From contig CM022673.1 in NCBI GenBank assembly GCA_012295275.1, positions 806,001 through 870,000 of the forward strand: 64,000 bases of DNA. Direction: 5' to 3'. The position numbers and the translations under genes are program-made. This document shows, one piece after another, positions 1 to 64,000 of this stretch (position 1 is the stretch's first letter; each line of letters starts with the position of its first letter). The notes under the pieces were generated by a model. It worked only from the letters and a program-made list of their open reading frames with translations. It had not been told where the DNA came from and searched no databases. Source of the DNA: Chrysomallon squamiferum (lineage: Eukaryota > Animalia > Mollusca).

Positions 1-354
1 GACTGAAAAACAATAGAGCTAGATCTGCGGATATCAAACTTCCATGTAGGTAAAGAGATTATTAAATGTTTAATGTTAATTATGAAATATTTGGACTGAG
101 AAGTGATTAATAATTTTCTTTACGTAATCGTTTAAGACATGATTCTAAAACAGTATCGATTTTGCTTACAGTCAAAATTCGACCGTTAGAATATCCGTGA
201 ATTATTTTCAAAAAGATGTTTCATCTTTGGGGTATTCTTTTGATCTGAATGAATCATCTCATTTTCAGTTGCCCATTTGTATTTTTTATAATGAAACATT
301 AACACAAACGTCATCACCAGAAAGTACAACGATAACAACAGCGACAACAACAAA

Positions 355-880
355 CTTGTTTCTCATTTCCTAAAATCTAAATTGATCAGAAGCAACCGAA
401 TCGTTTTGTTAAATGTAAAATCTAAATTGGTTCAAAGGCTTTAAGATCAAACTTATTTCTTAATGAAACATATTATTATTCATTAAAACACTGGGACATT
501 TATTCCTGAAAATCTAGACTGGTCAAGAAGGCTTTGAGATGTTTCTTATTTCTTAAATCTGAATAGGTCAAAAAGCAATGAAACGTTTATTATTCGTGAA
601 ATCTAAATAGATCAGACAGGGTTTAGATATTTCTTGTCCCTCAAAATGTAAATCTGAGTGGATGAGTACCAGCGTGCAATTTTCTACTGGCAATCTGACG
701 ACAGATTTAAAAGCTCTGGGCCCAGAAAACTGCAGTGAGCTTTTTGAATTTTTTGTTTTCATACAGACAGGATACCATTATCGATTTGCATACATACACA
801 TAGACAGGGTTTAGACGTTTCTTGTCCCTCGAAATTTAACCAGATCAGAAATATTCAGTCGTTTCTTATTTCTTAGACCT
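355..880. repeat. Degenerate tandem repeat (ttcttatttc..aaaatctaaattgatcagaag-like units)
   Basis: Recurrent aaatctaaa / ttcttatttc / gatcaga motifs at roughly 40-50 bp spacing; interrupted by the orphan exon fragment. Confidence 0.5.
654..804 (+). pseudogene. Orphan copy of the 3' half of gene A exon 3 plus start of intron 3
   Basis: Near-identical to ~3808-3985. Reads EWMSTSVQFSTGNLTTDLKALGPENC, then the gtgagc donor, without the frameshift present in gene A. Flanked by ~39-bp imperfect direct repeats (614-653 and 802-840). Confidence 0.85.
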
Positions 881-1523
881 ACAAGAAATTAAAGAAAAAA
901 CAAAACAAAAAAACAAAGAAGAAGAAAAAACATATCACAAAACATGAAACCATCCGCTTTAAAGAATAAAACTAATGAGTAATATCATGTTCTGGAAAAA
1001 TACATAAAAAAACAAAACAAAAAAAAACACTGACAAAAAGATAAGCTGTAATTTAGAAAACTACTGGTGAATATTGAGCAGAAGTTTGAGTTACAATGAA
1101 TCACTGGATCGATTCTAGTCAGAGACCCATTTCCTGTTTCCTTCACTACAAGTTTATCAAAGGTAATGACGTGCTTTCCTAAACATTTTTAGTCCATCAT
1201 CCTCTCTAGTTTTCTGAAATGACTTTGCCGATATGAATGATTATAACTGTCGGTTATAAATGTGTTGAGTGCATTCATCATTAAAGTATGTCATTTTGCG
1301 CGCGTGTGTGTGTGTGTGGATGTGTGTGTGTATGTGTGTGTGTGTGTGTTACACACTACAGACATTAAGGTTTTTTCCAATCTATTTAATGTGGGTATAC
1401 TCACATATATTCATAGATACTGATATGTGGATATATATAAAACTAATAATTTTCTTTAAGATATGATTCTAAAAGTATACTGGTTTTGCTTACAAAATGT
1501 AAGCAAAATGTCTAGTCTTCATT

Positions 1524-1567
<44 letters not shown>

Positions 1568-2268
1568 GTCCCCCCTTTATTTCATAAACTGACGTCTGAA
1601 TGCATAATTTTATTGCCGGTTTCCTATTTGTATCACCAAAAACTACAACAGCAGCAACAACAAACTTAACAAAATCTTTAAGTAAAAAAACAATTAAAAA
1701 AAACAACAAAAACAAACAGATATAACTAACATCCAGTGTTTTGCAGTAACAGAACTAACAGAGATACGAATACAGACCCTGCCTCCCTTTCGTTTCTGAG
1801 TGATCTGCGTGTCTGCTTGTATGTATGTGTGAGTGTGTGTATGTGTGTGTGTATGTGCGTGTGTATTGTTATTATTATATAGTTTTTGCCATTAGATACA
1901 GCATTTGTTCATGTAATTTTCATAATGCACTTCTGTGATCTTGTGTATCAGCTCTGTTGATAAAGTTTTAAAATCTCTGTCATGCCGTTTATTTTTTTGT
2001 GTGCTGCATGCCTGGCTGTATCGAATGTCTTTGTTTTCTGCGGTATGACTAAGATTTAAAACGGTTTTGTATTGCAGAAAAATATTGTTTTCATGCCAGT
2101 GTATGCCGCACACAAAGAGAGCTGAATTTACTCGTAGAACTGTAATGCAATTAATCCTGGAAACGCTACCGTAAAGACAATAAAAACGAAACATAAGTAC
2201 ATGCACATACGATCAAAGCTCATCATCATTGTTCATCCAGCTTTATTGCTAGTAGATGGAATTTACAA

Positions 2269-2315
2269 TGACGTAAATTAATATGTTATTAAAATATCAG
2301 ATGAAGGTATATAAA
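2269..2315 (+). promoter_or_regulatory. Putative core promoter of gene A (TGACGTAA motif plus TATA box)
   Basis: TGACGTAA at 2269-2276 and TATATAAA at 2308-2315, about 90 bp upstream of ATG 2397. Confidence 0.5.
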
Positions 2316-2396
2316 TGGATTAGGATGTTATTAGAATATCATTAGCCATTTGGAAAAGATTTCAGAAACCTTTAAGAAATCGTACAAGATTTCGGG

Positions 2397-2436
2397 ATGA
2401 CATTTCTGTGGTTGCTGTTTACTCTCACAGGTTAGT

Positions 2437-2479
<43 letters not shown>

Positions 2480-2918
2480 GCTACTACTACTTTACTACTA
2501 CTACTAAAACTTTACTACTACTACTACTTTACTACTACTACCATCAGCATTACTACTGCTACTATTATTACCGTCATCCTCCTCTTCCTCTTATTTATTT
2601 ATTTATTTATTTGTTTATTCATTTATTTATTGTTTTGAAATTGTAATTGAAATTATTCTCTTATTTCAGTATTTAATTTAATTTATATGTTATTATAAAA
2701 CAGTGGTCCCAGTAATGAGCTTTGGTTGAACGATATTCAAATAAATCGTATTTGTATCCAGTAAATGCATTAAAATCGATTATACGTTTATTATTAAGAA
2801 ACCATTTATTATTATAAAATAAATTTATAATTAACACCATTTATATCGATTTAACATTTCTAATAATAATAATAATGACGATGATGATGATGATGATGAT
2901 GATGATGATAATTGAAGG

Positions 2919-2964
<46 letters not shown>

Positions 2965-4837
2965 GAGATTAAAATGTTCCGTTGTTTTCTACCATTGAGT
3001 TACCCAATTATTCCAGTTGCTGAATACTTTAATACAAAATATTTTTAAAGGAAATACGTCTTGATTTAAAGATGTTAAAGAAATAATAATAATAAAACAA
3101 TTTCCAATAAATTTCCAGAATCTTTGTAATCTTATATATGTAAATTCGTATTTGTTTTATGGAAACTAAAAATTATTTGCTTTCTAATTATGTCGTAATT
3201 TTCGCTAGTATTTTCCGTATGTTGTTCTAATGATTATTTACCTTTAACTTTGACTAAATTGAAGTTTATTTATTTATTACATATTATTTGCTTTCTCCCA
3301 GTTATCACACAGTGTGTTGATGGTAAAAACTGTTTGTCTTGTTTCAATGATTACAGTACCGACAAAAGCACTGCTAAAGATACAAAAAAACAATGCGCGT
3401 AAGTATTTGAAATTTTCTTGCTGTTTGTAAATGAAAGACTATGATATCTTTTTATAGTCTTTCGTATTATGTGATTTTTAGGTCATATTTTATACTTCTT
3501 TATTTATTTATTTATTTTTATTTTTTTATATATACATCTATTGTTCTATTATCCTTTTTTTTAATACTATACTTTTATATATTGTAATAATAAACATAGT
3601 TAATACCAGTGATGTAACTGAATGTAAATATAATATAACTATTATAAGATTTTAAAAAACGAATCCATATATTTTGTATATATTCATTTAGTTAAAGACT
3701 CTGTTGCACTTAACAGTTGTGTGATAAACGTATTGTGTTAACTGACAGAGCACTACAGAAGATGGCTCAGTGTCTGATCACTGAGACTGGAACTGGCTGC
3801 GCTAAAACTGAGTGGACGAGTACCAGCGTGCAAGTTTTCTACTGGCAATCTGACGACAGATTTAAAAGCTCTGGGCCCAGAAAACTGCAGTGAGCTTTTT
3901 GAATTTTTTGTTTTCATACAGACAGGACACCATTATCGATTCACATATATTATACATACATGAATATTTGCATACATACACATAGATACGTTCGTACATA
4001 CACAGAAATATATACGTATGCTCATGTACATACAAACATATATACATACATTTCCTTCATTTCTGTCTTCTTATTTAAAACTCAACTAAATCTACACTAG
4101 CAAACTAACGCGTACTTGAATCATTCGCTGTGAGAGCTGTGTAATAACAGATAAAAGTCAAATTTAGTATTGTAGATGTCACACACTGAATACAGTTTTA
4201 TTAACATTCGAACTTTATTTATTTATTTATTTATTTACATACTTTTTATACAGATTTACTGATTGAATGATTATTTATTTATTTATTTATTTACAAACTT
4301 TATATACATATTTATTATTTATTTATTTGTTTGTTTGTTTTTTGTTTTAATTCAGAACTTGATGCACTCTGTACTCAGTGTCAGGCTAATTATCAGAAAG
4401 CAATTCAGACTCGGAATTCAAACACGAAAGATTCTCAAAAATGCGTGTAAGTATTTTCAATTAACCTGTCAGTCAAATATTTTGTTAAAACGTAGGTTCT
4501 TTTGTTCACTGATGACGTCGGAATATTGATATGCTGTAGTCTACGGCCTGAGTGTTAATAAAGTTCAGTTCATGTGTAGAATTATCTATACCTTGGCAAT
4601 GATGATGTCAGTGAATTTATTCTCACTATAGTACGGAGAAGAATTGGATATATATAATAATATAATTAAAATGCGTGGAAGTTTAACGTGGAGGACATTA
4701 CAGTTCTTAATAACAGACATTACTGTTATAATCGCAATGCACCATATAAAGACTTGTTTTCCTATCCACCAATATCTGTTAGGCTTAAAATATCAAACTA
4801 AATAGCTGATTCTTGTATTTCTCTCTGCCTGTATATT

Positions 4838-4870
<33 letters not shown>

Positions 4871-6052
4871 CTCTCTCTTTATATAGATATATAAATATAC
4901 AAACACATACGCTTAGACATCTTTCTTTCTTTTTCCTCATTCATACAAACGTAACCTTCACAAAGGTATTAATAGTTTCAGACGTCAAATCAGTAGAAAC
5001 AAATAAATTAAAGTCGGAAAAACTAGCTTGAGGTTTCCTTCAAACAAATCTCCTTTATTTTAAATGGCTTGCTTCCGAACTGATTTTGAATGCTGTACTT
5101 TAAAAACGAGTAAGTCTTTCGTCTGCTGTGTTGTAGCGAAGACTTCACTTACCTCAGCTGCGTGGAGGAAAGACCCTCGGGAGAATCTTCCTGTGATGGC
5201 GAATCCAGCCAGCCCAAGATGACCATTGAAGCGATGAAAACAGCTAAGGCGGACTGTTAGTTGTAGCATCAGTCACTCACTCATCCACTGACACACTGAC
5301 TGAGAGTCACTCACTCAGTGACCTACTCACTCACTCACTCACTAATTCACATACTGACTTAGAGTAACTTAATCAGTGATTCACTCACTCATCCAGTCAT
5401 TCACTCATTCACTCACCCACTAACTGAGAATAACTGACTCAATGAGTCACTGATTCATTGACCCAGTCACTCACCCAGTCACTCACTCACTCAGTGACTC
5501 ATTCACTCACTCATTATTTATTTTTATATTTTATTATATTTTATTCAAAGACATTCAGTTCACAGAAAACAAAACTTATAAATTAAGCAATAACTATTCA
5601 TGACTAATAGATTGTGGATTAACTATAATAATTGCTTAATAACGATTTTATTATCCCAGATAAATGGATATTTCCTCAGAAATCAATTTCAAGCAAAAAA
5701 GGTGATTGAAATAAATAAATAAATAAATAAATAAAATAAAATAAAATAAAATAAAATAAAATAAAATAAAATTGCAAAATACGCTTTGAATTTCACTAAA
5801 CTAAGCAAGGACACTTAAAGGAATTGTAGATTAAACCCAGAATTTACGACATGGTAACACTGACTGTTGTAGTCACAATACGTTTGGATAACCAATCAAA
5901 GTTTGCGTTATATGACGAACGATCGAGACAGACATTTTTATGGCAAATATTATTTTAATTATGTTCTAGGTGCTTATGCTGGATCATCTGGTATGAGATT
6001 GTCTCTGATCGTACTAGGAACAACTCTGCTTGCGTCTTTCTCGACATTTTGA
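2397..6052 (+). pseudogene. Gene A: six-exon secreted/GPI-anchored cysteine-rich protein gene with a 1-nt frameshift in exon 3 (pseudogene or sequencing error)
   Basis: Exons 2397-2430, 3302-3398, 3749-3889, 4356-4446, 5137-5255, 5970-6052, all GT-AG, phases 1-2-1-2-1. Removing G3834 gives MTFLWLLFTLTVITQCVDGKNCLSCFNDYSTDKSTAKDTKKQCAALQKMAQCLITETGTGCAKTEWTSTSVQFSTGNLTTDLKALGPENCKLDALCTQCQANYQKAIQTRNSNTKDSQKCVEDFTYLSCVEERPSGESSCDGESSQPKMTIEAMKTAKADCAYAGSSGMRLSLIVLGTTLLASFSTF* (187 aa). Same Cys spacing as genes B-E. TATATAAA at 2308; AATAAA near 6101 and 6290. Confidence 0.8.
5270..5515. repeat. Degenerate (CACT)n/(TCAC)n microsatellite in intron 5 of gene A
   Basis: cactcactcactca runs interspersed with cagt/gact variants. 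Confidence 0.8.
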
Positions 6053-6583
6053 TTTCAACCGCTGCCAAGGTGATGGCGGTAACCTTTGACCTCTTGAGTA
6101 AATAAAATACCACTGACAAGTGTTGTGCGTTTCTATTTCAGTGAAATCTTCAAGGTCTACAAGGTAACACTTGACCTAATCGGTGCGTACATTTAATTAT
6201 AGTGTTTCGATGCTAAAGCTTAAACTGATGACGTGACTTTCAGTTCACCGATTAACACCAGTTGTCTTTTTATGTTCCTTATGTATGTGAATAAAATTTC
6301 CTTTTCGTATTGACACTTTGCTATCGTTTGTTCTTAAGTAATTTAATTACTTAATAAATGCATACATACATTCATACATAAAATGTATGTGTACTTATAC
6401 ATATGCATACACATAAATTATACATTCATTCAAACATACATACAGATATACATATTTACATTCATCCATTCATGTAGCATTTGTATTTTTTTTATTTATT
6501 TATTTATTTATTATTTTACATTGAGGTTGATAAATTTTGAAAATTTAATGTCATATCCGTTGGATCCGCTTCTGATCTGAATA

Positions 6584-7325
6584 CAGTGGTATCTTGACTT
6601 ACGAGTTTCATTCGTTCCGTGACCGAGCTCGTAACTCAATTTTCTCGTATATCAGAATCAACTGAAATTAACTGAAATACCATTAATCCGTTCTAGCCCC
6701 CCAAAAAGCCACCCAATTTTTGGTAACGTGCTTGTAAATGAGAAAAGTGTATATATAAATGACAAATGTATAAAAACAAAATAAAAAGAATGTAAATAAA
6801 TATATTGGTTTTGTAAAGTGTATTTATCTTGGAGATTAGACAAATTATTTAAAGCCTTTGGCTGGAGTTACAGCCTTTATCGACTCCTTCAGCTTCAGTA
6901 TGGTACATGTCATAGAAGTACTACGGTTCTCCCGCCTGGCCAAGTTGACTACACGCATACCTCGCTTATGAGTTTCTATGATTTCATGCTTTATTCCAAT
7001 GGACATCATCCGCTTCTTCTTCTCAGCGCTCTCCTACTATGCACACATTTTCTTAGGATCCATGGTAAAAAAAAAGAAATTAAGCAAAATACTGCACAAA
7101 ATGCGAGCACAACCCAACAGACATACTTCAACGGCGATAAACACGTGAAGTAAACCAGTGATACGCGGGATGCTGGGTGAATGTTATGTTGTTCGTTGCG
7201 CCAAATGGCGTATCTGAAGCTAGCTCGTAACTCGGATTTTGCATCGCATCTCAAAGTAAAAAGTGACCGGTCTCGTAACTCGGAAAACTCGTAAGTTGTT
7301 GCACTCGTAAGTCGGGGTACCACTG
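6584..7325. mobile_element. Non-autonomous Tc1/mariner-superfamily (Tigger/pogo-type) DNA transposon / MITE
   Basis: TA|CAGTGGTATCTTGACTTACGAGT at the left end and ACTCGTAAGTCGGGGTACCACTG|TA at the right end: ~23-bp imperfect TIRs with TA target-site duplication, subterminal ctcgtaa motifs, no transposase ORF. Confidence 0.85.
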
Positions 7326-7954
7326 TATTTAAATTATCTGATTCAGAAAATATGTAAACGTTTTCACTATACAATATTCAAAGGGAAATAACTCCATCCT
7401 GAGCAATTTTAAATATCGTCGATTTTTCGACATCTTAATTTAAGTTGATATTTATTTATTTTTTTAATTTTTATTGTCGAAATTTAATTAATTTTCATAG
7501 ACCTTTCTACGCTTGTGACCCTATCCTCATTAAACTCATCAGCTACTGACCAGCTTGCTCGTTCAGTGCTCGAGGTTATCCCCGAGTTCACGAAATGATG
7601 CGAACAGAAGCGAAAAATTCCGATTGTAATTTCTTTTCGAAACAGATCGAGCATTTTCATTTTCTGCCAGTCTTATATAGAAGGTAAAATGTATGCTCAA
7701 ATGTATCTTCTTTTGCTTACAAAAATCTTGTCAGGGGTCGATTATTTAAAACAGGAATGCTGGATTGGCTAAAACTTCAACGGATGCCTTTTTGTTTGAA
7801 TTAACTTTTCCAAGCACAAAAAGGAATTAAGCTATTATTTTAAATATATTATTTTCCTTTTATTTCTTTTTATTCATTTATTTTTTAATTTTTATATGGG
7901 ATTGTTTGTGTTTCTTTGTATGCGTTTACCTTTGTGTGTGTGTGTATGTATGTA

Positions 7955-7996
<42 letters not shown>

Positions 7997-8299
7997 GTGT
8001 GTATATGGGGATACTCATTAATACATATACATGCACACGCTTTGACACACAAATAAATAAACAAACATATATACCATTTCTAGGGCACTGGCTGTACAGG
8101 ATAAATAGCTCAATTGATCCACCAAGACAGATAAATCATTTAAAACATCATAGTCCAGCTGAGCGCTGAACGATCGTCCTCTTTTGTGAAAACCAACAGA
8201 CTGTGAAACTTTGTAAATTACTGTGTTCCTTCGAGCAGAACCAAGCTTTCGTCTGAGCAATAACATTTCCAAGTTTAAAACGAGAGAAAATGTTTTAGT

Positions 8300-8306
8300 T
8301 TAACAT

Positions 8307-8351
<45 letters not shown>

Positions 8352-8982
8352 AATAATAATAATAATAATAATAATAGTATTGGTAATAGTCGTAGAAACA
8401 AAAGCAGTAGTAATAATAATAACATCATCAACAACAATAATAACAACAAATGGAACAAAAACAACAATCAATCACAAAATGAAAAAAGCAGTTGTGATAA
8501 TAACAATATGTTGTATAACAACGGTAGATAACATTAGTACTACTATTACTACTACTACTACTACTACTACTACCACTACATCTACTACTACCACCACTAC
8601 TACTATTATTTCTACAACACCTACTACTAATATTACTACTACTACTACTAACACTACTACTACTACTACTGTTACAACTATTATTCCTACTACTACTACC
8701 AAAACCATTACCAACCAGCGACTACTAGTGTTAATGTTAATGCTAATACTGTTATTATTATTTCTATAACAGTAACAACTTCTTCTTCCACTACTACTAT
8801 TTCTATCACTAATACAAATACTACCACTACTTACACAATCACTACTCCGACTACTACCTCTAGTACAGCAACTTCTACTACCACTACTATTGCTAATACT
8901 GCTACTACCACGAACAGAACAATTACTACTACTTCTGCTATAATTATTACTACTATATTACTACAATTACTACCACCACCAT

Positions 8983-9020
<38 letters not shown>

Positions 9021-9060
9021 TACTAGTACAAGTACTATTACTACTACAACTAATAATAAA
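8300..9060. repeat. Compound (AAC)n/(AAT)n/(ACT)n trinucleotide microsatellite
   Basis: Directly visible; produces the spurious Thr-rich and Val-rich ORFs at 8380-8769 and 8472-8714. Confidence 0.85.
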
Positions 9061-9581
9061 CATGAAATTGAAATCAACAAACGTAAGAACTTTCTTTTCG
9101 GAATACTCTGATCAAAGGACATGTTAACATAGCCAAACAAACAAACAAACAAAACAACGTAAAAATAAAATGACTAGAACCGAATAATAACATTTTTAAT
9201 AATCAACTGGGAATCGTCTTTCTTATTAGTTCAGTCTAGTTTAGATCAGAAAAAAAAAAAAAATGAACTCCGACAGATTTTAAATGGTTCTGTTGCCACT
9301 TTGACAAAGTATTTTCTTCTGTTTGCTTTTCTCCAAGGCTTGCTGTTTTAAGACAGATTATTCAGTCGACCCAAATTCAATATAATCATCGCAGCGTAGA
9401 AAGGTAAAATAAATTATTAAGTGGCTCTATGAGAGGGTTGCTCTGTACACGTAATAATATTGTTAGATGACTCATAACTGCGTGTTTTCTTAAGTCTGGT
9501 TTGCGTGTGTAGTTACAGGTAATAACGACAAAATAAGCGACTTGTAAATTATATATAATTTGTTAAATTGGATAGATAGGT

Positions 9582-9674
<93 letters not shown>

Positions 9675-9759
9675 TTATTAGATAATGCATACACTGCAAA
9701 TAAAACATTATTACGGAGAGAGATTTACTTATTTTTATTACTGAAATTAATTTCGCATT

Positions 9760-9947
9760 TACCCAAATATATATGTTTCTGAAATTTCATTTAAAAATCA
9801 GAAATGGCAGTGGATGATGGATTTGATTGGAAAACGTTCTTAAATAAAATATTTTAGTAACTTAAAGAGAAGAAACTGACAAAATGAAAAACAGATAAAT
9901 AAATAAATATGGTTACATCAACAACAAAACAACAACAACAACAATAA

Positions 9948-9979
<32 letters not shown>

Positions 9980-10168
9980 GACAAACCAGATTTCGGGAAT
10001 TTTAAATAGAGTTCTATCAAATGAAACCTTATAATGGGAAACGTGATGAACTGTTTCTAAAAGATATCTTCTTCGTTCTTTGAAAAGTGACGTTATTCTA
10101 TTGTCATCCCAAACTTTTTTCGTTTTTGTTTTCATAAAATTCATTTTAGCGTAGCAATATCTGTGTGT

Positions 10169-10231
<63 letters not shown>

Positions 10232-10724
10232 TGTTTGTGTCATTCTGTCTCTCTGTGTGTGTTTACGAATTAAAAATGAAAAACTCAGTATATTCAGAAA
10301 TATTTTTGATTTTTGATTTTTTCTGAGTAATACATCTTTCTTTTTTTTTTTTTCTTTACTTTAGAAATTCGAATTAGTTTTGTAGACCAATTTAATATAC
10401 ATTACAGTGTGTTTAGGTCGTGTTTGTTTTAAAGCTGTTAAGTGTGTACTGAGCCGATTTTGTCTACATATTTATTGTATTACCGTTATAGTTTAAAAAC
10501 ATTTAATTCCATACAGAAAACATTTTCAAAATTATATACAAAATCATTCAGGTAATCTAACAAATATGGTTTTCTAGAATCATAAAATCTGTGTTTGTGC
10601 GTTTGTATACATGTATGTATGTATGTGAGTATGTAAGTGTGTATCTATGTATGGATGTATATTTATATGTATGCATGTTTATATGTATATGTATGTATGT
10701 ATGCATGTATGTATGTATGTATGC

Positions 10725-10760
<36 letters not shown>

Positions 10761-11027
10761 GGTATTTGTTTTGTTATTGTAGTTGTTGTTAGTATGCATT
10801 CGGTTTTATTAGTGTTATTATTTAAATTTTTTATTTTTTCTTCAATCAATGTAACTACAAGATTGTAGAAAATCTTGTCATTCATAATTTACTTTATTTC
10901 TTCTCTGTTGTTTTACCTCCAACTGATTGCGTCGTTTGTTTCTATGTTATTATTGATCTGTTTGTTACATGCTTAATTTTTAACAATATTTCTGTTCTAA
11001 TTAACCCACTGAGCAATTTCAGAGACT

Positions 11028-11030
<3 letters not shown>
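9760..11030 (+). repeat. Left arm of an old diverged inverted duplication (partner ~14620-16020)
   Basis: Colinear reverse-complement matches: 10070 cttcgttctttgaaaag vs 15530; 10260 gtttacgaattaaaaa vs 15385; 10865 gtagaaaatcttgtcattca vs 14745; 10950 tattgatctgtttgttacatg vs 14660. Confidence 0.7.
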
Positions 11031-11319
<289 letters not shown>

Positions 11320-11779
11320 GAGATCAACATATAAGATCACTGTAATGTTTGTCTGTGTCTCCTTCTACCTCTCTTTAACTATGTCTGTCTTTCACTTCTC
11401 TGTCGCTTTAATTTTCTGTTTCTATTTGTAAATATGTATGTATGTATGTATATATCCATACACACACCTCTATTTATCTGTCTGTCTCTTTAACTGGCTG
11501 TGTGTTTGCCTTACTGTCTAACTGTCTAAATGAATTAATTACAAAAATATTTGAGTGATTAATCTTTTGAAACAGCTCTCTTAAAAAATTACATTCCTAT
11601 CTTTTTTTTTTTAAATTTATTTGTTCCTTCATCATCGATTCTGTGTAAATCTGTAAGAATCAATCCACATGAGTTTGTATGAAGCGAAATCAATGAAACA
11701 AAATTCCATAACAGTTACCAAACAGTGCTTTAATTCTAGTCCTACTTGTAATAATAACTGTTAATAATATTAATTTATA

Positions 11780-11990
11780 AAGGAGCGGATCTCTTACGAA
11801 GCTAAATGAACTAAAGCTTGAAGGCCCCTCGAAGAAACTTTAGTCCATGTTGCCTCAAAGATTTTAATCCAAAATTGAGATATCGTTGTTAAACTAAAAA
11901 AACGAAGAAGAATAAAACCTCTTTGGTGCTTGCAAAGGGCCCCATAACAGTTCAAGGTTCAGGGCCTCAAAAATGTTAGTCCGCCATTGA
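11780..11990. mobile_element. Possible small degenerate hAT-like MITE
   Basis: GC-richer island with imperfect inverted ends (aggagcggatct ... agtccgccattg) and internal ggcccc/gggcc motifs typical of such elements; TSD not identified. Confidence 0.35.
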
Positions 11991-12747
11991 TTTTGTTAGC
12001 TTTATTCTTGAACTCTTTCATAATGAAAGGCATTTACCATACCTTCTCTTTATTCTGTCAAACGAAATAAAGTCCAACAACAGCACCAAATGATTTAATA
12101 ACAAACACTGCAAAAGGCAAGAATAAGTTTCTACCTGTTTGCTGTTGTTGTCGTCGTAGCTGCTACTTTCGATTGTAATCATGATAAATGTGAAATATTT
12201 TATTGTGGTTAAGCAATCAGTCTTACTATTTATTTCAGTATTGCATAGAAAACGTTCAGTTTAATAATAATAATAATTATGATGATGATGATAATGATGA
12301 TGATAATAATAACAACAATAACAACAGCAACAAAGTATTTCAGCTGCAATGTTGATGATGATAATAATCACAACTACAATAAAAACAGCAACAACAACAA
12401 ATACTACTACTACTACTACTAATAATAATAATAAATGGACAGATTTTAAAATATTATTATAAAATTAAAACCTCTTTTATGTTAACAGACACACACACAC
12501 ACACACTCACACACACTCACACATATACAAATACACTCAGATACACAAATACACACATAAACACACTCATACAAAGAAGCATTCTATAAAAATGCACAAA
12601 TACATACATACATACATACATACATACAAAAACAAATACACGTACATAATTTACATTATTGATATCTATAATTAATAGCAAAGCTTGATAAATTGTATTT
12701 GTCTTGACTGACATTATGGAAATTGTTGTTGTTGTTGATGTTGTCAG

Positions 12748-13015
12748 TGTTAATGCTAAACATTTATTGTCCTGTCGACTAGGTCACCTGGTTGTTTTTA
12801 CTGTTATATTTCTCCAGAACCGAAACCGATCAATGTGTAGTTTGAACATTAACGAAATTACTTCAACTGGCTTTTAGTCAGAGGATAGAACATTTTTGTT
12901 TGTCTTCTGTTGGAAACTGAAATCAATTAACTTGCCTCAGTTCACAACTGGACCAGTCAGTTGGTACAAATAAATAACACTTATAATTTATGTATAGTTA
13001 TTATAATATTAAACA
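12748..13015 (+). repeat. ~260-bp non-coding element, copy 1 (copy 2 at ~22646-22895)
   Basis: First ~70 bp identical (tgttaatgctaaacatttattgtcctgtcgactaggtcacctggttgtttttactgttatatttctccagaac); remainder similar. Confidence 0.8.
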
Positions 13016-13053
13016 ATTCTTTTTTTAAAAAATCATATTATATAAATATCTAA

Positions 13054-13156
<103 letters not shown>

Positions 13157-13844
13157 CTGAACACTGATATATCGCTGATTAGGCAGTCAACATTTCTTCT
13201 TTTAGGCTATTTCTCGCTTCACAGCTGATTTATGAAAAGAAATCTGATACCGAATAAAACGACCCTGACCTATCTGTACATTGTTATTTAACGTGCTGCT
13301 GTTTAGTCCATGGGATAAAAATAAAAAATTACACAAACGGATATTTTATACACGAGTTAGAAAACAAAACTTCAAGACCTGTCCAGGCTGATAACAAATC
13401 AAACAAAGAAGTTATTATGTTTGTGTTTTTAAGTTTGTGTTACCTGCATTTATCTATGGTCTGTGGTCTGAAAGAAAGTAATTAAAATTGACATATATGG
13501 GACATGTAGTTTCTCGTTCTGACTTCACGTAGAGCGATTTTACAAACCATCTCTCTTTCATGAACTATCACGTTTATATTATAGACATTTTTGCTTATCT
13601 ACAAAATATTGTCTTCGTGCTTATTAGGTTAATATCGCCAGTCAAAATGCATTAAACACTTGACAGGTGGGTTGAACTCTCATAAACCCGTGGATTCCGA
13701 AAATAGTTATGTGCTTTGGGACTTATCACGTCTGTATTATAGATATTAATTCGTTTTTCATAACGCTTATGTCTTGTGTTCAATACCTTCGCATCAAATG
13801 ATTTTTTATTTGAAGTTAAATAAACATATCAAGAGGTGCTTAGC

Positions 13845-14045
13845 GTGTTGTTCCAACTGACTTACTAAAGGCAATGCGCTGTGTTTTCCGATCTGTGGGA
13901 ATGTGGGTAGAAAACATCATCTGTTGCTGACAAGAAAGGAGTAGGCCACTGCAAGCTGGAAGCGGGTTTCTTTTTTATTCTTGTTATCAGCTTCGTGCTT
14001 AACCAATTTCACAACGACATATAATCCCTGGTGCAACAGAACATT
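13845..14045 (+). mobile_element. Degenerate SINE core, MetaSINE-like
   Basis: Motif order caactg..aaaggc..tctgtggga..tgttgctg..gagtag..agcgggtttc..cttaacca..catataa resembles, from memory, the Meta-domain SINEs common in molluscs; not verified by alignment. Confidence 0.35.
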
Positions 14046-14484
14046 TCTTCAAACACTTTCACACTTATAAAAAAATAAATATGTAAATAAATAAATGAAT
14101 AAGTATTTAGATATTTGTGTATGTACGTATGTATGTATGTATGTGTGTATGTATGTATGCATGTATGTATGTATGTTTATATGTATGTATGTATGTATGT
14201 ACGTGTGTATGTTTGTGTGTGTGCGTCTGTGTAACTCTTTTATACTTTTAATAAGAAATTTATAACATTCCGTGATTGAAATAAATCAGATAAACGCGAT
14301 GAAAAAGAAGACATATATTTCAGTATTATCAATAGCTTCATTAATTACAGCAGTGGCGACAAAATGGATGAACACTTCAAACCAAAGTCTATTTAGACTA
14401 GAAACACTGTTAATATTTAATAAGTAATTGCTTTAGTTTCTGATTTTAAGTTTAGATGACGTTAGAAAGGAGTATTCTGTTGTC

Positions 14485-14601
<117 letters not shown>

Positions 14602-14619
14602 ATATCTAAAATTGGTCAC

Positions 14620-14796
14620 TGGGTTAATTAGTCCAAAAGGCTTGTTAAGAATTAAACATGTAACAAACAGATCAATAATATCATAGAAACAAACGATGCA
14701 ATGACTCATCTGCTGAAGGGAAAAACGATAAAGAAGACATGGTGAATGACAAGATTTTCTACAATGTTACAGTTACATTGAATGAAAAAGAAATAC

Positions 14797-14827
<31 letters not shown>

Positions 14828-14841
14828 CAACAACTACTACT

Positions 14842-14879
<38 letters not shown>

Positions 14880-15866
14880 AATAATAATAGTAAGAAGAAG
14901 AAGAAAAAAAAGAAGAAAAAGAAAAATAACGTATATATATATATATACACACTCACATATTTACCTATATACATACACACATACACAGATGCACACATAC
15001 ATATATCCACACATACATGCACATAAAAACATATATACATTCATATATACATACATATATGCATATCTCCATACATACATACATACATACATGCATACAT
15101 AATACATACATACACACACACAAACACAAATGGAGTTTATGGTTCTTGAAGAGTATATTTGTTTACATTACTTGGATTATTTTGTATATAATTTTAAAAC
15201 GTTTTCCCTATAAAAATAAATGTTTTTAAACTATGATGGTAACATAATAAATATGTAGCCAAAATCAGCTCAGTACAAATTTAACATTGTACAACTAATA
15301 ACGAATTTCTAAAGAAAAAAAAAAGAGATAATTTGCTGAGAAAAAAACAACAACTATTTCTGAATATAAACGTTTTTCTTTTTTAATTCGTAAACACACA
15401 CAGACAGAGAGCCAGACAGACAGAGAGACAGATGGACACAAGCACACACAAACACACACACACACACACACATACACAGGCACACATCGCTATTGGTTAC
15501 GCTAGGATGAATGTTATAAAAACAAAACTTTTCAAAGAACGAAGAAGATACCTTTCAGAAACAGATAATAAAATTATAATTTCCAAAAGATAATAATCAA
15601 CTTTTTTCTTTTTCTATATATCCTTTAACAAGTACAAAACCACTTTTTTTTTTTTTTTTTTTTGCAAGAGTAATTTTAATTTATTGCTAGAAGAATACTT
15701 AATAAACTTATTACAGGACTATAATATTTCTTTTGTTGAAAAGCTGTCAGCAGAACCCTTGGTGGCATTTAAAAGATGATTACTCGTGTCACATGATCGG
15801 ACAGATTTCATCTCGTTTCTCACGTTTCATTTGATTGGTCTCTATTTCTAATTCACAGACATTCGC

Positions 15867-15897
<31 letters not shown>

Positions 15898-16020
15898 TTA
15901 TTATTATTATTGATATTGATGTTTATTTATTTATTTATTCATTCTGTTTTTCATTTTATCAGTTCTTCCTCTTTAATTTACTAAAATACATTTTTGATTT
16001 TAAACGAAATTTCTGAAACA
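14620..16020 (-). repeat. Right arm of the old inverted duplication (partner ~9760-11030)
   Basis: Same blocks in reverse order and orientation; both arms end at (GA)n/(TC)n tracts facing the spacer. Confidence 0.7.
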
Positions 16021-16447
16021 CACATATATATATCTAAAATTATTTATATATAAATTTAAAAAACAACAACAAATAAATAAATAAACAAAAAAAACAAACA
16101 AATAATGTCAAATAAATGAACAAAAACAACAGAGGAAAACATAACTAGAACAACAACAAGGCTCATCAGCATTCTACAACAACAGAAAAAACAAAACTTT
16201 AATAAAAATTTAAACAAATTTTTCGTGGATACGAATGAATAACTGTTTAATAATTTCACATACTGTAGATTAATTTATAATCACGATAGCACACTCCTAA
16301 AGAGTTAGAATAGCCGGGAAGATGCAATATGTCGAGTGTGGTTTAGTACAAAATCTGTCATAGATTACACAGGAGGATATTCAAATTAACAGTAAATCAG
16401 TGAACGTATCATCCATCAAAACTGTTTTTTAGGATTTAATTTATTTG

Positions 16448-16486
<39 letters not shown>

Positions 16487-16540
16487 TTTTAAATTTTAAG
16501 TCATACTTTAATGGTATCATCCATCAAATACTGTTTTTTT

Positions 16541-16571
<31 letters not shown>

Positions 16572-16732
16572 TTTTATCCTCAACTAGTCCTAAATGATTT
16601 ACATACAAAATTAAAATGCCAGATATCGAGGCTGTCAAACCAATTTTAGATGGATATTTTATTTTATTATCCTAAGTAATACAAAAATTAAAATATATTA
16701 GCCACCATTTAGATGAATTTTTTTTATTATTA

Positions 16733-16766
<34 letters not shown>

Positions 16767-17255
16767 TTATTTTTTTTTTTATCGATGTTTTTGTGTGTAT
16801 CAAAACTGACAAGTTGGAACAAGCTTATTTCATAATAAAATATCTCATATGACTACGCTCCACTAAGAGATACAAACAAAAACTGAAAAATAAAGACAGA
16901 ACTATTTAATTTCTTAGTAACGGTGTAGTCAAAACAAAACCATTTAAAGTGCGAAAAACAAAACCAACAAGCCCCGCCTCTTTCTACCTCTCTAACTGAA
17001 CAGACAAACGCGTTGAGCTCAACATTTGAAAGCTACTGAATTATTTATCATTTTATGTTTGTTCTAAGCTGTGATTTGGCGTACGTCAGAGCGTCATCAA
17101 ACAAACTCCACCCTAAGGAGGAGAATTTACATGTATCTGTGTTTTCCATGGCAACGTCGGGTGTTTAAATAAACTGGATGAGCAGGAGATGTGACAGCGG
17201 AGTTTTGTTAGAAGACTGCAGAAGAGTTGTTTTCACAGTGAAATCTTTGGTCAAG

Positions 17256-20926
<3,671 letters not shown>

Positions 20927-21992
20927 AACAACAACCTTTACGGAAGAGATGCCGTATTAAAAACTTGAACTGTTCGAAGAACAAAACTGTTTTAGATTTA
21001 AACCACAATTACTGTTAGAAAACATAATTTATAGGAAATCTTTTTAAATTTTATTTTCACAAAGTTTATATCTCATTTTTTGTGCTGTGTGTTTTTTCTT
21101 ACTCAAATAAAGCGATGAATGACGTGGGTGTCTGCCCCACTGAAATAAAATACATCGTGATTGGTTTCTTTGATATCCTTATAAAATAAAGTAATAATTA
21201 AAAAAATCTCTGTGTATTTATTATTGTTGTTGTTACTGAAAATGATGACTGTGTGTATGGAAAGAAGAAGAGGCGAAACATATTTAGTCAGATAAAAAAA
21301 GCTGATATTTAAATAAATAAATAAATAAATAATCATAACCCCACAGATTTCATCTTTCTTACTGAAATCACTGAACAGAAACGCTGTACCATATTTACAG
21401 TAGATGTAAATCTTTACTAATAATTTCAGTGTTTATTTCATATAATGATAATCAGCTGAAATGATCCTGCACTAAAGCATGGTTCGAACAAAACTATATG
21501 ATCATACAAAATATTAAAAGATTCATGTATCCATTCGTAAATCCCTCAGATTTTCATACATAAAGTTTCATAGAAACATACAGATATAAAATAAATAAAT
21601 ACATAAATAAAATAAAACAAAATAAAATAAAATAAAATAAAATAAAACATAATATAATAAATTTATTCAGAATCAAGGGAGACTAATCTTAAAACACCGC
21701 TGTACAATCCTAAATGATTATTGTTCTTTTAAAGATTATCTTCTCTTACCAGAATATTTATATCGAAGTGACATCAATAATAAATAAAGAAATCAATAAT
21801 AAATAACAACAACGACAGTAACATAAAAAATAAAATTGATGATCATGAGGATGATAGTATTAATTACAGTATATGATTTATTTGGTGCATATTTATTATC
21901 CGGAAAATAAAGCTTTAACAACGTTTTCGATATTTTTTTAAATTATATATTTATTTAGTTTTTTTTTTAATTATTTATTATTATTATTATTA

Positions 21993-22036
<44 letters not shown>

Positions 22037-22038
22037 TG

Positions 22039-22078
<40 letters not shown>

Positions 22079-22242
22079 TTTTGGAGCTTACACCACACAG
22101 TAACTTCCAGACTTAGCAATCGCAATGTTCTGAAATTACAGTACTCATTTTAGAAAAGTAATTTTAACTGTCATTTTTTCAAATGACGTTCACGACAACT
22201 GCAAAAAATAAAATAAAATAAAAATAAATAATAAAATAAATA

Positions 22243-22302
<60 letters not shown>

Positions 22303-22357
22303 AAATAAAGTAATTCATTCATTCATTAAAACGGAGAGAAAAATTTAAAAACAAGGC

Positions 22358-22412
<55 letters not shown>

Positions 22413-22645
22413 GACGCTGCACCATGAATGAAAGATAAAGGGACATAACTTTTCTGCGTTGTTGCGCGTCGCAAAATACAGAATAACGAACAGCAGGATT
22501 AAAACACACGAGCTGTTAGATATGAGACATGTTGATTTGCTGTATAAAACTACGATTCTTACAATGCAGGTGTTTTACACAAACCCCGTCCCTGTTTCTA
22601 GACTTGCACCAGTCTGTAGTTACAAAAAAATATAACTGTTGTCGG

Positions 22646-22895
22646 TGTTAATGCTAAACATTTATTGTCCTGTCGACTAGGTCACCTGGTTGTTTTTACT
22701 GTTATATTTCTCCAGAACTGAAAGAGATCAATATGTTATTTGAACAGCAACAAGATTACTTCAATTTCCTTGTCTCTTAGTGATAGGATAGAACATTTTG
22801 GATTGTCTTCTGTAGGTAACTGAAATCAATTAACTTGCCTCATTTCACAACTAGACCAGTATAGTGATGAATAGTTATTATAATATTAAACAATA
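22646..22895 (+). repeat. ~260-bp non-coding element, copy 2
   Basis: Direct repeat of 12748-13015. Confidence 0.8.
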
Positions 22896-23723
22896 ACTTT
22901 TTTTATTTTATTGTTTTTATTATTTATTATATTATATTATTATTATTATTATTTTTTGCATTTGACTTGATATTAATTGTTTATGCAGTATTGGTAACAA
23001 ATGTTAATGTGCCCGCTGTTAATTCTTAATATAACTTTGAAATTACAATGTTGTGTAACCCAGTGCATATTGACATACATACACACACATACATATATAT
23101 ATATATATACACACACACATACATACATATATACATACATACACATATACATATATCCAAACATACATACATACACATACATGCATACACATATACATAT
23201 ACATACATGCATAAATTCATATATTAGACAAAACAATACAGTTGCTAAACATACAGTTGAGTGCATTTATTAACAATGTTTTACATATATACCCGAAATA
23301 AAACAGTTGTTAAACACAACGTTGAGAAATCATTTAATAACAATATTTTTATATAACAGCTATTTGCATGTTTGAATATCTAAGTGCTGAGACAGACTCG
23401 AAATAAAGACGATTAATTACAAAAGACTTAATCACAATAATTTGTTAATAAAAAAAGAAAAGATTCTGCATTGTTAAAACGTTATCAGCAGCTCTAAAAT
23501 AACAGTCAATATCTCTTCACACTATGAGTCACCAGCCACGTTGCTCATGTTCGCTGAAAATCATTACAGTTAGCAAAAACGAGATTTATAGTTTATTATA
23601 ATTACTCTGACGATCATGCAGTCGATGCCTCAAAGTACAGCGGTTAGTCCCATAACAGCACACACACACACAAACACACACACAAACACACACACACACA
23701 TACACACACACATACACACACAT

Positions 23724-23754
<31 letters not shown>

Positions 23755-24879
23755 CACACACACGCGCGTATATGGCGACTTAGAATTATTGAACTTTCAA
23801 GATATTAAGTTATTGATCTGGGTGACGTATCATCGCACATAACAAAGAATGGCAACAATACAATAACACAACAATACAATAACACAACAATACAATAACA
23901 CAACAATACAATAATGCTACCATACTGGAGTCGTGACATTAACGCGTAAATGGCTAACTGATAACCTTCTTTTTTCTTTTTATCTTTTTTTTTTTCTGAC
24001 ACAGAGAAAAACATTTAGAACGGTCGAAAAACATTTAGACCGAATTATTCTGAAAAAAAAAAAAAAATCCTTAAAATTGTACAGTATTTCAGCATTTGTT
24101 TCATAGTAAATATAGTTATGAGATATTTGATTATTAGAATTTTTTATTTTATTTGTAATATTGAAATTTTAAAATACTGCACCCGACCATAGTTGGTCAT
24201 CTAGTAAAATATATCTAGTTTTCGATTTCTGCTTATTTTTCAGTCATAAATACTTTCATTTATATCTCTTCCTACTTGAATTATAAGTTATAATTATTTG
24301 AAATAAATTATACACTCTGATTCAGCATTATTACCTTTTAAAAATTTATTACATAGCAATCACTGGCTGCTCTATTACTTGGTTCTGACAGGTCTACCCG
24401 ACGTCTATATTATTGTTATTTAATCCAGCATGAAAAATCTATTAATCTCTCAAAGACCGTAGAAAACAAACGATCATTCGCAGCTTGATTGAATGCTGTA
24501 GTTGAGTTTTTTTTTTTTTTTTTGAGAAGACGAGATACAATTTGAAATCTCTACATCAAACGAATACGTCAGACGTCAGTTAGTATTGTGACAGCCATTG
24601 TGTAATATTGATTGTCACAGTTTTCTCCGTGATTCAGGTAATAAATCAAACATTTTACACTGTATTAATCCATCAATGTTTTTTTTTTTTTTTTTTTTTA
24701 TATGTATTTCATTCTTGTCAGGATGAATTTAGATTTCTATTGTAGCTGGACCGCTATTAGGTTAGCAGTGTTGGCATCAATGCTTTGCAGAGAACAATTT
24801 CAAAGGACACTTCCCTGACAACGTCCAAACAGCTGTCAACAAAGTAGAACTCGCTGGAGTGCATATTACTGTGTTATAG

Positions 24880-25868
24880 CCAACAGTGAATAAATGTAAC
24901 ATGTAACACTAACGGTAATTAAATGTAACATGTAACACTGAGAGTGAATAAATACAAGATGTAGCACTAGCAGTGAATAAATATAACATGTAACACTCAC
25001 AGCGAATATATATAACATGTAACACTAACAGCAAATAAATATAACATGTAACACTGACAGTACAAAAATGTAACATGTAACACTAACAGCGAATAAATAC
25101 ATGTAACACTAACAGCGAATAAATATAACATGTAACACTGACTGTGAATAATTATAGCATGTAACACTAACAGCGAATAAATATAACATGTAACATTAAC
25201 AGCGAATAAATATAACATGTAACACTAACTGTGTATAATTATAACATGTAACACTAACAGCGAATAAATATAACATGTAACACTAACAGCGAATAAATAT
25301 AACATGTAACACTAACTGTGAATAAATATAACATGTAGCAATAACAGCGAATAAATATAACATGTAACACTAACTGTGAATAAATATAACATGTAACACT
25401 AACAGTGAATAATATAACATGTAACACTAACAGTGAATACATATAAGATGTAACACTAACATTGAATAAATATTACATGTAGCACTAACAGTGAATAAAT
25501 ATAACATGTAGCACTAACTGTGAATAAATATGACATGTAACACTCACAGTGAATAAATATAAGAAGTAACACTAACAGCGAATAAATATAACATGTAACA
25601 CTAACAGCGAATAAATATAACATGTAACATTGACAGTGAATAAACATGACATGTAACATTAACAGTGAATAAATATAACATGTAACTCTAACTGTGAATA
25701 AATATAACATGTAGCACTAACAGTGAATAAATATAACATGTAACACTAACAGTGAATAATATAAAAGGTAACACTAACAGTGAATAAATATAGAATGTAA
25801 CACTGACAATGAAAAAATATAACATGTAACACTAGCAGTGAATAAATGTAACAAGTAACATTGACAGG
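24880..25868. repeat. 29-bp minisatellite, ~34 copies
   Basis: Consensus ACACTAACAG(C/T)GAATAAATATAACATGTA, head-to-tail with no spacers. Confidence 0.95.
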
Positions 25869-26071
25869 AAACTGACACAGTTGTGTATTATTGTTTTATA
25901 AATAAGGTTAAGCCACTGAAGTGGCAGTAAAAACCCAGATCTAATTCATCACTTTTTTCCTCAGTAATTATTTTCGTGATATTACCAGACACAACAGAGC
26001 TTGATTACAGGTTGTCAATGACAACTTCTCGATTATCCAATAGGAACCTGTGATGATAACAAATGAATGTA

Positions 26072-26203
26072 ACGTACCTCCTCTTGACGATAATAATTTT
26101 GTTTTGGCAACAGAGCTGTATAAATGGGTAAAACTGAGATACACAAATCATACCACGGGCACATTTCAAGACGTTGGAAGGAAAGGCCAAGAAGAAGTCA
26201 AAG
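26072..26203 (+). promoter_or_regulatory. Core promoter/5'UTR of gene C, shared with D, E and F
   Basis: TATAAA at 26119-26124, 85 bp before the ATG. Near-identical blocks at 48421-48552 (+), 44788-44919 (-) and ~56967-57093 (+). Confidence 0.65.
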
Positions 26204-26555
26204 ATGAAAGCCTTGTTTCTGGTCGTTGTTCTAGCAGGTTAGTTTATGGTACATATTTGTAAAATAAATGTGTGTTTATTTGGAAACGTATAATTCTTTT
26301 CTTTTACAGAGCACACAAAAAAAATAGTTTAAAAAAAAATATATATATTTTATAATACAAAATATTACTTCAAATAATGCTTAATATAAATTATATATTA
26401 TTAATAAGTATAGTTGACATTTTTAATTATTTTTAACAGTGATATGAATAACGCAGTTATTTCTATCGATCAGCATTTATAGCCAATGAATTTATTTTAG
26501 TTTTTTTTTTGTATATCTTGTTCTTCTTCTTTATCTTCTTCTTCTTCTTCTTCTT

Positions 26556-26638
<83 letters not shown>

Positions 26639-27141
26639 TGCTTCTTCTACTGTTGCTGCTGCTACTATTAGTACTAATATACATCAACAGTTTCATGTGG
26701 ATCCATAATAAACTAAATTCAATGGAATTCAATATGTTAAGGATACTATTTCATTTTTTAATTTTTACTGAATTTAGCTGTCGCTGGATCAGCATATTCA
26801 GTCTCAACCTGTGAAGAATGTTATAACGACTTCAACGGATCTACTGATAAATGCAAGTATGAATTTTACTTTCATTATTCATAAACATACTGGTATGATG
26901 TTCTAAATGTAATGTTTCTGAATGAGTTCAAAATTATCCCTCAGCTCATAATAGCTCCTTTTCTATATTATATTTTATTAATTATGTTTCCTAAAATTCC
27001 ATTTAAGATAAAATTGAAATGTTAAATGACCCTAACATTTTTCATTTATAGAAATTGTGCATGTTTATATGTAATAGCAGTATCCTTTCAAAAATAATAC
27101 CTGTCAAAAAATGATATGTAAATAAATTAATTAATTAATAA

Positions 27142-27208
<67 letters not shown>

Positions 27209-27293
27209 ACAAACAAACAAACAAACAAACAGGTTAACTTTATGAATTATTATGTATGGGTGTTATGGTATATATTATGAAAAAACCTGTACG

Positions 27294-27327
<34 letters not shown>

Positions 27328-27640
27328 CATACATACACGATTATTATTCTTTCATTGGAAATTATGGAACACTATAATGAAATATCATAAAGTTCCAAAT
27401 TAACATTGAAAATTTAATATCACCATTCTTCAAAATGAAATTCTGTTTAATAATGTTTTTCGTTTGTTTCTTAGCGCGACTGTAACAGCTGCTACGTGTC
27501 TTCTTGCTGGAACTGATGCCACTTGTACTGGAGATTCAGCCAAGACTGCTGAAAAACAGTTAAAAGATGGCACCAACACAGTGTACAACATTGCAAAAAC
27601 TCAAAACTGTAGTAAGTTTTAATTTTATTTGAAAAAATAA

Positions 27641-27679
<39 letters not shown>

Positions 27680-28762
27680 GAAACAAAACAAAAATAAAAA
27701 AGAAAACAACAAAAACAAAACAACAAAAAGACAACAACATCGTAAGCAGAAAGAATAGTTAAAGTTCGTAACCATTACAGTCAACATTAATAAATATTTT
27801 TGTTTCATCATCGTTAATATCTTCATCAAAATAAGCCAGTCTAACATAAAAATCAAACAAATCCTTAAATTAACATAAATTTGTATTGAGATCACATAAA
27901 TTGTTTGATGAATGCAGAATAACAGTATTGTTTTCTATCTTGCTTCCGATCGTCATCGTCTTGATGGTCATAATCATCATCAGTATTATTATCTTCTTCT
28001 TCACGAACGTCATTAAAATCATCTTCTTGAAGATCATAATTCTCAGTATGAATTACTAAACAGAAAAATACAATGGTTTGATATAATTATGACATTTTGC
28101 ATGCAGACTAATAATAACTAGAGATTGAAATTGGTATTTTATTTTATAATAAGCGTCATAATGATGTAGTTTTCAATCTATCTATTGGTCTACCAATCCA
28201 TCTATCTATCTGTCTATATACATGATTTAAAAACAAATCTATGACCATAAACAGTTCCTCTTTACGAATCCACTTATGAAATGTTAAAGTAATCAACAAA
28301 GTCATTTCATTTATTAATTCAATCCATCACTGACTGAATACGTCAATTTCAGACTTTCTGTGTTATCGGATCAAGTTACAAATGAAATATTTATATGTTT
28401 TACATTACAGGTACTGGAATAACTGATTTGTGTTCATGTCAGGGACAGTATGCTACTAAGGTGGCTTCCAGGACAAACATAACATCAAATGATACCAAGT
28501 GCAAGTAAGATAAATTACGTCATTTATTCCCCCTTTTCAAAAATTTGTAATTAAAATTAAGAATATTGATATATAAACTGGAAAACGAGTTAAGCGTAAA
28601 AAATAATTCCGAACTGACTCATAGATGAATTCAAATAAATATAAACATAATTTACACAACGAAATTCAGCTAAATCAAGACATACACACATACATACATA
28701 CATTATAAGAAACATAAATAGTTTGTGTCAGTTCTTCTATTAACACATTTTTTCTTCTTTTT

Positions 28763-28802
<40 letters not shown>

Positions 28803-29116
28803 CTTCGTATTTGTGTGCTTGTTTATGTATGTATGTATACGAATGTGTGTGAAATTAACAGATTTAGTCAGTATCTATTGGTGGGGTGTTTTTCAATGAA
28901 GCAAAATCGTACGTGATGTGTGTTTGTAACATAGACACTTCAAACACGTGACTGATCAAAATCTCAAACTGATATCAAAACGGAAGGTCACGAATATGAA
29001 TTTTAGATGAATTTTAATTTTAGCACCTAAAACAATTTTAATTGCTAATTTCTAAGAAACTGATAATTTTGACAGCATCGTTTTCTTTATTTCGTTTTAT
29101 ATACAAAGATTCCTAC

Positions 29117-29190
<74 letters not shown>

Positions 29191-30029
29191 TACATACATA
29201 CATAACTGCACGTATAAATGCATGTAAACATAACGAGTGTGTGTAGTTGTTACTGCTTTATGTATTTTTCAATCAAGAAATGTGTTTCCATTATAAATGT
29301 ATAAATGCTTATAAGCATATTTTGTATATGGGGATGTTGCTGATAAGAAACAGATAATGTTAGCTGTATTGTTTTATGTTTTCTTCATTCAGCGAAGCAA
29401 AAGACTACAAGACCTGTGTAGTTGGAAAAGATGCCGCAATGAAAGCCTGTGATGGAACAAAAAAGCAGCCTGATATTCAAACTGAAGCCGAGGCAAAGGT
29501 TACCGAATTGTGTAAGTATTAGTGTTGGCATAATTCTGTGCTGTTTTATTTGCATATTGTATATGGTCTATGTCTTCTTCAGTGAAATTAATAAATCTGC
29601 TTGTGAATAAGTGTTTATGTTTATAAAACGTCTTATATATTTATTTCAAGTTTCTTTTATATTGTTCTGCAGTGTTCAAAACGTTTTTAAATATTTTATA
29701 AGCGTAAGAAAAAAAATAATGTTTTAAATATCTGCTCCGTGCACATTTAAAAGAATTAACGAATGAACAAAGTATTTAATTAAAACAATACATAAACTAC
29801 CAAACTGGAAAAGAGGACGACATTTTATTTATGCTCAAAACGCTAAGTAAGTCATAAAGATATGAATATGTAACAAGTTAAATAAATATATTAAATATCT
29901 TTATCAATATTTATCATACCATCGTCTCACTTGTGTTATTTTCTTGCAGGTTCTTCTTTCGCCGTTGGACTCAAATCAACTTTGATGATCATCTTTGTTT
30001 CTCAGTTTATCGTATTCTGGAAAGTCTAG
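26204..30029 (+). CDS. Gene C: secreted, probably GPI-anchored, two-domain 12-cysteine protein (180 aa), intact
   Basis: Exons 26204-26237, 26778-26856, 27475-27611, 28411-28504, 29393-29511, 29950-30029. Spliced ORF: MKALFLVVVLAAVAGSAYSVSTCEECYNDFNGSTDKCNATVTAATCLLAGTDATCTGDSAKTAEKQLKDGTNTVYNIAKTQNCSTGITDLCSCQGQYATKVASRTNITSNDTKCNEAKDYKTCVVGKDAAMKACDGTKKQPDIQTEAEAKVTELCSSFAVGLKSTLMIIFVSQFIVFWKV*. TATAAA at 26119, AATAAA at 30226. Confidence 0.9.
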
Positions 30030-30688
30030 CTTACTTGTCATAAAAATCAAGTATTTAACATAACAATAATGACAAATATTTCGTCTTAGATCAAGAATAC
30101 TATTAAAAATGTTTAGTATTTTTTTAGTGAGTTTATCTAAACACTGGATATATGACGTGAATTTCATTCACTGAATAATATCACCATTCTTTCTTTTATT
30201 ATTTCTAAATTTTTATTAGAGGTGAAATAAAATATCTGATAAAAATGTGTTTTTTTTTTTTTTTTTTTTTTTTTTTTTCTTTTCCAACATTGAGATGTAT
30301 CACATAAGTTACTGAAAAACATTTTCGTATAAACTATAATGTTTTTTTTTTCTTTCTCTCTTTTTCCTCTATATTTTTAGGTATGAAATAAGCATATGTC
30401 ACATATATTTAACCTATGCTGGTTTTTAAAACACACATATGCTATAACAGAAATTAAAAAAAATGAGTTTTATAGCAAAAGTAAGAAATGTTGGTTCAAC
30501 TAAACAACCTATAATATATGAAATAAAATGATAATAGAGTAATATTCTAATTTTCCAAATACATTTTTCTTCTGAGGATATTTAATTAGTCTCTAGATGA
30601 ATACGAATGAAAATTGTGCATTTGAGATGTATATTATCTTCTACTTTTCTAACCGTTAAAATACTACTACTACTACTACTACTACTAC

Positions 30689-30721
<33 letters not shown>

Positions 30722-31014
30722 TAACAAAATAATAAATAAATACATATAAGCAGCAGTGCAGAAATAGAGTATTAAAACTATCTACAAACACTGTTTGATA
30801 GCAGAGATAGAGATATATAACAAAACTAAGGGAAATAACTCGGGTGGGAAACAGTTTAAAACTAATTATCTTCCTTATGCTGTTCGCATGTTAGTGTCTA
30901 GCCTGTTTATTTTTCAATATCGTATTTCTTCAATAATAATAATCATTATTTATGTGCGTGTGTGTTAATATATGTCTGTATTTATGTATGTGCATATGAG
31001 AGTAAGTAGTTTAG

Positions 31015-31200
31015 GATTTGAATATTCTCCCTTTCATCTACGACTGATTAGACTCTGCACACAGACAATATGAACGAACGCACTAGCGGACAAAGGCAAA
31101 GTCCAAACACGACTTCACAAACTCCGTCAGACTCGAACGTATGACACCCATTCGCCCGTAAATAGAAGGAGGACAACGTTACCATGTAGCCATCGCGACA
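31015..31200 (-). mobile_element. tRNA-derived SINE copy
   Basis: Reverse strand reads gtcgcgaTGGCTACATGGtaacgttgtcc...GTTCGAGTCtgacgg; same family as 18463-18665. Confidence 0.65.
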
Positions 31201-32079
31201 GTCTTAAGAAAGATTACTCAGTAACCGAAGGTAATCATCGCTTTCCACGAAGCACACGCCATTCTTTAGCAAAATACGAATAAAATAACCATTAGTTAGC
31301 TATCATTGACTACATTCACTGAATCATAAGAGTAAATTACTTTTTAGGTCTGTTACTGTTTACAAACTTTTTCTAATACAAATACAATTCAAAAAACTAT
31401 TTAAAACTATTTTATATACTGTTTAGAAGATATCCTACTTTTGTTTTCACCAAAACATTTAACAGTCAATTTTTATATGTGTGTATGTATGTATGTATGT
31501 ATGTATGTATGTATGTATGTATGTATGTATGTATGTATGTACGCATGTATCTATTTATGTATGTAAGCATCTATGTATACATGTACGTAAGTATGTATAT
31601 TAACCTGCATTTTTAATAACCTGCATTTATGCACAGATACAGATACGCTCTGAATATTTTTTAACTCAGATGTTATTCTAAAGAACTCACAGGGATTCCT
31701 GGTTTAACATTCACTATGTATGTGTGTATCATATGTGTATGCATGTATGTATCTAGGTATGTGTGTATATATGTATGTATGTATGTACGTATGTATGTAT
31801 GTATGTATGTATCCATGTATCCATGTATCCATGCATGTATGTATGTATGTATGTATGTATGTATATATGTATAAATGTATGTATGTATTCATGTATGTAT
31901 GTATGTATGTATGTATGTATGTACGTACGTATGTATGTATGTATGTATGTATCCATGTATCCATGTATCCATGCATGTATGTATGTATGTATGTATGTAT
32001 GTATATATGTATAAATGTATGTATGTATGTATTCATGTATGTATGTATGTATGTATGTATGTATACATGTAGGTATGTA

Positions 32080-35000
32080 TCATATTTTACCCAACTGACA
32101 GAGAGGGAGAAAACAAAAATGTATAGAGTTTACTGAGTAAACTTTTATTATTTGGGAATTAATTTTAATAAATTAGAAAGTTTTTGTCATACTACTATAT
32201 TCCGACCGAACCTAATCATTATTTAAGGAAGAACTACAAACTAATAAGTACTGCCGAAGTTTTGTCTCGTCACCTCTTAATAAAATCATATTTTATAACA
32301 GAAATAAAAATATTCGAGATAGATGCACGTCTAACTATATTTCCTATATAAATTACACGTCAGTTTTATGCTAAATATTTAGCTTCTAATTGAGGACGTT
32401 TCACATCCCATAGTTAAAAGTGTATTAAATGGGCTACGATTTTAATAAATTACAAGAATTTTGTGCAACTTCTGTACTGAAGATTAGTACACTTGCCCAG
32501 GTTATTCCAACCTAACTTAAATATTATTTAAGTGATTTATTTCAGAACACCAATGCTGTTATCAATCTTTGAAAGAAATACACAAAACGTATTGAATCAG
32601 TACCCTAGCACAAAAGTATTATGTGTAAAGGAAAAATCACACGATGAAAAGTCAAAATAAACTTCCCATGTGGGCGATTTTGTAAAGATGCTTAATTGAA
32701 AAACGCTTTTAAAGCGTGTTGCGATAACATATCAAAAGACACGAAGCGGGGATCTGTACATGATAAAAACTCACTATCAGTAAAATTAATAAAGAATATG
32801 TTAAATAAGTGATTATTTTCTGAAAGAAAATTTTAATTATGCTGTGTGGAAGGTCCTCAGATAGAAGCTGAATGTTTAGTATGAAACTGACATATAATTT
32901 ATATAGGAAATATAATCCGACAAGCATCTCATTCGAATTTTTTGTTTTCAATTTTTCTTCTGTAATAAAATATGATCTTATTAAGAGCTGAGACAAAATT
33001 TCGGCAGTATTTATAATCTGCATTTATGCTTGCATGTATGTACGTATGTATGTATGTGTATGTGTGTGTGTATATGTATACATGTATGTTCATATTTTAC
33101 TGTTCATATTTTACCCAATTGATAGAGAAGGAGAAATATTTTTTTTTTTTTTACATTATTGAGGAATATTTTATTATTTGGGAATTCATACTGATAAATT
33201 AGAAAGTTTTTGTGGAACTTCTGTGCTGAAGATTAGTACACTTGCCCAGGTTACTCCGACCTAACTTAAATATTATTTAAGTGATTTAATTCAGAACACC
33301 AGTGCTGTAATCAGGCTTTAATAGTAATACAAAAAAGTATTGCATCGGTTCACTACCACAAAAGGATTACGTGTAAAAGAAGAACCACACGACTAAAAGT
33401 GAAATAAACGTCTCACGTGGGCGACTTTTTAAAGCTGCTTATTTAAAAAACGCGTTTGAAGCGTGTTGCGATAAAATATCAAATAACACTAAGCGGGGAT
33501 CTCTACATGATAAAAACTCACTGTCAGTAAAAGTTTGTAAAGAATATGTTAAATAAGTGATTATTATCTAAAAGAAAATTTTAAATAATTCATTATTATC
33601 TGAAAGAAGGTCCTTAAATAGAAGCTAAATGTTTAGTATGAAATTGACAGTAATTTATATGAGAAATATAATTCGACGTGGATCTTTCTCTAATTCTTTT
33701 TTTTTCTCCTGTTGTAAAATATGATCTTATTAACAGCTGATGAGACAAAAATTCGGCAGTATTTATTAGTTTGTAGCTTATCCTTTAAAATATATTAGCT
33801 ATTGCTTTTGAAATTCAGAAAGAAGAGATGTTAAGTAAAAGAAAAATTAATACGAAAAAGAATAGTTGTGAAAAAAATGTAGCATAGATCCCGCCACCCT
33901 TGGCATCTGTGTTTACACAGTGTCGTCCTTGGCTATGAAAAATAAAAAATAAATTAGCATACTCCCGCCCCTTAACATTTCTGTTCACAGTGTCGTCCAT
34001 GGCTACCATCAGTCTCAGACAATGAAGTAAATTCACAACATATATTTTAAAATATGCATATTTTGATTAATTCAAGCATAATGTCTGCAGCAGTGGAATA
34101 CATGAACAGATGTTTCTTTGTTTAGTTAAAATGCATCAAAAAATAAATGTGATTACCGTCACTGAAAATTTAACAACGATTATTTATTTTCTTAACTATT
34201 CTTTTACGTTTTCATTTCTCATTTACTTAAAAAATGTCCATTTTGAATTTCAAGAGCAACACCATATGCAGTTCAAAAAATCCTAGTGAAGTAAAATCCA
34301 ACATGTTTCATAGGAAGAACTACAAACTAATAAATGCTGCTGAAGTTTTGTCTCGTCAGCTCTTAATAAGATCATATTTTATAACATGAAAACAAAAACA
34401 AAAATTCCAGAAAGATGCACGACAATTATATTTCTTATATAAATTATATGTGAGTTTCATACTAAACATTTAGCTTCTATTTGAGGACCTTCCACACTGC
34501 ATTTTTAAAATTTTCTTTCAGATAATAATGATTAATTGACTGACATTGGTTTTGATCACGTACAGATCCCGGCCTAGTGTCATTACGTCATCTTGCGACA
34601 TACATTTCACGTATCGTCCGTCCGTCTATCTTTCATTTCATCAGATTTCTTCCTCAGCTTTCCCTCACTCCTCTCTATGACGTTTCGTATTTCAGGTGTA
34701 TTTTATCCCCTACTTTTCTAACCTTTAAAAGAAGAAGAACAAAAGAACAAGAAGAAGAACAAGAATAGCATTTTAACAAACGTAGGGGAAATAACTCACA
34801 GTGGGAAACAGTTTAAAACTATTTATCTTCTTTATCCTGTTCACATTTTAGTCTCTGGCCTGTTTATTTTTCACATAAGACGTAATGATCATATTCATAT
34901 AATAATAATGATCATTATTTGTATGTGTGTGTATCCATCTATATGTATATATGTAATTTATGATTTGAATATTCTCTGATTTATGTACGTTTGTTTAGAC

Positions 35001-35729
35001 TCTGCACACAGACAATTCATGAACACACTATTGCAGGAGGACAAAGTCCAATCACGACTCACAAACCCGTCAGATGCCGCTGACGAGACTCGAACGTGTG
35101 TCACCCATTCGCCCGCATTCCCAGGTGCACGACATTATCTTTTGGCCATCAGGACAATGTTAACAAAGGTTGGACTATACCTCAGGGTAGTTATCGCTTT
35201 CTACGAAGCACGCCGTTCTTTAGCAAAATAAAAATAAAATAAGCACTTCTCGTGTACTAATCAGTTATGCATGTATCCATTTATGTATATACGCATACTG
35301 TTCATATTTTACCCAACTGATAGAGAGGGAGTTTACTGAGGGATGTTTTATTATTTGGGAACATATCTTAATAAATTAGAAAGTTTTTGTGTAATTTCTG
35401 TACTGAAGATTAGTACACTTGCTCCAGGTTATTCTTACCAAACTTAATTGTTATTTTAGTGATTTATTTCACTACTGTAATCAGCCTTTGATAGAAACAT
35501 ACAAAATGTGTTGCTTCAGTTCACTAGCACAAAAGTGTTACGTGTAAAAGAAGAACCACAGGACTAAAAGTGAAATAAACGTCTCACGTTGGCGATTTTG
35601 TAAAGCTGCTTATTTAAAAAACGCTTTTGAAACGTGTTGCCATAAAATATGTATGTATGTATGTATGTATCTATGTATGTATGTATATGTATGTATATGT
35701 GTGTATATGTGTGTATCTATGTATGTACC

Positions 35730-35760
<31 letters not shown>

Positions 35761-36841
35761 GTATGTATGTATGTATGTATGTATACTGTTCATATTTTAC
35801 CCATCTGATAAAGAGAAATATTTTATTATTTGGGAATTAATTTTTAAAACTTATGTAGTGAAGATAAGTACATTGCTCAAGGTTATTCCGACCGAACTTA
35901 ATTATTATTTAAATGATGTAATCAGCCTTTGATAGCAATACACAAAATGTATTGCATCGGTACACTAGCACAAAAGTATTACGTGTAAATGAAGAACCAC
36001 ACGACTAAAAGTGAAATAAACGTCTCACGTTGGCGACTTTTTAAAGCTGCTTATTTAAAAAACGCTTTTGAAGCGTGTTGCCATAAAATATCAAAAGACA
36101 CTAAGCGGGGATCTGTACATGATAAAAACTCACTGTCAGTAAAAGCTGGTAAAGAATATGTTAAATAAGTGATTATTATCTGAAAGAATATTTTAATTAT
36201 GCTGTGTGGAAGGTCCTCAGATAGAAGCTAAATGTTTAGTATGAAACTGACATATAATTTATATAAGAAATCCAGCTTTTACTCACATCGTATTTTCAAC
36301 ATGTTCGGATCCCGGCTTAGTGTCATCACGTCCTTTTTCATCTTAAAGCCTCATTGGTATTGATCTTGCTTAAACACGTTATATTAATATCAGTTTCAGT
36401 TTGATATTTAATAATGTCATGCTGCTGTTATTATTATAAGTAATATAATTATTCACAGTGTTATGAGTATTAATAATATTAGTATAAATGAAAATATCTA
36501 GGTCATTGAAACGAAACAGATAGATATCTGTTGATATGTTTCAGCTAGCATCAAATTGTTACTGAATAAATAAAATAAAATAAATAAAATAAACATGTTT
36601 TATCTGGTTCGTGTTCCCGTTGCAGACAATGCCAGAAGAATCTTTCTTCAAAAAGCCTACTAAAAACACTATAAAAAATCGGTGGTGAATATATTTGAAT
36701 TTTTCCTTATATATATTTTTAGCAATATCCCATTATGTTGTTGTTGTTGTTGTTGTTGTTGTTCTTCTTCTTCTTATTTTTATTATTGCTGTTATTGTTG
36801 TTACTTTTGTTATCTTCATCACTCTCATCACTTTATTTTTA

Positions 36842-36937
<96 letters not shown>

Positions 36938-37456
36938 CATGTATGTATGTATGTAAAATTTTCCGAGAATCGGCATCTTTGGGGGCAGTGGCGTGCCGAC
37001 GAATGGAACTTACCTTTTTTTCAAATTTTAATATAGTGCACAAATAAACTGGAAACGGTACCAGCCGTACATAGTTGAAAAACCAACACCAGACAGTTCA
37101 CAGATGTTCCTGAGTCTAAACCTTTTCAAAAGATCAATTCTGTCTTGAACTATTTTTTTATTTTTTTATTATTCTCGACAAATAAATAAAATAATGAAAC
37201 GAAAGAAAGGCCTCTGTGATACAGAGTGTTTGAAAAATGTTTTTCTTTACGTAATGCGGCTGTCTGCTGTGTAAATGACGAAGCAACTTATTTATACATT
37301 CCTCTTTAATTTATTTGTTTATCGTAATTAAGACAATTCATAGAGGCTTACAGTCAATAAGTAAAGTTAAAAGTATTGCTTGATTTTCACCACATTCCGC
37401 TGCTATCACATCTTTTCTGTTTATAAACGTTTGTTATATGTGTATCTGTGTGTGCA

Positions 37457-37495
<39 letters not shown>

Positions 37496-38960
37496 TATTG
37501 ATTTCTTTTTTATGTTGTTGTTATCGTCTAGGCTGTTAATAGCTTTCAAAATTAACTCTGAAATTGGATCAGAATTTAAATAATATATAAAACTTTTGAC
37601 ACGTTACGGAATAGAGAGAAAACATCAAATAGAATACAGTTGCAAGAGAGTGTTTTGTGTTCTTTCATTTATATTTGATGGCAACACGCTTCAAAAGCGT
37701 TTTTCAAATAAGCAGCTTTACAAAATCGCTCACCTAGGACGTTCATTTCACTCAATATCGTGTCGTTCTTCATTTACACGTAATACTTTTGTGTTAGTGA
37801 ACTGAACCAATACGTTTTGTGTATTGCTATCAAAGGCTGATTAATATTTTAATTTCGGTTCCTTCGGTGTAACCTGGAGCAAGTGTACTAAACTTCAATA
37901 CAGAAGTTTATTAAAATAACAAAACATTCCTCAGGAAACATACATACATACAAACTTAAATACATACATACATACATACATACATACATACATACATACA
38001 TACATACATACATACGTACATACATACATACACATAAACATCAGATGTTAGGTGGTATCTCTATTAGGCGAAAATACTGACTGAAGGAAAAAGTGATGAA
38101 CATGCGCAAACTTTTCATAAATAACAAACCACCAATGGTAGAGTTAGTAATGGGAGCAGCTATCAATTACTTCATTGTCTGAGACTGATGGATGCCATGG
38201 ACGACACTCTAAACAGAAATGTTAATTATATGAGAGTTTAATAGTAAACATTCACCTTCCACACTGCATATTTAAAATTTTCTTTCAGATATTAATGACT
38301 TATTTAAAATTTTCTTTCAGATAATAATCACTTATTTAACATATTCTTTATTAACTTTTACTGACAGTGAGTTTTTATCATGTAGAGATCCCCGGTTAGT
38401 GTCATTTATATTTTATGGCAACACGTTTCAAAAGCATTTTTTTTAAATAAGCAGCTTTAAAAAGTCGCCCACGTGAGACGTTTATTTCACTTTTAATCGT
38501 GTGGTTCTTCATTTACACGTAATACTTTTGTGCTAGTGTACTGATGCAATACGTTTTGTGTATTTCTTTCAAAGGCTGATTACAGCACTGGTTTTCTGAA
38601 ATAATCCACTTAAATAATAATTAAGTTCGGTCGGTATAACCTGTAGCAAGTATATTAATCTTCAGTACAGAAGTTACACAAAATTCTTGTACTTTATTTA
38701 AATTAATTCCCAAATAATAAAAAGTTCCTCAATAAATTAAATCTTTTTTTGTTTCTCCCGTTCTATGAATTGAGTAAAATATGAACAAAATAAATACTTA
38801 CATACATATATAAACACATACATACACAGTGAATATTAAACCAGGTTTTCCCTGTGGGTTCTTTAGAATAACATCTGAGTTAAAAAAGATATTCAAAGCA
38901 CATCCAGCAAACAGTTATGTCAGTCTGTGTATAAATGCAAGTTCATAAACACGCAGGTTA
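32080..38960. repeat. Cluster of shuffled composite repeat modules in both orientations, interleaved with (TATG)n
   Basis: Module ...aagcgtgttgc(c/g)ataaaatatcaaa.gacactaagcggggatct.tacatgataaaaactcact... at ~32712, 33460, 36071 (+) and ~38365-38430 (-), with partial copies at 35630 and 37685. Companion modules tactgaagattagtacacttgc and ttcatattttacccaa. Confidence 0.8.
34960..35156 (-). mobile_element. tRNA-derived SINE copy
   Basis: gactctgcacacagacaat...ccgtcagatgccgctgacgagactcgaacg...ttggccatc, reverse complement of the 18463 element. Confidence 0.65.
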
Positions 38961-39059
38961 ATTTACGTACGTACGTACATAAGTACAAACATGCATGTAT
39001 GCATACACGCATACATACATACATACATACATACATACATACATACATACATACTTATA

Positions 39060-39173
<114 letters not shown>

Positions 39174-39374
39174 TACACACGTAACTGATCAACACACGAG
39201 TCCTCGTTCTTTTATTCTTATTTTGTAAAAGAATGGCGTGCTTCGTTCACGTACGTACATACATACATAGATGCTGACATACATAAATACATACATGCAT
39301 GTATGAAAACATATATATACATACATGCATACATGCATACATACATACATACATACATAAATACGAACATATAT

Positions 39375-39415
<41 letters not shown>

Positions 39416-39621
39416 ACTGATTAGTACACGAGACCTGGTTATGTTTTTCTTATTTTGCTAAAGAATGGCGTGCTTTGTTGAAAGCGATGATTATACTTGG
39501 TTATAGTTCAGTATTTGTTAATATTGTCTCGATATTCTTCTATCTGAGGGCGACTCAGTGTTATACGTTCGAGTCTTGTCACCGATATCTGATACGGCTC
39601 CTACTACTACTATTATTATTA

Positions 39622-39723
<102 letters not shown>

Positions 39724-40788
39724 TAATGGTTAGAAAAGTAGAGGATAAAATAGATCTAAAAAACGAAGAAAAGTCTTAGAGAGGAGTGAGAGAAAGGTGA
39801 GGAAGAAATCTGATGAAATGAAAGACAAACTGACGGACAATACGTGAAATGTATGTCGCAAGATGACGTAATGACACTAGGCCGGGATCTGTACGTGATC
39901 AAAACGCAATGTCAGTCAATTAATCATTATTATCTGAAAGAAAATTTTAAAAATGCAATGTGGAAGGACCTCAAATAGAAGCTAAATGTTTAGTATGAAA
40001 CTGAAAACATAATTCGACGTCTGTCTATCTCGAATTCTTTTTCCAGTAACACAACATGATCTTATTAAGACAAGATGAGAAAAAATTTGGAAATATTCAT
40101 TAGTTTGTAGCTTTTCCTTTAGAAAACACTGACTTGTACTTCATTGTTTTGTTCTTTTAAACTGGACATGCTGTTGCTCTTGAAATTCAGAAAGGTCATT
40201 TGTTAAGTTAATGAAAAATAATCACTGTTGACTTTTCTGTGATAAAATTACTTTTATTTTAACCTATTTGAAATGGTAATTAATCGCCAGCAGACAGTGT
40301 AAAGCAATTGAAATTCTTTGTTCTTAAACAATTAAATCAGTTAAAACTAATTTAATGTCACTTTTACCTTATAATACACTACTCTTGCATTTTGTACATA
40401 AACTGAATTAACAAACAAAAACAAAATCCGCTTAAATGGATCTTTAACCATTTTTGTACATGTTCACATAGCTCAGATTGTAATTGAGTCTCATCGATAT
40501 CTACAATTTGCAGTACATGTTAAATATATTCATTATCTAAATTAATCAGTGCAGTTACGACAACAAATACAAACATCTAATGGCATATTACACGTGAAAC
40601 CTGACATTAAACATCACGATACAGGTCAAGGATGATTCCACGTGATACAGTATTAACTAAACATAGTAAAGCTGGCCATACACTTCTATGTAATACGATC
40701 CGGTTTTAACAGAGCTGTATGATAGCAGTGGGTAATGTCAGATACATGTAAGCTTAATTTTTGCTACTGGTATTATTACCATTATTAC

Positions 40789-40851
<63 letters not shown>

Positions 40852-41397
40852 TATTATTACTATTATTATTATTTTTATTACTATGACTATTATTATTATT
40901 ATTATTATTATTACTATTATTATTATTATTTTGAAACTTACTTAGACACTCAAGACACAATTATGGCTTCTTACATTCTAATGCACAAGGGAGACTACTG
41001 TTAAACGGGATATAGAAGTTCGTTATTTATCTCCCCTGAATTACAGAGCTATAATGACCGTTGAATACGGAGAAAATCGAACATTCCTAACCGGAATAAA
41101 TTTACATAAGAACCAGCATTTGATATGAATACTGGTAATGCACATTTTATTATTATTAATTTTATTATTATTATTATCATTGTTAATTTTGTTGTTACTA
41201 TTATTATTATTAGTAGTAGTAGTAGTAGTAGTAGTAGTAGCAGTTCTAGGAGTCTTGTTTTTGTTGTTGTTATTATTACATAAACATGCACACTAAAACA
41301 CATGTATACAAATAGAGGCTTACAGAAAGATACTTCCGTACATACATACACACATACAGAGAAACAGACAAAATATATATATACGCAAAGACATTAC

Positions 41398-41429
<32 letters not shown>

Positions 41430-41435
41430 CATTAC

Positions 41436-41475
<40 letters not shown>

Positions 41476-41767
41476 TGTAGATTGAAACTAGAATCATATT
41501 TAATTTTATATTTTATTTCACATCTAGCTTAAAACTTTAAAATACATTAATTAAAAAATGGATGTAGCATTCAGTGAATTCAGTTCACTTCATATATCCA
41601 TTATATATATATTTAAGTATAATAAATAAAACTTGGTTACTGCTAGGTCAGGATTAAATAAATTTCAAAACATGTCTATTGGTTCATGATTAGAAACAGA
41701 TGACAAAACAGAAACTCTGAGTTTCAGAGAGAAAAGAGTTCTTCAGTTTGACGTATCAGGACAAACA

Positions 41768-44700
41768 TTAATATTTCAAATAGTTCTGAAACAGAGCCAA
41801 AGCGATCATCATCAGAAACTGCTTGACTCCAACAACGACAGATATTCCTTTATTACCTGAAAACAAAACAGAAAAGTGAAAATGACCTAATAACCAGTCA
41901 GTTATGTGTGTTGCAGTTTAAAAAAAAAGACTTAGTTTAATATACTGAGACGGCATATACTAATTTGCAATTTAAACATCAGATTTCTACCAACAGATTT
42001 TATTTTAATTTTTAAAGTTAGATTTATCTGATAGGAAATCTTTTTCAGTGGAAAACTAATTAAATCAATCGATCAATAAATAAATAAATACTTACAAAAT
42101 TCTGAAACCTTTGCCTCGGAATAAATAACTTATTTCATTTTGGTCTAATGTAATATAAATAAATTGTTAATTTAGAATGTATGAATAAAACTACATAGGA
42201 CTGACTATGCTAACACTAATACTTACACAATTTTGTTACCTCTTCCTCGGCTTCAGTTTTAATATCAGGCTGCTTTTTTGTTCCATCACAGGCTTTCATT
42301 TCGACATCTTTTCCAACTACACAGGTCTTGTAGTCTTTTGCTTCGCTGAATGAAGAAAACATAAAACAATACAGCTAACATTATGTGTTTTTCATAAGCA
42401 ACATCCCCATATAAAAAATATGCTTATATGTATTGATACATATATAACAGAGACACATGTCTTGTAGTATTTTGTGTTCGTGATTGGCACACATGAAACT
42501 GTAACACCTACACAAACCCATGTTTACATGCATTTATTCGTACTGTTATGTATATATTTATGTATGTATGTATATATGTATGTATGTATGTATGTATATA
42601 TGTATGTAGGAATGTTTCTGTGTGTGTTTATATATCGCTGAGTTGGGAAAACGAAAATTATCATTTTTTAGAAATTAGCAATTTAAACTATTATAGTGAT
42701 TATACAAACATACAGAGAGACAGACAGACAGAAAAAGAAATAAACAGACAATAAGCGTAAATTAAAATCTTCTTACGTGCATTTAGTTTCGTTTGATGTC
42801 GAGCTTGTTCTGGAAGCTATCTTAGTAGCATATTGTCCTTGACATGAACACAAATCAGTTATTCCAGGATCTGTAACGCAAAATAATCACAGTGATGATG
42901 AGAATGATCAAAACGGTGTGATAGTAATAATGATCATCATCATCATGACGATATGATCATAAAAATGAAGTTGATGATTGTAGGAAGGATTACTGGAAAC
43001 ATTATTATTATTTTTCATTTAATTTTCATTATAAAATGTATGTTACTTAACATAAAATGATAAGGATAATCAAAACGGTTTGTGATGATGATGACGAAGA
43101 CGTTATAAAGAAGAAGAAGAAGAAGAAGATGATGATGATGATAATGGTATGATCATGATAATTAAAATGATGATCAAGACGGTATGATCTAGATAGTATG
43201 ATCGTGGTAATGAAGAAATTGATGATCACCATATGGTCTTAATAATAATGATGATGATCGTCATAACAGCGTGATCAAGCATGACTATATGATTGTAAAA
43301 ATGAAGATGATGATTATTAGTGAAAACAATATTATTATTTTCCATTTAATTTTTATTATAAAACGCATCGTTATCTTAATAAAAAATGATATTAGTTTAA
43401 GGACATCTGATGACCGATAAGAATTAATATGATGACGATAAGGAAGAGGAAAACCAATGATTTATGTAATTTTTCTATGATATTTTACCACAGTTTTTAG
43501 ATTTTGCAATGTTGTACACTGTTTTGGTGCCATCTTTTAACTGTTTTTCAGCAGTGGTTGATGATTGTCCAGTACAAGTGTCATCAGTTCCAGCAAGAAG
43601 ACATGTAGCAGCTGTTGTAGCCGCTCTGAGAAAGAAACGAAAAATTATTTAATAGAAGCTTGTCAGATTTTCTCTGTGAAGTTCTGTCAGTATGAACAGA
43701 TGTTACATTATTACAAATACGTGTTTTAGAGTGTATACGTGTATGATTGTACATAAGTGCGTGCGTGCGTGCGTGCGTTTGTGTATAATAGCGAGGAATT
43801 ATTAGTTCAAAATATGAAAGATAACATCTAAAATGTACATACATAATAATTCATGAAGAATTTATTTTCTTTCTTTTTTTACTTTTTTTTTAGAGATTTA
43901 TTTTTATTATTTAGCAAAAGGCTACGCTGATATTTCTGTTATTTAAAAAAATATATTATCTGTATAGATGGGACATTTTACATGTTAATTTAAAAACAAA
44001 TAATTATAGTAAAAGAAATTATTAATTTACAAACGAAGATAATAAGACCCACGATATACATACACAGATTATCGTAAAAACATGTTTGTAAATGATGAAA
44101 ATAGAAAGACGTACGTGCAGTAGTCAACATATGTAACAGAGAAAGTGTCAACACAAGCGTCACAGGTAGTCGTCTTTGACTGTGCTGACCCAGTTAGAAC
44201 TAAATTAGCGAAAACATAAAAAAATAAAAATTTGTCGCTTGATCAGTATGTTGTGCATCAGATACATTAAAATCTGTTCACAAAAGGATATCTTGAGTCA
44301 TTTCTCTTTACTAAGAATCCCTGTGATGCACAAGAAGTATACTACTACTACTACTACTACTACTACTACCACTACTACCACTACTACTACTACTAATAAT
44401 AATAGTAATAACATTTATGAACCGATTTTATGGATGACATCAGCCAATTAAATCTAAGATGAATAGACTCGGTTTAGAACAGAAAAACTAAAATTTCACT
44501 TTTCTATCTACTCTATTATTTGTGAAAAAACAACAACACGACTCCAATAGTAAACACAGTCGAAAATGAGCAGATGCAGTCAGACGGTTGTATTGAACAC
44601 AATATTCTCGTAGTACATTACTGCTATTCACAGGAATGGTAACTTATGAAATATAATTATTAATATTAAAATAAGAATTTTAATACTACAATGAAAATAT

Positions 44701-44787
44701 AATGATAATATACAGTCATAGATGTGCATTACAGATATGTACAATAAACTAACCTGCTAGAACAACGACCAGAAACAAGGCTTTCAT
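41768..44787 (-). CDS. Gene D: secreted, probably GPI-anchored, two-domain 12-cysteine protein (185 aa), intact, minus strand
   Basis: Exons in transcription order: 44787-44754, 44199-44115, 43625-43489, 42870-42777, 42345-42227, 41856-41768. Spliced ORF: MKALFLVVVLAVLTGSAQSKTTTCDACVDTFSVTYVDYCTAATTAATCLLAGTDDTCTGQSSTTAEKQLKDGTKTVYNIAKSKNCDPGITDLCSCQGQYATKIASRTSSTSNETKCTEAKDYKTCVVGKDVEMKACDGTKKQPDIKTEAEEEVTKLCNKGISVVVGVKQFLMMIALALFQNYLKY*. Confidence 0.9.
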
Positions 44788-44919
44788 CTTTGACTTCTTC
44801 TTGGCTTTTCCTTCCAACGTCTTGAAATGTGTCCGTGGTATGATTTGTGTATCTCAGTTTCACCCATTTATACAGCTCTGTTGCCAAAACAAAATTATTA
44901 TCGTCAAGAGGAGGTACGT
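44788..44919 (-). promoter_or_regulatory. Core promoter/5'UTR of gene D
   Basis: Reverse complement of the block upstream of gene E, with TATAAA (tttata at ~44867-44872 on +). Confidence 0.6.
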
Positions 44920-46555
44920 AATATTCATTTCTTTTAAAGATTGTTTGGCAACGTGTAAATAAACAGCAAAGTGTCAGGTGGTATATCTATTAGCCGAAAA
45001 TAATGACTGGAGGAAAAAGTGATGAACATGCGCAAACTTTTCATAAATAACAAACCACGATTGGTAGAGTTAATGATGGGAGGAGCTATCAGTTACTTCA
45101 TTGTCTGAGACTGATGGTAGCCATGGACGACACTGTGGCGGGATCTATGCTACATTTTTTCTCACAACTATTCTTTTACGTATTAATATTTCATTTACTT
45201 AACATCTCTTCTTTGTGAATTTCAAAAGTAATACCCAACATATTTTAACGGAATAACTACAAACTAATAATTACTGTCTCATCAGCAAATTTTTGTCTCA
45301 TCAGCTCTTAATAAGATCATATTTTATTACAGATAAAAAAAAAAGAAACGAAAAAAGAAATTCGAATAATGACTTATTTAAAATTACCTTGCAGGTAATT
45401 ATGATTTATTTAACATATTCTTTACAAACTTTTACTGTCAGTGAGTTTTTATCATGTACAGATCCCCGCTTAGTGTCATTTGATATTTTATCGCAACACG
45501 CTTCAAAAGCGTTTTTTAAATAAGCAGCTTTAAAAAGTCGCCAACGTGAGACGTTTATTTCACTTTTAGTCGTGTGGTTCTTCTTTTACACGTAATACTT
45601 TTGTGGTAGTGAACCGATGCAAAAGATTTTGTGTATTGCTATCAAAGGCTGATTACAGCATTTAAATAATAATTAAGTTCGGTCGGAATAACCTTGAGCA
45701 ATGTACTTATCTTCACTACATAAGTTTTAAAAATTAATTCCCAAATAATAAAATATTTCTCTCTATCAGATGGGTAAAATATGCATACATACATACAAGC
45801 ATGCACAAATGGATTCATACATACATACATACTAACATACATACATACATACATACATACATACATACATACATACACATATATACATACATACGTATAC
45901 ATGCATACATACGTACATACATATTCATACATACATACATATACATACATACATACATATACATACATACATATACATACATACATATACATACATACAT
46001 ATACATACGTACATATACATACATACATAGATACATACATACATATACATACGTATATGATTCACACATTTCTCGACGGCTGAACGGTAACGTCGTCCAT
46101 CTTCTATTTGCAGGTAGCTGTGTGCCACACGTTTGAGTCTTTTCATGCGCATCTGACGGGTTTGTGATGTCGTGGTTGGAATTTGTTCTCCTCCGCTAGT
46201 GAGTTCGTGAATGTTGTCTATGTACAGAGTCTAATCAGACGTACATAAAACAAGGAATATTCAAATCTTAAAATACATAGATACATTTATTTATGCATAT
46301 ACATAAATACAAATATACATGGATATATACAGATATAAATAATAATAATTATTATATAAATATGTTCATTACATCTTATGTGAAAAATAAACAGGCCAGA
46401 AATTAAAATGCGAACAGGATAAAGAAGATAAATAGTTTAAAACTGTTTCCCACTGGGAGTTATGTCCTGTACTTTGGTTAAGTTGCTATTCTTCTTCTTC
46501 TTCTTTTTTATGATTATGACTATGACTATGATTATGATTATGATTATGATTATGA

Positions 46556-46614
<59 letters not shown>

Positions 46615-47298
46615 TTAATGGTTACAAAAGTAGAGGATAAAATATATTTCAAAAACGAAGAAATCTGATGAAATGAAACACAGACGGACGGAAGATACGT
46701 GATATATATGTCGCAAGATGTCTTACATCATTAAGGTGCCATGTCAGTACAGGCTGGTAAAGAATATGTTAAATACGTCATTATCAAGTTCGGTTGGCAT
46801 AACCTAGAGCAAGTGTACTAATCTTCAGTACAGAAGTCTGACAAAAAGTTTCTAATTTATTAACGTCAATTCCCAAATAATAAAACATTCCTCAATAAAT
46901 TAAATCTGTTTTTCTTCCTCCCTCTGTGTGAATTGGGTAAAATATGAACACTATATATATACATATACACACATAAATATATATAGAAACATTCTAACGT
47001 ACATACAAATATACATACATATATACATACATACATACATACATACATACATACATACATACATAGATACATATATAAATATACACATATAAAGCATATA
47101 TGGATACACGCATAACTGATGAGTCCACGAATTCTGGTTATGTTATTCTTATTTTGCTAATGAACGGCGTCCTTCGTGCAAAGCGATGGTTACCTCGGTG
47201 ATAGACCAACCTTTCTTAAGTTTGTCTCGACGGCTGAACGGTAACGTCGTCCACGTTCTTCTTGCGGGTGAGGATCTATGCATGTATACGTATGTATG

Positions 47299-47329
<31 letters not shown>

Positions 47330-48420
47330 TAGTATGTATGTATGTATGTTAGTATATATGTATGAATCCATTTGTGCATGCTTGTATGTGTGTATGCATA
47401 TATACTGTTCATATTTTACCCATCTGATAGAGAGAAATATTTTATTATTTGGGAATTAATTTTTAAAACTTATGTAGTGAAGATAAGTACATTGCTCAAG
47501 GTTATTCCGACCGAACTTAATTATTATTTAAATGCTGTAATCAGCCTTTGATAGCAATACACAAAATCTTTTGCATCGGTTCACTACCACAAAAGTATTA
47601 CGTGTAAAAGAAGAACCACACGACTAAAAGTGAAATAAACGTCCTACGTGGGCGACTTTTTGAAGCTGCTTATTTAAAAAACGCTTTTGAAGCGTGTTGC
47701 CATAAAATATCAAATGACACTAAGCGGGGATCTCTACATGATAAAAACTCACTGTCAATAAAAGTTAATAAACAATATCTTAAATAACTGATTATTATCT
47801 GAAAGAAAATTTTTAATATGTAGTGTGGAAGGTCCTCAGATAGAAGCAGAATGTTTACTATTAAACTCTCATATAATTTTTTTTTCACAGTAATTTATCT
47901 CGACATGCGTCTTTCTAGAATACGTTTTCTTTAAACAAATATGATGTTATTAAGAGCTGATGAGAAAGAAATAAGACAGTATATATTAGTTTGTAATTCT
48001 TCCTTTAAAATATGTTGGCTATTACTTTTGAAATTCAGAAAGAAGAGATGTTAAGTAAACGAAAAATTAATACGAAAAAGAATAGTTGTGAAAAAAATGT
48101 AGTATAGATCCCGCCACCCTTGGCATCTGTGTTTACACAGTGTCGTCCATGGCTATGAAAATAAAAACGCAATTACCATACTCCCGCCCCTTAACATTTC
48201 TGTTTACAGTTTCGCCCATAGCTACCATCAGACTCAGACAATGAAGTAACTGATAGCTCCTCCCATTATTAACTCAACCATTGGTGGTTTGTTATTTATG
48301 AAAAGTTTGCATGTTCATCACTTTTTCCTCCAGTCAGTCTTTTCGCCTAAGACAGATACCACCTGACACTTTGCTGTTTATTTACACGTTGCCAAACAAT
48401 CTTTAAAAGAAATCAATATT
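44920..48420. repeat. Composite repeat modules between head-to-head genes D and E (largely palindromic)
   Basis: 44920-45310 is the reverse complement of ~47950-48420, and 45400-45910 of ~47280-47800. Confidence 0.8.
46070..46272 (+). mobile_element. tRNA-derived SINE copy
   Basis: tctcgacggctgaacggtaacgtcgtcc...gtttgagtc...catctgacgggtttgtgatgtcgtg...cagagtctaatcagacgtacataa. Partial copies at ~47224-47272 and 54335-54446. Confidence 0.6.
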
Positions 48421-48552
48421 ACGTACCTCCTCTTGACGATAATAATTTTGTTTTGGCAACAGAGCTGTATAAATGGGTGAAACTGAGATACACAAATCAT
48501 ACCACGGACACATTTCAAGACGTTGGAAGGAAAAGCCAAGAAGAAGTCAAAG
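48421..48552 (+). promoter_or_regulatory. Core promoter/5'UTR of gene E
   Basis: gctgTATAAAtggg at ~48468; same block as upstream of genes C and D. Confidence 0.6.
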
Positions 48553-51366
48553 ATGAAAGCCTTGTTTCTGGTCGTTGTTCTAGCAGGTTAGTTTATTGTA
48601 CATATGTGTAATGCACATCTATGACTGTATATTATTATCATTATATTTGCATCGTAGTATTAAAATTCTTATTTTAATATTAATAATTATATTTCATAAG
48701 TTACCATTCCTGTGAATAGCAGTAATGTACTACGAGAATATTGTGTTAATACAACCGTCTGACTTCATCTGCTCATTTTCGACTGTATTTACTATTGCAG
48801 TCGTGTTGTTGTTTTTTCACAAATAATAGAGTAGATAGAAAAGTGAAATTTTAGTTTTTCTGTTCTAAACCGAGTCGATTCATCTTAGATGTCACCCATA
48901 AAATCGGTTCATAAATGTTATTACTATTATTACTATTATTGTTGTTTTTATTAGTAGTAGTAGTAGTAGTAGTAGTATATTTCTTGTGCATCACAGGGAT
49001 TCTTAATAAAGAGAAATGACTCAAGATATCCTTTTGTGAACAGATTTTAATGTATCTGATGTACAACATACTGAACATATTTCTTTTTCTTTCGTTTTTT
49101 CTCCAATTTAGTTCTTACTGGATCAGCACAGTCAGAGACGACTACCTGTAAGACTTGTATTAAAGATTTCACTAATACAACTAATGCAAAAAAGTGCACG
49201 TACGTCTTTCTATTTTCATCATTTACAAACAAGTTTTTACGATGATCTGTGTATGTTTTTGCTGAAATATATATATATATATATATTAGATGTACATTTT
49301 AGATGTTATCTTTTATATTTTGAACTAATAATTCCGTGCTATTATACACAAACGCACGCACGCACGCACGCACAGATGTACAATCATACACATATACACT
49401 CTAAAACACGTATTTGTAATTATGTAACATCTGTTGATACTGACAGAACTTCACAGAGAAAATCTGACAAGCTTCTATTAAATAATTTTTCATTTCTTTC
49501 TCAGAGACGAGGCTACAACAGCTGCTACATGTCTTCTTGCTGGAACTGATGACACTTGTACTGGACAATCAGAATACACTGCTGAGAAACAGTTAAAAAG
49601 TGGCACCGACACATTGTACAACAATGCAAAAACTAAACTCTGTGGTAAAATATCATAGAAAAATTACATAAATCATTGTTTTTCCTCTTCCTTATCGTCA
49701 TCATATTAATTCTTATCAGTCATCAGATGTCCTTAAACTAATATCATTTTTTATTAAGATAACGATGCGTTTTATAATAAAAATTAAATGGAAAATAATA
49801 ATATTGTTTTCAGTAATCCTTCCCATAATCATCATCTTCATTTTTACAATCATATAGTCATGCTTGATCACGCTGTTATGACGATCATCATCATTATTAT
49901 TAAGACCATATGGTCATCATCAATTTCTTCATTACCACGATCATACTATCTTGATCATACAGTCTTGATCATCATTTTCGTTATCATGATCATACCATTA
50001 TCATCATCATCATCTTCTTCTTATTATTATTCTTTATAACGATCATGCGTCTTCTTCATCATCATCACAAACCGTTTTGATTATCCTTATCATTTTATGT
50101 TAAGTAACATACATTTTAGAATGAAAATTAAATGAAAAATAATAATATTGTTTTAAATAATCCTTCCCATAACCATCATCTTCACTTTTATGACCATATC
50201 GTCATCATGATGATGATTATTATTACGATCACATCGTTTTGATCATTCTCATCATTACTGTGATTATTTTGCGTTACAGATACTACAATAACTGCTTTGT
50301 GTTCATGTCAAGGAGAATATGCTACTAAGGTGGCTTCCAGAACAAGCACGACATCAAAGGAAACTAAATGCACGTAAGAAGATTTTATTTTACGCTGACT
50401 GTCTGTTTATTTCTTTATCTGTCTGTCTGTCTGTCTCTCTGTATGTCTGTATAATCACTATAATAATTTAAATTACTCATTTCTAAAAAATGATAATTTT
50501 TGTTTTCCCAACTCAGCGATATATAAACACACACAGAAACATTCCTACATACATATATACATACATGCATACATAAATATACACATAACAGTACGAATAA
50601 ATGCATGTAAACATGTGTGTAGTTATTGTTTCATGTGTGCCAATCACGAACACAAAATACTACAAGACATGTGTCTCTGTTATAGATGTATAAATACATA
50701 TAAGCATATTTTTTATATGGGGATGATGCTGATAAAAAACAGATAACGTTAGCTCTATTGTTTTATGTTTTCTTCATTCAGCGAAGCAAAAGCCTACAAG
50801 ATCTGTGTCTCTGAAAATGATGCCGCCATGAAAGCCTGTGATGGAACAAAAGAGCAGCCTGATATTAAAACTGAAGCCGAGGCAAACGTTACAGAATTTT
50901 GTAAGTATTAGTGTTAGCACAATTCTGTGCTGTTTTATTCATACATTCTAAATTAATAATTTATTTATATTACATTAGTCCAAAATGAAATAAGTTATTC
51001 CGAGGCAAAGGTTACAGAATTTTGTAAGTATTTATTTATTTATTATTTATTTATTTATTGATCGATTGATTTAATTAGTTTTCCACTGAAAAAGATTTCC
51101 TATCAGATAAATCTAATTTTAAAAATTAAAATAAAATCTCTTCTTAGAAATCTGATATTTATATTATAAATTAGTATATTCTATCTCAGTATATTAAACT
51201 AAGTCTTTTTTTTTAAACTGCAACACACATATCTGACTGGTTATTAAGTCATTTTCACTTTTCTGTTTTGTTTTCAGGTAATAAAGGAATCTCTGTCGTT
51301 GTTGGAGTCAAGCAGTTTCTGCTGATGATCGCTTTGACTCTGTTTCAGAACTATTTGAAATATTAA
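48553..51366 (+). CDS. Gene E: secreted, probably GPI-anchored, two-domain 12-cysteine protein (187 aa), intact
   Basis: Exons 48553-48586, 49112-49199, 49505-49644, 50280-50373, 50782-50900, 51278-51366. Spliced ORF: MKALFLVVVLAVLTGSAQSETTTCKTCIKDFTNTTNAKKCTDEATTAATCLLAGTDDTCTGQSEYTAEKQLKSGTDTLYNNAKTKLCDTTITALCSCQGEYATKVASRTSTTSKETKCTEAKAYKICVSENDAAMKACDGTKEQPDIKTEAEANVTEFCNKGISVVVGVKQFLLMIALTLFQNYLKY*. Confidence 0.9.
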
Positions 51367-51663
51367 TGTTTGTCCTGATACGTCAAACTGAAGAACTCTT
51401 TTCTCTCTGAAACTCAGAGTTTCTGTTTTGTCATCTGTTTCTAATCATGAACCAATAGACGTGTTTTGAAATTTATTTTATCCTGACCTAGCAGTAACCA
51501 AGTTTTATTTATTATACTTAAATATATATATCTAATGGATATATGAAGTGAACTGAATTCACTGAATGCTACATCCATTTTTTAATTAATGTATTTTAAA
51601 GTTTTAAGCTAGATGTGAAATAAAATATAAAATTAAATATGATTCTAGTTTCATTTCTATATA

Positions 51664-51713
<50 letters not shown>

Positions 51714-53459
51714 GTAATGTCTTTGCGTATATATATATTTTGTCTGTTTCTCTGTATGTGTATGTATGTACGGAAGTATCTTTCTGTAAGTCTCTATTTG
51801 TATATATGTGTTTTAGTGTGCATGTTTATGTAATAATAACAACAACAAAAACAAGACTCCTAGTACTGCTACTACTACTGCTACTACTACTACTACTACT
51901 ACTACTACTAGTACTAATAATAATAATAATAATAATAGTAACAACAAAATTAACAATGATAATAATTATAATAAAATTAATAATAATAAAATGTGCATTA
52001 CCAGTATTCATATCAAATGCTGGTTCTTATGTAAATTTATTCCGGTTAGGAATGTTCGTTTTTCTCCGTGTTCAACGGTCATTATAGCTCCGTAATTCAG
52101 GGGAGATAAATAACGAACTTCTATATCCCGTTTAACAGTAGTCTCCCTTCTGCATTAGAATGTAAGAAACCATAATTGTGTCTTGAGTGTCTAAATAAGT
52201 TTCGAAATAATAATAATAATAGTAATAGTAATAATAATAATAATAATAGTAATAATAATAATAATAATAATAGTAATAATAGTAATAATACCAGTAGCAA
52301 AAATTAAGCTTACATGTATCTGACATTACCCACTGCTATCATACAGTTCTGTTAAAACCGGATCGTATTACATAGAAGTGTATGGCCAGCTTTAATCGCC
52401 TATGTTTAGTTAATATTGTATCACGTGGAATCATCCTTGACCTGTATCGTGATGTTTAATGTGAGGTTTCACGTGTAATATGCCAATAGATGTTTGTATT
52501 TGTTGTCGTAACTGCACTGATTAATTTAGATAATGAATATATTTAACATGTACTGCAAATTGTAGATATCGATGAGACTCAATTACAATCTGAGCTATGT
52601 GAACATGTACAAAAATGGTTAGAGATCCATTTAAGCGGATTTTGTTTTTGTTTGTTAATTCAGTTTATGTACAAAATGCAAGAGTAGTGTATTATAAGAT
52701 AGAGGTGACATTAAATTAGTTTTAACTGATTTAATTGTTTAAGAACAAAGAATTTCAATTGCTTTACACTGTCTGCTGGCGATTAATTACCATTTCAAAT
52801 AGGTTAAAATAAAAGTAATTTTATCACAGAAAAGTTAACAGAGATTATTTTTCATTAACTTAACAAATGACCTTTCTGAATTTCAAGAGCAACAGCATGT
52901 CCAGTTTAAAAGGACAAAACAATGAAGTACAAGTCAGTGTTTTCTAAAGAAAAAGCTACAAACTAATGAATATTTCCAAATGTTTTTCTCATCTTGTCTT
53001 AATAAGATCATGTTGTATTACCGAAAATAGAATTCGAGACAGACGGACGTCGAATTATGTTTTCAGTTTCATACTAAACATTTAGCTTCTATTTGAGGAC
53101 CTTCCACATTGCATATATAAAATTTTCTTTCAGATAATAATGATTAATTTACTGCCATTGCGTTTTGATCATGTACAGATCCCGGCCTAGTGTCATTACG
53201 TCATCTTGCGACATACATTTCACGTATCGTCCGTCCGTCTATCTTTCGTTTCATCAGATTTCTTCCTCAGCTTTCTGTCACTCCTCTCTAAGACTTCGTT
53301 TTTGAGATATAAATTATCCTCTACTTTTCTCACCATTAAATATATATATATGTATGTATATAAGTATGTATGTATGTATGTATGTATGTATGTATGCGTG
53401 TATTCATACATGCATGTATGTATTTATATAAACATCTATGTTTATATGTACATACGTAC

Positions 53460-54005
53460 GTAAATTAACCTGCATGTTTATGAACTTGCATTTATGCACA
53501 GACTGACATAACTGTTTGCTGCATATGCTTTGAATATCTTTTTTAACTCAGATGTTATTCTAAAGAACCCACAGAGAAAACCTGGTTTAATATTCACTAT
53601 GTATGTGTGTATGATATTTGTGTATGCATATATGTATGTAGGTATGTGTGTATATATGTATGTATGTAAATATGTATACTGTTCATATTTTACCCAATTC
53701 ATAGAGAGGAAGAAACAAACAAAAAAGACTTACTTTATTGAGGAACCTTTTATTATTTGGGAATTAATTTAAATAAAAGTACAAGAATTTTTGTATAATT
53801 TATGTACTGAAGATTAGTACAGTTGCTCCAGGTTATTCCGACCTAACGTAATTATTATTTAAGGAATTTACTCATGCATTTTACATATATCTATCTTTGT
53901 TTGTTTGTTTGTATGTACGTATGTATGTATGTATGTATGTATGTGTATGAATAATAGATCTGTAAAATAAGATGTACAAATATGAATATTACTAGTGAAA
54001 TAATG

Positions 54006-54052
<47 letters not shown>

Positions 54053-56966
54053 TGCAGTAACTATAGATTCAAACACTGTTTGTCACTGCTATGGTTACCG
54101 TCTTTGTCACTCTAGTTGACGCTTCAGCGTTTGTTGTTATTAGATATTTATTACCTGCATTTATGCACTGACAGACATAACTCTTTACTGGATACGCTCT
54201 GAATATTTTGTTTAACTGAGATGTTATTGTAATGAACAGTTCGTTGCTAAAATACATTAAAAATAAAAGATAATTAAAAATTAAAGAAAATAAATCCACG
54301 AGAGAAGACTTTGTTTAATATTCTCTATGTATGTAGTTTAGGATTTTGAATATTCTCTGTCTTATGCACGTCTGAATAGACTCTGCACACAGACAATATT
54401 AGAGAACGGAATGGCGCAGGAGGACAAAGTCCAGTCACGACTTCACATGTATGTTTATATTTATGTATGTATGTATATATGTATGTATCTATGTATGTAT
54501 GTAAGTATGTATGTATGTATGTATGTATGTTTATGTGTATGTATGTATGTACATATGTATGTACGTACGTATGTATGTATGTATGCATGCATGCATGTAT
54601 GTATGTATGTATGTATGAATGTGTGTATTTAAGTTTGTTTGTATGTATGTTTTCTGAGGAATGTTTTATTTTTTGGAAACTGATTTTAATATACTTCTGT
54701 ATTGAAGTTTAGTACACTTGCTCCAGGTTACACCGAAGGAACCGAAATTAAAATATTAATCAGCCTTTGAAAGAAATACAGAAAACGTATTGCTTCAGTT
54801 CGCTAGCACAAAAGTATTACGTGTAAAAGAAGAACCACACGATTTTGAGTGAAATAAACGTCTCACGTGAGCGATTTTGTAAAGCTGCTTATTTAAAAAA
54901 AAAAACGCTTTTGAAGCGTGTTGCCATAAAAAATATAAATGAAAGAACACAAAACACTCTCTTGCAACTGTATTCTATCTGATCTTTTTCTCTCTATTGC
55001 GTAACGTGTCAAAAGTTCACTGTTATCTGTTTAATATTCACTGTGTATGTGTTTATCATATGTGTATGCATATATGTATCTAGGTATCTGTGTATATATG
55101 TATGTATGTATACATATTTTACCGAATTCATACAGAGGAAGAAACAAACAAAAAGATTTAGTTTATTGAGGAACATTTAATTATTTGGGAATTAATTTAA
55201 ATAAAGTACAAGAATTTCTGTACTGAAGATTACTATACTTGCTCCAGGTTATTCCGACCTAACTTAATTATTATTTAAGGAATTTAATTCAGTACACCAG
55301 TGCTGTTATCAGCCTTTGAAAGAAAAATACACAAAATGTATTGCATCAGTTCACTAGCACAAAAGTGTTACCTGTAAAGGAAAAACCCTCGATATTGAGT
55401 GAAATAAACGTCTCACATTGCATGCGATTTTTTTTAAAGCTGCTTATTTAAAAAACGCGTTTTAAGCGTGTTGCCATCAAATATCAAAGGACACTAAGCT
55501 TGGATCTATAAAAGATAAAAAATCACTATCAGTAAAAGTTAATAAAGAATATGTTCAATAAGTCATTCTTTTCTGAAAGAAATTTTTAAATATGTAGTGT
55601 CGAAGGTCCTCAGATAGAAGCTGAATGTTTACTATTAAACTCTCATATAATGTCTTTCACAATAATTTATCTCAACATGCGTTTTTCTAGATACGCTTTC
55701 TTTAATAAAATATGATCTTATTAAAAGCTGATGAGACAGAAATAAGCCAGTATATATCAGTTTGTAATTCTTCCTTTAAAATATGTTGGCTATTGCTTTT
55801 GAAATTCAGAAAGAAGAGATGTTAAGTAAACGAAATATTAATACGAAAAAGAATAGTTGTGAAAAAAATGTAGCATAGATCCCGCCACCCTTGGCATCTG
55901 TGTTTACACAGTGTCGTCCATGGGTATGAAAAATAAAAACAAAATTAGCATACTCCCGCCCCTTAACATTTCTGTTCACAGTGTCATCCATGGCTACCAT
56001 CAGTCTCAGACAATGAAGTAACTGATAGCTCCTCCCATTACTAACTCTACCATTGGTCGTTTGTTATTTTTATGAAAAGTTTGCGCATGTTCGTCACTTT
56101 TTTCCTTCAGTCAGTATTTTCGGCTAATAGAGATACTATCTGATACTTTGTTGTTTTCGTCGAATTATATTTCCTATATAAATTATATTTCAATTCATAG
56201 AGAGGAAGAAACAAAAAAAAGATTTAGTTTATTGAGGAACCTTTATTATTTGGGAATTAATTTAAATAAAGTACAAGAATTTTGTATAACTTCTATACTG
56301 AAGATTAGTACATTTGCTCCAGGTTATTCCGACCTAACTTAATTATTATTTAAGGGATTTAATTCAGTACACCAGTGCTGTTATCAGGTTTTGAAAGAAA
56401 TACACAAAACGTATTGCATCAGTTCACTAGTACAAAAGTGTTACATCTAAAGGAAAACACACGATATTGAGGTCCAAGGTGAGCGATTCTTTAAAGCTGC
56501 TTATTTTAAAACGCTTTGAAGCTTGTTGCCATCAAATATCAAATCACACTAAGCGGGAATGTACATGATAAAAACTTTCTGTCAGTAAAAAAGTTAAGTA
56601 AACGAAATATTAATACGAAAAGAACAGTTGTGAAAAAATGTAGCATAGATCCCGCCACCCCTTGGCACCTGTCTTTACACAGTGTCGTCCTTTGGCTATG
56701 AAAAAAAATAAAACGAAATTAGCATACCCCCGCCCCTTTAACATTTTGTTTACAGTGTCATCCATGGCTACCATCAGACTCAGACAATGAAGTAACTGAT
56801 AGCTGTCCCATTTTTATCTCTACCAATCGTGGTTTCTTATTTATGAAAAGTTTGCACGTTCATCACTTTTTCCTCCAGTCAGTATTTTCGCCTAATAGAG
56901 ATACCACCTGACACTTTGCTGTTTATTTACACGTTGCCAAACGATCTTTTAAACGAATTGAATATT
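53460..56966 (+). repeat. Composite repeat modules between genes E and F
   Basis: Module copies at ~54914, 55464 and 56520; 54700-55015 is the reverse complement of ~37595-37905. Confidence 0.75.
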
Positions 56967-57093
56967 ACGTACCACCTCTGACGATAATAATTTTGTTTTG
57001 GCAACAGATAATATAAATGGTTATAACTGAGATACAAATCATACCACGGACACATTTCAAGACGTTGAAGGAAAAGCCAAGAAGACGTCAAAG

Positions 57094-60000
57094 ATGAAAG
57101 CCTTGTTTCTGGTCGTTGTTCTAGCAGGTTAGTTTTATTGAACATATTTGTAATGCATCTATGACTGTATATTATCATTATATTTGCATTGTAGGATTAA
57201 AATTTTATTTTAATATTAATAATTATATTAATAAGTTATCATTCCTGTGAATAGCTGTAATTTACTACGAGAATATTTTGTTCAATACAACCGTCTGACT
57301 GCATCTGCTCATTTTCGACTCTATTTACTATTGCAGTCGTTGTTGTTTTTTTCACAAATAATAGATAGAAAAGTGAAATTTTAGTTTTTCTGTTCTAAAC
57401 CGAGTCCATTCATTTTAGATGTCACCCATAAAATCGGTTCATAAACGTTATTACTATTATTACTATTATTATTAGTAGTAGTAGTACTAGTAGTATTAGT
57501 ATTAGTATTAGTACACTTTTTGTGCATCACAGGATTTTAGTAAAGAGAAATGACTCAAGATATTGTTGTTTTTGTGAACATATTTTTTAATGTATCTGAT
57601 GTACAAACACACTGATCAATTTGATATTATTTCTTTTTCTTATTTTGTTTCTTCCAATTTAGTTCTTACTGGATCAGCACAATCAGAGACGACTACCTGT
57701 GAGCCTTCTGTATCAAAACGTCACTGGTAACTGCTGATAAGAAGTGCACGTACGTCTTTCATTTTCATCATTTACGAACATGTTTTTATGATGCTCTGTG
57801 TATGTTTCTGCTGAAATAATTATATATATATGTATAAATCGTAGGTCTTATTATCTACGTTTCTAATTTAATAATTTCCTTTTACTATAGTTATTTGTTT
57901 TTAAATGAATATGTAAAATGTCCTGTCTATACAGATAATATATTTTTCTATATAACAGAAATATCAGCATATCCTTTTGCTAAATAATAAAATAACCCTC
58001 TAAAACAAAATAAAATAAAATAAAATAAAATAAATTGTTCATGAATTATTATGTATGTACATTTTAGATGCCATCGTTTATATTTTGTACTAATAATTCG
58101 CGCTATTATACAGAAACGCACGCAACTTAATGCACAGATGTACAAGCATACACATATACACGCCAAAACACGTATTGGTAATATGTAACATCTGTTCATA
58201 CCTGGACAGAAATTCACAGAGAAAATCCAACAAGCTTCTATTAAATAATTTTTCATTTCTTTATCAGAGCGGTTACAACAGCTACATGTCTTTCTTGCTG
58301 GAACTGATGCCACTTTGTACTGGACAATCAACCAACACTGCTGAAAAACAGTTAAAAGATGGCACCGACACAGTGTACAAAATATCACAAACTAAAACAT
58401 GTGGTAAAAATATCATAGACAAATTACATAAATCATAGTTTTTCCTCTTTACTTATCGTCATCATATTAAGTCTTTATCAGTCATCAGATGTCCTTTAAA
58501 CTAATATCATTTTGTTAAGATAACAATGCGTTTTATAATGAAAATTAAATGGAAAATAATAATATTGTTTTCTTGAATCCTCATAATCATCATCTTCAGC
58601 TCACAATCACATAGTCATGCCATCACGCTGTTATGACGATCATCACTGGCTATTTATTAAGCATCTCATATGGTCATCATAATTTCACATCTTGATCATA
58701 CCGTCTTGGATCATTATTGCTGACTATGAATATACTGTTAATACTCATCATCATTTTCTTCTTCTTCTTCTTTATAATGGATCATGCGTCTTCGCCACAT
58801 TATCATCTCAAACCGTTTTATTTATCCTTATCATTTTATGTTAAGTAACAATTTTATAAGAATATTGTGAATGAAAAATTATAATAGTTGTTTTCAGTAT
58901 TCTCCTTCTCCTATAATCACTACTCACTCTCTATGATGATGATGACTATTATTATCACACCGTTTTGATCATTCTCATCATCACTGCTATTATTATTTTG
59001 TTACAGATCCTGAATAACTGATTTGTGTTCATGTCAAGGAGAATATGCTACTAAGGTATTTCAGAACAAGCTCCAACATCAAAGGAAACCAAATGCGTAA
59101 GAAGATTTTAATTTACGCTGACTGTCTGTTTATTTCTTTTTCTGTCTGTCTATCTCTGTATATCTGTATAATACATACTATAATAATTTAAATTGCTAAT
59201 TTCTAAAAAATGATAATTTTGTTTTCCCAATGCCATGATATATAAACACACACAGAAACATTCCTAAACATACATATATACATACATACATATATACATA
59301 CATACATACATACATACATACATTATACATACATACATATATCTAACTGTACGAATAAATGCATGTTAACATCGGTGTGTGTGGAAGTTGTTATTGTTTC
59401 ATGTGTGCTGTGATCACGAACACAAAATACTACCAAGACATGTCTCTGTTATATATTTTGTATATGGGGATGTTGCTGATAAAAAAAACAGATAATGTTA
59501 GCTGGTATTGTTTCATGTTTTCTTCATCCTTGAGCAAAAGCCTACAAGACCTGTGTAGCTTTGGAAAAGATGCCGCCATGAAAGCCTGTGATGAAAAACA
59601 CTGCAGCCTGCTGTGAAAATCCGGAAGCCGAGGCAGGTTGCAGGCAGAATGTAGCATTAGTGTTACCCATAATTCTGTGCTGTTTTATTCATACATCTAA
59701 ATTAATAATTTATTTATATTACATTAACCAAAATGAAAAGTTATTTAGTTCAGGAAAAAGGCTTACATAATTTTCTAAGTATTTTATTTATTTATTATTT
59801 TATGTATTTACTGATGATTGATTTATTTTGTTTTCACCTGCAAAAATTTCTTGTCAGATAAGTATAGTTTTAAAAATTTAAAATAAAATCTGATATTTAA
59901 ATTGTAAATTAGCATGCCATCTCAGTATATTAAACTAAGTCTTTTTTTTTTTTTTAATCTGCAAACACGTAACTGGACTGGTTATTAAGTCATTTTCACG

Positions 60001-60117
60001 TTTCTGTTTTCAGGTGTCTAAGAGAATCAAGATAACGCAGGAGTTTTGTCGTTGCTGGAGCCGCAGTTTCTTATGAGATCGCTTTTGGCTCTGTTTCGAA
60101 ATATTTTGAAATATTAA
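57094..60117 (+). pseudogene. Gene F: paralogue of D/E with many small indels (apparent pseudogene; more likely low-accuracy contig end)
   Basis: Exon homologues at 57094-57127 (intact MKALFLVVVLA), 57663-57749, 58268-58403, 59007-59096, ~59533-59650 and 60014-60117. Frameshifts occur from exon 2 onward, and scattered small indels also occur in the introns leading up to the N gap. Confidence 0.75.
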
Positions 60118-60467
60118 TGTTTCTCCTATATACGTCAAACTGACGAACTCTTTTTCTCAGTGAAACTCAGAGTTTCTGTTTGTCATCTGTTTCTTAATCA
60201 CTTGAACCATCAGACGTGTTTTGTGTTCTATTTTATCCTGACCTAGCAGTAAATCAAAGTTTTATTTATTATGCTTTAAATACATATGGATATGTGAAGT
60301 GAACTGAATTCACTGAATGCTGCATCCACCTTATTTAATGTATTTTTTAGTTTTGAGCTAGATGTGAAATAAAATATAAAATTAAATATGATTCTATTTC
60401 ATTTCTATATAATTCTTCTTCTCCTTCTTCTTCTTTTTCTTACATATTATTATTATATAATGTCTTT

Positions 60468-60508
<41 letters not shown>

Positions 60509-60642
60509 GTCTGTCTCTCTGTATGTATGTATTGCGTAGTATCTTTCTGAACCCTTGTTTTGGCAGGTTTGTTTTAGAGTGTGCATGTTTATGTAATAAT
60601 GTAACCACAAAACAAGACTCCTAGAACTGCTACTACTACAAT

Positions 60643-60693
<51 letters not shown>

Positions 60694-60707
60694 CATAATA
60701 ATAATAA

Positions 60708-60907
60708 NNNNNNNNNNNNNNNNNNNNNNNNNNNNNNNNNNNNNNNNNNNNNNNNNNNNNNNNNNNNNNNNNNNNNNNNNNNNNNNNNNNNNNNNNNNNN
60801 NNNNNNNNNNNNNNNNNNNNNNNNNNNNNNNNNNNNNNNNNNNNNNNNNNNNNNNNNNNNNNNNNNNNNNNNNNNNNNNNNNNNNNNNNNNNNNNNNNNN
60901 NNNNNNN
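60708..60907. other. Assembly gap (200 N)
   Basis: Run of N of round length, typical of a scaffolding placeholder. Confidence 0.99.
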
Positions 60908-61094
60908 TTTACGCTGACTGTCTGTTTATTTCTTTTTCTGTCTGTCTATCTCTGTATATCTGTATAACCACTATAATAATTTAAATTGCTAATTTCTAAA
61001 AAATGATAATTTTCGTTTTCCCAACTCAGCGATATATAAACACACACAGAAACATTCCTACATACATATATACATACATACATATATACATACA

Positions 61095-61127
<33 letters not shown>

Positions 61128-61307
61128 CTAACTGTACGAATAAATGCATGTACACATCGTGTGTGTAGTTGTTATTGTTTCATGTGTGCTTAATCACGAA
61201 CACAAAATACTACAAGACATGTGTCTCTGTTATATTTTGTATATGGGGATGTTGCTGATAAAAAACAGATAATGTTAGCTGTATTGTTTCATGTTTTCTT
61301 CATTCAG

Positions 61308-61901
61308 CGAAGCAAAAGCCTACAAGACCTGTGTAGCTGGAAAAGATGCCGCCATGAAAGCCTGTGATGGAAAAACACTGCAGCCTGCTATTAAAACTGA
61401 AGCCGAGGCAAAGGTTACAGAATTATGTAAGTATTAGTGTTACCATAATTCTGTGCTGTTTTATTCATACATTCTAAATTAATAATTTATTTATATTACA
61501 TTAGTCCAAAATGAAAGAAGTTATTTATTCCAAGGAAAAGGTTACATAATTTTCTAAGTATTTATTTATTTATTATTTATGTATTTACTGATCGATTGAT
61601 TTATTTTGTTTTCCACTGCAAAAAATTTCTTGTCAGATAAGTATAGTTTTAAAAATTAAAATAAAATCTGATATTTAAATTGTAAATTAGTATATGCCAT
61701 CTCAGTATATTAAACTAAGTCTTTTTTTTTTTTTTTAATCTGCAACACACGTAACTGACTGGTTATTAAGTCATTTTCACGTTTCTGTTTTCAGGTGTTC
61801 AAGAGAATCAAGATAACGCAGGAGTTTCTGTCGTTGTTGGAGTCAAGCAGTTTCTTATGATGATCGCTTTGGCTCTGTTTCAGAAATATTTGAAATATTA
61901 A
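61308..61901 (+). CDS. Gene G (partial): exons 5-6 of a family member; 5' part lost at the assembly gap
   Basis: Exon 5 at 61308-61426 (EAKAYKTCVAGKDAAMKACDGKTLQPAIKTEAEAKVTEL) and exon 6 at 61795-61901 (CVQENQDNAGVSVVVGVKQFLMMIALALFQKYLKY*). Frame and GT-AG sites are intact. Confidence 0.85.
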
Positions 61902-62250
61902 TGTTTCTCCTTATACGTCAAACTGACGAACTCTTTTCTCAGTGAAACTCAGAGTTTCTGTTTTGTCATCTGTTTCTAATCATGAACCAATAGACGTGTT
62001 TTGAAATTTATTTTATCCTGACCTAGCAGTAACCAAGTTTTATTTATTATACTTAAATATATATATAATGGATATATGAAGTGAACTGAATTCACTGAAT
62101 GCTACATCCACTTTTTAATTAATGTATTTTATAGTTTTGAGCTAGATGTGAAATAAAATATAAAATTAAATATGATTCTAGTTTCATTTCTATATAATTC
62201 TTCTTCTCCTTCTTCTTCTTCTTATTATTATTATTATATAATGTCTTTGC

Positions 62251-62302
<52 letters not shown>

Positions 62303-62442
62303 TGTCTGTCTCTCTGTATGTATGTATGTACGTATGTAAGTATCTTTCTGAAACCCTATGTTTGTATATGTCTGTTTTAGTGTGCATGTTTATGTAATAA
62401 TAACAACCACAAAACAAGACTCCTAGAACTGCTACTACTACA

Positions 62443-62493
<51 letters not shown>

Positions 62494-62500
62494 CATAATC

Positions 62501-62534
<34 letters not shown>

Positions 62535-62760
62535 TAGTAACAACAAAATTAACAATGATAATAATAATAATAAAATTAATAATAATAAAATGAGCATTAC
62601 CAGTATTCAGATAAAATGCTTATTCGTTTTTCTCCGTGTTCAACGGTAATTCAGGGCAGATAAATGACGAACTTCTATACCCGGTTTAACAGTAGTCTCC
62701 TTCTGCATTAGAATCTAAGAAGCTATTATTGTGTCTTTAGTGTCCAAATTAGTTTCGAAA

Positions 62761-62801
<41 letters not shown>

Positions 62802-64000
62802 CAGTATAAAAAAATTAAGCTTACATGTATCTGACATTACCCACTGCTATCATACAGTTCTGTTAAAACCCGATCGTATTACACAGAACTGTATGGCCAG
62901 CTTTAATCGACTATGTTTAGTTAATACTGTATCACGTGGAATCATCCTTGACCTGATTCGTGATATTTAATGTCTTGTTTCATGTGTAATATGCCACTAG
63001 ACGTTTTTTATTTGTTGTTGTAACTGCATTGGTTAATTTAGATAATGAATATATTTAACATGTACTGCAAATTTTAGATATCGATGAGACTTAATTACAA
63101 TCTGAGCTATCAGAACATGTACAAAAATGGTTAAAGATCCATTTAAGCGGATTTTGTTTTTGTTTGTTAATTCAGTTTATGTACAAAATGCAAGAGTAGT
63201 GTATTATAAGGTAAAGGTGACATTAAATTAGTTTTAACTGATTTAATTGTTTAAGAACAAAGAATTTCAATTGCTTTTACACTGTCTGCTGGCGATTAAT
63301 TACCGTATCAAATAGGTTAAAATAAAAGTAATTTTATCACAGAAAAGTTAACAGAGATTATTTTTCTTTAACTTAACAAATGACCTTTTCTGAACTTCAA
63401 GAGCAACAGCATATCCAGTTTAAAAGAACAAAACAATGAAGTACAAGTCAGTGTTTTCTAAAGGAAAAGCTACAAACTAATAAATATTTCCAAATTTGTT
63501 TCTCATCTTGTCTTAATAAGATCATGTTGTATTACCGAAAATAGAATTCGAGACAGACTTCGAATTATATTTTCAGTTTCATACACAAAACATTTAGCTT
63601 CCATTTGAGGACCTTCAACATTGCATATTTAAAATGTTCTTTTAGATAATAATGATTAATTGACTGACAATGCGTTTTGATCATGTACAGATCCCGGCCT
63701 AGTGTCATTACGTCATCTTGCGACATACATTTCACGTATCGTCCGTCCGTCATCTTTCATTTCATCAGATTTGTTCCTCAGCCTTCTCTCACTCTCTCAT
63801 ATCGAGACAATATTAACAAATATTGAACTATAACCAAATGTAATCATCGCTTTCGACAAAGCACGCCATTCTTTAGCAAAATAAGAAAAACATAACCAGG
63901 TCTCGTGTATATGCATATATATATCTATAAATGTATGTATGTATGTATGTATGTATGTATGTGTGTATGCGTGTATGCATACATGCATGTATGTATTTAC

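Follow-up and report, generated by a model that had tools for sequence, protein, structure and literature searches.

Organization of the gene family

The window, that is, the whole 64,000-nucleotide stretch of Chrysomallon squamiferum DNA that was analysed, contains at least five members of one gene family: A, B, C, D, and E, plus F/G (Table 1). D and E are six-exon paralogues, both intact in their reading frames and splice sites, which lie head-to-head within an inverted duplication, with 3.77 kb between their ATGs. Exon 1 does not differ among C, D, E, and F (0/34 positions), and a TATAAA is found 85 nt upstream of the ATG in both D and E. The original prediction described promoter and exon 1 of the pair as nearly identical; exon 1 is indeed identical, and mismatches upstream of it number 11 in 298 positions (300-nt stretch). 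It also placed a 3' UTR after exon 5; this DNA most likely comprises intron 5 followed by one more coding exon. This sixth exon, overlooked at first, carries a hydrophobic tail and is kept in A, B, C, D, E, and G.

Paralogue B has the same six exons, with intron phases 1,2,1,2,1, and is 28-31% identical to C, D, and E. C is close to D and E in the promoter and exon 1 and in exon 5, but not in most introns. Exon 3 of A is 141 nt long and out of frame, due to either pseudogenization or a sequence error. Where F and G overlap, their comparison has 58 gaps, 36 of them 1 nt long, versus 12 and 1 in the comparison of D with E; judging from the sequence, an assembly gap has probably split a single gene into F and G, with F representing error-rich gap-filling sequence. 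Because of its indels, F was kept out of every dN/dS test. The window also has signs of gene-less duplication debris.

Table 1. Genes D and E, their duplication, and related copies (positions in the window).
Feature	Position	Strand	Remarks
Gene D exon 1	44754..44787	-	start of predicted signal peptide
Gene D exon 2	44115..44199	-	signal peptide end, Cys 1-3; hypervariable 3' half
Gene D exon 3	43489..43625	-	Cys 4-6
Gene D exon 4	42777..42870	-	Cys 7-9
Gene D exon 5	42227..42345	-	Cys 10-11 and first base of Cys 12
Gene D exon 6	41768..41856	-	hydrophobic C-terminal tail, predicted GPI signal
Gene E exon 1	48553..48586	+	
Gene E exon 2	49112..49199	+	
Gene E exon 3	49505..49644	+	
Gene E exon 4	50280..50373	+	
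Gene E exon 5	50782..50900	+	
Gene E exon 6	51278..51366	+	hydrophobic tail
Inverted duplication with D (39722-45910) and E (47274-53340)	39722..53340		self-BLAST pieces, 90-92% identity
29-nt non-coding copy of exon 5 end and donor, intron 5 of E	51000..51028	+	same copy: D 42091-42119, G 61530-61558
Paralogue A	2397..6052	+	distant; exon 1 is a candidate
Paralogue B	17256..20926	+	distant, intact, 176 aa, 12 Cys
Paralogue C	26204..30029	+	intact, 180 aa, 12 Cys
Copy F	57094..60117	+	many 1-nt indels
Copy G	61308..61901	+	exons 5 and 6, clean reading frames; follows 200-N gap 60708-60907

In independent public runs, there are contigs that carry coding pieces specific to D or to E at 0-1 differences; the matches listed, which also bear on allelic variation across individuals, cover 40 of 252 difference rows and 32 of 3892 pieces. 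Among these, both genes are represented in the same run in three cases (X1, X2, and X4). The matches listed include D exon 2 in one X1 contig (1 difference) and one X5 contig (5 differences), D exon 5 in an X4 contig over 108 of 119 nt (0 differences), and the first 46-56 nt of E exon 4 in X1, X2, and X4 contigs (0-1 differences).

Predicted protein and searches for relatives

The products of D and E are 185-187 aa long and have 12 fixed cysteines. In B, C, D, and E, N-terminal hydropathy (15-residue window) reaches 2.5-2.6, compared with at most 1.25 in mid-protein, and C-terminal hydropathy 2.1-2.3, with small residues following the last cysteine. Hydropathy and conservation point to an N-terminal signal peptide and, in the exon 6 tail, to a putative GPI anchor. 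A short polar stretch ends both D and E, and therefore a transmembrane anchor may apply. Exon phases and weak models suggest a two-module helical disulphide scaffold: the profile match between the modules is weak (probability 1.7%, E 0.03), and single-exon structure models are helical with low confidence (pLDDT 51.7 and 50.8).

Word-seeded protein searches, confined to longer proteins and run with E exon 3, an exon 5 alignment of five sequences, and an exon 3 alignment of four, detected no relative at E 1 or 10. An exhaustive search with E exon 3 produced two matches, both to repetitive proteins without the cysteine pattern, which were rejected. No usable match to either of two exon peptides was found in the ESM Atlas; the PDB yielded two phycobilisome linker repeats, rejected with no stretch passing alone, and no match to the exon 5 peptide. 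None of 21 single-exon peptides reached the Pfam cut-off (the best, at E 0.034 and 0.061, hit unrelated families), and Rfam gave 0 matches. As all these protein queries were single exons of 23-46 aa and had little power, the lack of relatives is weak evidence. Searching the literature on molluscs and other invertebrates for a tandem family of GPI-anchored, cysteine-rich proteins under selection turned up none, and the family appears to be undescribed.

Amino acid replacements between D and E

Codon alignment confirmed a strong excess of amino-acid-changing differences between D and E. Across the 116 codons compared in exons 3-5, 28 change the amino acid (about 27 had been predicted) and 3, as predicted, are purely synonymous. 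Counts for exon 4 (7 versus 0) and exon 5 (12 versus 2) were reproduced exactly; in exon 3 the 3-nt indel is present and the count becomes 9 versus 1 rather than 8 versus 1, the ninth codon lying beside the indel. The multi-nucleotide changes singled out earlier (TCA>GAA, ACC>TAC, GAT>AGT, AAC>CTC) are all found, and so is the full retention of cysteines (12/12). Two-base differences account for 10 of the 28 changed codons, and changes at the three codon positions number 16/15/10. Charge is altered in 15 of the 28 replacements; predicted N-glycan sites number five in C, one in D, and two in E, in differing positions. On a helical wheel of exon 3, four of eight D/E changes (65, 73, 76, 84) fall opposite the A67/L71/V78/A82 stripe, a suggestive arrangement.

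The size of the excess has to be read against 266.7 nonsynonymous (N) and 81.3 synonymous (S) sites in exons 3-5. Because N sites outnumber S sites about 3.3 to 1, and neutral changes would be expected in that ratio, the excess is only about three-fold, not nine-fold as raw codon counts imply (pN 0.139, pS 0.049; dN 0.153 versus dS 0.051, with intron divergence at 0.052). Exon 2, left out of the original comparison, is the most divergent, with 12 versus 3 codons and a 3-nt indel (dN 0.35, dS 0.26, on an uncertain alignment).

The introns, described earlier as near-identical, are only about 95% identical: 114 of 2210 aligned columns in the five introns are mismatched (5.2%), in addition to indels, and intron 2 is 305 nt in one gene versus 489 nt in the other. 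Non-coding divergence is even, at 0.02-0.06 across eight segments. Synonymous divergence of the exons (4/81) equals the intron value (p 1.0). In a comparison proposed with the original prediction, exon divergence was greater than that of introns (37/267 N sites versus 114/2210, p 5e-7), also when each changed codon is counted as one event (28/267 versus 114/2210, p 0.001). Four-fold sites (2/43) match non-coding divergence, whereas 0-fold sites (30/228) exceed it (p 6e-8). The mismatches of exon 3 (16/137) and exon 5 (17/119) were reached by none of 3142 and none of 3286 overlapping non-coding windows, respectively; exon 4 alone (9/94) was equalled in 8.4% of such windows. Three random non-coding windows summed to 42 or more mismatches in 1 of 200,000 draws. 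The excess persists when mismatches within 2 nt are merged (28 events in 350 nt versus 143 in 4230, p 9e-5) but is gone with merging within 10 nt (11 versus 90 events, p 0.25); the changes are therefore clustered. Adjacent mismatch pairs in introns number 12 versus 5.9 expected, and thus double-base events do occur at D/E. The 29-nt non-coding copy of the exon 5 end serves as an internal control: D and E differ at 1/29 positions there versus 6/29 in the coding copy (one-sided p 0.051).

Codon models

With introns as calibration, exons 3-5 have an omega of 2.8-3.1, with p between 1.8e-7 and 1.6e-5 for double-base shares of 0-35%, and omega over all 185 codons is 2.6-2.8 (p at most 1.4e-6). Exons 1 and 6, which encode the signal and the tail, are not accelerated (omega 0.4-0.5). 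Under single-hit models, the predicted dN/dS above 1 also holds when only exons 3-5 are used (omega 3.0-4.7, p 0.004-0.043), but significance declines with double hits: p is 0.035 at 5% double-base events, 0.063 at 10%, and 0.10-0.31 when their rate is free, for an overall double-hit range of 0.035-0.37. For the whole coding sequence, p values of 0.06, 0.12, and 0.018 were obtained, significant under only one of three frequency models. Site tests rest on three to four sequences and a star tree, with exons 3-5 picked post hoc; comparing M1a with M2a on C, D, E, and G gave p 0.009 (exons 3-5) and 0.0002 (exons 2-5), placing about 25-29% of the sites in a class with omega 5. Site-model p values span 0.009 to 0.21, and double-base events at 10% or more remove exon-only significance. 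Omega in exons 3-5 is 0.7-0.9 for C versus D and 1.0-1.4 for C versus E, none significant. With G as a third recent copy, the pattern recurs: intron 4 divergence (p) is 0.051-0.054 in all three pairs and that of exon 5 is 0.10-0.14; codon changes private to D, E, or G comprise 11 replacements and 2 silent changes.

Gene conversion in the family can bias tests of the dN/dS type and complicates the positive or diversifying selection originally proposed. That proposal is supported mainly via intron calibration, because exon-only tests weaken with double hits; its arms-race component is something we can only infer.

Interpretation and alternative explanations

The replacement excess over both intron and synonymous divergence is limited to the mature-protein exons 2-5, and we infer that selection is its cause. 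D and E are probably recent inverted duplicates; in the exposed part of their proteins, diversifying selection has likely favoured divergence that serves binding to an outside partner that itself changes. The cysteine scaffold would preserve the fold, while surface residues, charge, and N-glycan sites would vary on it. Occasional gene conversion would keep the promoter and signal exon alike and move patches between copies, and copies would be gained and lost over time. Judged from sequence, the likeliest role of this probably lineage-specific protein would be recognition at the cell surface, where the target could be a microbe, a parasite or a host, self/non-self, or a gamete. Only tentatively do we extend this to a lineage-specific family of GPI-anchored recognition proteins that vary, either surface antigens or receptors (immune, self/non-self, or gamete). 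Their common basis would be a helical module encoded by two exons and present in duplicate; conversion would maintain one shared promoter and signal exon, selection and patch exchange would diversify the ectodomain and its glycan sites, and exon 2 would vary further among alleles.

It is unlikely, in our assessment, that D and E are older than they look, with introns, promoter, and flanks homogenized by conversion and exons 2-5 kept distinct by selection, so that omega need not exceed 1. A model of such opsin-type divergence peaks under gene conversion is given in PMC3924837. Conversion in the family is indicated by C, which differs from D/E at 3/164 nt over the promoter and exon 1, yet has introns that hardly align; by C-private differences (39/276 in intron 4 versus 2/119 in exon 5, p 5e-5); and by informative sites that switch from 5:1 in intron 4 to 0:3 in exon 5 (p 0.048). 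Intron sites no more than 50 nt away from exons 2-5 show slightly higher divergence (28/395 versus 86/1815, p 0.06), and exon 2 has a high dS (0.26). However, protected exons should show raised dS, whereas exons 3-5 have 4/81 (95% interval 0.014-0.12); four or fewer silent differences have a probability of 0.009 if pS equals pN, and the evenness of non-coding divergence also argues against peaks.

The same selection could act on a soluble product, a mucus, haemolymph, or gland factor ending at a stop just inside intron 5 (C-K-Y-stop), which we regard as rather unlikely. In A, B, C, D, E, and G, translation continued past the exon 5 donor does yield Cys 12 and meets a stop within 1-6 codons, and secreted venom and sperm proteins typically show this kind of evolution. 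The read-through cysteine is partly automatic, however, because any phase-1 donor after T reads as Cys, and exon 6, with its AG acceptor, right phase, and hydrophobic tail, is kept in six copies, even in A, B, and C, where alignment at the DNA level has been lost.

Relaxed constraint after duplication, combined with multi-nucleotide mutations and small numbers, would dispense with positive selection altogether. Multi-nucleotide codon changes can mimic selection, according to parts of a published analysis (10.1101/165969), and both the two-base changes in 10 of 28 codons and the exon-only p of 0.10-0.31 with free double hits fit this. We nevertheless find it improbable: neutrality caps exons at the intron rate, which per-codon events still exceed, while frames, splice sites, and 12/12 cysteines are intact and the signal and tail exons are slow.

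We give equally little credence to the import of exon patches from more distant paralogues, in or outside the window, by which old variants would be shuffled, as in the ASSET pattern proposed for snake three-finger toxins (PMC2474615). The D/E changes are clustered, C, D, E, and F can hardly be aligned over the 3' half of exon 2, D has the same residue as C at 16 of the 28 changed positions of exons 3-5, and the end of E exon 5 is identical to its own intron copy at 28/29 positions. Imported segments should carry silent changes, but few are seen in exons 3-5; exon 5 differences are mostly private to one copy, and none of the copies in the window showed up as a donor for E-specific states.

It is very improbable that the assembly holds two alleles of one gene as D and E, or that their differences are sequence errors: error-rich sequence does exist nearby (copy F), but D/E frames are clean, with 1 one-base gap in 1464 columns, D- and E-specific pieces are matched by public-run contigs with 0-1 differences among the matches listed, and errors would not leave introns and cysteines spared. 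GC-biased conversion was rejected, as there is no GC bias (13 W>S versus 17 S>W).

Returning to diversifying selection on an exposed protein, replacement divergence above that of introns usually marks molecular conflict, as in immunity, parasitism, fertilization, or venom. Because none of the single-exon database or profile searches could name the family, it is a concrete candidate for a new recognition system in C. squamiferum. With recent paralogues, a slow paralogue (C), and a non-coding exon 5 copy, the locus is also a compact natural test case for telling positive selection apart from the effects of gene conversion and of multi-nucleotide mutation.

Comparison with known systems

The evolutionary pattern, replacement outrunning introns, is well known, for example from venom PLA2 and abalone sperm proteins; it is the family that appears to be new. 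Ly6/uPAR three-finger proteins have a beta-sheet domain that ends in CCxxxxCN. This identity was rejected: B, C, D, and E have no adjacent CC, and the exon models are helical at low confidence. Proteins of the DUF19/CPG4 type are small secreted or anchored invertebrate proteins with two helical cysteine-rich modules, an architecture that the D/E family may resemble; in Pfam, none of the 21 single-exon peptides, which have little power, matched.

Among molluscan proteins, CRNF (about 123 aa, 11 conserved cysteines, soluble, as given in sections of PMC3966541) is set apart, by description only, by its length, cysteine count, and the tail of D/E. CRASP from the snail Achatina achatina has 10 cysteines, with spacings 9-6-28 and 11-8-10, and is soluble, according to parts of its description (PMC4596865). 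That partial description makes it, like the D/E product, a helical, disulphide-held, taxonomically restricted protein of about 18 kDa, and its C-9-C-6-C-28-C resembles C-9-C-8-C-27-C of E, a comparison by description only. Unlike CRASP, the D/E protein has 12 cysteines, a second motif of 8-10-20, and a hydrophobic tail. Abalone lysin and sp18 are small proteins encoded in a tandem array that has duplicated recurrently and evolved under positive selection, as outlined in portions of PMC9022041. The D/E family is likewise small, tandem, and duplicated; lysin and sp18, however, are soluble sperm proteins with known receptors, whereas the D/E proteins have 12 cysteines and end in a hydrophobic tail, and a PDB search with single exons found no sequence similarity. 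For abalone acrosomal proteins, an intron comparison was reportedly made by Metz et al. in 1998.

In habu venom PLA2, according to passages of a review (PMC7285919), introns and untranslated DNA are more conserved than mature-protein exons, the signal exon is conserved, changes fall on all codon positions, and dN is at or above dS. The same picture is seen here: D/E introns diverge by 0.052 versus 0.10-0.14 in exons 3-5 and more in exon 2, the signal exon is conserved in C, D, E, and F, and dN is above the neutral rate (in comparison with introns, p is at most 2e-5 whichever model is used). Unlike PLA2, a secreted enzyme, the D/E protein, known here from genes alone, is unrelated and has a predicted membrane anchor. 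The genes for the red and green opsins of humans, as far as the quoted parts of PMC3924837 go, share with D and E their close neighbourhood, converted patches, and exon-concentrated divergence; unlike in the opsins, synonymous sites in D/E exons 3-5 are not above introns, and four exons are affected, not one.

Divergence of the D and E genes

The neighboring paralogues D (minus strand) and E (plus strand) are arranged head to head within an inverted duplication, with an ATG-to-ATG distance of 3.77 kb. As predicted from DNA, each has six exons with GT-AG borders and intron phases 1, 2, 1, 2, 1; the open frames encode proteins of 185 (D) and 187 (E) amino acids with 12 cysteines each, and the two proteins agree at 143 of 185 residues. 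The DNA following exon 5, which the original prediction took for the 3'UTR, is instead a predicted sixth exon encoding a hydrophobic tail and retained in A, B, C, D, E, and G. Intron 5 contains a second copy of the exon 5 end with its donor; in D and E this short duplicate retains the GT donor and could serve as a cryptic splice site or a conversion template.

In the codon alignment, exons 3-5 contain 28 replacement and 3 silent-only differences among 116 codons (9 vs 1 in exon 3, 7 vs 0 in exon 4, and 12 vs 2 in exon 5), which confirms the excess of about 27 to 3 reported from the sequence alone and all four double changes named with it. Two-base differences account for 10 of the 28 changed codons. 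Because exons 3-5 hold 266.7 nonsynonymous (N) and 81.3 synonymous (S) sites, dN is 0.153 and dS 0.051. The inference of selection stands, but the effect is smaller than the 27:3 ratio implied. Exon 1 has no codon changes, exon 6 has 2 replacement and 1 silent, and exon 2 has 12 vs 3 (dN 0.35, dS 0.26), with a poorly aligned 3' half.

The five introns differ at 114 of 2,210 columns (0.052; 88 of 1,881 away from gaps); pooling every non-coding stretch compared gives 171 of 4,230. Exon dS in exons 3-5 equals the intron value, whereas 37 of 267 N sites differ (p = 5e-7 against the introns), or 28 of 267 when each codon counts as one event (p = 0.001). In a joint intron-exon likelihood model, omega for exons 3-5 was 2.8-3.1, with p from 1.8e-7 to 1.6e-5 when 0-35% of events were double-base. 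The model put exons 2-5 at 3.3-3.6, the whole gene at 2.6-2.8, and exons 1 and 6 together at 0.4-0.5. Measured against introns, selection is firm, and it is mainly through this calibration that the original prediction of diversifying selection is upheld.

Multi-nucleotide mutation and probable gene conversion

Judged from exons alone, selection is borderline. Under single hits, exons 3-5 gave omega 3.0-4.7 (p = 0.004-0.043), so dN/dS above 1 was recovered, but the result weakens with double-base mutations (p = 0.035 at 5%, 0.063 at 10%, and 0.10-0.31 with the rate free); for the whole gene, p was 0.018-0.12. Introns contain 12 adjacent mismatch pairs against 5.9 expected, and the true double-hit share is therefore near 5%. 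Our own implementation of M1a vs M2a, run on C, D, E, and G as a star tree to which G contributed exon 5 alone, gave, at 0, 5, and 10% double hits, p = 0.009, 0.07, and 0.21 for exons 3-5 and p = 0.0002, 0.003, and 0.016 for exons 2-5. In window tests the excess held for exons 2, 3, and 5 and did not hold for exon 4 taken alone. When mismatches within 10 nt were merged, the exon excess vanished (p = 0.25); the changes are therefore clustered. Multi-nucleotide mutations call for caution in such tests (10.1101/165969).

The other copies bear on the same question. Exon 5 of G shows the same pattern (divergence p 0.05 in intron 4, all pairs, vs 0.10-0.14 in exon 5), and of the codon changes private to D, E, or G, 11 are replacement and 2 silent in untied columns, with 5 tied columns dropped. 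The 29-nt non-coding copy of the exon 5 end, within intron 5, has 1 difference between D and E and the coding copy has 6 (p = 0.051). Rooting on C assigns 16 residue changes to E and 7 to D and leaves 5 unplaced (p = 0.09). Against selection, omega in exons 3-5 was not significant for C vs D (0.7-0.9) or C vs E (1.0-1.4).

A divergence peak of the kind described for opsin genes (PMC3924837) is a real alternative: D and E would be older than their introns suggest, with conversion having homogenized the introns while selection kept the exons distinct. It is real because conversion is indicated both by C and by informative sites whose topology in exon 5 departs from that in intron 4 (p = 0.048). 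Across 164 nt of promoter and exon 1, C shows 3 differences to D and likewise 3 to E; C-private differences occupy 2 of 119 nt in exon 5 vs 39 of 276 nt in the adjoining intron. Conversion is the simpler reading of the C pattern, although purifying selection on C could account for part. The opsin-type alternative predicts raised exon dS; exons 3-5 speak against it, at 4/81 (interval 0.014-0.12), whereas exon 2 may agree with it. Divergence rises only a little at intron sites lying within 50 nt of exons 2-5 (p = 0.06). No GC bias was seen.

Possible allelic variation and surrounding sequence

Contigs of four public runs (X1, X2, X4, X5; at most four samples from three studies, one possibly the source of the window) were compared over 41700-51450, with cover read from the 32 listed of 3,892 pieces. 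Among these, the pieces over D exon 2 have 1 difference from the window in X1 and 5 in X5; those over part of D exon 5 have none in X2, X4, and X5; and those at the beginning of E exon 4 have 0-1 in X1, X2, and X4. Among the differences listed, a variant at 44134 in X1 and X5, read by hand, changes D Thr34 to Ala. A 203-nt piece from one run, extending over D exon 2 (44115-44199), departs from the window sequence at five sites; one of the changes listed is a replacement, at a site without cover in two runs. Allelic hypervariability of D exon 2 is possible. The piece spanning exon 1 is about 3-4 times as deep as gene-specific ones in X1, X2, and X5, as expected if several copies have that exon in common, although depth is not copy number.

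One-base gaps number 1 in 1,464 columns between D and E vs 36 in the F/G overlap; F was therefore regarded as error-rich and left out. One-base indels abound in F, whose end repeats DNA past the N gap; this copy is likely error-rich gap filling, and F and G may be one gene. Paralogue B is distant and intact; the family thus has an old origin besides its recent expansion. Across the window, G+C is about 30% and microsatellites are dense; the introns and repeats point to an animal, possibly a mollusc. A unit of several hundred bases lies upstream of D, E, and F; several further gene-less copies, some ending just before the promoter, are, to judge from their sequence, debris of duplication and loss. 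The interspersed repeat between D and E has tRNA-promoter-like boxes by eye and no Rfam match; it is possibly a SINE.

Features of the D/E region and its surroundings
Feature	Position	Strand	Remarks
Partial copy of A exon 3	649-802		94% identical
Paralogue A	2397-6052	+	distant; exon 3 out of frame
Inverted repeat, ~1 kb	10124-11131; 14497-15527		70% identity, microsatellite-rich; between A and B
Paralogue B	17256-20926	+	six exons, same phases, 12 cysteines; 28-31% identical to C, D, E
Tandem array	24882-25867		29-nt unit, 34 copies, 86% matches; ends ~340 nt upstream of C ATG
Upstream unit copies	32439-39093; 45372-48379; 53585-56613		
Inverted duplication	39722-45910; 47274-53340		90-92% identity, self-comparison of the window
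Exon 5 end and donor duplicate	42091-42119; 51000-51028; 61530-61558		cryptic-site candidate in D and E
High-copy interspersed repeat	~46070-46290		between D and E; bin depth 40-180x neighboring bins
Related repeat copies	near 18480-18660; 31000-31260; 34960-35230		
F	within 57094-62513		
F end and its repeat	59112-60707; 60908-62513		
200-N gap	60708-60907		only one in the window
G exon 6	61795-61901		spacer before hydrophobic tail six residues longer than in D and E

Predicted protein and comparison with known systems

In B, C, D, and E, hydropathy peaks at the two termini lead to the prediction of a signal peptide and a GPI signal; the latter may instead be a short transmembrane anchor, and a soluble read-through form may exist. 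Intron phases and the arrangement of the cysteines suggest a two-module protein, with exons 2+3 and exons 4+5 contributing six cysteines each. The two modules match each other weakly in profile comparison; exons 3 and 5, modeled at low confidence, each come out as a helix, a cysteine loop, and a second helix. Charge is altered in 15 of the 28 changes in exons 3-5, with net charge staying at -3 to -4, and C, D, and E have N-glycan sequons in differing numbers and positions. We consider it reasonably likely that diversifying selection has acted on this protein, predicted to serve in recognition at the cell surface.

No relatives were found in protein, profile, or structure searches with single-exon queries, nor was a published description of such a family in literature searches covering few subscription journals; the family is apparently undescribed. 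CRASP (PMC4596865) has size, helicity, and one cysteine spacing in common with it, but the membership test was negative. The evolutionary pattern itself is of an already known kind: venom PLA2 genes (PMC7285919), three-finger toxin genes of vipers (PMC2474615), and abalone sperm proteins (PMC9022041) evolve as D and E do, although D and E are members of none of these families.
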